Assembly: GCA_963575745.1 (NCBI GenBank)
Contig: CAUYUJ010000291.1
Location: forward strand, 1-64,000
DNA from: Prorocentrum cordatum
Lineage: Eukaryota
Length of the DNA stretch: 64,000 nt
Direction of reading: 5' to 3'
Shown here: positions 1 to 64,000 of the stretch, one piece after another
Position numbering within the stretch: position 1 is the first letter of the stretch
Layout of the letters: each line of letters starts with the position of its first letter
Notes under the pieces: generated by a model
The model's database searches: none
What the model saw: the letters and a program-made list of their open reading frames with translations, nothing else
What the model was told of the DNA's origin: nothing
Made by a program: the position numbers and the translations under genes

Positions 1-3000
1 CCAAGAACACAGCCCAGAGGCCTGGGAATGTCGTGGGGGGGGTGGTGGCCAGGTGTGGGCCAGGTGGAGGGTATGGGTTGTTGTGGGGCGACAAATCGTA
101 GAGTCCGGGGTCCCAAGAACAGAGCCCAGAGGCCTGGGGATGTCGTGGGGGGGTGCTGGCCAGGTGGGGGCCAGGTGGGGGGTATGGGTCGTTTTTGGGA
201 GAGCAATCGTAGGGTTGGGGGTCCCAAGAACAGAGCCCAGAGGCCTGGGGATGTCGTGGGGGGGTGGTGGCCAGGTAAGGGCCAGGTGGGGCGAAGGGGT
301 TTTTGGGCGAGAAATCGTAAAGTCGGGGGTTCCCAGAACACAGCCACGAGGCTTGGGGATGTCGTGGGGGGGTGGTGGCCAGGTGGGGGCCAGGTGGAGG
401 GTATGGGTTGTTTTGGGGCGACAAATCGTAGGGTCCGGGGTTCCAAGAACAGAGCCCAGAGGCCTGGGGATGTCGTGGGGTGGTGGTGGCTAGGTGTGGG
501 CCAGGTGGGGGGTATGGGTCGTTTTTGGCGCGAGAAATCGTAGCGTCGGGGGTCGTAAGAACAGAGGCCAGAGGCCGGGGGATGTCGTGGGGGGGTGGTG
601 GCCAGGTGGGGGCCAGGTGGGAGGTATGGGTCGTTTTTGGACGAGGAATCGTAAGGTCGGGTGTCCCAAGAACACAGCCCAGAGACCTGGGGATGTCGTG
701 GAGGTGGTGGCCAGGTGGGGGCCAGGTGGGGGGTATGGGTTGTTTTGAGGCGACAAATCGTAGGGTCCGATGTCCCAAAAAGAGAGCCCAGAGGACTGAG
801 AATGTCGTGGGGTGGTGGTGGCCAGGTGGGGGCCAAGTGGCGGGTATGCGTCGTTTTTGGGCGAGAAATCGTAGGGTCGGAGGTCCCAAGAACACAGCCC
901 AGAGACTTGGGGATGTCGTGGGGGGGTGGTGGCCAGGTGGGGGCCAGGTGGGCGGTATGGGTTGTTTTTGGGGCGACAAATCGTAGGGTTCGGGGTCCCA
1001 AGAACACAGCCCAGAGGCCTGGGGATGTCGTGGGGGGGGTGGTGGCCAGGTGGAGGCCAAGTGGGCCGTATGGGTTGTTTTGGGGCGACAAATCGTAGGG
1101 TTCGGGGTCCCAAGAACAGAGCCCAGACGCCTCGGGATGTCGTGGGGGAGTGGTGGCCAGGTGGGGGCCAGGTGGGGGGTATGGGTCGTTTTTGGCCGAG
1201 AAAATCGTGGGCCGGGGGTCCCAAGAACAGACCCAGAGGCCTGCGGGAGTCGTGGGGGGGTGTGTGGCCCAGGTGGTGGCCAGTGGGGGGTATGGTTGTT
1301 TTTTGGGCGAAGAAATCGTAAGGTCGGGGGGTCCCAGAACACAGCCCAAGGCCTGGTAGTTGTGGGGCGACAAACGTAGGGTCCGGGGTCTCCAAGAACA
1401 GAGCCAGAGGCCTGGGATGCGGGGGGGGGTTGCTGGCCAGGTGCGAGCCAGGGGGGGGTAGGGGTCGATTTGAAAAGAGGAAATCGTAGGGGGGGGTTCG
1501 GGGGTTCGGGTCCAAAGAACAGAGCCCAGAGTGCCTGGGTATGTCGTGGGGGGGTGGTGGCCAGGTAAGGCAGGTGGCCGGGGATGGTGGGGTATGGGTT
1601 GTTTTGGGGCGACAAATCGTTGGGTCGGTAGTCCCAAGAACACAGCCCAGAGGCCTGGAGATGTCGTGGGGAGCGGTGGTGGCCGGGTGGGGGCCAGGTG
1701 GGAGGTATGGGTCGTTCTTGGGCGAGAAATCGTAGGGTCGGGGGTCCCAAGAACAGAGCCCAGAGACCTGGGGATGTCGTGGGGGGGTGGTGGCCAGGTG
1801 GGGGCCAGTGGAGATAGGGGTCCGTATTTTTGGGCGAGAAATCGTAAGGTAGGGGGGTCCCAAGAACACAGCCAGAGCGCCTGGGGCTGTCGTGGGGAGT
1901 GGTGCCGTGTGGGGGCGCCAGGGTGGGGGAGGTTGATGGGGGCGACAAATTCGTAAGGTCCGAAGTCGAAAAGAGAGCCAGAAGGCATGCGGATGTCCCG
2001 TTGGGGGGGTGGTGGCCGTGTGGGGGCCAGGTGGGGGGTATGTGTTGTTTGGGGGCGACAAATCGTAAGGTCCGAAGTCTGAAAAAGAGAGCCCAGAGGC
2101 CTGAGGATGTCGTGGGGGGGTGGTGGCCAGGTGGGGGCCAGGTGGGGGGTATGGGTAGTTTTTGGGCGAGAAATCGTAGGGTCGGGGGTCCCAAGAACAG
2201 AGCCCAGAGGCGTGGGGATGTCGTGGGGGGGGGGGGGGGGGGGCGGCAGTGCAGGTGAGGGCCAGGTGGGCGGTATGGGTTGTTTTGGGGCGACAAATCG
2301 TAGAGTCCGGGGTCCGAAGAACAGAGCCCAGAGGCCTGGGGATGTCGTGGGGGGGTGGTGGCCAGGTGGGGGCCAGGTGGGGGGTATGGGTCGTTTTCGG
2401 GCGAGAAATCGTCGAGTCGGGGGTGCCAAGAATAGAGCCCAGAGGCCTGGGGATGTCGTGGGGGGGGTGGTGGCCAGGTGAGAGCCAGGTGGGGGGGGTG
2501 GGAGGTTTTTGGGCGAGAAATCGTAAGGTCGGGGGTCCCAAGAACACAGCCCAGAGGCCTGGGGATGTCGTGGGGGGGTGGTGGCCAGGTGGGGGCCAGG
2601 TGGGGGGTATGGGTTGTTTTGGGGCGACAAATCGTTGGGTCGGGGGTCCCAAGAACACAGCCCAGAGGCCTGGGGATGTCGTGGGGAGCGGTGGTGGCCG
2701 GGTGGGGGCCAGGTGGGAGGTATGGGTCGTTCTTGGGCGAGAAATCGTAGGGTCGGGGGTCCCAAGAACAGAGCCCAGAGAACTGGGGATGTCGTGGGGT
2801 GGTGGTGGCCAGGTGGGGGCCAGGTGGGGGGTATGGGTCGTTTTTGGGCGAGAAATCGTAAGGTCGGGGGTCCCAAGAACACAGCCCAGAGGCCTGGGGA
2901 TGTCGTGGGGGGGTGGTGGCCAGGTGTGGGCCAGGTGGGGGGTATGGGTTGTTTTGGGGCGACAAATCGTAGAGTCCGGGGTCCCAAGAACAGAGCCCAG

Positions 3001-4690
3001 AGGCCTGGGGATGTCGTGGGGGGGTGCTGGCCAGGTGGGGGCCACGTGAGGGGTATGGGTCGATTTGGGAGAGAAATCGTAGGGTCGGGGATCCCAAGAA
3101 CAGAGCCCAGAGGCCTGGGGATGTCGTGGGGGGGGGGGGGCAGGTAAGGGCCAGGTGGCGGGGATGGGTCGTTTTTGGGCGAGAAATCGTCTTAGGGGGG
3201 GGGGTCCGGGGCAGGGTCCCAAGAAAACAAGAGCCCAGATGCCGCTGGGGATGTCCGGGGGGGGTGCTGCCGGTGGGGGCCCAGGTGGGGGGTATGGGTC
3301 GTGTTTAGGGAGAGAAATCGTAAGGTCGGGGTCCCAAGAAACAGAGCCCAGAGGCTGGGATGTCGTGGGGGGCACAGGTGATGGCCAGGTGTGGGCCAGG
3401 TAGGGGGGGTAGGGTGTTTTGGGGCGACAAATCGTAGGGTCCGGGGTCCCAAGAACAGAGCCCAGAGGCCTGGGGATGTCGTGGGGTGGTGGTGGCCAGG
3501 TGGGGGCGAGGTGGGGGGTATGGGTTGTTTTGTGGCGACAAATCGTAGGGTCCGGGGTTCCAAGAACAGAGCCCAGAGGCCTGGGGATGTCGTGGGGGGG
3601 TGGTGGCTAGGTGTGGGCCAGGTTGGGGGTATGGGTCGTTTTTGGCGCGAGAAAACGTAGGGTCGGGGGTCCCAAGAACAGAGCCCAGAGGCCTGGGGAT
3701 GTCGTGAGGAGGTGGTGGCCAGGTGGGGACCAGGCGGGGGGTATGGGTCGTTTTTGGGCGACAAATCGTAGGGCCCGGGGGTCCCAAGAACACAGCCCAG
3801 AGGCCTGGGGATGTCGTGGGGGGGTGGTGGCCAGGTGTGGGCCAGGTGGGGGGCAGGTGAGGGGCGTTGGTCGTTTTTGAGCGAGAAGTCGTGGGGTTGG
3901 GGGTCCCAAGAACAGAGCCCAGAGGCCTGGGGGGGAGGGGGGCGTTGGTCGTTTTTGGGCGAGAAATCGTGGGGTCGGGGGTCCCAAGAACAGAGCCCAG
4001 AGGCTTGGGGGTGTCGGGGCCAGGTGGGGGCCAGGTGGGGGGCGTTGGTCGTTATCGGGCGAGAAATCGTGGCGTCAAGGGTCCCAAGAACAGAGCTCAG
4101 AGGCCTGGGAGTGTCGGGGCCAGGTGGGGGCCAGGTGAGGGGGGGGGGGTGGCGTTGGTCGTTTTTGAGCGAGAACTCGTGGGGTCGGGGTTCCGAAGAA
4201 CAGAGCCCAGAGGCTTGGGAGTGTCGGGGCCAGGTTGGGCCAGGTGCGGGGCCTTGGTCGTTGTTGAGCGAGAAATCGTGGGGTCGGGGACCCCAAGAAC
4301 AGAGCCCAGAGGCTTGGGGGTGTCGGGGCCAGGTGGGAACCAGGTGGGGGGCGTTGGTCGTTTTTGGGCGAGAAATCGTGGGGTGGGGGAGTCCCAAGAA
4401 CAGAGCCCAGAGCCTTGGGGGTGTCGGGGCCAGGTGGAGGGGGGGGGGGACGTTGGTCGTTTTTGGGCGAGAAATCGTGGGGTCGGAGGTTCCAAGAACA
4501 GAGCCCAGAGGCTTGAGGGTGTCGGGGCCAGGTGGGGGCCGGGTGGGGGGAGGAGGGGGGCGTGGGTCGTGTTTGGGCGAGACATCGTGGGTTCGGGGGT
4601 CGGGGGCGTGGTGGGGAGTGTGGTTGGGGGTATCGGTCGGTTTTGGGCGAGAAGTGGTGTGGTGGGGGAAGGGGGGGCCCAAGAACAAAG
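1..4690. repeat. Tandem satellite, ~111-bp G-rich unit, shifting to a shorter ~90-100-bp variant after ~3850
   Basis: CCAAGAACAGAGCCCAGAGGCCTGGGGATGTCGTGGGG recurs about every 111 bp; two subtypes (GCGACAAATCGT / GCGAGAAATCGT). Confidence 0.97.
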
Positions 4691-4782
4691 GTTCCAAGGG
4701 AGAGAGCCAGGAGGGGGGTATCGGTCGGTGGCTCCTTGAAAGGAGAACCTCACGATGAATGGCTCTAGCACACACTCTCCCT

Positions 4783-4807
4783 CACACGCCTCTGGGGTCG
4801 GCGGATT
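4783..4807 (-). mobile_element. Hairpin-type terminus of a putative non-autonomous rolling-circle-like element closing the 1-4690 array
   Basis: CACACGCCTCTGGGGTCGGCGGATT resembles CACACGCCGACAGGGTCGGCGGATT at ~11492-11516, 43612-43636 (reverse complement) and 44890-44914. Confidence 0.55.
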
Positions 4808-4847
4808 AGTATGAAATCAGAGAAAAAAACCAATCAGAATTTTGGGG

Positions 4848-5386
4848 GGGCTATGGGGCTTTAGGGCTTTAGGGCTATGGGGCTATAGGGCTATAAGGCG
4901 ATGTGGCCATAGGGATATAGGGCTAGAAGCCTTTAGGGCTATGGGGCTATAGGGCTACAGGGCTATAGGGCTATAGGGCTAAGGGCTATAAGGCTATTCG
5001 GGCTATAGGGCTATAGGGCTATATACGGCTATAGGGCTTTAGGACCATAGGGCTATAGGCTATAGGGCTATAGGGCTATAGGGCTATAGGGCTATGGGGC
5101 TATGGGGCTATGGGCTATTGGGCTATTGGGCTATAGGGCTATCGGAGGTGAGGGGGTGAGATCGAAGTGGAAAGACGAGCCCCCCACCGGGAAATCGGTT
5201 CGGTTTAGTGTTTCGTGCGTGCCGTGCGTGCGAGGCGAAGCTGCGTGGGCGGGCGAGAAAAAGTCTCCTGTGGCTGAGGCGCGGCCGGACCAAATGTTTC
5301 TCATCCGGGGCGCGGGGCCCCGCGGTGTCCCGCCGGTGTCCCGCGGTGTCCCGCGGTGTCCCGCCGGTGTCCCGCGGTGTCCCGCG

Positions 5387-5432
<46 letters not shown>

Positions 5433-6074
5433 GATGATGATGATGGTGTCCCGATGAAGATGATGATGATGTTGATGATGGTGTCGGTGATGATGATAGT
5501 GTCCCGATGATGAGGATGATGCTCATGATGATTATGTTGATGATGATGACGATGATGGTGTCCCGATGATGATGATGACGATGATGTTTCCGATGATGTT
5601 GGTGATGATGATGTTGATGGAAATGGTGTCCCAGCGATAATGATGTTGATGATGATGTTGATGATGATTATGGTGTCCCGATGATGATGTTGATGATGAT
5701 GGTGATGATGATGATGGTGATGCTGATGGTGTCCCGATAATGATGATAATGATAATGACGATGTCGATGATGATGTTGCTCATGATGATGATGGTGCCCC
5801 AATGGTGATGATGTTGTTGATGATGATGATGTCGATGATGATGATGCGGTGATCATGATGATCATGGTGTCCCGAAGATGATGACGATGTTTATGATAAT
5901 GTTGATGATGAGAACGATGGTGATCATGATGGTGTCCCAGTTATGATGATGATTCTGATGATGCTGCTGATGATGATGACGATGACTGTGTCCCGATGAT
6001 GAGATGATGATGGTGATGGTGATGATGATGATGATGTTGTCCCGATGATGATGCTGACGTTGATGACGATGTTT

Positions 6075-6114
<40 letters not shown>

Positions 6115-6560
6115 CGGTGCCCTCATGATGATGACGATGTTGGTGATTATGTTGATGTTGATGATGTTGTTGATGATGATGATGATGGTGACGTTGATTG
6201 TGAGAGCGATTGTGATATCGATAGTGAGATCGAGATTGAGACCGAATGTGAGATCGATTGTGTGATCGATTGTGAAATGGATTGTGAGATCAATTGTGAG
6301 ATCGATCGAATGAGATATACCGAGTGAGACCGATTGTGAGATCGATCGAGTGAGATCGATCGAGCGGGACCGATAGTGATATCGATACTGAGATCGATAG
6401 TGAGACCGATCGAGTGAGACGGTGGTTCCCCCCTCCGAACCTCCTTATCACCCGAAGGGTGGTCGTATAGGTACGGCTATAGGGCTGTAGGGTTATAGTG
6501 CTATAGGGATATTTGGCGATTGGGCTATTGGGCTATGGGGATATAGGGCTATTGGGCTAG
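4848..6560. repeat. (GGGCTATAG)-type minisatellite split in two (4848-5141, 6474-6560) by an insertion
   Basis: Same 8-9-bp unit on both sides of 5142-6471. Confidence 0.9.
5142..6471 (+). mobile_element. Non-autonomous Helitron2/Helentron-like element carrying (CGCGGTGTCC)n, (GAT)n and (GATCGATTGTGA)n arrays
   Basis: Interrupts a minisatellite at an A|T site; starts TC; terminal TCGGAGG (5142-5148) pairs with subterminal CCTCCGA (6432-6438); hairpin ATCACCC-GAA-GGGTGGT (6447-6463); no TSD. Confidence 0.6.
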
Positions 6561-7538
6561 GCACTCCCGGGCACTTCTGGGCACCCCGGGCACCCGGGCA
6601 CCCCTGGGCACCCGGGCACCCCCGGGCACCCGGGCACCGGGCCCCGGCCACAGAAATCGGCCGCCCACCTCACTTCAGCTTTATATCCGCTAGGACCCCT
6701 ACAGAGGCAAGCTCTGATTGGGGAATTATTACTATTTCTGGGCATTTGGGGCAGTATTTTGGTGGATTGTTTTACCCAAAATCCCCCAGTACAGGGACAG
6801 GCCCGACCTAATCGTCGCTCTCGCCGCGGCGCTCCTCGCGCTGGTCGCGGCCACGCGCGCGTTGCGGCAGCAGGCCGCCTCTGCGCGCGTCCTGGGGACG
6901 ACGGCGCGCAGAACCTCGTCGTCGTCGTCGTCGTCGACGGCGGCGGCGGCGGCGGTTGCGGCGGCGACGTTACGTTATGATCATATAATCCTTTTACAAC
7001 AACCCAACCATAAGCAGTTTCGAGTATCGCGGGGCAGTTGAAACGCAGGATGGAGCCATCAAAACGGCTGCGGCGTTGATCGGGAGAGGAAAGCTGGTTG
7101 AGCTCGTGGGGGAATGCATTGTTTGGCGCGAGCCCCGTTCGCCGCCATTTCGTGCCCGCTTCCTTCCCAGCTCTTTTCTCCACTCCTTTTCAGTGCGCAG
7201 AGTTGCGTTCCTGCCCGCATGGCCCGCGTTGGCCCGAGCCCCAGGTCCCGCCGTGTCGTATCCATTTCCTCCTTGCGCCCTGGCGGCCGCGGCTCTGGGC
7301 ACCGCGCGCTGCGGAGTCCCCGCGACGCGCGCCAGTCGCTCCGAAGTAGTCCCGGCGACGCGCGGCGCAGAGCAAAGAACGCGGATGGCTGACAACGGGC
7401 AAAGCTCTGGGCAGAGCGCGTGGGCCCAGAGAGCTCGGAGGCAGAGCGCAGAGGACTCGAAAGGGAACTGGGGCAAAGGCGAAAGATGACGAGAGTTCGT
7501 CCGCGGCCGTTTGTGTTCAAGCGGCCGGCCGCCAAGAT

Positions 7539-9813
7539 ATGACTGCGGCTCATCGCGAGGCACGCCACTTGCCATCGAGACCGAAAACATATTCGATTGA
7601 GATGGCTCGTCGCTCCCGCGACAATGTCCTACTTCTGGGATTCTGGTTACTACGGTACAACAGAGTTGGATATGGGCTTCGCCTGAGGCGAAGCTGCTGG
7701 TTGGGTCTCCCAACCCCCTTCAAACTTGATAGCGGGGCCGACCTATGGTGGCCAGCTCTTGGTCTACTCCTCACCATCCACGGCAGTATCTGGTGGACTA
7801 CTGACATGATGGAACATCAGGATGCAGTGGGTTTGCGCGGAGGAATGTATATAACTACGCACAACCGCAAGGACACTTGCAGCGCAACCTCCGATTTCGC
7901 AGAGGCCTCTTACATGAGTCCGACTTCCCTGCGCTACTACACTCTTGAAGTCCACCCTCCTGTTCCATTTGGGCAGTTTTTCGAAGATGCCATGCATGGC
8001 AACATGCGATACGACATTGTGCCGCCTCCAACCCCACGCAGGCTCACGACAACACACCACAGCCACCAGCCACGAATGTCCGACCACGACCTACGGGGCC
8101 ACTGGATTGGTATTACCATCTTTGGCCTCCTGTGGGTCTCTATCGGGCGTGCTGCGGGACACATGCAGCGTGGTGGAGACGACGCAAGAACAACCGGCCC
8201 CCATTAGGACCTTGCCTGTAATGTACCTCTCCGTGAATTCGTTCGAGAGGCACACGCCTGGATCAACGTGACCAAAGGCGCCATGACCCCCCCCCAAAAA
8301 GGCCGCGGCACTACAGCGCGGTTTGGGAGGGCTCGCGCGGACCGTGGCCAGGAAAGTACCCCCGCAGTTATCAATTTTGGCGTTAATATTGATGGCCGCT
8401 ACACCGATGGCGTCACCTACATCACCTTCCCCCTCGGCACGAAGTTTGAAAATCTAGAGGAAGAGCGCCAACTCAACTCGGGGACGGCTCTCATCGACTT
8501 CCGAGCCCACGCGGGAGAACGGATCGACCAGACGTTAGCACGCTTCGAGAAAGCCCGCTACGAGGCTGAGACCGCAGGTTTAAACGTCCCCGATTTCCCA
8601 ATCCCAACAGTCATCCTGTTCAGGGCTCTGGGAGTGGGGGCGTCGCGTGCGCAACAACTTCTACAGCCACTCAACCACCCAATGCCGAGGGCCCAGCAAC
8701 AATTTGATTGCCCCTTGGAACGCACGGGGTCATGCGCTCACATCGCTGAGCGAACTCCAGGCAATACTGGTGGTATATTTAGCCGCGGTCGCCGCGCCGA
8801 AACCTTTCATGCTGAGACCAATGCAGGGCAGAATGCTACAAATGTCTCGAACCTTGATCCAAAACCAACAGAAGCCACCACCTCTATTAGCCCAACATGG
8901 TGGCCGGCCCACTGGGTCGCAAGACTCCTGGGTTCGATATCGGGGGCCGTCGGCGGCAGCGGCCCCTGTCCAAGCAACTATCCTTGTAGGCTCAGCGGGG
9001 CACGCCGCCGAGTCTGACTTTGACGGTGGAACAGGCACCGACGCGTCATCCGATGACGGAGCTGGTGCCCTAGAATATTCCGACATGCTTACGTATCGCA
9101 TAGAAGAGCAACAGGCGCAATGGTTATTTTTATGATATCAGAAGCACAAACGATGTTGGAGGCTTAGTGCAGGAACCAGTTCGTGAGATACGACGCACTA
9201 TCCGACGGGCTTTCCGAGCAAAGGGCGAGGGTCGAGGCAGGAGTAAAGGCCAACGACGGCGATTACATGGCAGAGGTATGTTGGCATTCTTGACATCCCT
9301 TACTGCTCTACAATATGAAGAATTATTTCTGGGGACAGGTCGAGGCCGTAGGCATACCTCGGGAAAGGGCAAGGGACCTCGTGGCAACCCGAAAGATGCC
9401 AACGGCAAACCATGGAATGTGATATCTGTCATAGCACACAACATTTCCGTCGTCAACGCCCCCAGGGCGATGGGAGAATCAGGGGTCCGTCGATGCATTT
9501 GGCTCAGGCCGATTCGGACATGCAGTATGTCGATTGGGAATCGCTATTAGCCGAACCCGAAGACACCCCCACTGCCGTTGTCCATTTCATGGCCGCCAGG
9601 CATCTAAGTGCCAGCCTGTCGAGCTTCGAGGAGATCTACGCTGGCCACGATGAGATCAACCTGGCGGACTGGTTGGGCACGCCCATCGCGGGGCAACCTG
9701 CGCAGATCGAGTTCGTCGAGGATTTCCACGTGCCCGCCGAGGTAGACTTCGACGTGGCGGGGGCGCCCGCGGATTCTGAAGCCGCTATTCCTGCGACAGA
9801 AGAGGAGATATGA
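7539..9813 (+). pseudogene. Decayed gag-like region of an LTR (probably Copia-like) retrotransposon
   Basis: Frameshifted ORFs: DFRAHAGERIDQTLARFEKARYEA (gag-like), basic GKGKG tract, degenerate zinc knuckle CDICHSTQHFRRQR (CX2CX4HX4C with last C lost). No pol visible. Confidence 0.65.
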
Positions 9814-10761
9814 TTGATGCTCCATCCGCAGGTCATTGGCAAGCCGATAGACAGAGGACTATACGACGACGGCCCTCTGCGGGGAAGCCCGCGAAATGCC
9901 GGTGAACTTTCCCAGCGCGTCCAATGTGATGGCACCGCCAGGGCCCCCTGCGCTCGGGTCGCTGGTCGTCGGCCCGACGGGGCGGAACGCGGGGGCCCCC
10001 TGCCCCGCGCGCGCTTTCGCACCGCAGGCGGAAGGCGAAGGCGCGAAGGGGCCCGACGTCAAGAAAATGCCCTCGGTGGTCGACCCCGCGCGCGCGGTGC
10101 TCGCGCCTGGGCTGTGGTTTCGCCGGGCCCGCGCCCGCGGGCCGCCGCCTTCGTGAACGGCCTTGAAGCGGGCTGGCGCTTGGCGGGGTTCGGGGCCGCG
10201 ACGGGCACGAAGGAAATGCACGGCGCCGAGAACTTTTCCGTGGAGCAGCTGGAGTCCAGCATTGCCCGCTGCTGGCTCGAGTCGGGGGCCGAGGGCCACG
10301 ATGGGCAGGAGGTGGGCGACGCTGACCAGCGCGACATCGTCGAGCCGCGCTCCAGCGATCAAGGCGAGTACGCGCAGGTCGTCTTGCAGGGGCAGTCGAG
10401 GGGCGCCCCGAAGCCTGCTGCCGACTACCTGGCGAGGCTCGGACAATACGTCGAGTCGATCGCGCATCTCGCTCGGTACGGGGCGGCGGCGATCTCGGGC
10501 GACATGGGGGCTAAGGGGCATGGGGCGCTCTTGGAACGAATGGAGTACGAGGGCGAGGCGTTAAAGCTGCCTGACGCGCTGGGCGCGCGTGGCGATGGCA
10601 GCTCAGCGGGCATCGGGTTCGCAGAAGTCGACGAGGAGACCGCGCCGCAGGCGCCCGTCGAAGTGAAGGAGCTGGTGGATTCCATTGAGCCGCTGAGGCA
10701 GCGCTGCATGAGCCGCAGGCTTGCGGTGTTGTGGCTGGCGCGGAAGGCGCAATGGCCCTAG
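9814..10761 (+). other. Coding-like GC-rich fragment of unknown identity, probably frameshifted
   Basis: Protein-like composition in the 3' two-thirds of the 315-aa ORF; no motif recognised. Confidence 0.25.
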
Positions 10762-10911
10762 CTCCCGTGAGTTGTGCTGCGGGCTAATGAGCGCAGCGTG
10801 CACGGTGCCCGCGGGGAGAATTCGCATGCACGCACGGGCCCCATAGGAGCCCTTGAAGAGTAACAAATGCCTTCGCCGTTTTCCCCCATCCCTCTCCCAA
10901 TATATCAAAGA

Positions 10912-11516
10912 ATGCTAAGGCTTTACCGCCAGTGCCGCCGACCCTGGATACATCGGCCCTCGAGGGTGACGGGATGCGTGATAAGACGTCGGAGGTACAT
11001 GAAGACGTGGCGGCGGAAGAGGAGGAGGAGGAGGAGGAGGGGGAGGGAAAGGGGGAGGAGGGGGGGGAGGAGGACGGGAGGAGGAGGAGGAGGAGGAGAG
11101 GAGGAGGAGGAGGAAAAAGGAGGAGGAAAAGAGGAGGGAGGGAGGAGGAGGAGGAGGAGGAGGAGGAGGGGGGAGAGGAGAGGAGGTAGGGAGGAGGAGG
11201 AGGGGAGTGAGGAGGAGAGGAGGAGGAGGAGGTAGGACGGAGGAGGGGGGGAGGGGGAAGGGGAGGGGAGGGGGCGAGGGAGGGATAGGGTCGCCCGGGG
11301 GGGATGCGTATCCTGCCCCCCGCCCACCCACCCACCCCCCCACCCCCCCCGATGGGGAGGGGAGGGAGTGGCGTCGCCACGACTACGATTTACTTTTGTT
11401 TCGTGTTCGATTTCCTCTTATTTCGGGCGACGACGACGACGACGACGACCACGGTGATCCACGCAAGACGACGACACCGGGATGCGTCTTCCACACGCCG
11501 ACAGGGTCGGCGGATT
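10912..11516 (-). mobile_element. Non-autonomous hairpin/asymmetric-IR element, same family as the insertion in the transposase genes; cargo (GAG)n/(GAC)n
   Basis: Left end AAGGCTTTACCGCCAGTGCCGCCGACCCTG matches AAGGCCTTACGGCGAGCGCCGCCGACCCTG of the 43612-43793 insert; right end CACACGCCGACAGGGTCGGCGGATT is identical. Confidence 0.7.
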
Positions 11517-11647
11517 TCGGGGAGTCAGGGTTTCTGGAGCGGCCGCATCTTCATCGTCATCATCGCCTGCATCAACACCCCGCTTCCCCACCCCCGTGGG
11601 TTCCCATTCCAGCCGCAGGGAGGGCGCGCCCTTTGCCGTGCCAGGCA

Positions 11648-11746
11648 GTGTGTGCGCGTGCGTGCGCGTGCGCGTGCGCGTGCGCGTGCGCGTGCGCGTG
11701 CGTGTGCCTCTGCGCGTGTGCGCGTGCGCGCGCGCGCGGAGCAGCG

Positions 11747-11831
<85 letters not shown>

Positions 11832-11920
11832 TGCGTGTGTGCGTGTGTGTGTGTGTGCTTGTGTGTGTTGTGTGTGCGTGCGTGCGTGCGTGCGTGCGTG
11901 TGTGTGTGCGTGTGTGTGCA
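11648..11920. repeat. (GCGTGC)n/(GT)n microsatellite
   Basis: Direct reading. Confidence 0.97.
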
Positions 11921-12169
11921 TGCTTTCTGTGGCACCTATCAGTTCCAGAGTGCTGGCGCTTCAATTCATTCGAGTCGAGCTTTATGTTCCTTGTTCGTTG
12001 GCCGCTGCACGTTGGTTTTACAGTATCTCGCTGTCGTTTGCACCAGCCATTCTGCACTGCAGTGGTGGACTTATCCTTCACTGTGCGTTCCGATTAAGTT
12101 CGTTCGCAATTAGTACTTAAATGTGCTGTCCACGCCTGAGGCTCCTCTGCGCCGCCGACATATTTAGTT

Positions 12170-14379
12170 ATAGCCGGAGTGCAGTATCCCCAAACAGGGT
12201 TTTTAGACCCACTGCGGTTTCCAAGGTCGATTGCGTGCCCGTCCAGTGCGGGCTGGCATGGCATGTTAAAACATGCCTTCTCCTCCTCCTCCTCCTCCTC
12301 CTCCTCCTCCTCCTCCACCTCCTCTTCATCCCGAACGGCATCTCGGAGCCCAGAGTTGCGAGGATGTCTCCAGCGTAACGGGCTGGACCACCTCGCGCGC
12401 GGCATTTCGGACCCCAGAGTTGCGACGCTGTCTCGGGCGAAACGTGCTGCGAGGAAGTCTCAGGCGAAACGGGCCGGACCACCTCGAGCGCGGCGTCTCA
12501 GAGCTCCGAGTTGCGGGGGCCTCCTGGGCCTCCTGTGGCCTCCTGGACCCCACCTGGGGCTTCCTGAAGCCTCTTGGGGCTCGCAGGGGGGGATAACTAA
12601 CATGTGGCCGTCGGGGCCCCCCAAAATGGGGAGGGGGTCACAAGAGCAGGAAGAATCAACGAATCGACACCGGATGTGTATTAACTTGACACGTTCTGAT
12701 AGGGGGCCTCCTGGGGCATCCTGGGAGCCTCCTGGGAATCTCCTGCGGACCCCTGGGGCCTGTCCTGGGCGTCCTGCGGCCTCCTGAAGCTCACTGGGGC
12801 CTCCTGGGGCTCCCAGGGTCCCAGGGGGGACATGTAACACTCGTGTTCTGTGGCCCCCAGGCTGGACCACCATTTGCCGCAGCATCTGAAAGTGGCGAGT
12901 GCGAGAATGTCTTGTGCGAAACGGGTCCGACCACCTGCGCACTACATCCTCAGAGCTCAAGATGCGAGGAGTCTCAGGCGAAACGGGCTGGACCACACCT
13001 CGCGTCGCGGACATCTCGCACCCCAGAGTTGCGACGATGTCTCGGAGCGGCGTGCACAGTGCGTCGCCGTATCAGGCGAAAGGCACGGAGGTGATGCAAG
13101 TGGTGACGGTCAGTAGCTCCGAGTTGCGGGGGGCCTCCTGGTGCTTCCTGGGGCCTCCTGGGGACCTCCTGGAGCTTCCTCCTGGGCCTCCTGTGGCCTC
13201 CTGAACTCCACCTGAGGTTTCCTGAAGCATCTTGGGGCTCCCAGGGGGGATATCTAACCTGTGGCCGCTTGGGCCTCTCCAAATGGAGGGGGGGGCACAA
13301 GAGCAGAAAAATCAACGAATCGAAACTGATGTGTATAACTTGACTACGTTTGATAGGGGGCCTCCTGGGCCTCCTGGCGGTGCCTCCTGGGAATCTCCTG
13401 CGGACCCCTGGGGCCTGTCCTGGGCGTCCTGCGGACTCCTGGAGCTCTCTGGGGCCTCCTGGGGCTCCCAGGGTCCCAGGGGGGATATGTAACATGTGGT
13501 CTTCTGGGCCCCCAGGCTGGACCACCTCTTGCGCAGCATCTGAGAGCTCAGAGTTGCGAGAATGTCTTGTGCGAAACGGGCCAGACCAACTTGCGCACGG
13601 CATCTCAGAGCTTAGAGTTGCGAGGATGTCTCAGGCGAGACGGGAAGGACCACGTCGCGCGCGCGCAGGGCACCCAGAAGCTCCAGAGCTCAGAAGTTCC
13701 GAGGATGTCTCGTCTGGGTCAGGGCCCAGGGAGGATATGTAAACATGTAGTCTTCTGAGCCCCAGGCTGGACCACTCTTGAGAGCACACGGAGCACCCAT
13801 CTGGGAGCTCAGAGATGCGAGAATGTCTTGTGCAAAACGGGCCAGACCACCTTGCGCACGGCATCTCAGAGCTCAGAGTTGCGAGGATGTCTCAGGCGAG
13901 ACGGGCCGGACCACCTCGCGCAGGGCATCTCAGAGCTCAGAACTTCGAGGATGTCTCAGGCGAAAAGGGCCGGACCACCTCTCGCGCGGCATCTCCGAGG
14001 TCAGAGTTTCGAGGATGTCTCAGGCGAAACGGGCCGGACCACCTCGCGCAGGGCATCTCAGAGCTCAGAGTTTCGAGGATGTCTCAGGCGAAACGGCCCG
14101 GACCACCTCTCGCACGGCACATCGGGGCTCAGAGTTTCGAGGATGTCTCAAGCGAAACGGCCCGGACCACCTCTCGCACGGCGTCCCGGAGCGCAAGTTT
14201 TCGAGGATGTCTCAGGCGAAAGGGCCAATCCCGGCCAATTCAGAAACGAGAGTTGTGAGGATGTCTCAAGCGAAACGGCCCGGACCATCAAATTTGTTTG
14301 AGGATGTCTCTGCTCCGATTTCCCTCGGCCGGAGTTAGCTTCTATCACAACAGCCTCCGTTCAGCAAGCTGTTTGGGGA
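12170..14379 (-). mobile_element. Non-autonomous Helitron2/Helentron-like element carrying a ~63-bp satellite and an internal ~0.65-kb-period duplication
   Basis: Subterminal TCCCCAAACAG (12187-12197) pairs with terminal CTGTTTGGGGA (14369-14379); hairpin AACAGC..GCTGTT at right end; abuts an A run; unit GAGGATGTCTCAGGCGAAACGGGCCGGACCACC. Confidence 0.55.
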
Positions 14380-15550
14380 AAAAAACAATGTTTGTGCGTG
14401 TGTGTTTGTCCAAGATGCGACCGATCAGGTAGTCAGGATGGCTAGGGTGTTGCATGCCAGTCGGAAGGGGGCAGTGGTCAACAGATGGGGCTCTGGTTAA
14501 CGAAGACCCTCACATGTTGACGTGCAGACGTACATTCACGTACTTACTTTTTTCCCAACCCTCCTTGGTTGGGTATTCGTTTTGAATAGAGCAGTGTGGT
14601 CTCCACTCCTTCCTCCTCCTCCTCCCTCCCTCCCTGCCTCTTCCTGTCTTGCCTGCGGGGGGCTGCGATCTGTGAAACTGTCGCCATTTTCGAGGCCTGC
14701 TGGGGGGGGGGCCCCAGAACCGTGGAGGGCAGACGCGCCGGATTCAAATTAGACTCGCCATAGGGGGGGGCCATCCCTGGGGGGGCTGCGATCTGTGAAA
14801 CTGTCGCCATGTTCGAGGCCTGCTGGGGGGCCCAGCACAGTGAGGGCGACGCGCAGATTCAAATGAGACCTCGCCATCCCTGGGGGGCTGCGATCTGTGA
14901 ACTCGCCCAGCACAGTGAGGGCGACGCGCGGATTCAAATTAGACCTCGCCATCCCTGGGGGGCTGCGATCTGTGAAACTGTCGCCATTTTCGAGGCCTGC
15001 TGGGGGGCCCAGCACAGTGAGGGCCACGGGCAGATTCAAATGAGACCTCGCCATCCCTGGGGGGGCTGCGATCTGTGAAACTGTCGCCATTTTCGAGGCC
15101 TGCTGGGGGGCCCAGCACAGTGAGGGCGACGCGCAGATTCAAATTAGACCTCGCCATCCCTGGGGGGGCTGCGATCTGTGAAACTGTCGCCATTTTCGAG
15201 GCCTGCGGGGGGCTCAGCACAGTAGGGCGACGCGCAGATTCAAATTAGACCTCGCCATCCCTGTGGGCTGCGATTTGTGAAACTGTCGCCATTTTCGAGG
15301 CCTGCTGGGGGGCCCAGCACAGTGAGGGCGACGCGCAGATTCAAATTAGACCTCGCCATCCCTGGGGGGCTGCGATCTGTGAACTGTCGCCATTTTCGAG
15401 GCCTGCTGGGGGGCCCAGCACAGTGAGGGCGACGCGCAGATTCAAATTAGACCTCGCCATCCCTGGGGGGCTGAACAGAACAGAACAGAAGCCTTGCGCC
15501 GGCCACAGCGCGTGAGCAATGGGTGAAAATGTGCACGGAAACGGATGCCT

Positions 15551-18500
15551 TCAGCACGCCGCCCATGCCTTGACCGCCTGCTCCCACCTGCGAGCTGCAC
15601 CGCCCTCTCGGCGGAAGTAATCAGCAAGTCGCTCATGGGAGCCGGCAACATTCAAGCAGTTCTTCAGCACCATGGGCCCCCAAGACTGTCTCGGGCGGCC
15701 TCTTCTCCATTTCCCAAGAAGGCTCTTGAGAACCAGACCGCCCGGCTCAAACACCGAGCTTCTGACTGGATCTTCGTCTGGTCTTCTCGCCAAATGGCCC
15801 ATGTACAACATCTGTCTACGCGCAAGACTATGGCTCAGAGGCGTCTGTTGGCTGATCTGCAGAACTGCACGGTTCGACACCCGACTGATGTACGACGGAG
15901 AGACTCTGCAAATACGTCTGAGACAATAATTCTGGAACCCGTCGAGCCGTCTTCGCTCGGCCTGGTTAAGACACGCAGTGAATAATACATACGTGAGTTT
16001 GGAAACAACGCAAGCATTAAATATACGTAGTTTCTGTCTCCTACTCAAAGTCGAATGCGACCATATTCTTGCAAGCACCTTGAAGTCACTTCTGGCCGCC
16101 CCAATTCTCCGACTCAGTTCTGTGCCTATGCGCCCGTCCGAAGCAAGAGACGTCCCGAGATAAGTTAATGATTGCTTGGCTGGGATGGGGACCTCGTTGC
16201 GTCCCAAAATATCAGCTTCGGTCCTTACTTTCATAAGTTCCAACTTGCCCCAATTGAACTGCAGCCCGCACTGGCCCCCGCACTCCTCAATGCAGCGCAT
16301 CAGCTCTTGAACGAGGGCTGGGTCGGAGTCTATGAGCAACGTGTCGTCCGCGTACACGAGCTCCCTCGCAAACTGGTTTTCAGGTATCAGTCCGGCACGA
16401 CTCTGCTGAAGCAGCGCGTGCGCGTCCGTGAGAAGCGTCGTCATCACAATGGTGAACAGAAAAGGGGACAGCGGACAGCCTTGGCATATGCCGTACCTCT
16501 GCTGATGGATGCTGGACGTGGCCCCGAAGTCCCTCACGACGAACTTGCGCTCGCTGTAAATCGACACGACGACGTCCACGAAAACTTCTGGGCAACCAAA
16601 TCTCCGCAAAGACCTGGCGAGCGCGTCCGGCGAGACCGAGTCGAATGCCTTGGCCCAGTCGAGTGCCAGGAACAAGCGACTTGCATCTCTTGTTGACCAT
16701 GTGTCGTCCAGCACCCGGCGGGCTAGGAACACTGCGTCTGCCGTGCCCCGCCCGGAGCGGAACCCGAATTGGGTTCGCCAGATGCGGTCTTCGGCCCCCG
16801 CCTGCTTCAGCCTCTGGAGCAGGATGGTTGCGAACAATTTGTAGCCGATGGGCGAGATACTGATGGGGCGGTAGTTCTCGCATTCTGCAGGGTCGCCCTT
16901 CTTGAACAGCATCGACACCCTCGCATGCCTCCAAGCTTCTGGGATCTTACCTTGTCTCCAAACGTCGGTGTAGAATTTTGCCAGATAGCTCGGGAGACCT
17001 CCCGCGTCGCTCGCCGCTGCTTTCCAGAATTCGGGTGGCACCCCGTCAAGGCCAGAAGCGCGTCCTCGCTTCAATTTCGCAGCTGCGGCCTTCACCTCCC
17101 CCACTGTGATATCACCCATGGAGATGGGCAGGTCGTTGTCGGCAATCCGTGCAGCAACTGGCGGTGCCACTGACGTGGGTCTGACTGCCCACTGCACCCT
17201 CTCGAGGTAGTCGGCCAGAGTCTCAGCACGCTGGTCCGTCTCCACAATGCCCTTGTTGACGTCACGAAGCCTGCCCTGTCTGCGGACAGGGCCTTTCCGG
17301 AGCCTCCTAATCTGATTCCAATCAGCGGATTCCGTGACCGATTCGATCCAAGCGGCCTTGTCCCTGGCAACCGAAGCGCGGATTTTCTTCGACAGGCGCT
17401 TCTCCTCGTCAGTGTCGCCCTGCCTTCTGGCGCTCCCACGGCGCTCGATCAGCCCCAGCGTTCCGGCGCTCGTCCACGGCCTTGTGGTCCGCCTCGGAAG
17501 GAATGGCAACGTGCGTTCGGCAGCGTGATGAAAACCGTCCACGATACGACTCCAACCAAGATCGACATCCTCGCCTCCAGCTGCTGTGTCCTCGAAGCCC
17601 TCCAAAGCATTCAACATGTTCACGTTGAAAAAGCAAGCGGCGAGTGGGTCGGAGAGGGCTGTGACATCAAGGCGTGGACTCTGACTCGCAGGCGCCGTCT
17701 TCTCAACTGACATACGGACGCACGCAGTCAACAAGAAATGATGGGTCGACAACGGCACGTCGTGCCTAGCAGCCACGCCAGTGATGTCCTGGAGAAAAGT
17801 CCTCTCGCAGAGTACGAAATCGATCTGCGAGTGCGTCGAGGATCCAATTTGTAGCCCGGCAGGCGTACCCACGTTGTAGTTAGTGACAAGGTTGTGATCC
17901 GGCACGTCAAAAAATGTGTTTGCAACGCACATGTTCAGATTCTCGCACATCTCAACCATGAGGTGCCGGTTGGCGTCTTCCTTGCACGTCTGGTGGGGGT
18001 GTTTGAAAATATAGGGCCCCACCGCGTCACTCTCTCCATCGAGTTGGCCATACAACTTTGCATTCATGTCTCCTAACACAAGCTTGGGTCCATGAGCGGA
18101 TCTTGTGGAAACGAATTCTGACAAGCTCGTGAAGAAGTCAAACCGCCGCCGGAACTCGTAACCGCTGTGCGGCGCGTATGCAGAGAAAATAACAGCTTTA
18201 CCTCCTGGGATCCGAAGCTTGAGCGATGCCATGCGGTCCGTCGCCTGGCAAAATCCAACCACAGAGTGCCTGAAACTTGGATGTACGATGAAGCCCACTC
18301 CAGCCCGCTCGTCCTCTGGGTCTCCCGCACCGCCGGAAAGGACAACGAGGTAGCCGGAATCCGTGACGTACGTGATAGATTTTGATGTCCATGTCTCCTG
18401 TAGGCACAAGATCTTGATATGTAATTTATCCATGATGGATTCTAGCTCAATTTGTTTCGAGTCTGTATGCCCTTCGATGTTCCAAGATGCAATGTTGAAT

Positions 18501-18607
18501 TCGTCAGCCGTGGCAGGGCGTAAACGACCACCCCGAGCCGCAGAAAGTGACAACTTGGCTTGGCCAGCTGGATGTCCACATACTGCAGGTGAAACGTCAT
18601 TGCTCAC
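15551..18607 (-). CDS. LINE ORF2: APE-type endonuclease plus reverse transcriptase (1018 aa from a GTG)
   Basis: EN motifs IASWNIEG, LCLQETW, GVGFIV, SAYAP, LGDMNA, QIDFV; RT motifs NYRPIS, QFGFR, LDWAKAFDSV, QGCPLSP, YADD, YLG; RTE-type C-terminus YMGHLAR...RGRPRQSW. Confidence 0.97.
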   Translation of the reverse strand: MSNDVSPAVCGHPAGQAKLSLSAARGGRLRPATADEFNIASWNIEGHTDSKQIELESIMDKLHIKILCLQETWTSKSITYVTDSGYLVVLSGGAGDPEDERAGVGFIVHPSFRHSVVGFCQATDRMASLKLRIPGGKAVIFSAYAPHSGYEFRRRFDFFTSLSEFVSTRSAHGPKLVLGDMNAKLYGQLDGESDAVGPYIFKHPHQTCKEDANRHLMVEMCENLNMCVANTFFDVPDHNLVTNYNVGTPAGLQIGSSTHSQIDFVLCERTFLQDITGVAARHDVPLSTHHFLLTACVRMSVEKTAPASQSPRLDVTALSDPLAACFFNVNMLNALEGFEDTAAGGEDVDLGWSRIVDGFHHAAERTLPFLPRRTTRPWTSAGTLGLIERRGSARRQGDTDEEKRLSKKIRASVARDKAAWIESVTESADWNQIRRLRKGPVRRQGRLRDVNKGIVETDQRAETLADYLERVQWAVRPTSVAPPVAARIADNDLPISMGDITVGEVKAAAAKLKRGRASGLDGVPPEFWKAAASDAGGLPSYLAKFYTDVWRQGKIPEAWRHARVSMLFKKGDPAECENYRPISISPIGYKLFATILLQRLKQAGAEDRIWRTQFGFRSGRGTADAVFLARRVLDDTWSTRDASRLFLALDWAKAFDSVSPDALARSLRRFGCPEVFVDVVVSIYSERKFVVRDFGATSSIHQQRYGICQGCPLSPFLFTIVMTTLLTDAHALLQQSRAGLIPENQFARELVYADDTLLIDSDPALVQELMRCIEECGGQCGLQFNWGKLELMKVRTEADILGRNEVPIPAKQSLTYLGTSLASDGRIGTELSRRIGAARSDFKVLARIWSHSTLSRRQKLRIFNACVVSKLTYVLFTACLNQAERRRLDGFQNYCLRRICRVSPSYISRVSNRAVLQISQQTPLSHSLARRQMLYMGHLARRPDEDPVRSSVFEPGGLVLKSLLGKWRRGRPRQSWGPMVLKNCLNVAGSHERLADYFRREGGAARRWEQAVKAWAAC

Positions 18608-18622
18608 GCACAGTTGGCGCCC

Positions 18623-19666
18623 CTACTTGCTTCCCTTGGCGGCAGCCTTCCCTTTCCCCTTCCCTTTCCCGAGGCCTTTGGACGGGATCTTGCCGAGCTT
18701 GGCGTTGAGGTTCGCGACCAAGTCCTGGAAGTTGGTGTAGCCGTCCTGCTTGAACCATTCCTCCCAGCCCGTGCCAAAATCGGTCTCAAACTTGTTGCCC
18801 ACGATCCTCCCGCTCACCGCCACATCGGCACCAACCCACACCGTGCCCTCCGGGTCCGCCCAGACGCTCTCGGCCGTGAAGCCCCACTGCTTGAGAAGGT
18901 GTTTGACGCTAAACGCGAAAGACGTGAGGATGCGCTTGGGGAGAACCATGTCCCTCTTTGCCCAAATATCGTTCCCGCCCTCCTTGAGAGAGGCCTGGCG
19001 GAGGAGTTTCACGGCAGTGTCCCTGTCAGCACGGCTCCTGAATCGAACGAAGATGAGACCACGAAACTCCCTTTTAGAGTACACCTCTGCCGGCTGCGGC
19101 CCGTAGAGGTCCCACATGTTCGCCTCTATCCACTTCTTCGCGTTCTCCGTGCTGCCGATCGTCTGAAGGCCACCGACCACCGCAGTGTACTCCTCGTATT
19201 GGTTCCCATTGCTCTTCTGCGTGTTGTCCATCAGCTTGAGCTCCGAGATCTGGGCCTCCAGCATCTTCAACTGTTCTCGCACTTCTGCATCTGTCCGGGA
19301 ACCCGCCGAACTGGTTTCCAAGTGCGTCAGGCGCGCGTCCATGTTCTCCATCTTGCTCTCTACCTCCGTCATCCTCTCCTCCATGGTCCCTCCGATCTCT
19401 GTCACTTTGCGCTCTAAGCCCTCCACCGCCTTCCGAAGTGGCTGCACCTCCTGCTTCAAAAGGTTCGCGATCTGCTGGAGCGTTGGCGGCTGCGCCGCTG
19501 CCTCCTCCGGAGTGCCCGGTGCCATTGGCGAAGATATCTGATGTACCTCCGGGCGCGGCGGGGACAAGTCGAGGTCGTCATCCATCTCGTGGAGGGGGCT
19601 AAACAAGCGGCGACGAACGTCTCGGGTGAGAGTTTCGGCAACTGGTGTTCCTGGCCCACGCGTCAT
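18623..19666 (-). CDS. LINE ORF1 (347 aa): coiled coil, RRM-like domain, basic GKGKGK tail
   Basis: ATG at 19666 (MTRGPG); heptad-like LRKAVEGLERKVTEI..MDARLTHLE; RNP-like TAVVGGL and RGLIFVRF. Confidence 0.85.
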   Translation of the reverse strand: MTRGPGTPVAETLTRDVRRRLFSPLHEMDDDLDLSPPRPEVHQISSPMAPGTPEEAAAQPPTLQQIANLLKQEVQPLRKAVEGLERKVTEIGGTMEERMTEVESKMENMDARLTHLETSSAGSRTDAEVREQLKMLEAQISELKLMDNTQKSNGNQYEEYTAVVGGLQTIGSTENAKKWIEANMWDLYGPQPAEVYSKREFRGLIFVRFRSRADRDTAVKLLRQASLKEGGNDIWAKRDMVLPKRILTSFAFSVKHLLKQWGFTAESVWADPEGTVWVGADVAVSGRIVGNKFETDFGTGWEEWFKQDGYTNFQDLVANLNAKLGKIPSKGLGKGKGKGKAAAKGSK

Positions 19667-19762
19667 CGGAAGGTACGGGTATGGGAATGGAAAATGGGAA
19701 ATGTTGGAATAGGAAGAATTGGAGAGTAATCGGAATGGAAAATGGGAAATGTTGGACTTGCC

Positions 19763-19839
19763 CTTGAGCCAATTCGACCCCTTGAGCCAAAATGGCTTGA
19801 GCCAAAATGGCTTGAGCCAAAATGGCTTGAGCCAATTCG
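19763..19839 (-). other. Tandem dinoflagellate spliced-leader relics at the LINE 5' end
   Basis: Three perfect CCATTTTGGCTCAAG (19781-19825), the last 15 nt of DinoSL DCCGTAGCCATTTTGGCTCAAG, flanked by two CGAATTGGCTCAAG variants. Confidence 0.93.
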
Positions 19840-21894
19840 ATCCCTGGGGGGCTGCGATCTGTAAAACTGCCGCCATTTTCGAGGCCTGCTGGGGGGCCCA
19901 GCACAGTGACGCCACGGGCAGATTCAAATGATACCTCGCCATCCCTGGGGGGGTGCGATCTGTGAAACTGTCGCCATTTTCGAGGCCTGCTGGGGGGCCC
20001 AGCACAGTGAGGGCCACGGGCAGATTCAAATTAGACCTCGCCATCCCTGGGGGGCTGCGATCTGTGAAACTGTCGCCATTTTCGAGGCCTGCTGGGGGGC
20101 CCAGCACAGTGAGGGCCACGGGCAGATTCAAATTAGACCTCGCCATCCCTGGGGGGCTGCGATCTGTGAAACTGTCGCCATTTTCGAGGCCTGCGGGGGG
20201 CCCAGCACAGTGAGGGCCACGGGCGGATTCAAATTAGACCTCGCCATCTCTGCGGGGGTGCGATCTGTGGAAACTGTCGCCACTTTCGAGGCCTGCTGGG
20301 GGGCCCTGCACAGTTACGCCACGGGCATATTCAAACGAGACCTCGCCATCCCTTGGGGGGGCTGCGATCTGTGAAACTGTCGCCACTTTCGAGGCCTGCT
20401 GGGGGGCTCAGCACAGTGAGGGCGACGCGCAGATCAAATTAGACCTCGCCATCCCTGGGGGGCTGCGATCTGTGAAACTGTCGCCATTTTCGAGGCCTGC
20501 TGGGGGGCTCAGCACAGTGAGGGCGACGCGCAGATTCAAATGAGAGCTCGCCATCCCTGGGGGGCTGCGATCTGTGAAACTGTCGCCATTTTCGAGGCCT
20601 GCTGGGGGGCCCGCACAGTGAGGGCGACGCGCGGATTCAAAGTAGACCTCGCCATCCGTTGGGGGTCTGCGATCTGTGAAACTGTCGCCACTTTCGAGGC
20701 CTGCTGGGGGGCCCATCACAGTGACGGCCACGCGCGGATTCAAATTAGACCTCGCCATCCTTGGGGGGGGGCTGCGATCTGTGAAACTGTCGCCATTTTC
20801 GAGGCCTGCTGGGGGGGCTCAGCACAGTGAGGGCGACGCGCAGATCCAAATTAGACCTCGCCATCCCTGGGGGTGCTGCGATCTGTGAAGCTGTCGCCAT
20901 TTTCGAGGCCTGCTGGGGGGCTCAGCGCAGTGAGGGCGACGCGCAGATTCAAATTAGACCTCGCCATCCCTGGGGGGGGCGGCGATCTGTGAAACTGTCG
21001 CCATTTTCGAGGCTTGCTGGGGGGCCCAGCACAGTGAGGGCGACGCGCAGATTCAAATTAGACCTCGCCATCCCTGGGGGGCTGCGATCTGTGAAACTGT
21101 TGCAATTTTCGAGGCCTGCTGGGGGGCCCAGCACAGTGACGCCACGGGCAGACTCAAATTAGACCTCGCCATCCCTGGGGGGCTGCGATCTGTGAAACTG
21201 TCGCCACTTTCGAGGCCTGCTGGGGGGCCCAGCACAGTGACGCCACGGCAGACTCAAATTAGACCTCGCCATCCCTGGGGGGCTGCGATCTGTGAAACTG
21301 TCGCCACTTTCGAGGCCTGCTGGGGGGCCCAGCACAGTGACGCCACGGGCAGACTCAAATTAGACCTCGCCATCCCTGGGGGGGGGGGGGGGGCTGCGAT
21401 CTGTGAAACTGTCGCCATTTTCGAGGCCTGCTGGGGGGCCCAGCACAGTGAGGGCCACGCGCGGATTCAAATTAGACCTCGCCATCCCTGGGGGGCTGCG
21501 ATCTGTGAAACTGTCGCCATTTTCGAGGCCTGCTGGGGGGCCCAGCACAGTGACGCCACGCCGTCCCTGGGGGGCTGCGATCTGTGAAACTGTCGCCACT
21601 TTCGAGGCCTGCTGGGGCGGCCAGCACAGTGACGCCACGCGCGGACCCAAATTAGACCTTGCCGTCCTTTGGGGGCTGCGATCTGTGAAACTGTCGCCAC
21701 TTTCGAGGCCTGCTGGGGGGCCCAGCACAGTGACGCCACGCGCGGACCCAAACTAGATCTCGCCATCCCTGGGGGGCTGCGATCTGTGAAACTGTCGCCA
21801 CTTTCGAGGCCTGCTGGGGGGCCCAGCACAGTGACGCCACGCGCGGACCCAAATTAAACCTCGCCATCCCTGGGAGGCTGCGATCTGCGATCCT

Positions 21895-22380
21895 TCCTTT
21901 CGAAGTGGCTAGGGTTGCTCAGGGATTGTAACTAATCCGCTTTATCTAGTCCTTGTCCTGTAGCCAGTGTCCTGCGAGTCTCCCGAATTCCGTCTGCAGA
22001 CATATGTAACCCTCGCTCCGTCATCGCCCCCCTTATAAAGTGTCCTAAACTATTTGCGCCCCGCGTTTGCGCAGGGGTTGGGTACGTCGCCAGGGTAATT
22101 TCATTATTCGGCCCTGTAGGAGAGAGCAAAGGGGTGGGAGATAAGGACGGAGCTGGTAGTTCGACGGCATCCCGTTCCACCATTGTCAAGTGTGCGGGGT
22201 GTGGCATTTCTCCCAGCATCAGCGCTTCGAGCACTCGGTCTGAGTTGGTCCTCGCCCGCTTCTTCACCTTCCCTTCCTTCATCCGTCCAGGTGCAAGGGG
22301 TGCGCGCACGGGAACACCAGTGGCAGCCTGACGTTCACTCGCACTTCGCCTCCCCAGACACCCGATGGGGGGCCGTCATC
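21895..22380 (-). pseudogene. Possible decayed LINE fragment (start of endonuclease)
   Basis: GLHMSADGIRETRR resembles the APE QETR motif; interrupted by stops. Confidence 0.3.
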
Positions 22381-23109
22381 TGACAACCCCACCGATCCCG
22401 TCAGGGCCTTCGCTGCGTGCGCAAGGGAGTGGCGCGGGGTGGGGGCTTTTAAGAAGGCAGGGGGGCTTCTTGAGAAACCCCATTCTGGCTTCTAAGAAGC
22501 CTTCTTAGAACACCGAGGCGGTTCCAAGAAGTTGCCTGCCTTCTGAAAAAGTCCCTCGCCATCTTCGAAGCCCTCCCCAGTCGCGCCACCCCCCTCTGCG
22601 CCACCCCCCTCTGCGCCAAGAACCGACCCTGGGCCCAGGCCGGCCCTCCCCTGGCCTCCCTGGCCTGGCCGGGAGGCCGCATGCACCGACCGCTGAGGCC
22701 CAGGAGTGGGCCTTCAGCCAGGATCGGCGGGATGCGACCCGTCGACGACCCCCCCCCCTCTGAGACCCGACGTTGCGACGCAATGGCGCCATCGAAGGAA
22801 ATCAGAATCGCAGCTCCAGATCCCAACTGTTTTCTGCGGCGTCTTTCGGGCCTTGGCATCTCTTGGACGTGTGCACTTCTTCTCGGCGGGGATCATTGAG
22901 GAGCATCCTGGATCATCCCGCGAAAAGCACACACACACACGCACACACACACGAACAAAAAACAAAAAACAGGGAATGGACGTCCGAGCGATGGCCAGGG
23001 GCCGCATCGATGCGACTGCGACCCTGCCTCCGCGGCCCGACGCCGGGCGGCAGCGCCCTTCAGTTGCAGCGCCGGGATCTCGGGGCCCGACCCGACCTCG
23101 CGCCTGGCC

Positions 23110-23332
23110 GGGCGTTGCGTAATGGGGGGGTCATAAATGGGGGGGCGGCGAGGGTGGTCCGAAAAGGTACCCAATGGGGGGGTCATAAATGGGGGGGCGG
23201 CGAGGGTGGTCCGAAAAGGTACCCAAACGGTACCTAAACGAGCCCCCTGGGGCTCTGGAGGGGCCCGAAAGGGGCACGAAAGGGGACCTTTTCTGACCCC
23301 CCCATTTGTGACCCCCCCATTAAGCAACGCCC
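23110..23332. mobile_element. MITE-like element, ~34-bp TIRs
   Basis: GGGCGTTGCGTAATGGGGGGGTCATAAATGGGGG pairs with CCCCCATTTGTGACCCCCCCATTAAGCAACGCCC; TSD not evident. Confidence 0.8.
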
Positions 23333-23394
23333 AAGCAGAGTTTCCGATACTGCTACTTCCTTAGGGGAGCGAAGAGCGACGTAGAGACAAAGGC

Positions 23395-23528
23395 TCGGAG
23401 GTCCGCGCGGATTCCTCGGATCCGCGCTGGACCCCCTTTGGAGGCGCCTCCGGCGCCGCCCCTGGCGCGCTCCGCGCGCCAGGGAGGGGGTCCAGCGCGG
23501 ATCCAAGAAATCCGCGCGGACCTCCGAG
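23395..23528. mobile_element. Short foldback MITE-like element, ~43-bp TIRs
   Basis: CTCGGAGGTCCGCGCGGATTCCTCGGATCCGCGCTGGACCCCC pairs with GGGGGTCCAGCGCGGATCCAAGAAATCCGCGCGGACCTCCGAG. Confidence 0.8.
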
Positions 23529-23565
23529 TTTTTATGTTCGTGTCATTTCTCGTTCCCCCATGCCT

Positions 23566-24048
23566 GGACCTCTCCCAGGGTGCGTTCTGGCCAGGACTTC
23601 GCGAGGCAAATCCAGCGGTGGCGACGGGGGCCTCCCAGGAGGGCGACCGAGGGGAGAACGGGCGAAGGGGTAGCGGTACGGGTACCTTTTCCACCGCCGA
23701 CCGATGGCGCTGCTGCTGAGCCCCGCCGCCGCGGCCCCGTTGGCCGCGGGGCGGCCCGGCAGCCCCGCCGCGTCTCTGCCAGCGCGCAAGGCGGCGGCGC
23801 AGACGCCGCGCCACGGGGGAGCCCGGGCGCCCGCGGCGGCGCTGCCGTCCGCCGCCGCCGCGCTCGCCGGGGCCGCTCGGAGGGCACCAACTACATGTTA
23901 CTTCTGAGGGGGGAAGAATCAACAGAAAAGGTGCCCATACCGCTGCCCCTTCGCCTGTTGCCCCCGTTTTCGTCTTCCTGGGAGGCCCTCGTCGCCACCG
24001 CTGGATTCGCCCCGAAATCCGGGTCAAAACGCACCCTGGGAGAGGTCC
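23566..24048. mobile_element. Long (~125-bp) imperfect inverted repeats around a GC-rich core; a third related copy at ~24595-24715
   Basis: GGACCTCTCCCAGGGTGCGTT...CCAGCGGTGGCGAC pairs with GTCGCCACCGCTGG...AACGCACCCTGGGAGAGGTCC. Confidence 0.7.
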
Positions 24049-24740
24049 GGGGAGCTGCGGTATCGGTACCTTTTGGTTTCTCCATCTACAGGGGACAAGA
24101 GGGTTGGATTCCCGCTGGTTCTTTTAAAGGCACCACTGTTCAAAATTCGTTTGGGCATGTCCGAAACGAGCATGCCCAGCACAACCGCATCCAAATAGAC
24201 TGCTCTAAACTCGTTCAGGCATGCTCGAAAGCATGCCAACGTACATTTCTGACGCACGCCCAGCGACCCCGCACGCACGCCTTGCGCACGCAGGCATAAT
24301 TTGGCCTCCCAGGGGTTTTAGAATAATCGAAGGGAGCCCAACAAAAAGGTACGGATACTCGCAGGCGATGTCTCGCTCCCCACACGATTCTTCAAAGAGA
24401 AATCCATTTGCGTAAAAGGAAAAGGAACTTGGGGATACACCCCTATAGAGATTCGGACGCACCCGAATTATCGAGGATGGACGCCCCCCCACCGCATATC
24501 CCCGAGATGGGCCCCGAATCGTTCGTCCAGTCGAAGAACCTCAGGTCCGGGATTGGGGTGGCCATGCCCTTCATTAGATTCTTGCTGCCATCCAGACCTC
24601 TCCCAGGATGCGTTCGGACCAGAATTCCGAGGCGGGTCTAGCCGCGGCGGCGAGGGCCTCCCTTGGAGGCCCAGGAGGGCGGAAACGAAGCAAGGGCAGC
24701 GGCATCGGTACAGTTTCTCTGCTGAGCCGGGCCCCAACGA

Positions 24741-24852
24741 TAGCACACCTGCGCCGATCTTGGACAGGCCGATCTTGGGCCCAGGGCCGTGTGGCGTACG
24801 CACCGATCCTGGGCCCAGGATGAGCCTGGCCAGGATCTGCGTAGCGTGTGTA
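24741..24852. mobile_element. Small imperfect foldback element
   Basis: GATCTTGGACAGGCCGATCTTGGGCCCAGG pairs with CCTGGGCCCAGGATGAGCCTGGCCAGGATC. Confidence 0.6.
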
Positions 24853-25454
24853 GCTGGCGTTTTTCTCGCCGCTCCGCCGCCTCGCCGCTGACGAAAAAAG
24901 TGTGGCTGGCTTCCTCCTAGGCCGCGCTGCTGCTGAGGCGGAGGGCGCCTTGGGGGCCGCATCCGTGGTGCCTGGCGGCAGTGGTTCCGCCGGCCGGGGG
25001 TCCGCTTCTGGAGCAGGAGAGGATCCATGAGTTCGTTTTTTTTTTTGGCCGGGCTCCTACAGTGGAGACCCATGCAAAGAAACACACTGCTTGCCTCCAG
25101 GGTGCCCTGGGTTTCTTGGGCTTCGGTCGTTTTGCGATGAAGAGCGCGACGTTCCCACACCAGAAATCGATGGACGTCCTGGGGTCTCAGGGTTGGGTTT
25201 TCTGTGGAAGGTTCTCTGTGGACGGGCCCCCACCGTACTGGTTGCTCGGTGGGTACTCGCTCGGGCCCCTTGAGGCCACACCGAGGCCCCGGGGCCGTCG
25301 CAAAGACATGCAGGCCGAGGCGCTGAACTATAAGGACCACCTCGGGCTCGGGAGGGTCTGTGGTTTTCGGGCCGTTCGTTTGTCCGGGAGTCTCTTCGTG
25401 GCCGAGGCTCGTTTTTTGGCGCTCCGCATGCCAGCACGATGGCTGCGTATCTCA

Positions 25455-25660
25455 GCGGCAACGATAGGGGCGATAGGCATAGGGGGGCTGCATCGACCCC
25501 TAATCGCCTATTGATCGCCGATAAGGGCCCGATAGCCCCAAGCTGCCCAGGAAGGTGCGGATTCACTATCGGAGGCCTATCGCCGATCTATCGGCGATGT
25601 ATCGCCGATTCCAGGTCGATGCATCTCCCTCCTATGCCAGTCCCCCCCTGTCGTTGCCCC
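25455..25660. mobile_element. MITE with 3-bp TSD (TCA), Tourist/PIF-Harbinger-like
   Basis: TCA at 25452-25454 and 25661-25663; TIR GCGGCAACGATAGGGG..TGCATCGACC pairs with GGTCGATGCA..CCCTGTCGTTGCCCC. Confidence 0.7.
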
Positions 25661-26316
25661 TCATGGGTAGAGCTGAGGAGAGCCCCAGGAGAAGCCCTGC
25701 GGTGCTGGGCCTGTTTCTCTCAGGATCCGAAGCGGAGCGAACTGAAGATCCGTTCCGGTTCGGTGCCCCGTCTGACTTGGCGCGGGTCTTAGAGCCCTTC
25801 TCCGTGTCCTCTGCCTCGTTCTCCTCTGCGCCTCCAAGGGCCTCGGTATGCCTTCTTGGACGCCTCGTGGGGGCTTCGTGAGGCTTTTCTGGCCGTCACA
25901 GGGGGACGTCTTGGAGCCTTCGGGCGACCCACCGAGCTTTTGTGAACCTGCTCTGGGAGCCTTGCGGTCGAGCCTCGAGGCCGTCCTGGAGCTCTCCTGG
26001 GGCTGGCCTGTCTCAGGAGGGGGCGATGTCCGAGGCGGCTCTCTGAGGAGCCCAGGAAACCTTCTGGTCGGGAACTTCAGCATAGCGTGTCGCGCCGCCG
26101 GTTCTTGCCCACCGCGCTTCGGCACGACGCGCTGACCACCTTCCAGTCCCGAAGCGTCAGCGTACCGAGACTTTCCCCGCCTCCTGCCAGAACACGCGAG
26201 AACGGGAGGCTGTTCTGGCAGGGCCTCGGGGTCCATCTCACGGGCACGGTGAGGTTACCACTAAGTCGGCGGGAGCTGCTTTGCTGGAGCTTTGTAATGG
26301 GTGAGGATGTTAAAAA

Positions 26317-27464
<1,148 letters not shown>

Positions 27465-27583
27465 ACAGCCAAAAACCTTTCCCAGCCTCCCGCCCCGCGG
27501 AGCGGAGCGACACGCTATCAGCCCGCAAGGCGTAGCGGGTCGACGGGGCCGACGCCGCGGCACGCATTTCGACACGCCACAGC

Positions 27584-29336
27584 GTGCCTGAGGGCACGGC
27601 AGCGGACAAGGCGCCCGCACGGGTGGTGCTCTTGGTGCGGGCCGCCAGGGGCGGCGCGGAGGACGAGTCCGACGACGAGGCTCCGCCAGCGGCGAAGCGG
27701 TCGGTGCCCTCGCTGGCGCCCCTGGCGCCAGCGGCCGGGGCGGAGCCGGTGAAGTGGAACGGCCGAGAGGTGATGCGGGGCGTGAAAACGACCACAGCCA
27801 CTGCTTTTCTTTTGTTGCCGCCTTCCAGCCCGCAGAAACAAAGCAGTGGTTGTGGTAATTTTCGTTGAGCTTGGCACCAGGGAAATGACCACAACTACTG
27901 CTTCTTTTTCGGCCGGCTGGAAGGCGGCGCAAACAAAAAGCAGTGGCTGTGGTCATTTTCCCGTCCCGCAGGTGACGAAGCCCCTGGGGCTGATGACAGA
28001 CATTCCGAAGGTGCCCGTCGGGAAGCCCTACTCGAAGGAGTTGCGCCTGCTCAAGCACGTGTTCGAGACCGCCACCAAGGGCGACCCTGTGTCCGTGTGC
28101 AACGCCATAGAATCGTACGGTACAGATACGCTGGGACCCACCAGCCAGTGGCTCAAGATCGCGGGGGACGTGAAGACTCTTGTCCTCACTAATGCGGTGG
28201 GGGCGGCCCACCCGAGGGGAGCAATCTTGGAAGTTGGCTGCTACTGCGGCTATTCTTCCTCGCGCATGGCTGCGGCGGCCCCCAAAGGCCACATCTGCAC
28301 GCTGGAGGTGGACCAGGGCTGGACCTAAACGCTGTTTTGCTGGACTCCGGCTGTGTTTTGCTTTTCGTTTTGGCAGGGAAGTACAGGAAAACAGGTAGAG
28401 CAAAACGAACAACAACACGAAAACAAAACGAACAACAACGTTTAGGTCCACCCCTGAGGTGGACCCCGTGCACGTCATCGTAGCTAGAAACGTCCACCTG
28501 TTCGGTGGCATCAGCGACCGCGTCGACGTCTGGACCGGCCACAGCAAGGACCTCGTCGCGCGGATAGAGGGGCGCTACGGCGGCCCTGGCATGTTCAAGG
28601 TCGGCGCCGTCTTCTTCGACCAGAAAGGATCTCGTTACGACGAGGATTGTGGAGGACGGTAAATGGAGAGGACGTATGTTGCCAAATAATTTCCAGATGT
28701 ATAACAATGTTGAACGTATGTCTAAACAAAAAAACATGTTTTGATTTTTTTTTCAGAACCTTGTCCAAACATTATAAGCACATGTTTAATCCAATGATTG
28801 GATTGTTAGGGTGTCCATTGTCCTGGCATCCACAAGACGAGGACCTTGTGAATTTGGAGAAGCAGGGGATGATGCTCCCAGGGGCCTTGGTGGTCGCAGA
28901 CAATGTGCTGAAGCCGGGCGCGCCCATCTGGTGCTGGCGCCTTTTCAAGGGCGTCAATTACTTTAGCCAGATTGTCAGCATGAACGAGTTCGCAATGCCC
29001 TCGGAGGATTGGATGACTCTCTGCATTCGCCGCACCGAGATGCCCCCCGTGCAGAGGCAGGAGTGGCCCAGGAAGCCCCTCACCGAGGAAGACCTGGCGA
29101 ACATGGGTGACGAGACCAACCCGTTGAAGCAGAGGTTGCCGATGGAGGGCTTGCCCGTGCCCACCCAGGAGATGAAGACCATGAACTGGGAGTGCGACAG
29201 GGTCCGAGAGAGGGCATTCTCGGCTGTGCGCAGCGTGACGTTCCAGGAGTGGTCGGAGTTCGCCGCCGACCTGAAGAAGAAGATGGCCGATCATGACATC
29301 GTGGTGACTGTGGACGCGACGACCGCCACTGGGTAA
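27584..29336 (+). CDS. Catechol O-methyltransferase-like SAM-dependent methyltransferase; exons <27584-27769, 27972-28307, 28459-28644, 28842-29336; 5' end not resolved
   Basis: In-frame after splicing: ILEVGCYCGYSS (SAM-binding motif I), TLEVDP, VFFDQKGSRYDEDL, GALVVADNV, matching COMT-family motifs. The terminal GG/GTAAG could alternatively be another donor. Confidence 0.9.
27770..27971 (+). mobile_element. Introner-type intron 1 (GT-AG), 35-bp TIRs, 5-bp TSD GGTGA
   Basis: TGCGGGGCGTGAAAACGACCACAGCCACTGCTTTT pairs with AAAAGCAGTGGCTGTGGTCATTTTCCCGTCCCGCA; TSD 27769-27773 and 27971-27975. Confidence 0.9.
28308..28458 (+). mobile_element. Introner-type intron 2 (GT-AG), ~22-bp TIRs, 10-bp TSD GAGGTGGACC
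   Basis: AGGGCTGGACCTAAACGCTGTT pairs with AACAACGTTTAGGTCCACCCCT; TSD 28305-28314 and 28456-28465. Confidence 0.9.
28645..28841 (+). mobile_element. Introner-type intron 3 (GA-AG), degenerate TIRs, 8-bp TSD GACGAGGA
   Basis: TTGTGGA pairs with TCCACAA; TSD 28639-28646 and 28836-28843; removal restores YDE|DLVNL. Confidence 0.85.
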
Positions 29337-29394
29337 GGCTCTTGCTGTAGGCGAAGCTGCAGGGAAGGCAACTGAGCTGGCATGGTTGGCGTTG

Positions 29395-29406
29395 AATCAT
29401 CATCAT

Positions 29407-29475
<69 letters not shown>

Positions 29476-29590
29476 TATCAGCATCAGCATCAGCATCAGC
29501 ATCAGCATCAGCATCATCCTCCTCCTCATCATCATCATTCTTATCCTCGTCCACTTCCTCACCATTACCGATTTCGCCATCGTCATTACC
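29395..29590. repeat. (CAT)n/(CATCAG)n microsatellite
   Basis: Direct reading. Confidence 0.95.
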
Positions 29591-30499
29591 GCCTTTACTG
29601 AGATCAACATTGATGTCGGGGGCGTGGGGGTGGTTTGGAATCTCGCTCGAATGCGTAAGGGCTTGAATATACACTGTCCAGTCCATGGCAAGGTCTTTGC
29701 AGTTTTTGCATCTTGCTCAAAGCGACCCCTCACGAATCCAAGATCCCATGAATTGGGGAAGAGGGTGGAGGACGAGGCGAAGGATGAGGAGGATAAGGAT
29801 CAGGATGCGGAGGGAGGGGAGATGAGGGTGAGGATCAGGATGCGGAAGAGTAGGAGCAGTAGGGAGAGTCAGGAGGATTGAAAAGGATGAGAATGGGAGT
29901 TGGTGGGGAGGAGGATTTCGCAGCAGGTGCTGGAGGAGTACGTCAGAGGAAGCAAGGAAGAGGAGGCGATGGGAGGGGAAGGGGGGGGCATGGGAGGAGG
30001 GGAGGGGAGGGGAAGGGACAAGAGCAACGGGGAGGGCAGGGGGGAGGGGATCGGAGGGGGTCGGGAGAGAGCATGGAAGACGGTTCTGTGGAGAGCTGCC
30101 TTGGGCCATCTTGAGGTCTCTCAGGCCCCATGGATCCCCGGAGCTGCGAACAGGTCGATTTTGCCTGCCCAGGGTTACACGTTTCTCTCGTCCTACCGTC
30201 CACAACAGGCAATGGGTGCATTATCGAAAGCTGGAGACGGTCCTGTGGAGAGCGGCCTTGAGCCACCCTCAGGCCTCGGAGGCCCCATGGTTCTCCAGAG
30301 CTGCGAGCAGATCGATTTATTCCTGCCCAGGGTGCTATAGTCAGCGCATACACATGATTGCGATTTCTCCTTCGCACATGCGGTTCCTTCTTCCGCCGTC
30401 CGTTGGTTTTGGGTTACTGCACATCCTTCATCGTCGCCATGGCGGATGGACAGGCGCTCACTCGTGCTTTTGATGGGTTGTCTAGTAGGCTTTCAGGAA

Positions 30500-32221
30500 A
30501 GCAACTGGCGAGGCAGCCGACAAGGCAGCCAACGAGGCAGCCTACGAGGCACCCAGCGAGCCGGCGAACGAGGGCTTCGACGAGGCAGCCCGTGGGGCAG
30601 CCAAAAAAACAGCCGTCGAGGCAACCAACAAGGCAGCCAGCGAGGCGGCCAACGAGGTAGCCCACGAGGCAGCCAACGAGGTAGCCCACGAGGCAGCCAG
30701 CCAGGCAGCGACGCGGCCGCCAGGGCAGCCAGCGAGGCAACCGACAAGGCCACCGACAGCACCCGGCAAGGTAACCAGCTAGGCAGCCAACGAGACAGCC
30801 AGCGAGGCAGCCAACGAGGCAGCCATCGAGGCAGCCAACGAGGCAGCCAACAGGCAGCCGAGCAGGCATGCCACCAGGAACCAGGCATCCACACGCCTTC
30901 CCACTCCTCGCCGCCGCTCCCCCGCAGTCGTCCGCACCCTTCCGCACTCCGCCCAAAAGCTCCGAAACCCTGCCATTCCATTCCTCCAGGCCCTCCGCAC
31001 TTTCCCCAAGAACTCTAGAACCTCCCAATTCTCTCTCTCTCTCTCTCACACACACACACCCGCACTCCCCCCGAAACCTCCGCAACCGTCCCATTCCCTT
31101 CCACCCCTCCGCACTCTTCGCAAACTTTCCGCAACCGTTCCAGTCCTCCGACCCCCCCCCCCGCACTCTTCCCGAAACCTCCGCAATCCTGCCATTCTCT
31201 CCACCCCTCCACACTCTTCCGGAACATCCGCAACTCTCACTCCTCTACACCTCCGCATCCCTCCCGAAACCTCCGCAACCCTCCCATTCCTCCACATCCC
31301 TCCACACTCCTCCCGAAACCTCTGGAGGTCTTCGATATTTCCCCACCCTTCCGCACTCCTCCCGAACACCCACAACTCTTCACTTCCTCCCGACCCCTCC
31401 GCACTCCTCCCGAACCCTCCGCTACCCTTCCATTCCTCCACATCCCTCGGGAGCTCTTCCATTTTTCCGCACTCCTCCCGAGACCTCCGCAACCCTCCCA
31501 TTCCTCCACATCCCTCCGCACTCCTCCCAAAACCTCAGCGACCCTCCCATTCTTCCAAATCCCTCCGCACTCCTCCCAAACCTTGTGCAACCGTCCCGTT
31601 CCTCCCCACACCTCCGCACACCTCCCGGAGGAGATTTCCGCATCCCATCCATTCTCCCCCACCCATCCGCACTCCTCCCGAAACCTCCGCAACCCTCCCA
31701 GTCTTCCCCAAGCCTCCGCACTCCTTCCAAACCTCCCGCAACCGTCCCACTCGCCCACAACCCTCCGCACTCCTCCCAGTCCTCTGGAACTCTCCAATGC
31801 CTCCAGACCCCTCCGCACTCCTCCTAAACTTTCCGCAACCGTCACATTCCCTTTAAACCTCCACGCTCCTCCCAATCCTCTGGGGATTCTCCAATTCCGC
31901 CAGACCCCTCCGCACTCCTCCTGAAACGTCTCACACCTTATTTCAGCGCCTTCCCCCCAGGAGTAGAACCTCCAACGGTGATGATGCTGCTGATGATGAT
32001 TCTGATTACGATGATCGTGATGATGACGGTGATGGTGACGATGATTATTGTTGTAATGATAATGTTGATGATGTTGATGACGATGGTACTGATGATGATG
32101 ATGATGATGGTGGTGATGATGGTGACAATGGTGTTGGTGGTGGTGTTGCTGCTGATGATGATGCTGATGATGACGGTGATGGTGATGGTTGCTGCTGATG
32201 ATGATGTTGATGATGATGACG

Positions 32222-32269
<48 letters not shown>

Positions 32270-33300
32270 TTGACGATAATGAGGATGATGAGGAGGAGGA
32301 CGATGATGATGCTGATGATGACGATGATGACGACTAGAAGATGACGACGACGACTGCGACGATGATGATGGTGATACTCATTATGATGATGATGACGATG
32401 CTGACGAGAAGGATAAGGATGAGCATGAGGATGATGCTGATGATGACGATGACGATAACGACGATGCCGATGACGATGACGACCATGATGGCGATGATGA
32501 TGACGATAATGGTATGATAATTGCTGGTGGCGATTGTGATGATGATTATGACGATGGTGAAAATGATGACGCCGATGAGAGCGATGATGATTGTACTGCT
32601 GACGTTTGGCATCTGTAGGGCCTCCTCCTCTCCCTCCTCCCTACTCCCACCTGCCAAACAAGATGGGGGATCTCTTCCTGCTCTTTGTCCTCTTCCTCTT
32701 CCTCTCTCTCTCTATCTCTCTCTCACTCTCTCTCTCTCTGTCTCTATCTCTCTCTCTTCTCCCACCTCGTCCGCACTCCTCCCCACTCCTCCGCACTCCT
32801 CCCGAGACCTCCGCAACCCTCTCATTCCTCCACATCCCTCCGCACTCCTCCCGAAACCGCCGCAAACCCTCCCATTCCTTCACGCCCCTCCGCAATCCTC
32901 CCGAACCCTCCGCTACCCTCCCATTCCTCCACATCCCTCCACACTCCTTTCGAACCTTGTGAGGTCGGTCCTGACAAGGACGGGTGACGGGAGGCTGGCT
33001 GGGAATCGCCTGGTGCCGGGTGGCGAGTGCTGGGTGCCGTGTGCCCGGGCGCCGGGTCGCTGGGTGCCGGGTGCAGGTGCTGGGTGCCGGGTGCCGGGTG
33101 CCAGATGCCCGGTGCCAGGTGCCGGGTGCCGGGTGCCGGATGCCGGGTCGCTGGATGGCGGGTGCCGGGTGCCGGGTGCCGGGTCAGAGTCGCGGGGTCG
33201 CCTGGTCGCCGGGTGCAGGCCGGGTGCTGGGTGCCGGGTGGCAGGGCCATTAATGTGCCAGATCCCCGGTGCCGGGTGCAGGGTGCCGGGTGCCGGGTCC
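30500..33300. repeat. Minisatellite mosaic: 12-bp GAGGCAGCCAAC (30500-30870), ~48-bp CCCTCCGCACTCCTCCCGAAACC (30900-31925, 32760-32960), (GAT)n (31978-32600), 7-bp GCCGGGT (33010-33300)
   Basis: Direct reading. Confidence 0.92.
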
Positions 33301-33519
33301 CGACCGACCCACTTGTTAGGTCGCAATCGCGCAAATTCGATGATGCATTATATTTGCGCGTCCCGCCCGCCCGACCCGATCCGCCCGTTAGGGTCCGCCC
33401 GACCGCGACGGGGGCAGGATTCCAGTTTCGGCGGGCACAGACGGTTTCTAGAGGCCATGATTGGGCACGCTGTTTCGGGGGGCAGGTGCGAGAATTTTGG
33501 ACTTCAGTTCGCTCCTTCA

Positions 33520-36500
33520 GGTTTTTCTGGAGGCGGCTTGGCGAGAGAACGGGGGGATGACGACATTTTCCACCAGGAACCAGGTTGGGAGGAGGAGGAG
33601 GAGGAGGAGGAGGAAGAGGAGGAGGGGTACGGGGACGAGGAGGAGGAGGAGGAGGCACGCCAGGACGAACGCTGTCAGGAGGACCGCCACGACGAGAGAT
33701 TTGCTTCGTTCTCGTTTCGTTTCGTTTGAGTTTCGCTTTCGTTTCCGCCCTCGTTTTCGCCTGCGTTCTCGCCGTCGTGCCTCTCTCCTTTCGACTTCGT
33801 TTCCGCTCTCGTTCTCGCATTCGGTCTCGCCTTCGTTTCGTTTCGTTTCGCCCTCGTTTCCGCTCTTGTTCTCGCCTTCGTTATCGCCTTCGTTTCGCTT
33901 TTATTTCCGTCTCGTTCTGCCTTCGCGTTCGCCTTCGTTCCGTTTTCGTGTCGCCCTAGTTTCCAATATCGTTTTCGTTTTCGTTATCGTTTTCGTTTCG
34001 TCGTTGTTTCCCTTTCGTGTCCGCCCTTGTTCTCACCTTCGTTCTCGCTTCGTTCCCGCCTTCGTTCTCGCCTTCGTTTCGCATCCGTTTCCGCCCGAAC
34101 CAAGTGGGCCTTGCCTAACCGAGCCCCTGGGTCTTACCAAACCAACCGCGTTTTCCCAAACCAAGCGGATCTTCCCAAACCAATCACCTAGGTCTTCCTA
34201 AACCAGCTGGGTCTTCCCAAACCGCGCCCCCAAGTCTTCCCAAACCAACCTGGTCTTCCAAAACCGACCGGGTGGTCATGTTTTTTTGGAAGCGGCTTGG
34301 CGAGGGAGCGGGGGGAGGACAACGTCTTCCACCATGCACCAGGCTGAGAAGAGGAGGAGGGGGAGCGACATTGGCCAACAAGGCAAGGGCGGACAAGGGA
34401 AGACAATCCAAGGAGAGAAGACCGAGAGAGCAACAAGAGGGAGAGAGAGTGAAGTCCGCTGCCCTTCAAGAGGGCTATTTTCCCAATGGCCATAGACCAT
34501 GCAAGTGGCGCAGCGGTCATCTCTGCGTGACAGCTGCTGTAACAGAGCCTCGGCATGCTTCTGCACCTGGGCTGCAGTGAACAATTTGTGTTTCTCAAAT
34601 CGTGGTCGGCTTTACTAAATATGTCCAGGGTTCAAACTACGGAGGCCAGGGCTTCATGGGTCATGGCATGAAGAGGAGGAGGGGGACGGGGGCGAGGAGG
34701 AGGAGGAGGCGCACCAGGACGAGCGCTGTCAGGAGGACCGCCGCGACGAGAATTTCGTCTTCGTTCTCTGTTTCGTTCTCGCCTTCTTTTCGCTTTCGTT
34801 TCCGCCCTCATTCTCGCCTTCGTTCTCGCCTTCTTTCCGCTTTCGTGTCGCCTTCGTTTCCGCTATCGTTCTCGCCTTCGGTCTCGCCTTCGTTTCGTTT
34901 CGTTTCGCCCTCGTTCGGTTTTGCTCTCGCCTTCGTTGTCGCCTTCGTTCCGCTTTTATTTCCGTCTCGTTCTTGCCTGTGCATTCGCCTTCGTTTCGCC
35001 TCAGTTTCCGATCTCGTTTTGGCTTGCGTTCTCGCCTCCGTTTCGTTGTTGTTCTCTTTCGTTTCCGCCTTTGTTCTCGCTTTCGTTCTCGCCTTCGTTT
35101 CGTTTTCGCTTGTTTTTGTCTCCGCCATCGTTTCCCGCCTTCGTCTCGCCTTCGTTTCGGTTTCGCTTCCGCTCTCGTTATCGCCATCGCCCTCGCCTTC
35201 GTTTCGCGTTCGTTTCCGTCTCGTTTCCGATGTCGTTCTCGCTTTCGTTCTCGCCTTCGTTTCGCTTTCGTTTCGCTTTGGTTTCCGCTGACGTTCTCGC
35301 CTTCGTTTGGCCCTCGTTTCCGTTTTCGTGTCCGCCTTCGTTCTCGCCTTCGTTTCGCCCCCGGTTCCGCCCGAACCAAGTGGGTCTTGCCTAACCGAGC
35401 CCCCTGGCCTATCCAAAACAAACGGGCTTGCCCAAACCGAGCGGGTCTTCCCAAACCAAGCTACCAGATCTTCCCAAAGCCAACCGGGTCTTCCCAAGCC
35501 GCGCCACCTGGTCTTGCCAAACCAGATGGGTCTCCCCCAACCAGAACCCCGGGTCTTCCCAAACCAACAAACCAAACGGGCCTTCCCAAACCAGCCGGGT
35601 CTTTCCAAACCAAGTTCCGCGCCTTCACAGATCAACCGTATCTTCCCAAACCATCCGGGCTTTCCCAAACCAAGTCTTGGGTCTGCCCAAACCAAGCGGG
35701 CTTTTCCAAACCAACCGGGCGTTCCCAAATCAAGCCCCGGGTGTCACCCGAACCGATGGTTTGGTTTGGGAAGACCCATTAGGTTTTGGAAGGACGCACC
35801 CCCGGGGTCCCCGCCTGAGTTTCATTCGCAGTTCACTCACTTAGGCTCCCGCTCGAAAAGTCGGCCATATTCAGGCTTGAGGAACCCAAAAAGGACGACT
35901 GGTACAAATTTGAAGATTGCCGAATCAGAGTCGTAACATGAGGTGCCGGCCTCAAATTGAAGGAGTCCCGCCTGGGACTTTTTCTCGGAAGTCACTCACC
36001 GACGAGGCTCCCGCTCGAGATTCCCTCCATATTCAGGCCAGAGGAGCCCAACAGTGACGAAAGCTCAAGGTTTGAGGATGGCCCGGCGGGATTAGTAAGA
36101 TGATCTGCGGGCCCCGTAGGCAGAGGCTCCCGCCTGAGGTTTTCCTGCATGTAACTAGCAGACGAGGTTTCTCGCTCGAGACGTCTTCCATACTCAGGCT
36201 TGAAGAGCCCATAATTGACGGCAGTCGCAACTTTGAGGATGACCCAGCGGGATTCGTAACATGATCTGCGGGCTCCCGCCTGAGACATTCTTCGCAATTC
36301 GCTCACGGACGAGGCTCCCGTTCGAGATGTCGTCCATATTCAGGCCTCAAAATACCCACAAGTGACGATTGTTACAGGTTTGAGGATGACCTGGTGGGAT
36401 TCGTAGCATGATCTGCGGGCCCCACAGGGAGGGGGTTCCGGCTTGAGACGTTCTTCGCAATTCATTCATATACATAAACGAGCCTCCCGCTTGAGATGAT
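33520..36500. repeat. Duplicated block of TTCGTTCTCGCC and CTTCCCAAACCA minisatellites (33520-34330, 34670-35780), then a ~170-bp tandem unit (35805-36500)
   Basis: CCGCCCGAACCAAGTGGG junction present twice; GAGGCTCCCGCTCGAGA..CCATATTCAGGC recurs. Confidence 0.85.
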
Positions 36501-36959
36501 GAGTGGGTGAATGAGTGAGTGAGTGGGCGAGTGAATAAATGAATGAGTGAGGGATTGAGTGAGTGAGTGAGTGAGTCAGCGAGTGAGTTAGTGAGTGAGT
36601 GGGTGAGACAGTGCGGATGATAATGTGAGCGAGAGACAGAAACAGAGAGAGAGATGAGAGGGGGTGAAGTGTTCCTGCGCGGGGGGTCCAACGAACACAA
36701 GGACCACACTTAGGATGTGGGGATTTATAGGGAAAGGTAAGGATGTAAGGGTAATGGATGGAGCAGGCGAGCGGGCAGTAGGAAGGTGGACTGGACTGGG
36801 AGGAGGGGCGGAGGGATGAGGGGTGGAGAGGGCCAGGGGGGGAGGAGGAGGACCGCGGGGATGGGAATGGGGGGGTGGGGAGCAAAAGGCGGACCCGCAT
36901 GGGGCCGCCCTCCTCGCGAGCCTGGGTGCGCGAAAAAATAATGCGCACCGGGCAGGGGC

Positions 36960-37630
36960 GGGGTCAACAGTAATTATTCTTCACAAGCGAGAAGTCAACA
37001 ACAACAACAACAGAAGCAACAACAGCAACAACGACAGCAGCAAAGACTACAGTCACAGCAACAAAACAGCCACGACAACGACGAGAACAACAACAACAAC
37101 AGCAACAACAACAACAACAACAACAGCAGCAGCAGCAGCAGCAGCAACAGAAACAACGACAATCATTTTTACGTCTGTTCGCTCTTACCTGCTCGTGTGC
37201 CTTTCAACACGTATATCCCAAACCCTCGATGCCCTCCTTCTTCGTCTTCGATCGTAACTCCTTGAGGGCGCAGCTTCCCTACCTGCCGCGCGGCGCTGGC
37301 GCAGCCCCGACAACAGGGGAAGAGAGGGCGGATGGAAAGGTGGAGGGAGAAGGATGGAACGCGGGAGAGAGTAGCAGGAGGGGGGCCAAGAGCAGAAAGC
37401 ACGCGGCAGAACCACGCGGGCCAAGAAGGCCCCTTTGGGCGCGCTCAGGGCCTCTGGGCTGTGTCCGAGAGCCTCGGTGGGCAGGGGAAGAGAGGGCGCA
37501 TGGAAGGAAGGGGCGAGGGGGGCCTGGAAGTAGATGGAGTACGAGAGAGAGAGAGAGAGAGAGAGAGTGGCAGGAGGAGGGGGGCCAGGAGCAGAAGGCA
37601 CGCGGCAGAACCGCGCGGGCCAGTGAGGCC
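36960..37630 (+). repeat. Dispersed copy of the unit tandemly repeated at 50150-53230
   Basis: (CAA)n followed by TGTTCGCTCTTACCTGCTCG...CGTATATCCCAAAC...CGTCTTCGATCG. Confidence 0.8.
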
Positions 37631-39881
37631 CCTCTGGGCGCGCCTGGGGCCTTTTTGGGGCCGTGTCCGAGGAGCCCCGGTGGGCAGCGTGGCCGAGGAC
37701 CCGTGCGGGCGCGCCGAGGGCCTCCGTGGGGTTGCGTCCCGGGGGCCTCCGTGAGCAGCGAGTCGGGAGCCCCTGTGGTGCGGGGGCCCTTTCTGGCCAG
37801 GAGGAGGAGGAGGAGGAGGAGGAGGAGGAGGAGGAGGAGGAGGAGGAGTGCAAGCCCTCGCGTCATATCTGACATCCTATCCCTCCCATCCCTTACCATG
37901 GCGTAGATCCCCTCTCTACTCGCACAGTCGGATGTCGAGCAGGGCAATGATCCCGAAAGGGTACGCGATGCATTGTAGAGCACGGCATGGCATGGCGTAG
38001 AAGAGCACCGCAAAGCGTAGTATCAACCTAGCATTGCATTGCATGCCGTGGCATGGCACGGGAGAAATGACGCCAGCGCTGCAGCGGGAGCACGAGTCGA
38101 AACGAGCGGAAACGCGGAAATGAGGCCAGCGCTGCAGCGAGAGCACGATTCGGAACGAGCGGAAGCACGGAAATGAGGCCACCGCTGCAGCGGGAGCACG
38201 ATTCGGAACGAGCGGGGCCCGAAAATGAGGCCGGCGCCTCAGCAAGAGCAGCATTTTGAAAAAGTGCAGGCGAAAACCCATTTCCGGGGAAACCTGTGTG
38301 TAAAAATACAGTACGCGGGGGGGGGTCGAGCACTTTCAAATCGTCATCAGGGAAAGAGGGAGAGTAGTATACATATTGAGTAATTGTAGAGGAGGAGGAG
38401 GAGGAGGAGGAGGAGGAGGAGGAGGAGGAGGAGGAGGAGGAGGAGGAAGGGGGAGGAGGAGGAGGAGGAGGAGGAGGAGGAGGAGGAGAGGAGGGAGGAG
38501 GGGGAGGAGGAGGGGGAGGAGGGGAGAGGTGGCATCTGGGAGCAGATTGCGAGAGCGCATCGGCCCGGGGAGGCGGGCCGCCGCCGCCGCTGCTGAGCTG
38601 CAAAGGGGGCCTCGAGCGAGAGCGCCGTTCCCAAATTCGGGGGGTTCCCTGGCCAGGGGATCTCGAAGTACGGGGGCCACTGCACTCGTGGCCGGGCCTG
38701 CGCCAACTGATCTGGATCACGAGAAAGTCTAGCGAGAGCGCCGCCCCGGAGTTCGAGGGCCTCTCTGGCCAGGGGCTTTCGGGATACATCTTGAGAAGCA
38801 TCGAGCGAGAACCGTTGTCCCCGCGTCTGGGCCTCAGCCAACCTGCTTGAAGTACGAGAGAGTCACGAGCGAGAGCGTCGTTCTTGAGTTTGGGGGCCTC
38901 TCTGGCCTGGGCCTCTGGGAGTACTGTCCTCGCGACACGTCAAAGCGAAACTCAGAAGACGGCGAGCGTCGGGCCCGACAAGTTAGTTACGAAAGACGAC
39001 GAGGCCGCACCGGGCGAAGTTAGTTAGCGAGAAAGCGAAAGCGCCGAGAGGACGCAAGGCTGAAGTTAGGACCTCCGCGTGGTAGCAGCATGGTCCGTTC
39101 GTGCATTCCACGTCCTGATCTATCACGCTGGCAGAGCAGCGCGATGTCACGCGCACCAAAAAAAACACCAGGGAGTGCTGCCACAAAGCGGAATCACATG
39201 CGCATGATAACCAGGATGAGCGCGCGATTCAATTGCGAATGCGATTCAGACTGCAATTCCGAAAACGGACGCGACATACCAAGTTATATTGCCAAAGGAC
39301 AACCTGAGATACTGGAATTGGCATTGCCCATATGATTTCGTTTTTGTGCGAATCCTGTGAGCCAACACAGATGTTGTCATATTCGCGCAACTATTTTGTG
39401 TTTTTTTGTTTCTGAATATTTTGCGTTGGTAATCGTGGTCGTATTCCCCGCTACGTGTATTGCCTGATGAAAACCAGTACTATTGCTTTTTTTCACCGCA
39501 GTTTGTTTATTGCACGAATGTTCACGACGTTGCGCATATCCGCATGAATATGGGCATCGTTGCGTACGGCACGTTACCGTCATAACGCAGATTCCATTTA
39601 ATAGTAATACTGGATGCGGGTATGACACCATATTGGAATATTATGATGTTTTTGTTTAAACGTGAATGAAACGTAATAACAACATAATGTATACCGTGAG
39701 TTGGGTTGATGTCTGGTTGTCCTTATTGTTTGTTTCGTAATGTTATCGGTCGCGCTACTACCGCTATCAATGCAAATGCTTGGGCTCGTGCTCATTCTCG
39801 CCTTCAGGCCCAAGGAAGCGTCGCATTCCAGCTGGTGACCCTGATTTTCCCTTGCCACGGTTCCGACGTACCTTTAGAAGC

Positions 39882-42800
39882 ATGTCGGCCTCTTCCTCGG
39901 GCGCTGCTCGCCGCAGGGCGATTGCAGCCATGTTCGGGGAACCTCCTGGCGCCACCCCCGAGAAGAAGCAGAAGGTGTTGGGCGTTGTCTCGCTGACCCC
40001 TGAGCAAAAAAGGATCAAAGATATCAAGGAGGGCAGGGGGCACATCCTGATTTTTAAACGTTTACCATGCGAACATATACGTGCGCAGCATTTGTTTTAC
40101 ATGGGGCGAAGCATCCTTATAAAAAGGGACACAATTGGGAACATCAGAACGAAGCCCGCCCGCCCCCGCCCCCCAAGGGCGTCGACGTTTTCAAGCGGCA
40201 GGCCGACGCGACAGCCGAGGCCCAGCGACAGCTCGCCGAGGAGTGGGGCCTCGAGTGGCCCAGGCCGCAGCCAACGGGGCCACCGCGCAAGGGGGGGCCG
40301 ATCCCCAGAGCCCAAAAATGGCAGGATAGTCTTTACCAGTGGCACGCGGGAGTTGTGAAGGGCGAGCTCCCCAAGCCCTCGGCGCCCCCGCCGCTGCTGT
40401 TCCCGTCGGACTGGGGCCATAAGAAATGCCCCGCGTGGGCGTACCAGGCGAGGGCGACGACCCCCGACAGAGACCCCCAGGCCACTCCGAAAGCGCAGAA
40501 AGGGGAAACCCAAGACGATCTGACGCCCGAGAACGGCCCGCAGGGCACTCCGAAGGCGGAGGGCGGGGACACCCAGGGCGTGGTGAACGACGAGTGCGCG
40601 AAGCAGCCCGAGAAGAAGCGGAGTTATCATTTGTACCCGCCCGAGGTGGTTGATTTCTATTTCGGTTTCGAAAAGGACATGGGGGGGGCCCGCTCGAAAG
40701 TTGTCGACTTCGTCAAGAGTCACTACCCCTCCCTGTTCCCGAAGACCTTCTGTGAAAGCCGAGTTCGCGCCTGGGAAAAGACGCGCCGTAGTCCTGACAG
40801 CGGGAGCGCTGCTGCTGGGCGGGGATGGCGTTTGGGCCAGACTGTCTTGCCAGTCGGCCATTTGGCATTTATCGGCTCCCTCATCGTATCGCAGTACAAC
40901 GCCGGAATTCCCATGACCGCGCGGCTCCTCGTTCCCCTCGTGGCAGGGGCATTGGTGGCGAAGGGGCTCGGTGACAAGGTGGTCTCGAAGCAAATGCGGC
41001 GGGCACTCGCACAATGCATCAGCAAGCTTGTTTGGGCATGCATGTGTGAACGCATGCGTGTATAAATGTCTGCACAGCACGCGAGATCTTACATGTACGT
41101 ACTTACTTGCATGCATGTGGCCCGTTCGTTTGTATGTGTATGCTTGCCCACCGGCATGTACGCGCTGCTGTATAACAGTGCACGTTCTGTGTTTTCGTTG
41201 AGGGGGAAGAAGGAAGCGGACACCGAACGTGAACAACACGCACACACGTAGCAGGGTTGTCCTACGAACGTGGCCGAAACTTGGCGCGAGCGCGCATAGA
41301 GAGAAAAGTGCCACCCTGGGCAGTCGCAAAAACAACCCGGAGAAACAAACGTGCACCGACCTAGGCGTTTACTAAAAGTCCCCGTGGCCGCGGAGGACAA
41401 GGAGGGGGAGGAGGAACGGGAGGAAGAAGGAAAGCCAACTCGCGTATGGTACGACTTCGGCCTGAAACGTATCCGGACCGCGGCTGGATGGGAAGTTCCG
41501 CAGAAGGTTCTGGCGGAGTGCCCAAACAGCCACATCGATAAATCCAACATAGCAAGAGAAAAGCGAGAGGGGGGAGGAGGAACAGGAGGAGGAAAGAGAA
41601 AAGGAGGGAGGAGCCGACAGACGCGCAAGAGTGAGACAGTACATGATCAACCTAAGGTTGGAAGCATGCGTATGTGTAGCGTGTGTGTTCTGTGTCTGCT
41701 GGCGTGCATGTGCGCGTATCTGGATATGTGCACTGATGTATGGTGTGTCTACGTGTGCGCAAAATGCACCAGTAAGCTCTTTTCACTGCGCCCTGTCGTC
41801 AGGGCTATGCTTCGACGTAGGTCCGATACAACATTCAAAACTCGTCTGGAAACGCATCGCACTAGTGTTCGCACAGTGTTCGGTCCAGACTCTTACCCTA
41901 ACCAGCCAATCGCCCTTCTAAGCGCCACTCCGCTCAGTCTTATCATCCACCCTTCGGCTCTCAGATGCCGAACGCCTTCTCCAGGATGTTTTGGGCATTC
42001 TTGTCGAGACTACCCACGGCCGCCTGCGCATCTTCACCGCCCTCCACATCGTGGTCAGCCTCGCTTGCTGGCTCCATCTCCGCTGCCTCCTCGGCCTCCC
42101 ACGCTGCGCCCAATCCAAGCTCCTTGTCAGCTGCTTCCGCTGCGGCTTTCGCCTCAGCAGCTTTCCTTTCTTGGTAGCGCAATGTTTTGTAAGGGTTGCA
42201 CACCAAGCACCCTCCTCCGGACCAGCGGCACTTGGGGCAACCGTACAAGTAGTTGCCACTTCCGTTGCAGCCGTCAGGCTGCGGCGCCTTCGATTTCGCC
42301 TTCCCCTTCGCTTTGCCCTTCCCCTTCGCCTTCTCCTCCTCTTTGGCCTTCTCTTCCCCTTTCGTCAACCCTTCATCCTCTTCATCATCCTTCGCCTCAT
42401 CATCCTCCTTCGCCTTATCCTCCCCCTTCGCTTTCTCATCCCCTTTCGCCTTCCTTCCATCCTCCTCCTTCGCCCCGTCCACTTCCTTCGCCTTCTCCTC
42501 CTCCTCCTCCTCCTCTTTCGCCTTGTCCTCCGCCTTCACCTTCGCCTTCTCCTCCTCCTCCTCCTTCGCCTTCTCCTCCTCCTCCTCCTTTGCGTTCTCC
42601 TCCTCGTTCGCGTTCGCCTTCGCTTCCTCCTCGACGTCCTTCTCCTCGCCCTGCGCCTTTTCCTCGTCTGCCTGCGCATCGGGGGACTTGCTGATCTTCG
42701 TCAGGGTTCCCCCGAATAGCTCCTTTTTGGCCTCCAGGGCTTCCGCCTCCTGGAAGAGCGCCCCCTGCTGCGGGCCCCAAGCCTGCGCCAAGCCTGACTC

Positions 42801-44840
42801 GGCCCATCCGCGGCACAGCTCCTGCCCAGAAGGACGACGAGGAAAACGAGGAGGACGACGAGGAAAACGAGGGAATGGGAGATGGAGGAGGGGGAGGAGA
42901 AAAGCGAGGAAAACAGGGACGAGGGGCAGGAATACCCACTTTCGATCGATTGTTTTGTTGATGTGCGCGCGTTTCGTTTCGCTCGAGGGCCTGGCGGGTG
43001 AAGGGCCACAAACTCGCAGAGGGGGGCCGGGTGATTCGGGAAAGATGCGCCTCCTTGTCTTTCTTAGAGATCTCCTCGAAGGCAGTAGACAGAAAATGGC
43101 AGAAAGGAGTCTTCAAGGCAACGAGGTTCAGGTCGATCGTCACAGAGGTGCTCGGGACACTCTGGTCAGCAAGCTTCAAGGCAACTTGACCCGCGAACCA
43201 CTCCGTGGCCGCAGTGCTGATGAGGTTCTTGAACTGGGCGTTGACGGCAACGTCCAGAGGTTGCAAGAAAGGGGTGTAGTTTGCCGGAACGAACAGCAGG
43301 ATGAGTTGCGGAAGCGTCTGCTTCACCCAATCCAGAAATCCAGCGTCACGGTGCGAAGAGTAAACGTCGAGGATGAGCACCATGCGTTGCCCAAGTGGCA
43401 AGCCGTTCTTCTCCACCATAAGCGTGTAGTATGTCTCCATGAGATGGGTGACGAATTCCTTCATGGTTTGCACTGTGCTCCAGTGGCTCTCAGAATGGGC
43501 GTGGAAGATATGTTTTTCGAACTGCTTCTGCGTCTGGGAGGTCGGCTCGCACTGCTTCGTTTTCCCTCCCCAGATCACTTGGCACGGCCTGATGAGCTCG
43601 CCTGCCGCTGAAATCCGCCGACCCTGTCGGCGTGTGGAATGGGCTGTTCCGTTCGTCGTCGTCGCCGTCGCCGCCAAGCGAGCCAGCCAAATCGACGCGC
43701 CCTAACCCAACCAAAGCAAAATTGAGGAACGTCGTCATCGTCGTCGTCGTAGTCGTCGTTCAGGGTCGGCGGCGCTCGCCGTAAGGCCTTTCGAATCGTC
43801 GGTATGACCGTGTATTGCCGCTTGTCACCAGCCCCATGGAAGACCGTCTGCTGCCCCTTCCCGCTGGGTGCCCAACCCCGAGGCTTCAAAGGGAGTAAGA
43901 AGACACCTGTTTCGTCCATGTTCACCACAAGCTCTCGTGGGATGGAGTGGGAAACGACGCAATAGACCAGACGCAAGAGGAACATATGAGCTGTAGCCTT
44001 CAGGTCCACCTCGTTCGGTTGATGCTTCTTGGTGCGAGTCGGCCGCTTGTAGGACATCTTCAGAACTACTTTGCAGAATCGCTGCACCCACCTGTCCGTG
44101 ATGCTGACCTTCCCATCGTGGCCTTTCTTTTCGTTCCCTTTTGTTTCGGTCACCACCTGGGAGCGCATTTGCTAATCGACCGAGCGGCGGAGGAGGACGA
44201 GGAGGATGCACCGGAGGCGGGGAGGGGGATGTGTCAAAGCATGCGCTCTCAAGCGTGGGAAGAGCTCCGCGGGCGAAAGGGGCAGAGGATTTATTAACAT
44301 GCTCCGGCGCTGACGCCCAGAGCGGTCGCACAGCAAATACGCTCCCAGGTGGTGACCGAAACGAAAGGGAACGAAAAGAAAGGCCACGATGGGAAGGTCA
44401 GCATCACGGACAGGTGGGTGCAGCGATTATGCAAAGTAGTTCTGAAGATGTCCTACAAGCGGCCGACTCGCACCAAGAAGCATCAACCGAACGAGGTGGA
44501 CCTGAAGGCTACAGCTCATCTGTTCCTCTTGCGTCTGGTCTATTGCGTCGTTTCCCACTCCATCCCACGAGAGCTTGTGGTGAACATGGACGAAACAGGT
44601 GTCTTCTTACTCCCTTTGAAGCCTCGGGGTTGGGCACCCAGCGGGAAGGGGCAGCAGACGGTCTTCCACGGGGCTGGTGACAAGCGGCAATACACGGTCA
44701 TACCGACGATTCGAAAGGCCTTACGGCGAGCGCCGCAGACCCTGAATGACGACGATTACGACGACGACGATGACGATGAGGACGTTGCTCCGTTTCGCTT
44801 TGGCTGGGTTGGTGCATTTCGATTTGGCTCACTCGCTTGG

Positions 44841-44873
<33 letters not shown>

Positions 44874-46526
44874 ACGGATCAGCCCATTCCACACGCCGAC
44901 AGGGTCGGCGGATTTCAGCGGCAGGCGAGCTCATCAGGCCGTGCCAAGTGATCTGGGGAGGGAAAACGAAGCAGTGCGAGCCGACCTCCCAGACGCAGAA
45001 GCAGTTCGAAAAACATATCTTCCATGCCCATTCTGAGAGCCACTGGAGCACAGTGCAAACCATGAAGGAATTCGTCACCCATCTCATGGAGACATACTAC
45101 ACGCCTATGGTGGAGAAGAACGGCTTGCCACTTGGGCAACGCATGGTGCTCATCCTCGACGTCTACTCTTCGCACCGTGACGCTGGATTTCTGGACTGGG
45201 TGAAGCAGACGTTTCCGCAACTCATCCTGCTGTTCGTTCCGGCAAACTACACCCCTTTCTTGCAACCTCTGGACGTTGCCGTCAACGCCCAGTTCAAGAA
45301 CCTCATCAGCACTGCGGCCACGGAGTGGTTCGCGGGTCAAGTTGCCTTGAAGCTTGCTGACCAGAGTGTCCCGAGCACCTCTGTGACGATCGACCTGAAC
45401 CTCGTTGCCTTGAAGACTCCCTTCTGCCATTTTCTGTCTACTGCCTTCGAGGAGATCTCTAAGAAAGACAAGGAAGCGCATCTTTCCCGAATCACCCGGC
45501 CCCCCTCTGCGAGTTTGTGGCCCTTCACCCGCCAGGCCCTCGAGCGAAACGAAACGCGCACACATCAACAAAACAATCGATCGAAAGTGGGTATTCCTGC
45601 CCCTCGTCCCTGTTTTCCTCGCTGTCCTCCTCCCCCTCCTCCATCTCCCACTCCCTCGTTTTCCTCGTCGTCCTCCTCGTTTTCCTCGTCGTCCTTCTGG
45701 GCAGGAGCTGTGCCGCGGATGGGCCGAGTCAGGCTTGGCGCAGGCTTGGGGCCCGCAGCAGGGGGCGCTCTTCCAGGAGGCGGAAGCCCTGGAGGCCAAA
45801 AAGGAGCTATTCGGGGGAACCCTGACGAAGATCAGCAAGTCCCCCGATGCGCAGGCAGACGAGGAAAAGGCGCAGGGTGAGGAGAAGGACGTCGAGGAGG
45901 AAGCGAAGGCGAACGCGAACGAGGAGGAGAACGCAAAGGAGGAGGAGGAGGAGGAGAAGGCGAAGGCGGAGCAGACGGCGAAGAAGGAGGCGGAGAAGGC
46001 GAAACAAATTGACGAGACGATGGAGGAGGATGGAGGGAAGGCGAAAGGGGATGATAAAGCGAAGGGAGAGGTTAAGGCGAAGGAGGATAAGGCGAAGGAT
46101 GATGAAGAGGATGAGGGGATGGCGAAAGGGGAAAAGAAGGCCAAAGAGGAGGAGAAGGCGAATGGGAAGGACAAAGCGAAGGAGAAGGCGAAATCCAAGG
46201 CGCTGCAGCCTGACGGCTGCAAAGGAGGTGGCAATTACTTGTACGGTTGCCCCAAGTGCCGCTGGTCCGGAGGAGGGTGCTTGGTGTGCAACCCTTACAA
46301 AACATTGCGCTACCAAGAGAGGAAAGCTGCTGAGGCGAAAGCCGCAGCGGAAGCAGCTGACAAGGAACTTGGACTGGGCGCAGCGTGGGAGGCCGAGGAG
46401 GCAGCGGAAATGGAGCCAGCAGGCGAGGCAAACCACGAAGTGGAGGGCGGTGAAGATGCGCAGGCGGCCATGGGTAGTCTCGACAAGAGTGCTCAACACA
46501 TTCTGGAGAAGGCGTTCGGCATCTGA
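39882..46526 (+). CDS. pogo-superfamily DD37D transposase, copy A (~896 aa); exons 39882-40028, 40178-40978, 44349-44711, 44915-45472, 45705-46526
   Basis: HTH-like RSYHLYPPE..ESRVRAW; CENP-B-type HTH GIPMTARLL..|..ITDRWVQR..KMSYKRPT; catalytic NMDETG, LILDVYSSH, QPLDVAVN (37 residues between D2 and D3); E/K-rich tail with GCPKCRWSGGGCLVC. Three joins are phase 0 (GA-AG, GT-AG, GA-AG); the 44712-44914 insert must also be removed. Confidence 0.78.
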
Positions 46527-48611
46527 GAGCCGAAAGGTTGATGACAAGGCTGAGCGGAGTGGCGCTTAGTTGCAAATTAGGGTCAGAGTCTGGACCGAAC
46601 ACTGTGCGAGCACTAGTGCGATGCGTTTTCAGACGAGTTTTGAATCTTGTATCGGACCTACGTCGAAGCATAGCCCTGGCGACAGGGCGCAGTGAAAAGA
46701 GCTCACTGGTGCATTTGCGTACACGTAGACATACCATACACACATCAGTGCACATATCCAGATACGCACACAGGCACAACATTAGACACATAACACACAC
46801 GCTACACCTACTCATGCTGCCAACATTAGGCTTATCATGTTCAGTATCACTCGTGCGTGCCTGTCTGCTCCTGTCCCCTCTTCTCTTCCCTCCTTATGTT
46901 CCTCCTCCCCTCCCACTTCTTTTCTCTTTCTTGTGTTGGATTTATCGTTGTGGCCGCTTGGACAGTCCGCCAAAACCTTCTGCGGAACTTCCCATCCAGC
47001 CGCGGGCGGGAGACGTTTCATCAGGCCGGATTCGTATCATACGCCATTTGTTTTCCTACTTCTTCCCGTTCCTCCTCCTCCTCCTCCTCCTTGTCCTCCT
47101 CCTCCGCCTCCTCCCCCTTGTCCCCCTCCTTCCTCTCCACGTCCACCGGGATTTGTTTGGAAACGCCCAGGGCGGCACATTTTTGTTGTTCCGGGTCGTT
47201 TTTGCGAGTGCCCAGGGTGACACGTTTCTCTCTGTGCGCAGAGTTTCGGCCACGTTCGTAGGACAACCCTACTACTTGTGCGTGGTGTTCACGTTCGGTG
47301 TCCGTTTCTTCCTTCTCCGTCAACAAACAGCACGGAACGCGCTCCGTCATTCAGTAGTGCGTACATGCGGGGTGGCGCGCGTGCACATACAAGCGAACGG
47401 GCCACATGCATGCAAGTAATACGTACATGTCGGGTCTCGCGTGCTGCGCCCACAATTCTACACTGCATGCCCAAACGAGTTTGCTGATGCATTGCGCGGG
47501 CGCCCTCCGCATTTGCTTCGAGACCACCTTGTCCCCGAGCCCCTTCGCCACCAATGCCCCTGCCACGAGGGGAACGAGGGGCCGCGCGGTCATGGGAATT
47601 CCGGCGTTGTACTGCGATACGATGAGGGAGCCGATGAATGCCAAATGGCCGACTGGCAAGACAGTCTGGCCCAAACGCCATCCCTGCCCAGCAGCAGCGC
47701 TCCCGTTGTCAGGACGATGGCGCGTCTTTTCCCAGGCGCGAACCCGGCTTTCACAGAAGGTCTTCGGGAACAGGGAGGGGTAGTGTTTCTTGACGAAGTC
47801 GACAACTTTCGAGCGGGCCCCCCCCATGTCCTTCTCGAAACCGAAATAGAAATCAACCACCTCGGGCGGGTACAAATGATAACTCCGCTTCTTCTCGGGC
47901 TGCTTCGCGCACTCGTCGTTCACCACGCCCTGGGTGTCCCCGTCCTCCGCCTTCGGAGTGCCCCGCGGGCCTTTCTCGGGCGTCAGATCGTCTTGGATTT
48001 CCCCGTTCTGCGCCTTCGGAGTGGCCTGTGGGTCTTTGTCGGGGGTCGTCGCCCTCGCCTGGTACGCCCACGCTGGGCACTTCTTATGGTCCCAGTCCGA
48101 CGGGAACAGCAGCGGCGGTGGCGCCGAGGGCTTGGGGAGCTCGCCCTTCACAACTCCCGCGTGCCACTGGTAAAGACTATCCTGCCATTTTTGGGCTCTG
48201 GGGATCGGCCCCCCCTTGCGCGGTGGCCCCGTTGGCTGCGGCCTGGGCCACTCGAGGCCCCACTCCTCGGCGAGCTGTCGCTGGGCCTCGGCTGTCGCGT
48301 CGGCCTGCCGCTTGAAAGCGTCGACATCCTCAGGGGTGGGGGCTGCGTTTTCATGTTCCCTAGCGTGCCCCCCCTCTTGTAGGGATGCACCTTCCTAGGT
48401 AAAGTACGCGTTGCACGCGTGCAGTGTCGGATGTAACAACAAATTGTATTGCGTGTCCCCCGCCCTCCTCGAGATCCTTGGCTCTTTTCTCCTCAGGGGT
48501 CAGTGAGATACAGTTCAACACCTTCTGCTTTTTCTCGGGGGTGGCGCCAGGAGGCTCCCCGAACATGGCTGCGAGCGCCTTGCGACGAACGGCGTAGGAG
48601 GAAACCGACAT
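41961..48611 (-). CDS. pogo-superfamily DD37D transposase, copy B; exons 48611-48468, 48328-47528, 44156-43794, 43611-43054, 42821-41961
   Basis: Same motifs and splice positions as copy A; exon 2 is 801 nt in both; no stops or frameshifts in the predicted exons. Confidence 0.78.
43612..43793 (+). mobile_element. 182-bp hairpin/asymmetric-IR insertion in transposase copy B
   Basis: AATC duplicated at the ends; CCGCCGACCCTG pairs with CAGGGTCGGCGG; removal restores TVIPTI-SAAGEL. Confidence 0.8.
44712..44914 (-). mobile_element. 203-bp orthologous insertion in transposase copy A
   Basis: GATT at 44708-44711 and 44911-44914; hairpin CGCCGAC-AGG-GTCGGCG. Confidence 0.8.
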
Positions 48612-48929
48612 GCTGTCGGCGGTCTGTTGGGGCCGTTGCAAAAAGGAATGCAGGTCCACCACATGGGATGCGACGAGCTCTTGAGCCTGGAGCTCGCGAG
48701 CGTACCAACATTCTATCTCAATCGTGCGATACGCCGGTGTATCCAAGGTTCCCCAAACAATGCTTGCACTCAGGGTTTCTTATTTGTTTTCTAGGGGGGT
48801 GGGCCTGGGAGCGTAACTACCGGCTCTGTTGCCCCCGTCGCCGCTTCGTCGCCGCCTGTCGTTTGGGCGTGGGTGCTGGTCTGGCGGTGCGCCGTCGCCG
48901 CCCCGTCGCTGCCTCTTCGCCGCCCGAGA

Positions 48930-49262
48930 TGTACCACGTAGATTGCACAACATAGATTGCACCACATAGCTAACACCACAGATTGCACTACGTAGCTTGC
49001 ACCACATATATTGCACCATATGGACAGCATCGCAGCTATTGCACCACATGTTTTGCACCACGCAGCTCCCACCACAAACTTTACACCACATAGGTTGCGC
49101 CACATCAATATGGGCGCATACATCGCACCACGCATCTTGCACCACATAGGTTGCGCTACATATATTGAACCACGTACATCGCACCACATGTGTCGCACAA
49201 CCTTGATGGCACCACGTAGATTGCACCACGTAGCTCGCATCTCATATATTGCACGACATAGG
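48930..49262. repeat. Degenerate TTGCACCACATAG minisatellite
   Basis: Direct reading. Confidence 0.85.
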
Positions 49263-50149
49263 TTTCCCCACGGGCATTGCTAGGAACCAGAGAACCAGTA
49301 TTGAAGGCCCACGCTGGGCAACAGCAGCCAGCATAATATCATATGGTTTGGGTAAAGATGCTTCGGATAAAAAAATCTAATGCAATACGAACTTGACGGA
49401 GCATGAGAATGTGGTTGGACTGTTGCCGCATATTACATACTACGTGCCTTCCGTACCGAAACCATTGAATCCCAGCGGGCGCGCGATTCATAATTAGGTG
49501 AAGGCACGGCCGCAAGGGACAAGTTCAGGCGACGGCGGGAATGACTAAGCGAAGCGCAGAATAATAGTTAATTGTTAGGAAAGCGAAAGCGAAAGCGAAG
49601 CTCCCCCGAAAAAGTTAATAGTTAAGAAAGCGAAATCGAAAGCGAACCGCTCGGAAAAAGTTGATAGTTTCGCTTTGAGGTGTCGCGGGGACAGTACATC
49701 TTGACGAAGTATCGAACGAGAGTCCTTGTCGTCGTAGTTGAGCGTCCGCCAACTTGATTGAATCACGCGAAGGTCTCGACCGAGTGCGTCGTTCCTGAGT
49801 TCGGGGGCCTTCCTGGCCAGGGTCTCTCGGAGTAAACCGTGGGGAAGTATCGAGCAGGAACCCTTGTCGTCGTGGCTGGGCTTCCGCCAACTGGATTGAA
49901 TTGCGAGGAACTCTCTAGCGAAAACGCCGTTCCTGAATTCGGGGGCCTCTCTGGCCAGGAGGTATCGGGGTCAGTTGCGAGGAGGCATCGAGCGTGAGCC
50001 GTTGTCGTCGTAGCCGGGCTTCTGCGGGCGCACATTTACCATCGAGCCCGCGCTCGAGCGGGAGCTTTTTTTTCATAGGAGTTCCAGCAGGCGTCGGGGC
50101 GAGAGCGCGCAGAACAATTTCCGGATATCAGCGCTGATCATTTTTAATC

Positions 50150-52001
50150 AACGACAACGACGACGACGACAACAATCACATTAATATTGTTCGCTCCTAT
50201 CTGCTCGCAGCCCACTCAACGCGTATATTCCAAAACCCTCGATGCCCGCCCTCTCCGTCTTCGATCATGCCCCCTTGGGGTGTATATCTTTCTTACCTGC
50301 AACGTGTATTTCGCGCCGCCCCTAAGGCAGGGGAAGAGAGGGCGCATGGAAGGAAGGGGCAAGGGGGAGGGAAGTGGATGGAGCACGAGAGAGTAGCAGG
50401 AGGAGGGCTAGGAGCAGAAAGCACGCGGCAGAACCATGCGGGCAGATCGGGCGGGCAGACCCTAGCCGGCGGGTCGGGAAGGCGGGCCCAAGCGGACAGG
50501 TCAAGCAGGCGGGTTGCAAATAAATCGTCCGGAACTCCACAGCAAAAGCGCGATGCTTGAATGTCGAGGGCGCGGCGTCTGAATAAATGGCGAGGAAGCC
50601 CCGCGGGAGAGCGCGATTCCCGTGTCTATTTTGAAGACGTCCCGCGCGAGAGCGTGATTTGGGAGAGAATTGTGAGGGAAGGCAGGGGCCGTTGTTGTGG
50701 AAGTTCGGGGGCCAACAACGGAGTTTGGTCACCCTTCGCCTTCCCATGTAAAAAACTGGGTGCGAGCACCGGGGGGAAGCACTTAAATTGAGACACTACA
50801 GTGGTTACTGGGCAGGGGGGATCAACAGTAGTTATTTACTTGACATGAGAACCAAGCAGCAAAAGCAACAACAGCAATAGCAGCAGCAGCATAAACAACG
50901 ACGACGACAACAACAGCAGCAACAACAACAACGACGACGACGACAACAGCAACGCCGACGACGGCACACATTTTACGTCTGTTCGCTCTGACCTGCTCGC
51001 GTGCCATTCAACACGTATATCCCAAACACTATGTACTTGTCGTTTTTGTCTTCGATCGTATCCTCTCTTGGGCGTGCATCTTCCTTGCCTGCCGCGCGTA
51101 GCTGGCGCGGCTCTTAAAACAGGGGAAGGAGGGGGGAATGAAGAGACAAGGGGGAAGGAGAAGGATGGAACGCGATAGAAATTCACAGGAGGAGGGTTTG
51201 GAACAGGAACACAACCGGCAGAACCAGCCTGGCGTGTCGGGCGGGCGGGGTCAATTGGGCAAGTCGCGCGGGCGGGCCCAGACGGCCAGGTCGAGCGGGC
51301 GGGTCGGTAAAGCGTCAACACATCATGGAGGAAAGGAATTTCGAGCGATAGCGCGATTCCCAAGTATATCGCAAGGAGATCCAAAGCGAGATCGTGATTC
51401 CTGAGTTTAAGGGGCACGGCGCCGCAATACATTCGGAGGAAAGAGAGAGAGAGCGTGATTCTTGGATAAACTATGAGGAAGTCCCGCGCGAGAGCGCGAA
51501 TTTAAAATGCACTGTGGCAGCATAAAGGCGGAGCCGCTGAGGTTGTAAACCGGAGTTTCGGGGCGCAGTTTGACGTCCGCAGATTCTCCCTGATAGGGAA
51601 CAGGGTGAGAGCCCAAGGAGGAACACTTCAATGGAAAAAGTACAAGTGTCACCGGGGGGCAGCAACAAGAAGAAGAAGAAGAAGAAGAACAACAACAACA
51701 ACAACAACAATAACAACGACAGTATCAGCGACAGCAACAACAACAGCAACAATAATTTTAGGACCGTTCGCCCTTATATGCTCGAGTGTCCAATAACGTG
51801 TATTTCCCAAACCCTCCATACCCGCCCTCTTCGTCTTCGATCGAACTTCATTCGGGGGGTATGCCTTTTTTCCCTGCAGGCCGGGCCCCGGCAAGCGGCG
51901 GGGCGGCCGCGGACCGTCGGCCTGGCCAGCGGCAGCGCTGATCGGCGGGGCGGCCGCGGACCGTCGACCCGACCCCAAGAGGGACGGACAGGGGACCGAC
52001 C

Positions 52002-52043
<42 letters not shown>

Positions 52044-53230
52044 TCGAAGACGACGGCGACGACGACGACGACGGCGACGACGAGCGAAAGCGAGAGCGAG
52101 AGAGAACGACAGCAGGGCCACGAAGGGCACGAAATAGGCCACGAAGGGCGACAGCGGGGACACGAAAGGAATGCGTATGGGGCCACGAAGAGCGGGGGCC
52201 ACGAAGTGCAGATAATGCGAGGCCACAGAAGGCAATTATAGGACCAATGAGGGTAGCAACTGGGCCACGTAGGACAGTGAGGGGGCCACAAACGGCGACA
52301 GCGGGGCCACGAAGGGCACGCACATGGGGCCACAACGGGCGCGACTCCTGGGTGCCTGGGTGTCGGGACCGCGGCGCGTAGGCAAATTGCAGGAAATTCC
52401 AACGCAAGGCCATTTTTCAGTAAGTTGCAAGCTAGTCTCCAGCGAGAGCGCGACTCCAGAGCGCCGGGAGAGCGATTCCTGAATAAATTGTAAGGAAGTC
52501 CCAAGCGAGAGCGCGATTCTTGAATCAAATGCGAGGAAGTCTCGGGCGGGAGCGGGGGTCATGGCTAAATTGTGAGGAAGTCTGAGGCGAGAGCCGTTGT
52601 TGTTGTAACCCGGGGGCCAGGGGCCCAGTTTGAGCAGGAAGATTTCCCCTGTCCAAAAACAGGGTGCGAGCGTCGAGGGGCACACTTTGATTGAGGAAAA
52701 ACAGTATGCACCGGTGGGGGGGATCAACAAAAGTTATTCTTCAGAAATCAGAATTCAACAACGTACACAACCACAACAACACCGACAACAACAGCAGTCA
52801 TTTTAACACTGTTCGTTCTTACCTGCTCGCGTCCCATTCAAGGCGTATATCCCAAACTCGCGATACTTGCCCTCTTCGTTTAAGATCGTACACCCTCGGG
52901 GGGTATATCTTCCTTACCTGTCGCGTGGGCGGATGGAAAGGGTGGTGGAGAAGGATGGAACACAAGAGAAATTAGCAGGAGGAGGGCTAGGAGCAAAGAG
53001 CACGTGGCAGAACAAGACGACCTGATCGGGTGGGTAGACGACCCTAACGGGCGGGTCGGGCAGGCGGGCCCAAGCGGCCAGGTCGAGAAGGAAGGTTGCT
53101 GAAGCGTGATGATTGCATGAATCGCCAGGAGGTCTCGAGCGATCGCGCGATTCCCAGGTACATCGTGAAAAGGCAAAGCAAGAGCGTGATGCCTGAGTGT
53201 CGAAGGCGCGGCGTTTGAATGCATTCGCGA
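50150..53230 (+). repeat. Four diverged tandem copies of a ~0.8-1.0-kb unit
   Basis: Shared core after (CAA)/(GAC) runs at ~50188, 50980, 51765, 52810. Confidence 0.82.
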
Positions 53231-53279
53231 AGAACTCCCACGCGGGCCTGCGGTCGTTCCGGAGAGGGCGGGCGCTAGA

Positions 53280-54680
53280 GTTCAAGTCGGGCATCATGGC
53301 CGCTCTGACGCGACAGACCAGACCCGCGCCTACGACCAAGTCAACGACGGCATGGGGCACGCCAGGTCCTTTTCGTTCGATGGCTTCAGAAGCCTGACAA
53401 CCAGGCCAGGGCCTACAGGCAGGGCCCACGTGACAAAGACGGCAGTGTCGCAGGAAACGGGGGCATCGCAGACCCAGAAAGTGCAGCGCAAAGATGGCCA
53501 AGGCGGTGCGCGAGCTGAACCTCCCCGTCCGCATCGGGAACGGCACTTCCAGCAACGAGTGTGGAGGGCGAGGGGGCTGTTTCCATTGCTGCGCCTCCTT
53601 CCACATGCGCACCAGCAGGGCCAACCACGAGACCGTCGCCCAGGAGGACTCGGGTGCTGGAGGGAAGCTGCAGGCGACGCCGCGCGTGAACGTGGCTGCA
53701 GAGTTATTTGCGATGAGAGCTCCAGAGCAAGATTTGAACGACGAGGGCAAGGACGACGCATGGGCTACCGCTCGGGCATTGGAGGCGGTGGCCAAGGTCC
53801 TGAGCACGGATTTCGTAGCATGGAAGAAGCAAGCGGGCCAGTGGCACCTCTCCGCGACGCCCAATGACGTTGCCATGTCAAGCAGCGGGGCTATGGGCCT
53901 CGTGAAATAGCCTGCGCCACCATCGAAAACAAGGGCGAGGACCTCACCGACGACGCCCGAGCCTTTGTCAAGCCGCGTTGCCAGGAGTGCCCAGGGACTG
54001 CCCACTCCGACTCCGAAAGCCAAGGCCGAAGTGCGTCCGCCCTCCACCAGGGGGGCCAGAAGCGCACTCGGACTCGATGAGCCAGCCGACCCTGCAGGTG
54101 AAGAAGGGGCTACACATGTTCTCACCTTTCGCATTGGGATTGCGAATGCGGATGGAAACTGGCCCCGGACAACCAGACGGCGATATCCTTTCCTTCGCGC
54201 GCAAGGGCTCACTCATTGCCGACGGCGTCGAGGCACCGATGATCTACCTCCAGTGCCCGCAGACGCACGGCAGAATCGTTGCAGCGTCACTCTCGCGGCC
54301 GCCATGGCGAAAGGCAAGAGAGACAGAGCACGGGGGCGCTTCGAGGCCCGGTGGGCCGAACAGCCGCAGCACATTCGCGATGTTACTTGCGAAGTTCGAG
54401 GGGGCCAGCCCGCGCGGCCCAGCGCTCTCCGATGCGCCAGACGTTCTACTGCTGCATCAAATGCGGGCGCAACGCTCATCTTCCCAAGCTCAAGTCCTCG
54501 CCGTGCAAGCGCAGGCCCTCGGGTTCGCTATGCAGATGGCCGCGGCGCGCAGGATCGGATAGCCGCGTTCGCCCAGTCCGTGGCCAAAGTCCGCCGACGG
54601 GGCCAAGAAGAACTGGATGAAGCAATCCGCCCCTCTTCGTCGACACGCAGCGGCCCACCTGTTGACGGGGTCCGCTCTTG
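53280..54680 (+). pseudogene. Decayed coding fragment, possibly the Cys-rich 3' part of a non-LTR element
   Basis: Broken ORFs; FYCCIKCG...LKSSPC motif. Confidence 0.3.
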
Positions 54681-54929
54681 AGCAGCGGTCGAGGAGGTTG
54701 CGGCGGCGGCCCTAGGGGCGCTGCTCGGGAGCCAGCTCAGAAGAAGCAGAAGGCCGCAACGTCGGCCAGCAGCGCCGGCGGGGCTCGACGGTCAGACGGC
54801 CCGCCGAGCAAGAAAGCGCGGCTTTCTGATCCAAGGGCTGTTTGCGCAGGCCAGAATTCGAAGACTGCGCGCGCGGCGGCTTCAGGGGCATATCAATCTC
54901 ATGCCATTTTTACACCATCGCCCCTTTGC

Positions 54930-55655
54930 CAGAGAGCCAGGTTTGAACATGCAGTAACTCGGAGCGCGTCTAGCACTTGAACTGCCCGTTTAAAACTTCG
55001 GTGGCAGGCGGGCTAGAGCGACAAACCTGAAACCTATAAAACAGAGAACCCTCGCCAGGGTGAACATCCGACGCAGCAGCAGAAGACGAACCAGGAGTGG
55101 CGAGCGGTTTCGAGAGGGGGGCCACCTTCCGAGAGGTGATTCGATCCAGCAAGATCGCTCTCTGAGAAGGGCCAGACACAAAATGCACGCTCGGCGCCCG
55201 ATCGAACATCAGACCTCGGCCGGGCCTTCGAAAGCGGGTGGCTGGCTGATACCTTTGGAATGCACGAGCCCCCAGGCGAGCAGGGCGGGGGCCGATGCTA
55301 TGACCGCGGAGAAGGAGCATGCGTGCCATGTAGTAGAAGGCGGCGTTCCTAGGGTTGCAGGAGGTGTGCAAAAGCGCGTTTAAAGACGCTCGTTTACACC
55401 GTCGCCCCTGAACCAGGGATCCAGGCTTGAACATGCATTAACTCGGAACGCGCCCAGTGCTTCAATTTGCTGGTTAAAGTTTCTGGGCAGGCGGGGTAGG
55501 GCGACAACCCTGAGACACATGAAGGAGAGAGCCCTCGCCAGGGAGAACATCCGACGCAGCGGCAGAAGACGGGCCAGGAGCTGCGAGCGGGCCCGAGAGA
55601 AGGGGCACCTTCCGAAAGGTGATTCAATCCCCAGCAAGACCGCCCTCTGAGGAGG
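54930..55655 (+). repeat. Direct duplication (~54930-55170 and ~55410-55655)
   Basis: TTGAACATGCA.TAACTCGGA.CGCG...CCCTCGCCAGGG.GAACATCCGACGCAGC present twice. Confidence 0.8.
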
Positions 55656-56075
55656 GTCATGCGAAAAGGACACGCGCGGCACCTGACCGAACGGCAGGCC
55701 TCGGTCGGGCCTTCGAAACCCGGGTGCTGAAACCCCAGTCCCGACCTGCACAGACTGGCACCTGCGCTTCAGCCTTGAAGGATAGCCGAGCATATCAAGG
55801 GGGGGGATGGGGAGAACATTGTCGTCGCTCTAAACATTTAAAACAAATGATATAAAGAGCATTCATATTTCCTTGAAATCTCATTGACCATGCTAGGAGG
55901 GCGGTGGGGAGAAAACAAGACGGCGCGCGCGCCGCGCGGGGCCGGGGTCGCGAGTTGCTTTCGCAGAGCCCGCGACGCCCCCGCCCCCCCTTGCGCGGAT
56001 TGGCCCGCCGCTCAATTGCCGCCTGTGCGAAGAGGAAGGGAACCGAATACGTGTGTGCGTGTGTATAAGAATGCG

Positions 56076-56077
56076 TG

Positions 56078-56136
<59 letters not shown>

Positions 56137-56235
56137 GCATATTATATGTCTGTGCATATGCATATGCATTTGTATTTGTATGTGTACATGTATTTGTATA
56201 TGTATATGTAAATGTATGTGTACATGTATGTATGA
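56076..56235. repeat. (AT)n/(GTATAT)n microsatellite
   Basis: Direct reading. Confidence 0.95.
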
Positions 56236-56351
56236 CCTTAGAGTTTGAGCGGCCGCGCGTGCGTGCAAAGCAATCTCGGCTCAAGTGCCTCGACTCGCGA
56301 CGTGGCCTCGAGCCTCCCATACTCTTAACCTAACTGCTCCAAGCTGGTCTC

Positions 56352-58900
56352 ATGGCGTCATGGCAGGAATCTGCCCACCACCGCTACGGTTTCTTGACCG
56401 TGCGGGATGTCCTGACGGGCATTCCCGGCAAGGACGTCGCCGCGTTGCAGCTGCGCTGCACCGAGACGACTTGCTACTTCTGCGTGCCCGCAGGCGCCTT
56501 CCAGGACGGGTTCGCGAGCGGCCTGAGGGAGCTCCTGGCGTGCGACGACAATAGGCGACGTCGTCCCTGAGGATATCTTGCAGGTCGAGTGTGTCACGAT
56601 CCCGCTGGAGTCCATCGACTCCTGCGGCGAGGCCCTGAGCTCCGAGCCCTTCCCCTTCGGTCTGGAGGGCTCGCGGCCGGATTCATGCGCCGCGCTGCTG
56701 GCGATGCCCGAGGGCTTCGGGGAAGAGCCCGACGACTTCGCCTCTGCGCCTGCTGGGGATGGCGGGCTCGATGGCCAAGGCCAGGATGCGCCTCCTCTAC
56801 TTGGGCTTCCTCCTCCCGCAGCTCCCAAGCGGCGCGCGGGGGCCGGCCGAGGCGCCGGTGCGCCGCGGCCCACCGCCGCTAGGAATGCAGCGGAAATTGC
56901 CGCGGCGCGCGAGCAGGTGGCCTCCATGACCACCAGCCTCGGGCGGATCGAGGCGGCCATCGCGGGCAGGGGTGGCCCTCTCCCACCGCCCTCTGGCTTC
57001 CGTGCTGCCGCTGCTGCTGTCGCGCCAGGGCTGGCATCCCCTGTTCAGAGGAGGTGGTGGCGGGTCAGGGCCCGACGCTGCTGCCCCGGCCGCTCCTCCA
57101 GCCGCCGCCGCCGACGACCTTGCCTTGCGCCCCGGGCTGCTCGGCGCCGCGCCGCCGCCCATCCCGGGCGCTCTTCAGGAGGCCGCCGTCCTCGCATGGC
57201 CGCCGCCGGCGAGGCGCGCGCCAGTCGCCGGCGCCGCGCCGACGGGTCTGGCCGCTGCCCAACCGCCTGGTTTGGCGCCACCTGCCCGGCCTCGAGCGCC
57301 GCCGCCTCCATCGGGCAGGCAGCCCGCGCATGCCGCGCCCGCGCCCGTTCCCGAGCTGCCAACCGCAGCGCTGGCGGAGGCGCTGCAGGCCATGACGGCG
57401 CAAAGCCGGGCGACAACAGCACTCCTCGCGCAGAATTAGCGGCGGCTGCCGACCCCGTGGCGGCGTTGCTCGGCGGCGGAGGCGACGTGGGCGGCGGGCC
57501 AGGCATGAAACTCCCAGGGGCCACTTAAGGCGCTGCTGCCCTGGAGATCGCGCGCCGGCAGTTGGAGGCGAGTCTGGCGGCCATCGCCGCCACTGTCGGA
57601 CGCAATGCCCGCCGGGCCCTGTCGGCCAGCGACGCGGACGCGGACCCGCGCGTGAATTCAATGCGGGAGTATTTGACGAGAGCCGTCGCCTTTGGTCAGG
57701 CCAAGGGGGTCGCATACTTCGCGTGCGGCTTTGCGACGGTGGTCGACTTCCTGTCCGCTGGCCAGGCGGAGAGAGCGGAAGCGACGCTGCCCCTCCTCAT
57801 TTGCGCCGTCGAGCAGTCCTGCCTCGGCCGGGGCCGCTGGTCGCTGGCGCGGTTGCTCACGCACTTGCCCGAACCGCCCTGGGGTCAGATCTCCCAGAGC
57901 CCGCCGCCCGATCCGCTGCGCCCGTTCGGCCGCCTGGCCGAACCAGCATGGACAGCGGCAGCCATGGCGTGCACCAAGGACGCGGCGGCCCTCAACGAGC
58001 TGCGCCGGAAGACTGGTCCTTGGCAGGACGACGACAGGGGCAGCGACCCCAAGGGCAGGGGCAGGGGGGCCAAGGCAGAGTCACATGCATAGGGGGCTCG
58101 CGGCGGCCCAGGGGGAGGCCGACCCCCCGACACCTCCTCGGCCGTTTTGACGCCGACCTCCCTCGTGCTCAGCAGGAGCGTCTTCTCCTGGACTGGGCGC
58201 GCGCCTTGGGGGCCTCGTTCGCAGCTACTGGCGCCGCGCTGGGCGCTTGGATTTCCTCCGCGATGTACCCCGATCCTCGCGGCAGCCCCCCTCGGGATCA
58301 CTGCCGCGCATCCGGGTCTCGCGCATGGCCCTGCCCACCGCCCTTCCGATGGGCTGACGGGCCTGCCCCCCGCCCCCGCCGACGGCGCGCTCGCTGGCGT
58401 GCCCGTCGCGCGGATCAGGTGCTGACGAAAGTTTTGGTCTGCGCGCTTTCGCAGCTGGCTGCGCGCGGCCGCCGGGTCGCCCCTGCAGCCGCCAGGAGCG
58501 GGGGGGCCCTCACCGAGTCACAGAAGGAGATCTGTGATCGGCTGCTGGGGCTCGCGAGGCTCCACCGCCTGCCCGTCACCTCGGGCGGCCGCGGTACCGC
58601 GAAGTTGAATTCCATGCGCGACTGCGCCGCCAGGGTGCAGGCGGCCGCCCTGGGCAGCACCTGCCGGCCGCCTGCGGCCCTCGCCGGGGGCGACTTAATT
58701 TCCGATCGCGCTGAGTTTCTCACGGTGCCGGCTCGGTTTGACCCCGCCCCCTATTTGGGGCCATTCGACGCGGCGTGCCTCCTGGGGCCCCGGCTTCTCG
58801 AGGTGCCGCGCGAGCTGCGCCCCCCGCCCAGTTGGAGGCGTCCGAGCTCGGCGCGCGGAGATCTTGGAATTCGTCCGAAAGCTCGCGGTCGCCGTAGCGC
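56352..58900 (+). pseudogene. Decayed, 3'-truncated retroelement (DIRS-like gag plus start of a second ORF)
   Basis: Broken ORFs MREYLTR..AVEQSCL..W.LA.LLTHLPEPP..RPFGRLAEPAW..ELRRK with basic tail, then WPCPPPF and RFDPAPYL. Family assignment is from recalled dinoflagellate repeats; no RT or tyrosine recombinase is visible. Confidence 0.5.
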
Positions 58901-59770
58901 CCAGATACCCCGCCAGGACCTCCAGGTCGCCCCTGCTGTAGAGCTCGCAAGAGAATTCCTTGAAGGTATCGAGGCCCTCCACGGCCTGGAACGCCGCCGA
59001 GGCGGCGCGGTGCGAGGCCGAGAGGAGCGGGCGGAGCTGAAAGAAACGCCAGACCTGCCACAAGGCAAAGCCACCCGCCGAGCAGGCCCCCCGGGCGCAG
59101 TGACTCCAGATCGCGAAGATTGCGGAGATTACGCCCTTGCCCATCCAGGCAGCGCCCTTCGTCTTGCTGCTGGCCTTCTTCTCCCCGCTCTTGGGGTCCA
59201 TCTTGACCGACGCCGCCTCCGCTTGCCCGAGCTCGCGCCTCGCGATCAGCCGCTCCGCTGCGATGACCGCCTGCCCCCGCTGCTTCTCCGTCAGCCACCC
59301 CGGGCGCTCGGCCCGCGTCGCCCCGCGCTTGGGACAGGTGTGCATGTGATCTTTGTCCCGAAGATGGATGATCACGACCCGCTGCGCTGGGTCCACCGTT
59401 GTCCGCGTCTGGCTGCCGGCGGTCTCGATGCGCGACGCCAGGGGCATCGCCGCCCCTGCGTCGCGGCCCGTAGCCTGCGCACAGTAGAGGCGATTCCACC
59501 GCGCCCGCGCCGCCATGGACCCAGCAGGAACACCCCGCCACGGCTCGGCGTGGGACCCCAACGGGCTCTCGCTCGTCTCCTCGGGCTCAACCTCCGCGGG
59601 CCCGACGAGCAGCTCGTGGAACGCGCCCAGCTCGGAGAGCGCGACCGCGCTAAGCAGCGCCCAGCCGAGGAGCCCTATCAGTGGGGCCGCGCTGGATGCT
59701 GTCGAGCCCCTGGGCTCGAATCAAGGTTGGAAGGGCCCCGGGGCTCTGGGCGCGGGCCTCGCCCGCGAAT
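58900..59770 (-). pseudogene. Convergent coding-like fragment, probably the 5' end of another retroelement
   Basis: 288-aa minus-strand ORF with protein-like and hydrophobic segments; it truncates the neighbouring element. Confidence 0.3.
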
Positions 59771-60249
59771 TCCTTGAGCCTAAGTTATATCCAGGGAATG
59801 CGGGTACGCGTGCCATGCGATGGGAGGCGGCTTAAGGTTACAGGGGGTGCAGAAGTGTATTTTCAGACGCGTTCATTGGGCTTTTCCTGGATCTCAAGAT
59901 TAACCGTTTTCGGCTTCTGCAATCGGAATGGGAGTGGTAAAAGCGGTGCGAGGCGAGAGCCCACTTTGACGGGCGTTGGCGACGCCCGCTCGGGCCGCGC
60001 CCCTCACTTCCCGAGGACTCGCTCTGGCGATCAAGCCCCGCGGCTGCGGCCGTTGCTCCTCCTCGCCCAGCCGACCCCCCTCCCAGGTCGCCTGGTGCAT
60101 TGAGCGCCCAGGCAAGGGAATGCAGACGACAGCGGGCTGAAGGGGCGGCTTTCTTTCTTCCTTTTACGACGGCGCCGCCCACTTCGGCCCCCGTTGCTCG
60201 AGCAGACGGGGGCGCCCAAGAAGACGCGACGACGCTGGCGCCGGGCCCT

Positions 60250-62920
60250 CCAGCCAGACTTCGAGCGCTATCGGTGAAAGTGGCTTGCCTCATTAAAGCT
60301 CGCCTCGCGATGCTCTTGATGTCTGGGCAGGTCGCGGAGGCGGGAGTGGTTTGCGCGCGGGGGTCGCGGCGCGGCGAGCTGGGGCCGCGGTGGGTCACGC
60401 AACGAGCAGCTCGCGGTGGATGGGGCGCCGCGAGTTCCCCGCCGCCACCGCGGGCTGCGTCGACGGGCAGCGGGCGAGGAGCTCCCCGACAAGGCGGCTG
60501 CATCATCGCATGGAAGCGCTCTCCCGACAAGATCTCAGCAGCGCGCGACAACGAGCTGGGCCGCCTGCAACCCCGCTGCGCCCCCTCGGTCTACGGCCCC
60601 CCAGAGGCGAGCAGGTACTGGATCGAGGAAACTTTAGTATCTTCCAGAGCGTGGGCCACGTCAGCCGCCCCACCTGCGTCGCGGGCGACATCGACTTGCG
60701 GCCCATGTACTCGGCTTTCACTTTGCGATGGGCCCTCGACGTCGCCCGCCCCCGGGTAGATCGAGCCGCGACAGCGGCGGGCGCTACTCCGACGCGGGCC
60801 GCCCACCGGGGATCGGGGGGGGCGCCCGTGCACATCTCCGCCGAATTCCTCCCTGGAGCACCTCGCCACGCGCTGATCTCCAGCGAGGTTGCCCCCCTCG
60901 CCGAACAGCAGGCCGAGTGCCTCCGCCGCGCGAGCAGCGCTCTTCGTGCAGCAGCGGGGCAGCAGCGAGGCGGAAATGTTACTCGCGCAGGAGCTCGTCG
61001 ACCAGGGCCGCGGCCCACCAATGCTCCAGGGCGACGGCGAGGACGCGGGCAACGACATGATTTGCCGCCGGCGCTACTGGCACGCCCGCGCCGAGAGGGC
61101 CATGGCGAAGCGCGCATTTCCATCGATAGAATGCGAGCCAGAGCGCCCGAAGGGATCATCACCTACGACGCGATCTACGGCTCACTCCCTCAAACACAGA
61201 GAATGCCAACCTTTCGCTTTGCGCGGGCTGCTCAGACCACGTCGCCGCTTTTCAGGATCTCTTCGTCAAGGAGGCTACCCCGCTGACAAGTTGGCGGCGC
61301 CGCGCTTCAAGCAGCTGGCCCAGGCGGGCCTCGACGACATCTTGACGGCCCAGGCGGTTGGCCAGCCCTCCTACGGCGACGCCCTCCATTGTATTTCCCG
61401 GGCCATCGCCAAGGAACAGGCGCGCCTCCAGCGTCGGGCCAACAAGCGCTGACGCCAGCCTTTTCCCCCCTGCTCTTCGGAGGCGCGGTTAGCAGCTACG
61501 CGAGTATTCAGGCGCTCAACGTCGGCAGCGGCCATGCCATTGAAAGAGATGAGGGGGCAGCGGAACGCCGCCCGCTGCCCGGCGAATTGCGACCCTGGCG
61601 CTCACCCTCAGGATTGGAGACAGCACGCTTCGGATAGGGGGCTTGAATTCTCAGACTTCGAGGCGGCGATGCGGAAAGCCGCAGGATGCCCGGGCTTGGA
61701 CGGTTGAAACTACACAGAGCTCCGCACCCTGGCCAGGCTTTTTCCCACCATCACTCGTGAGGTGTTCAATCTGTGGCTTGATACCTCCCGACGCGCCGTT
61801 CATCTTCGTGGACGTTTATCGCCAGGCTTCTCGGACCGCATATTTGGCTAGCGCGTCGCTGGCGTCCAAGGGCGAGAACGACGCCGGGCCGATCGCAGTG
61901 GCCTCGGTGCTTCTCCGCGCGTGGTTGAGGACACCCTCAGCGGCGGCCCGAGCACCACCAGACGATCTTTGGGCGAACCGCTCAGGTACATCAGTGGCTC
62001 ATGCGATTTCGGCATTGCTGAGGGACTTTTTTGGATCGACGGATGAGGCTGAGATGGACCTGCCTACAGCCCATGAGCATGTCGGACATGCCATCGCGTT
62101 CGGGGGGCTCGACCAGTCCCCCTGACATCGTCAAGTTCGTTTGCGCAGCGGCTTGGGCAAGACCGTTGTTCTGCTCGGTCCACAACGGTGCCTTGGCACT
62201 GCCAATCTATCCCTCCCGGGCTCTGCCACAAGGAGACAGCCTTGCTCTCTGCTCGCTCATCGCCACGATGATGCCGCGGCAACCGCAAGGACGACGACCT
62301 TGCTGCATGGTCGATCGCAGCCTGGTCAGCCCAGCCCACGACCTCCTGCAAGCGGACTTCCAGGAGACGGCCGCGTTCGACGCGTCAACCGGGCGCGTGG
62401 AGAATGCGAGTAAGTGCTAACGGTCGGTAGACCCAGACGCGGCCCTCACCTCCATCGAACACTTTGGCGTGCTGGCCGCGCCGACCGACAGCGGCGTCCC
62501 CGTCGCCATGCGTAACGGCTGGATTAAGGGTGAGGCATCGATCGACGCGCTGTTTCTGTTCCAGGCTCTCAGCACGTCCGCAGTCGGCTTGCGATGGCGT
62601 GTGTGCGCCCAATGTGGGCGCGGGCGGGTCCTATCTTGTCGCCGCCGCCGCCGGCCTTGTCCCGTCGCCTCGCGAAGGCGATCCTGCGTTCGTCTACGAC
62701 TTGGCAGTGCTGTGGCAGGTGGCGAGCTCAACGCGCCCTCCTCGGCCCCGTCTTCTCGTTGGCCATCATGGGCATCCAACAGGCCAAGGACGAGAAGATA
62801 GAGTGGTCTGGTTTCCTGGACAAGCTACGGAGCTCTACGCAAAGCATTTTCCCGCGCATGGCGTCTTGAAGCAAACGGATCCTTCGGATGATCACATAAT
62901 CACAAAGTTAATGAAAGTAT
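60250..62920 (+). pseudogene. Decayed non-LTR retrotransposon (APE endonuclease plus RT)
   Basis: EN relics GGCIIAW, SVYGP, VAGDID; RT relics GPIAVASVLLRAW, EMDLPTAHEHV, ALPQGDSLA, CMVDRSL (YxDD-like), ENASKC; multiple frameshifts. Confidence 0.75.
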
Positions 62921-63424
62921 AGTATACGATTCCTGGCGTTTCTGGTCGGGTACCGGCGCGGCTTTTCACGCCTTTCGCGTCATCGGCCGCGCACGCTATC
63001 TACATCAAGTCAATGGTTTGATATGGGACGCAGATGAGGTTTCAGTGGCCGATGCTGTCATCATGTCGAATGAGAGTTTCAGAATGGGTGGACTTGTTGT
63101 CGGAAGCAAATCGTTTTTTGTTGGTTACCTTTCGCAGCGGAGCCGTCATATCATAAACAAGAGGAAGGACGGGACTGCCGTGCAAACATTGCGGTAAGAC
63201 CCCCTCTTTTGGTCATCCTCTTGCCGAGTGTCCGCGACACCGAGGCCTTCGTGAACGACCTGCGACTAAGTGTTCCCTTCCCTTGGGCTCTGGACTTCCA
63301 TCCTTCGCGTGACCTTGAAAACGGGTTGGGTGACCCACGACATGTCCTGGCTGGATCGCAGAGCGTGTTCCAGGGGGGGGGACCATAGCCACCCGAAAAC
63401 GATCAAATTGAAGAAAACTGATCA

Positions 63425-63710
63425 GGCCAGGGGGGTCACTGACAACGGCCAGGGGGTCACTGACAACGGCCAGGGGGGTCACTGACAACGGCCAGGGGGG
63501 TCACTGACAACGGCCAGGGGGGGTCACTGACAACGGCCAGGGGGCCCACTGACAACCACCGGGGGGATCATTGACAACGGCCGGGGGGGTCGCTGACAAC
63601 GGCCAGGGCGGTCACTAACAACGGCCAGGGGGGTTACTGACAAAGGCAGGGGGGGTCACTGACAACGGCCAGGGGGGTTCACTGACAACGGCCAGGGGTG
63701 GACTGACAAC
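63425..63710. repeat. ~21-bp tandem repeat GGCCAGGGGGTCACTGACAAC
   Basis: Direct reading, about 13 copies. Confidence 0.95.
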
Positions 63711-63901
63711 ACCGTCGGGCGGGCCTAGGGGGGTGGTGGTGAGCAGGAGGAGAAGGCCATGGAGGAGGAGGAGGAGGAGGAGGAGGAGGAGGAGGAGGAG
63801 GAGGAGGAGGAAAAGGAGGGGGGACGATGGGGAGTCAGAGGAGGGCCGTTGGAGGAGGCCTCCTAAACGGGGTCGGAGTATATGGGGTCGGAGGATCGTG
63901 C

Positions 63902-64000
63902 GCATCACCGATGCATCACCGATGCATCACCGATGCATCGGCGATGCATCGGCGATGCTTCGGCGATGCATCGGCGACGCATCGGCGATGCATCGGCGCC
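63902..64000. repeat. 11-bp GCATCACCGAT / GCATCGGCGAT repeats, partly self-complementary
   Basis: Direct reading; runs to the window end. Confidence 0.85.

Follow-up and report, generated by a model that had tools for sequence, protein, structure and literature searches.

The window, a 64,000-nt stretch of Prorocentrum cordatum DNA, contains a DNA transposon of the pogo/DDE_1 kind (38924-49694; 10,771 bp), inside which the transposase gene is split into two convergent halves and duplicated as a giant palindrome. The structure is real and unusual. Splicing that joins the N-terminal (N) half in one arm to the C-terminal (C) half in the other is predicted from the sequence and is the best single reading of the locus, though we hold it tentatively, at somewhat short of an even chance. 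If really used, this would be a very unusual gene layout, in which full protein is obtained only by splicing from arm to arm.

The host DNA is a 138-nt satellite, and the element is bounded in it by terminal inverted repeats (TIRs) of 29 nt, which are identical at 27 of 29 positions. At up to three mismatches the window holds two matches to the TIR, both at the element ends, with none expected from 100 shuffles. The undisturbed satellite unit, GGGATACATCTTG, has a single TA at the insertion point; the element has TA on both flanks, and with the element removed the flanks join into one uninterrupted satellite unit. These TIRs and the TA target duplication bounding the unit were absent from the original prediction and are new here. 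The ends of the element are composed as follows:

38922-38923: left copy of the target site duplication, TA; the left flank ends GGGAGTA
38924-38952 (+): left TIR, 29 nt
38953-39801: left subterminal region, without homology to its right counterpart, likeness being limited to the last ~80 nt before the ATG (local alignment)
48693-49665: right subterminal region; includes a tandem array of 14-nt units (48933-49261)
49666-49694 (-): right TIR, 29 nt
49695-49696: right copy of the target site duplication, TA; the right flank begins TACATCTTGACG and carries on the 138-nt satellite unit

When the left and right subterminal regions were compared by blastn-short, nothing else rose above chance. Between them lies the palindrome:

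39802-44173: left arm (blastn, window identity, local alignment)
41042-41960: left spacer, running from the N to the C part and forming the 3' flank of the left C part (between the coding parts)
44174-44331: unpaired centre, 158 nt between the blastn arm ends
44332-48692: right arm (blastn, window identity, local alignment)
46527-47464: right spacer (window identity, blastn-short)

The giant palindrome that had been proposed is borne out by blastn, which pairs the inner arms (41394-44173 with 47091-44332) at 91.8% over 2812 columns and the outer arms (39879-41409 with 48614-47121) at 87.1% over 1539 columns. An inverted-repeat search, with arms at 43730-44182 and 44323-44775, places them 140 nt apart, the same length as the central spacer originally given. 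Homology between the arms reaches back to ~80 nt before either ATG (39802-39872 with 48692-48621), where the local score is 24 and the best of 100 shuffles is 15. Identity between the arms is 40-85% in the spacer and 93-100% in the exons; over 41060-41960 the left spacer differs from the right by 130 mismatches in 879 ungapped columns and by 13 indels. A 140-nt island in the left spacer (41762-41901) is 96% alike between the arms.

Long-read libraries are known to yield palindromes as artefacts, and a fold-back long-read chimera, or a mis-join of two paralogues, would be consistent with the finding that no read or contig among those listed spans the centre. A fold-back artefact, however, predicts near-identical arms, and these differ by 8-13% overall, in a mosaic of 40-100% identity with 23 indels. 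In addition, the 158 nt of the centre are unique, the outer ends differ in subterminal sequence while their TIRs match, with a TA duplication and one satellite unit, and contigs of another data set (X1, ~1-3% different) bridge both the right-arm N end and spacer (47242-47748) and the right ATG (48296-48662). An origin in assembly is thus scarcely credible, and the palindrome is confirmed as an old, diverged structure that is the product neither of chance nor of assembly.

Each arm carries an N part and a DDE_1-containing C part of a transposase. ORFs for the N part occupy 40058-41065 (+) and 47351-48394 (-), and those with Pfam DDE_1 occupy 42436-43701 (-) and 44780-45880 (+). DDE_1 (PF03184) is matched in both arms, at E values of 9.8e-08 and 9.4e-08 and, with 32 bits, above the cut-off of 22. 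The order N(+), C(-), C(+), N(-) therefore stands in full, and the convergence of the halves within one arm, also predicted, follows from the ORF strands and from tblastn, which place N and C facing each other. The exons are assigned as follows:

39882-40032 (+): N exon 1, left; ATG kept in both arms; homologous to the N terminus of P0001; 3' boundary tentative, with a GC donor at 40033
40155-40978 (+): N exon 2, left; ends ...AKGLGDK before GT; aligned to relatives; 5' boundary tentative
41961-42818 (-): C last exon, left; K/E-rich stretch, CxxC...CxxC and stop; tblastn with P0045 (query 427-471 and 520-546)
43051-43623 (-): C DDE_1 core exon, left; Pfam DDE_1; tblastn with P0045 (query 242-431)
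43788-44156 (-): C first exon, left; begins VVTETKG after CAG; tblastn and alignment
44349-44717 (+): C first exon, right; tblastn and alignment
44903-45475 (+): C DDE_1 core exon, right; Pfam DDE_1 (E 9.4e-08); tblastn
45708-46526 (+): C last exon, right, with the stop codon; tblastn
47528-48342 (-): N exon 2, right; L to P in the conserved RLLVPL
48464-48611 (-): N exon 1, right, from the gene model

The boundary between N exons 1 and 2 was chosen by enumerating splice options; left N exon 2 has 43 phmmer matches at E<=0.001.

Relatives of the transposase connect the two halves. Six of them (P0045, 629 aa; P0039, 686 aa; P0005; P0031; P0011; P0052) run through the junction uninterrupted, which upholds the view that a single ancestral ORF was divided into N and C. 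The exons of the window tile these colinear relatives, with the N end and the C start in adjacent columns. The relatives come from marine metagenome and other public assemblies and have their regions in the same order, N domain first and C-terminal Cys motif last; identity to P0045 is 49-57% over most exons, and to P0039 it is 22-32%. The P0045 cluster and P0039 are single uninterrupted ORFs on contigs of ~2.9-3.6 kb, whereas the gene in the window is split. At the proposed join (40978/44349; mirror 47528/44156), the sequence of the relatives is regained, and the spacing from GLGDK to DRW is 20 residues, identical to that of P0011. Joining the halves improves the match to the relatives: against a profile built from relatives only, the joined protein scores 315.9 bits as one stretch, compared with 148.9 for N alone and 150.8 for the first C exon alone, and alternative joins with 5 or 21 extra residues fall below it (306.4 and 300.6 bits).

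The predicted proteins of other relatives diverge into unrelated residues exactly at this junction, on the N side P0001, P0002, P0015 and P0016, in which the unrelated residues begin with V (GTN), and on the C side P0044 and P0050. This switch fits an old phase-0 intron, so that the junction appears to fall at an intron site seen in relatives. The donor in the left arm reads GACAAG/GTGGTC at 40978/40979 and the acceptor CTCCCAG/GTGGTG at 44348/44349, and the splice sites of the mirror arm are identical. The predicted GT-AG letters are thus present and the same in both arms, and the intron lengths of 3370 and 3371 nt were recovered on recomputation. The exon coordinates likewise agree with the statement that each long intron holds the antisense catalytic half of the other gene. 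The splice sites would be a legacy of the old intron, so finding them favours no reading of the locus over another.

Under cross-arm splicing, transcription from the left N promoter would pass the antisense left C part and then the centre, and the donor at 40978/40979 would be joined to the right-arm acceptor at 44348/44349 with removal of 3370 nt. With three short introns also taken out, a 911-aa transposase would result, and the mirror gene on the minus strand would give one of 920 aa; both models are intact ORFs. In both arms, each cross-arm gene has the long GT-AG intron and three short introns that fit GC-AG, a fit overlooked in the original prediction, and none of a gene's eight splice dinucleotides is lost in either arm. 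If true, completion of each gene would require the removal of a 3.4-kb intron in which the catalytic exons of the twin lie in antisense.

The long intron exceeds the others in length 15- to 28-fold, and ~2.2 kb of it can pair with the exons downstream, the inner arms as a whole matching at 92%, which favours a hairpin over splicing. The locus may resemble Mu killer, with antisense C followed by sense C giving a long dsRNA with a loop of ~158 nt that is diced and silences the family, coding being incidental. The complementarity (41394-44173 with 44332-47091, 92% over 2.8 kb) reaches 97-100% across the DDE exons, and an N promoter aims into the hairpin from either side. Mu killer of maize and the inverted duplications of Ac/Ds are likewise inverted duplications of a transposase gene in or beside a transposon, with potential hairpin RNA (PMC3440606; 10.1101/2020.01.07.897926), and duplications formed by alternative transposition initiated Ac/Ds silencing (10.1101/2020.01.07.897926). 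As described there, however, they are partial copies without a route to a full ORF and act as silencers, whereas in this element neither arm lacks any part of an exon, both halves are open and somewhat constrained, and there is a colinear path for splicing. Furthermore, a hairpin role would not select for open frames, in-frame indels or a synonymous bias. We regard this explanation as improbable, though a hairpin role can coexist with cross-arm splicing or with a copy that no longer functions.

The sequence just past the donor bears on whether the halves act separately:

40979-41041 (+): read-through tail, left; 21 codons after the donor, the first 63 nt of the long intron
47465-47527 (-): read-through tail, right, after the donor

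Between the arms, this 21-codon tail has five synonymous differences and one non-synonymous; one further synonymous change occurs in run X1, and peptide P0014 carries the same tail. These codons look like translated sequence, a feature missed in the original prediction, and coding-like change there is not expected of a constitutive intron. Beyond 'WAC' the tails diverge, with a stop after 8 codons in one arm and 43 in the other. If the long intron were kept, translation would add the 21 conserved codons and, at least in the left arm, soon stop, and the product would be an N-only protein that, by analogy, could be a regulator. Intron-retention repressors occur in other transposons.

Such tails would also suit N-only and C-only proteins made separately, or opposite-strand trans-splicing within one arm. 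Neither arm has lost the donor or the acceptor, and in the left C part an ATG stands in frame four codons ahead of VVTETKG; the right arm, however, has ATA there, and the tails differ after 'WAC'. Moreover, the break lies inside a predicted three-helix unit (in a low-confidence model of P0045), so that separate halves would each be without part of the DNA-binding domain, and trans-splicing of the halves finds no support in this analysis. Action of the halves without cis-splicing is improbable.

In the P0045 model, helices are placed at residues 80-95, 102-121 and 143-153 and the junction at about residue 122 (low confidence, pLDDT 42), so the N part would stop after helix two of the second predicted helix-turn-helix, before helix three, and the first C exon would supply the rest of that domain. 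The join was originally thought to rebuild a CENP-B-type helix-turn-helix, for which the pointers are a resemblance in motif, a weak lead from Atlas (0.76) and this low-confidence fold. Pfam finds DDE_1 in both arms, as in the relatives P0045 and P0039; HTH_Tnp_Tc5 (PF03221) gave no Pfam match in 10 window ORFs or in six relatives, two of them full-length and colinear. The acidic residues D in NMDETG, LDVYS and QPLD, which we take to be the catalytic DDD triad, are identical between the arms and kept in every relative that covers these columns. With DDE_1, three acidic residues, a TA duplication, short TIRs and predicted helix-turn-helix units N-terminal to the catalytic core, the element resembles pogo/Tigger (Tc1/mariner). 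Whereas pogo/Tigger elements are roughly 2-3.5 kb, it is 10.8 kb long and has four introns, and its transposase gene is not colinear and is duplicated as an interlocked palindrome. It also differs in a long N-terminal region (WGLxWPRP...KWxxxLYxW) and the C-terminal CxxC...CxxC, neither with a Pfam match.

Differences between the arms carry a possible signal of selection. The exons differ by 40 synonymous and 63 non-synonymous changes (P=0.0048, where the spectrum of non-coding changes at this locus predicts a synonymous share of 0.267 under neutrality), and none of these 103 differences makes a stop codon (P=0.018). Omega is ~0.57. Indels are multiples of three in four of four cases in exons and in 8 of 19 elsewhere, and N exon 1 has a dS of 0.42 and a dN of 0.14 beside an intron with a JC distance of 0.54. 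In combination, these comparisons would fit moderate purifying selection since the arms split, though the signal could come via gene conversion from other copies elsewhere. In N exon 2, dS is 0.05 against 0.17-0.54 in the flanks, indicating exon-limited conversion, so the intact ORFs of the two arms are not independent; the two DDE exons have a dS of 0.02-0.03, and intron 4 is only 2% diverged.

These conversion tracts also suit a copy that is no longer functional, a pogo-like element rearranged at the intron by an inversion and an inverted duplication (or by serial template switching). Colinearity across the arms would then be a geometric by-product of a palindrome built from an inverted half-gene, and the ORFs would look intact through conversion between the arms or from active copies elsewhere. 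The omega value is one of weak constraint, and both genes have damaging-looking changes at conserved columns, namely L to P in the right N copy, at a site that is L, I or M in all 13 relatives, and P to L in the left C copy, at a site that is P in six of seven. The only two near-identical public peptides found, under the EukProt label Pyramimonas sp., P0014 and P0051 (99% identity), both continue from exon into adjoining intron and so are unspliced at two introns; if the source data set is a transcriptome, they represent unspliced RNAs. A spliced N-C peptide of this lineage was not found in public peptides by word-index and exhaustive search. Set against such decay are the synonymous excess and lack of stops, the in-frame exon indels, the retained splice dinucleotides and intact TIRs, and an exon 1 that is old by its dS yet open in both arms with low dN. 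A nonfunctional copy is somewhat unlikely, yet both it and the hairpin-RNA locus are serious competitors of cross-arm splicing.

Cross-arm splicing could be part of a maintained, selected architecture: two self-interlocked mirror transposase genes that, as originally proposed, would be functional only as a palindrome, with an N-only DNA-binding product on intron retention, at a locus that switches between transposase, truncated regulator and hairpin RNA and is not a wreck. This fuller proposal is possible but doubtful. The structure would most likely have arisen when the C segment was inverted, one breakpoint lying in the old intron, and a fold-back duplication followed; serial template switches would be an alternative. 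Later arm-to-arm gene conversion would have kept the exons alike.

In FB, Galileo and Tc3-like elements, the arms are non-coding repeats or TIR extensions, and the transposase, if any, is in the unique middle. This element shares very long inverted arms between short true termini with such foldback and long-TIR transposons, but its arms are the exons and introns of a DDE_1 gene and its middle is 158 nt. Interleaved antisense gene pairs also have the exons of one gene within an intron of a gene on the opposite strand; here, in contrast, the two genes are mirror copies, and the intron holds the antisense of the twin's and its own paralogous catalytic exons. Trans-splicing from opposite strands occurs at mod(mdg4) of Drosophila, and among the papers listed by a literature search there was no case closer than these two. 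One X1 contig joins 39305 to 49396, both within the element (a single contig, with a 30-letter side), which fits an internal-deletion copy of 681 bp and is a weak hint of mobility in the family.

Within each arm of the palindromic element, the two halves of a transposase (the N part and the DDE_1-bearing C part) are convergent, and a continuous reading frame is obtained by joining the N part of one arm to the C part of the other, as laid out here.

38924-49694, whole element
39802-44173, left arm
40978|44349, proposed cross-arm splice of the plus-strand gene
40979-41041 (+), tail of 21 codons after the left donor
41042-41960, left spacer
44174-44331, centre
44332-48692, right arm
46527-47464, right spacer
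47465-47527 (-), tail of 21 codons after the right donor
47528|44156, proposed cross-arm splice of the mirror gene

The long C-part ORF of each arm matches Pfam DDE_1 (E ~1e-7, 32 bits against a cut-off of 22), and the N ORFs have no Pfam match. With the left N half as query, exhaustive phmmer searching returned 43 proteins at E<=0.001 (22 at <=1e-10 and four at <=1e-30), and these relatives split into two groups, one colinear through the junction and one broken off there. The colinear group contains the public proteins P0005, P0011, P0031, P0052 and two full-length proteins, P0039 (686 aa) and P0045 (629 aa, recovered with the first C exon), and reads across the junction as, for example, ...GLGDK-ITLEPKALAQASSHDATLHF-SGRWV. 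In P0001, P0002, P0003, P0015, P0016 and P0017, likeness ends right after ...DK, with V (GTN) as the next residue in four of the six, and P0044 and P0050 open with unrelated residues ending in ...PAQ directly before VTTALHD. An old phase-0 GT...AG intron at this point would give such a broken-off pattern in predictions from genomic contigs. The join in the window, GLGDK|VVTETKGNEKKGHDGKVSIT-DRWV, has a 20-residue spacing equal to that of P0011, and the N end and C start fill adjacent columns in a 28-row alignment. With tblastn, P0045 tiles both arms (q7-122 in the N part, followed by q134-245, q242-431, q427-471 and q520-546), and no third copy was found in the window. The join was scored with a profile built from six colinear relatives alone.

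Profile scores of the cross-arm joins and of their parts
Cross-arm join, plus-strand gene, one stretch: 315.9 bits
Cross-arm join, mirror gene, one stretch: 314.2 bits
N alone: 148.9 bits
First C exon alone: 150.8 bits
Join plus 5 extra residues: 306.4 bits
Join plus 21 extra residues: 300.6 bits

The N and C halves therefore derive from one ancestral gene, cut at an intron older than the locus. A once-contiguous ORF (...DKVVSKQMRSQVVTETK...) was rejected, as nine of its residues are absent from the relatives and joins with extra residues score lower. The original prediction had further held that the join rebuilds a CENP-B-type HTH; Pfam HTH_Tnp_Tc5 has no match in the window ORFs or in the colinear relatives. 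The best Protein Atlas score, 0.76, serves as a lead only. An AlphaFold2 model of P0045 was poor (28 rows, pLDDT 42); its helices at 80-95, 102-121 and 143-153 flank the junction near residue 122, a pattern that would fit a three-helix unit split at the junction and proves nothing. A homologous-protein search yielded no longer proteins matching the N half, and the metagenome loci recovered are two contigs of 1.6-1.8 kb that both end short of the junction. Viral contigs searched with the N part and the C part gave no match, nor did a PDB sequence search with the family profile.

The predicted ORFs and splice letters are all present: GT follows GACAAG at 40979, AG precedes GTGGTG at 44348, and both sites have their mirror copies. 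The predicted intron lengths of 3370 and 3371 nt agree with the gene models. Three further interruptions shift the frame, each of them readable as a GC-AG intron that both arms retain. Models were obtained by enumerating donor/acceptor pairs that hold the frame open and agree with the relatives.

Gene models across the arms
Plus-strand gene, left N plus right C: 2736 nt, 911 aa
Minus-strand gene, right N plus left C: 2763 nt, 920 aa

Both models have an ATG start, no internal stop and the same terminal stop, and 847 residues are identical between them; their least certain boundaries are those of intron 1. Short GA-AG introns, which would have hinted at a dinoflagellate-like host, were rejected, since the GC-AG options conserved in both arms account for all three interruptions. 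A donor after the 21-codon tail, spliced to an upstream acceptor, was likewise rejected, as a frame-compatible pair exists for the plus-strand gene and the mirror gene has none. At 44166-44168 (minus strand), four codons upstream of VVTETKG, an in-frame ATG stands in the left C part, and the right arm has ATA there.

In a blastn comparison of the two halves, left 41394-44173 pairs with right 47091-44332 at 91.8% over 2812 columns, and left 39879-41409 with right 48614-47121 at 87.1% over 1539 columns. A repeat search of the window recovered the same arms, the innermost pair being separated by 140 nt, and sensitive local alignment carries the homology to some 80 nt upstream of each ATG (39802-39872 versus 48692-48621; score 24, where 100 shuffles reached at most 15). 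Per 100 columns, arm identity is a mosaic: N exon 2 stands at 93-100%, the spacer at 40-85% and most of the C part at 97-100%; identity drops to 55% in a coding trinucleotide repeat and to 75-87% in an intron that holds a microsatellite. The arms also differ by 23 indels. Since a fold-back artefact would have near-identical arms, this divergence leads us to regard the palindrome as biological and an assembly artefact as highly improbable. Among the contigs listed for sequencing runs X1-X4, which are short, none crosses the centre or passes from the left N part into its spacer, and depth gaps over the left N part carry no weight. X1 contigs differing from the window by 1-3% lead from the N end of the right arm into the spacer (47242-47748) and run over the right start codon (48296-48662). 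Within the spacer, a 140-nt island (41762-41901 and 46577-46716) is 96% identical between arms, against 74-85% for the rest. It lies about 60 nt beyond the C-part stop codon, holds a small stem (GCCCTG-ACGA-CAGGGC) and is a possible signal for 3'-end formation.

Outside the arms, an inverted match of 32 nt led to terminal inverted repeats (TIRs) of 29 nt at 38924-38952 (+) and 49666-49694 (-), identical at 27 of 29 positions. At up to three mismatches the window holds no other match, and 100 shuffles gave none. Each TIR is bordered by TA. One 138-nt satellite unit is split between the flanks, its left part ending ...GGGAGTA and its right part beginning TACATCTTGACG...; an intact unit nearby (...GGGATACATCTTGAG...) has a single TA. 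The element is therefore 10,771 bp long with a TA target duplication. The satellite, at 38582-38923 and 49695-50025, is the insertion target and supplies the empty-site comparison. The subterminal regions, 38953-39801 and 48693-49665, are unlike each other. A 14-nt tandem array at 48933-49261 (consensus ACCACATAGATTGC, 23.6 copies) is confined to the right subterminal part of the element; its motif has 13 matches against 0.39 expected, and the array may comprise binding sites for the transposase or be merely a minisatellite. A nested insertion via an internal TIR copy in the spacer was rejected, as no such copy was found. One X1 contig joins 39305 to 49396, both within the element, skipping 10,090 nt. 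As a single contig with 30 letters on its short side, it gives only a hint of a 681-bp internal-deletion copy in a related strain.

Divergence between the arms was measured by Nei-Gojobori counts in exons and as JC distance in non-coding parts.

Divergence between the arms
N exon 1: dS 0.42, dN 0.14
N exon 2: dS 0.05, dN 0.025
First C exon: dS 0.02, dN 0.007
DDE core exon: dS 0.03, dN 0.005
Last C exon: dS 0.086, dN 0.049
Intron 1: JC 0.54
Spacer: JC 0.165
Intron 3: JC 0.12
Intron 4: JC 0.022

With the spectrum of substitutions in non-coding parts of the same locus (112 transitions, 87 transversions) as the neutral model, 26.7% of exon changes should be synonymous; 40 are synonymous and 63 non-synonymous (P=0.0048), and none of these 103 changes creates a stop (P 0.018). 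Indels are multiples of three in four of four cases in exons versus eight of 19 elsewhere, a count biased by trinucleotide repeats. Together these values suggest a coding constraint that is moderate but real, with omega at about 0.57. Exon-limited gene conversion is evident from very low dS values in N exon 2 and the DDE exons, beside diverged flanks, and the arms are therefore non-independent witnesses. Conversion from copies elsewhere could also import selected variation. A decaying rearranged copy, kept tidy by conversion, would share this signature and has to be set beside the constraint on the exons; we consider it rather unlikely. Four polarisable differences fall at conserved columns (L to P in the right N, F to L in the right C, and P to L and an aromatic residue to L in the left C), too few informative columns for ranking the genes by polarised arm differences, which was dropped.

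Simple cross-arm splicing meets contrary evidence in the lack of an HTH_Tnp_Tc5 match and in three further observations. Firstly, both near-identical public peptides, P0014 (...GLGDKVVSKQMRRAPAQCISKLAWAC) and P0051 (...TVIPTIRKALRRAPPTLNDDDYDD..., 99% identical to the locus), run from exon into the adjoining intron; EukProt labels both as a Pyramimonas sp. strain. Data sets of the EukProt type are mostly transcriptomes. Three exact pieces of run X3 cross exon-intron borders unspliced and are uninformative on splicing. Secondly, the tail keeps the N frame open in both arms, with five synonymous changes and one non-synonymous change in 21 codons and at least one further synonymous change among the X1 differences listed. 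An intron should not change in this coding-like manner. Past the tail the arms diverge, the left reaching a stop eight codons on and the right staying open for 43 codons. Thirdly, the long intron exceeds the other introns in length by a factor of 15 to 28, and since it carries the antisense of the exons that follow, a hairpin of more than 2 kb can form in the primary transcript.

As the likeliest of the readings, though short of an even chance, we put forward tentatively a scheme that supposes a transcript running through the centre, splicing across the arms and a role for the tail. To make the full transposase, inherited splice sites would be joined, the donor coming from one arm and the acceptor from the other, and where the long intron is kept, an N-only protein with a short conserved tail would result. 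Hairpin-forming read-through RNA would be an unavoidable by-product and may feed silencing. A hairpin locus resembling Mu killer (PMC3440606, 10.1101/2020.01.07.897926) would likewise produce the self-complementary transcript, and is to be weighed against open, constrained reading frames; it seems quite unlikely. Separate use of the halves, or their trans-splicing, would sit with the open tail; this we judge very unlikely. That the interlocked mirror-gene palindrome is a selected architecture, as the three-product scheme would allow, is itself doubtful.

With A standing for promoter, N and intron start, B for intron end, C and 3' flank, and a prime for the reverse complement, the present interior reads A-B'-centre-B-A'. 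With low confidence, a simple head-to-head or tail-to-tail pair with recombination between inverted copies appears unable to yield this order. At the same low confidence, B may have been inverted first, followed by fold-back duplication of A-B', or several template switches may have occurred in one event. The 10-mer AGCAAATGCG lies just past the donor at 40989-40998, and a second copy at 44164-44173 (minus strand) sits at the arm's inner edge, shortly ahead of the left acceptor; the right-arm counterpart at 44332-44341 is AGCAAATACG. A 17-nt likeness (15/17) connects 41042-41058 with 44229-44245 in the centre. By simple shuffles these post-donor and pre-acceptor likenesses have P<0.002 and ~0.02-0.04 in a region of low complexity; they may be rearrangement scars or low-complexity chance, and were set aside as evidence for that reason.

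Its DDE_1 catalytic domain, TA duplication and TIRs place the element among pogo/Tigger-type elements, and TA target duplication is likewise shared with Tc1/mariner/pogo elements at large. It differs from pogo/Tigger elements in lacking one colinear gene, and their Tc5-type HTH finds no confirmation in it. The original prediction knew of no described transposon with this architecture, and a literature search, conducted outside subscription journals, also found none with this layout. If the cross-arm splice is used, the locus would represent, as far as searched, an undescribed route of encoding proteins, a palindromic gene pair mutually threaded within a transposon. One locus could then yield active transposase, a shortened form that binds DNA and a self-targeting hairpin RNA, with splicing efficiency setting the balance of the three, which bears on transposon self-regulation and the onset of host silencing. 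If the splice is unused, the locus remains a clean, datable case of an intron break, then inverted duplication, reshaping a transposon whose ends, target site and relatives are all identified.

Rfam and tRNA scans of the window gave no match. A direct repeat of about 790 nt flanks the locus (50229-51859 and ~37000-37650), adjoined by CAA/CAG and GAG microsatellites. Positions 1-4800 are a long tandem repeat and no gene; the GC skew is strong (+0.44 to +0.49), and ORFs carried by the repeat lie on both strands and reach 1101 aa. An uninterrupted ORF of 1023 aa at 15554-18622 (-) matches Exo_endo_phos (E 1.6e-07) and RVT_1 (E 6.7e-34), and is a LINE-like retrotransposon that may be intact.

Follow-up and report, generated by a model that had tools for sequence, protein, structure and literature searches.

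Only a small number of natural loci use hairpin RNA to turn a transposon on itself, and the majority of these are broken copies. Mu killer of maize is a partial, non-coding inverted duplication of a transposase gene that is read from the promoter of a neighbouring gene (PMC3440606). Composite insertions of maize Ac, which are made by alternative transposition, belong to a class of inverted copies that yields hairpin or double-stranded RNA (dsRNA) together with small RNAs (10.1101/2020.01.07.897926), and New Stabiliser (NSt) of Antirrhinum consists of two intact head-to-head copies of Tam3 (10.1101/2024.06.24.600476). According to these two reports, aberrant transposition is a known route to inverted transposon duplications.

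The locus analyzed here lies in a 64-kb window (the whole stretch of DNA that was analyzed) from a GC-rich marine eukaryote. It shares with Mu killer an inverted duplication of transposase sequence able to give a hairpin RNA of several kb, which in maize feeds silencing (PMC3440606) and which here is predicted from DNA. The comparison with Mu killer had been drawn in the initial annotation; its logic fits, but the anatomy differs, since the maize locus is a partial non-coding copy, whereas here both copies are complete, open and apparently under purifying selection, and the antisense arm is in the gene's own intron. NSt and the Ac composite insertions likewise contain inverted DNA-transposon copies, intact or fractured, and theirs yield hairpin or dsRNA and small RNAs; however, their copies lie side by side with each gene wholly in one arm, whereas the genes described here are interleaved via intron 2. 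The families are also different: hAT in NSt and Ac, and pogo-like DDE_1 here. The known kind is thus the hairpin-prone inverted transposon duplication, and what is new is that both genes are intact and interleaved. A literature search for an interlocked or interleaved palindromic gene pair returned nothing relevant, which is a weak basis for calling the layout unpublished.

Arms and centre of the palindrome

The locus is a near-palindrome of ~8.9 kb, with arms of ~4.3 kb around a unique centre of 140 nt. Its main features are as follows.

39879-44182, no strand: left arm, from the repeat search and gapped blastn; weak likeness continues outward to ~39790
44183-44322, no strand: unique 140-nt centre, the loop of the predicted hairpin, spanned by a contig of DNA run X1 (44149-44418)
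44323-48614, no strand: right arm, from the repeat search and gapped blastn; weak likeness continues to ~48705
41762-41901, minus strand: conserved island, 96% identical between the arms (block I7), just 3′ of the stop of the minus gene
46577-46716, plus-gene side: mirror copy of the conserved island, from the repeat search

The repeat search revealed inverted-repeat blocks at 43730-44182/44323-44775 (I4; 453 nt, 97%, arms 140 nt apart), 42485-43673/44853-46041 (I1; 1189 nt, 96%) and 41918-42406/46081-46569 (I3; 489 nt, 94%). Gapped blastn aligned 41400-44182 with 47085-44323 at 91.8% identity over 2815 columns (147 mismatches and 84 gap positions), and 39879-41409 with 48614-47121 at 87.1% over 1539 columns. 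Because gapped blastn merges the blocks and adds the outer segment, the arms of ~4.3 kb are double those listed in the initial annotation. Its observation that each large intron contains a near-identical reverse complement of the downstream exons is borne out by these blocks and alignments, and block I4 likewise agrees with its loop of ~140 nt and with arms that match to ~44182/44323. No further copy beyond these two was found by searching the window. The two conserved islands are probably the 3′ UTRs of the minus and plus gene, respectively. The surroundings of the palindrome are repeat-rich and contain a LINE ORF, satellites and microsatellites.

Long-read libraries can yield palindromic chimeras, so that a fold-back chimeric long read or a mis-join has to be considered as the source of such a structure; no X1 contig was present on 40134-41084, though a gap of this kind proves nothing. 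Against this, an artefact would not show divergence of the order seen between the arms, which is 8-13% overall and in the outer non-coding parts rises to as much as 33-37% of aligned bases (K 0.44-0.51). In addition, a 270-nt contig of the public short-read DNA run X1 corresponds to 44149-44418 with two letters different, and extends across the centre into both arms. Because this short-read contig bridges the centre, an assembly artefact appears highly improbable; X1 itself is not certainly independent of the assembly, since it may derive from a close strain or from the source sample. X1 also shows a joint between 39839 and 48755, which may represent an allele that lacks the palindrome.

Two interlocked transposase gene models

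Gene models were built from homology to the colinear 629-aa protein P0002, phase-matched splice sites, and intron positions common to relatives. In these models the locus is two mirror-image, five-exon, pogo-like (DDE_1) transposase genes, with predicted products of 889 and 901 aa.

39882-39974, plus strand: plus gene exon 1; ATG, 31 codons, donor CAGAAG/gtgttg
40178-40978, plus strand: plus gene exon 2; 267 codons, N-terminal part matches P0002 residues 7-122, donor GACAAG/gtggtc
40979-44333, plus strand: plus gene intron 2; 3355 nt, GT..AG, phase 0, holds the centre and minus exons 3-5 in antisense
44334-44717, plus strand: plus gene exon 3; 128 codons, NMDETG with the presumed first catalytic Asp, GC donor, boundary less certain
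44903-45475, plus strand: plus gene exon 4; 191 codons, DDE_1 core with LILDVYSSH and LQPLD, GC donor
45708-46526, plus strand: plus gene exon 5; acidic linker, GCPKCRWSGGGCLVCN cysteine motif, stop at 46524-46526
48522-48611, minus strand: minus gene exon 1, from the mirror gene model
47528-48328, minus strand: minus gene exon 2, from homology to P0002 and the gene model
44172-47527, minus strand: minus gene intron 2; 3356 nt, holds the centre and plus exons 3-5 in antisense
43788-44171, minus strand: minus gene exon 3, from homology to P0002 and the gene model
43051-43623, minus strand: minus gene exon 4; DDE_1 core
41961-42818, minus strand: minus gene exon 5; stop at 41961-41963

On the plus strand, P0002 residues 7-122, 134-245 and 242-431 mapped in order to 40634-40981, 44382-44720 and 44912-45490, and residues 427-471 and 520-546 continued in order at 45702-45836 and 46242-46322; segments of P0002 also mapped on the minus strand, in mirror order. 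Both composite frames are intact over their 889 and 901 aa, with no stop and no frameshift. The two predicted copies have kept all of the same splice sites (donors gt, gt, gc and gc, in each case with an ag acceptor), and the exon-2 donor and exon-3 acceptor are phase 0 and conserved in both. The boundaries of introns 3 and 4 are less certain, because two of the four donors are GC. The transposase gene proposed in the initial annotation is thus supported by colinearity with P0002, matching phases, the two open frames, and intron positions that recur in relatives. In each gene, exons 1-2 are located at the outer end of one arm and exons 3-5 past the centre on the other; a full-length protein would therefore require splicing from one side of the palindrome centre to the other. 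Intron 2 of each gene (~3.36 kb) contains exons 3-5 of the partner in antisense, that is, the reverse complement of its own downstream exons. Two other assignments were tried. An alternative exon-2 donor at 41041, suggested by the end of the relative P0032, is in phase for the plus gene only, and was rejected because there is no mirror acceptor and the minus copy has an intervening TAG. The stretch 44298-44333 exhibits a weak gapless likeness to the exon-2 end of relatives, but as a stop codon occupies 44295-44297 and no phase-0 AG is available, we took this likeness as chance.

The ORF at 44780-45880 matched Pfam DDE_1 (32.3 bits, cut-off 22, E = 9.4e-8), as did P0002 (34.7 bits), and a Protein Atlas search returned only DDE_1 clusters, from mixed eukaryotes. 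NMDETG in exon 3 and LILDVYSSH and LQPLD in exon 4 are identical in both copies, and we take the acidic residues of these motifs to be the catalytic triad of the transposase. The two Asp residues of exon 4 (in LDVY and QPLD) correspond to the invariant columns D86 and D124 among the 11 sequences of alignment A1; the exon-3 motif NMDETG was recognized by eye from the sequences. The regions of exons 1-2 (40058-41065 and 47351-48394) contained no Pfam family at E ≤ 0.1, and hence no DNA-binding domain was seen there; their homologues include the N-termini of P0002 and P0024, among others, and they presumably constitute the N-terminal DNA-binding part. The models share with pogo/Tigger-type DDE_1 transposases (Tc1/mariner superfamily) the DDE_1 core, the motifs NxDET, LDxxxxH and QPLD, and an N-terminal region that is colinear in relatives. 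They differ from that type in their five exons, a long acidic linker and a C-terminal GCxKCRxxxGCxxC motif, the last of which is common to P0002 and P0003, as well as in having no recognizable terminal repeats, TA duplication or Pfam DNA-binding domain. Comparison of the 5′ flank with the region 3′ of the stop gave only chance matches of 9-12 nt as terminal repeats, and no TA pair representing a target duplication was found at the palindrome ends; the element ends may be masked by the palindrome itself.

Intron position was examined in 10 of the 42 exon-2 matches. The likeness stops at “...DK”, the exon-2 donor, in seven of these 10 (P0020-22, P0032 and P0034-36), and P0062 starts at the exon-3 acceptor, after a stretch resembling a pyrimidine tract. 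Because both positions recur in relatives, intron 2 is, judging from these boundaries, ancestral and older than the duplication. One relative, P0032, is a 72-aa fragment from a EukProt record that we assume to be transcriptome-derived; it is 91% identical to both copies and extends 21 codons into intron 2, a hint that it may represent a transcript reading into this intron. Word-index searches revealed no near-identical annotated or transcript protein (best match, 58% identical), but the search with the exon-2 ORF against longer proteins is a weak one, since it gave zero matches and missed even P0002. A metagenome scan yielded 31 loci on contigs of 1.0-7.6 kb, whose best segment aligned at 26-47% identity (for 27 of the 31, with a match of more than 75 query residues, at 26-40%). 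In nine of the 31, a single alignment crosses the exon 2/3 junction without an intron, and all are colinear where the junction is covered. No comparable palindrome was present among these short and distant contigs, in which the sole inverted repeat to reach 150 nt, a terminal fold-back of 160 nt in locus L011, is probably a contig artefact; a scan of viral contigs for relatives found none. The shared position of intron 2 makes it possible that related species have the same interlocked layout.

The exons could also be expressed without any RNA that contains both arms. The centre would then be a bidirectional promoter of divergent exon 3-5 genes that start at an internal Met (MSYKRPTRT...), and exons 1-2 would be separate genes, convergent and encoding a short N-terminal protein whose end lies in intron 2. 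Such a protein fits the first 63 nt of intron 2, which are conserved like an exon (9.4% divergence between the arms) and in which 19-20 of 21 residues are identical to the read-through part of P0032; the gene calls of relatives that are N-terminal only (P0020-22, 289-351 aa) or start at exon 3 (P0001/P0062), and an ATG as second codon of exon 3 in the minus copy, point the same way. However, a caller of stop-bounded ORFs gives such split calls at any intron. Exon 3 of the plus gene is open for 38 codons before its first Met and is homologous to relatives over this part (GHDGKVSITDRW compared with GHDGTASITERW in P0001), and the centre contains no in-frame ATG. The conserved phase-0 donor and acceptor of both copies also argue for splicing, and a Tc1/mariner-pogo transposase needs a DNA-binding part besides its catalytic core to work, so that the core by itself would be no working transposase. 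We consider split expression unlikely.

Divergence between the arms and selection

Comparison of the two copies revealed 39.5 synonymous and 57.5 non-synonymous differences (dN/dS 0.41; binomial p = 2.5e-5), with a dN/dS of 0.11 in exon 4. In exons 3 and 4, the young central block, synonymous changes account for seven of 12 differences (p = 0.008). Exon 2 alone exhibited a weak synonymous excess (10 of 26 differences, p = 0.065), and purifying selection on the N-terminal half is therefore not firm. When 97 random substitutions were simulated, the CDSs stayed free of stops in only 1.9% of 5000 cases, and all 14 gapped codons in the exons remain in frame. These patterns suggest that both copies are under purifying selection.

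They bear directly on whether the locus is a rearranged, silent pair of transposons, functionless and giving no RNA of consequence, whose frames are open only through a recent duplication or the last gene conversion. The presence of only two copies in the window, the repeat-rich surroundings, the failure to find terminal repeats or a TA target duplication of a single element, and a central block merely 1-2% diverged are all consistent with such a relic. On the other hand, the synonymous excess is evident overall and in the young central block itself, and neither the absence of stops from both copies, nor the in-frame gaps, nor the retention of every splice site would be expected of it; it therefore seems to us improbable that the locus is inert.

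The divergence between the arms was patchy. K ranged from 0.012 to 0.057 in exons 2-5 and was 0.017 in intron 4, but was 0.16 in 41043-41960 and as high as 0.44 and 0.51 in intron 1 and the 5′ flank, respectively; dS in exons was 0.02-0.09. Because K is low in exons 2-5 and intron 4 and high in these other parts, the pattern fits an old palindrome homogenized by arm-to-arm gene conversion. Large primate sex-chromosome palindromes are kept alike by arm-to-arm gene conversion, and they resemble this locus in their long inverted arms, short unique spacer, concerted evolution and patchy divergence; each gene copy there lies within one arm, whereas here each gene spans the centre.

Predicted hairpin RNA and its possible effects

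Folding of the central 926 nt (43790-44715) as RNA gave one near-perfect hairpin with an MFE of -890.3 kcal/mol, compared with -341.7 ± 10.0 for 20 shuffled controls (z = -54.75), none of which (0 of 20) folded as well. The predicted acceptor AG at 44332-44333 (mirror, 44172-44173) is located 10 nt inside the arms, in agreement with the earlier proposal that pairing covers the splice acceptor. According to this model, RNA transcribed across intron 2 would fold into a hairpin at least 2.2 kb long with a loop of ~140 nt.

The best overall explanation, to which we give an even chance, is an old inverted duplication that produced interlocked genes whose self-pairing transcripts damp their own output. 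In this scheme we infer that the locus is transcribed, that splicing crosses the centre and that dsRNA and silencing result, and the same holds for the order of rearrangements. An inverted duplication of a five-exon pogo-like DDE_1 gene, with breakpoints within the pre-existing intron 2, would have given the two interlocked mirror genes. A simple head-to-head or tail-to-tail dimer was tried as a starting point; its conversion by one inversion fails on paper, because inverting the centre leaves the palindrome unchanged. No single-step origin was found, and to arrive at the layout would take either one complex event or two or more rearrangement steps. A primary transcript through intron 2 would carry two complementary stretches of at least 2.2 kb around the loop of ~140 nt, and each transcript would also be perfectly antisense to that of the partner over ~4.6 kb. 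Since the transcripts would be both self-complementary and mutually antisense, long dsRNA would be expected whenever the locus is expressed. Its most likely effect would be to damp the output of the locus via RNA interference or nuclear retention, in competition with co-transcriptional splicing, while arm-to-arm gene conversion would keep exons and stem matched and purifying selection would keep both frames open. A literature search on RNA interference in Pyramimonas returned nothing relevant. The self-limiting or Mu-killer-like reading put forward in the initial annotation is plausible as a hypothesis.

Because the genes are intact, constrained and topologically interlocked, expression and dsRNA formation would be tied to one transcript. 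Should RNA follow the prediction from DNA, the locus would offer a compact natural setting in which to study how splicing races against RNA folding and how a DNA transposon, or a transposon-derived gene, limits itself in a marine protist; if it is silent, it is simply an unusual rearrangement. It also indicates that two working genes can remain when an inverted duplication falls within an intron. A stronger version of self-limitation, in which the architecture itself has been selected, is on balance doubtful: transposase would be made only if intron 2 were removed before the exons pair with their antisense copy, fold-back and partner antisense RNA would feed silencing of both genes, and gene conversion would maintain frames and stem together.

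Alternatively, the host may have retained the locus as a Mu-killer-like silencer that acts through hairpin or antisense RNA on other, active copies of the family elsewhere in the genome, its coding capacity being incidental. The long, well-matched stem is in keeping with this role, as is the resemblance of the inverted transposase duplication to Mu killer, the Ac composite insertions and Antirrhinum NSt. An open frame would, however, be superfluous in a pure RNA silencer, whereas the two copies show suppressed non-synonymous change, which makes a role confined to silencing quite improbable.

Extent of the palindrome

A repeat search of 38000-50000 recovered the inverted repeat of the initial annotation, whose arms reached 44182 and 44323 around a ~140-nt loop, together with outer blocks beyond those arms, such as I2, that the annotation had not included.

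Inverted-repeat blocks, left versus right arm
43730-44182 versus 44323-44775: I4, 453 nt, 97% complementary, 140 nt between arms
42485-43673 versus 44853-46041: I1, 1189 nt, 96%
41918-42406 versus 46081-46569: I3, 489 nt, 94%
40164-41042 versus 47464-48342: I2 (outer), 879 nt, 96%

Gapped blastn aligned an inner portion (41400-44182 versus 47085-44323) at 91.8% over 2815 columns and an outer portion (39879-41409 versus 48614-47121) at 87.1% over 1539 columns, and global arm alignment revealed faint similarity as far as ~39790 and 48705. The whole structure is a near-palindrome of ~8.9 kb around a unique centre of 140 nt (44183-44322); no additional copies were found in the 64-kb window. Origin as an assembly artefact is very unlikely, because the arms are 8-13% diverged; moreover, a 270-nt contig from X1, a public DNA run, covers 44149-44418 with 2 mismatches, bridging the centre into both arms. 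Elsewhere, for example at 47242-47748, X1 differs from the window by 14 letters in 507; this run represents a close strain or the other haplotype, although it may yet derive from the source sample itself. X1 also has a contig (depth 8, shorter side 48 letters, the sequence between recorded as not known) that links 39839 straight to 48755, omitting all 8915 nt of the palindrome; this joint may reflect an allele or strain lacking the palindrome, a deletion, or contig chimerism. Its two ends showed neither a terminal repeat nor a TA duplication or microhomology.

Two interleaved transposase-like genes

Analysis of stop-to-stop ORFs against Pfam revealed a DDE_1 endonuclease core in 44780-45880 (32.3 bits; cut-off 22). 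Among 18 relatives retrieved by a word-index search, the most informative was P0002, a 629-aa protein encoded on a 3.4-kb contig.

tblastn matches of P0002 in the window
40634-40981, + strand: residues 7-122, left arm
44382-44720, + strand: residues 134-245, right arm
44912-45490, + strand: residues 242-431, right arm
45702-45836, + strand: residues 427-471, right arm
46242-46322, + strand: residues 520-546, right arm

The minus strand contained P0002 matches in mirror image. These colinear matches place the N-terminal and catalytic parts of one protein on the same strand and on opposite sides of the centre, with an antisense copy of the catalytic part between them, which is the layout proposed initially, namely an intron holding the reverse complement of the gene's own downstream exons. 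Exon boundaries were taken from the arm alignment and homologues, then checked by translation.

Predicted gene structures
39882-39974, + strand: plus gene exon 1, donor CAGAAG/gtgttg
40178-40978, + strand: plus gene exon 2, donor GACAAG/gtggtc
40979-44333, + strand: plus gene intron 2, 3355 nt, terminal ag
44334-44717, + strand: plus gene exon 3, donor /gcctta
44903-45475, + strand: plus gene exon 4, donor /gcgcat
45708-46526, + strand: plus gene exon 5, stop at end
48611-48522, 48328-47528, 44171-43788, 43623-43051, 42818-41961, - strand: minus gene exons 1-5, mapped via the arm alignment

Homology lends good support to the predicted gene model. ATG-to-stop translations of both copies are uninterrupted (889 and 901 aa) and keep NMDETG, LILDVYSSH and LQPLD, as well as a C-terminal GCPKCRWSGGGCLVCN motif common to P0002 and another relative, P0003, and the splice dinucleotides of the minus gene are identical to those of the plus gene. 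The Pfam match and predicted catalytic motifs assign the putative proteins to the DDE_1/pogo-like family. No terminal repeats or TA duplication bounding a mobile element were found, which leaves the locus a putative element of this kind at most. In each copy two of the four introns begin with a GC instead of a GT donor (44718 and 45476; mirror 43787 and 43050), which makes the junctions of introns 3 and 4 less sure. The residue following the exon-2 donor '...DK' is Ala (GCN) in 2/7 relatives (P0022 and P0036) and Val (GTN) in 5/7, and GC-AG introns may be common in the lineage.

Comparison of the copies revealed 39.5 synonymous and 57.5 non-synonymous differences over 888 aligned codons (dS 0.069, dN 0.028, dN/dS 0.41), with a synonymous share of 40/97 versus 22% expected (p = 2.5e-5). 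Exons 3 and 4 together had 7/12 synonymous differences (p = 0.008), dN/dS being 0.11 in exon 4; the signal of exon 2 by itself was weak (10/26, p = 0.065). All 14 gapped codons were in frame, and only 1.9% of 5000 simulations retained a stop-free frame after 97 random substitutions. Both the excess of synonymous changes and the uninterrupted frames speak against an inert relic, which we consider unlikely. Retention by the host as a silencer with incidental coding capacity would fit the anatomy, but leaves the suppressed non-synonymous change unexplained, and we regard it as quite improbable. Divergence along the arms was strongly uneven.

Divergence (K) between arms by segment
5' flank: 0.51
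Intron 1: 0.44
Exon 1: 0.15 (dS 0.49)
41043-41960: 0.16
Intron 3: 0.12
Exon 2: 0.033
Exon 5: 0.057
Exon 4: 0.012
Exon 3: 0.013
Intron 4: 0.017

Protein selection alone was ruled out as the cause of this pattern, since intron 4 is as similar as the exons adjoining it, and dS in the exons is much lower than nearby non-coding divergence. As the simplest reading of the pattern we infer that the palindrome is old, that gene conversion between the arms would have homogenized its central block and exon 2, and that purifying selection would have acted in addition. Large sex-chromosome palindromes undergo concerted evolution, which that of this locus would resemble. Contigs of X3, a run from organism B whose kind is not on record, matched 42682-42864, 43424-43629 and 47774-47926 with 0 other letters; these stretches correspond to minus gene exons 5, 4 and 2, and the pieces are among the longest listed, a selection that the exon bias may reflect.

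Intron 2 and the predicted transcripts

To learn whether intron 2 is old or was made by the REARRANGEMENT, exon 2 was used in a full HMMER search of 1.84 billion representatives, which gave 42 matches at E <= 0.001; 10 of these were inspected. Similarity broke off exactly at '...DK' in seven (P0020, P0021, P0022, P0032, P0034, P0035, P0036), followed by an ORF stop within 3-8 residues or by unrelated sequence, as expected of an intron at that point; exon-2-like and exon-3-like parts were contiguous in the other three (P0024, P0030, P0050), as in P0002. The initial residues of P0062 (P0001 cluster, 58% identity to exon 4) resemble a translated pyrimidine tract, and its homology begins at SHPAQV, equivalent to QIRSQV at the start of exon 3. 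These breaks and this onset indicate that the intron-2 position is older than the palindrome in this subfamily. Judging from these homologues, the rearrangement employed a pre-existing intron 2, and the genes would have survived because it did so.

In 31 metagenome loci with distant relatives, the best aligned segment had an identity of 26-47% (26-40% in the 27 with a match of >75 query residues), and one unbroken alignment crossed the exon 2/3 junction in 9/31. No comparable palindrome was found in these loci, on contigs of merely 1.0-7.6 kb. In one of them, the initial 160 nt (L011:1-160) form a reverse-complementary self-match (96%), which is probably a contig-end fold-back artefact.

Conservation across the opening 63 nt of intron 2 (40979-41041, mirror 47465-47527) is exon-like, with 9.4% arm divergence. 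P0032, which comes from a different strain or species, retains this stretch and terminates precisely at the 15-nt indel (41041/47465) where the similarity of the arms collapses. The stretch might encode the end of a short N-terminal isoform, or serve as a splicing element or alternative donor. This conservation favours separate transcription units driven by a bidirectional promoter in the centre; however, 38 homologous codons precede the first exon-3 Met, the splice phases match, and a transposase requires its DNA-binding part, making separate units improbable.

For genes that cross the centre, the DNA anatomy implies that the plus-gene primary transcript would hold 41918-44182, antisense to exons 3-5, and its complement 44323-46569, ~140 nt apart (extending to 41762 and 46716 with the 3' UTR island). 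The initial proposal that pairing would extend over the splice acceptor is borne out by the sequence, the predicted acceptor lying 10 nt inside the stem. The minus-gene transcript would have the same layout in mirror image, and the two would be exact antisense partners over ~4.6 kb. Folded as RNA, the central 926 nt formed a single hairpin of -890.3 kcal/mol, versus -341.7 +/- 10.0 kcal/mol for 20 shuffles (z = -54.75). From this observed anatomy we infer the steps from transcription onward: both genes would be transcribed from their outer ends, splicing would remove intron 2 to give full-length mRNA, molecules spliced too late would form a fold-back or anneal to the RNA of the partner, and the resulting double-stranded RNA would depress the locus's own output. 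Such an RNA-level mechanism is plausible, and we give the complete sequence of steps roughly even chances. A faint hint of RNA entering intron 2 comes from P0032, a 72-aa fragment 91% identical to both copies that extends 21 codons into the intron; its EukProt record, labelled Pyramimonas sp. CCMP1952, is presumably transcriptome-derived, and a literature search found no paper naming this strain.

Hairpin RNA and small RNAs reportedly arise from Mu killer, an inverted duplication of DNA-transposon sequence (PMC3440606), from inverted duplications in Ac composite insertions formed by alternative transposition (10.1101/2020.01.07.897926), and from two intact head-to-head Tam3 copies in Antirrhinum New Stabiliser (10.1101/2024.06.24.600476). 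The present locus resembles all three as an inverted duplication of transposon sequence, here known from DNA anatomy, but differs from each in that its genes are complete, constrained and interleaved, each running across the centre with exons 3-5 inside the other's intron. A separate literature search returned nothing relevant on interlocked or interleaved palindromic genes, lending thin support to the layout being new.

Repeat-rich surroundings

The two flanks share repeat families whose orientation is direct rather than inverted (38604-38924 and 49693-49973, units of ~138 nt; 37036-37620 and 50166-53013, ~300-400 nt, at least four repeats on the right side); thus the palindrome is embedded in a repeat-rich tract. 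Directly outside the right arm is a tandem array of 14-nt period and 23 copies (48919-49275), and outside the left arm are an extended (GGA)n tract (38386-38530) and four tandem units of 53 nt each (38064-38274). Farther away, a LINE-type (non-LTR) retrotransposon (15551-18622, - strand) encodes an endonuclease/exonuclease/phosphatase domain and a reverse transcriptase (RVT_1, E = 6.7e-34) in an open frame of 1023 aa.
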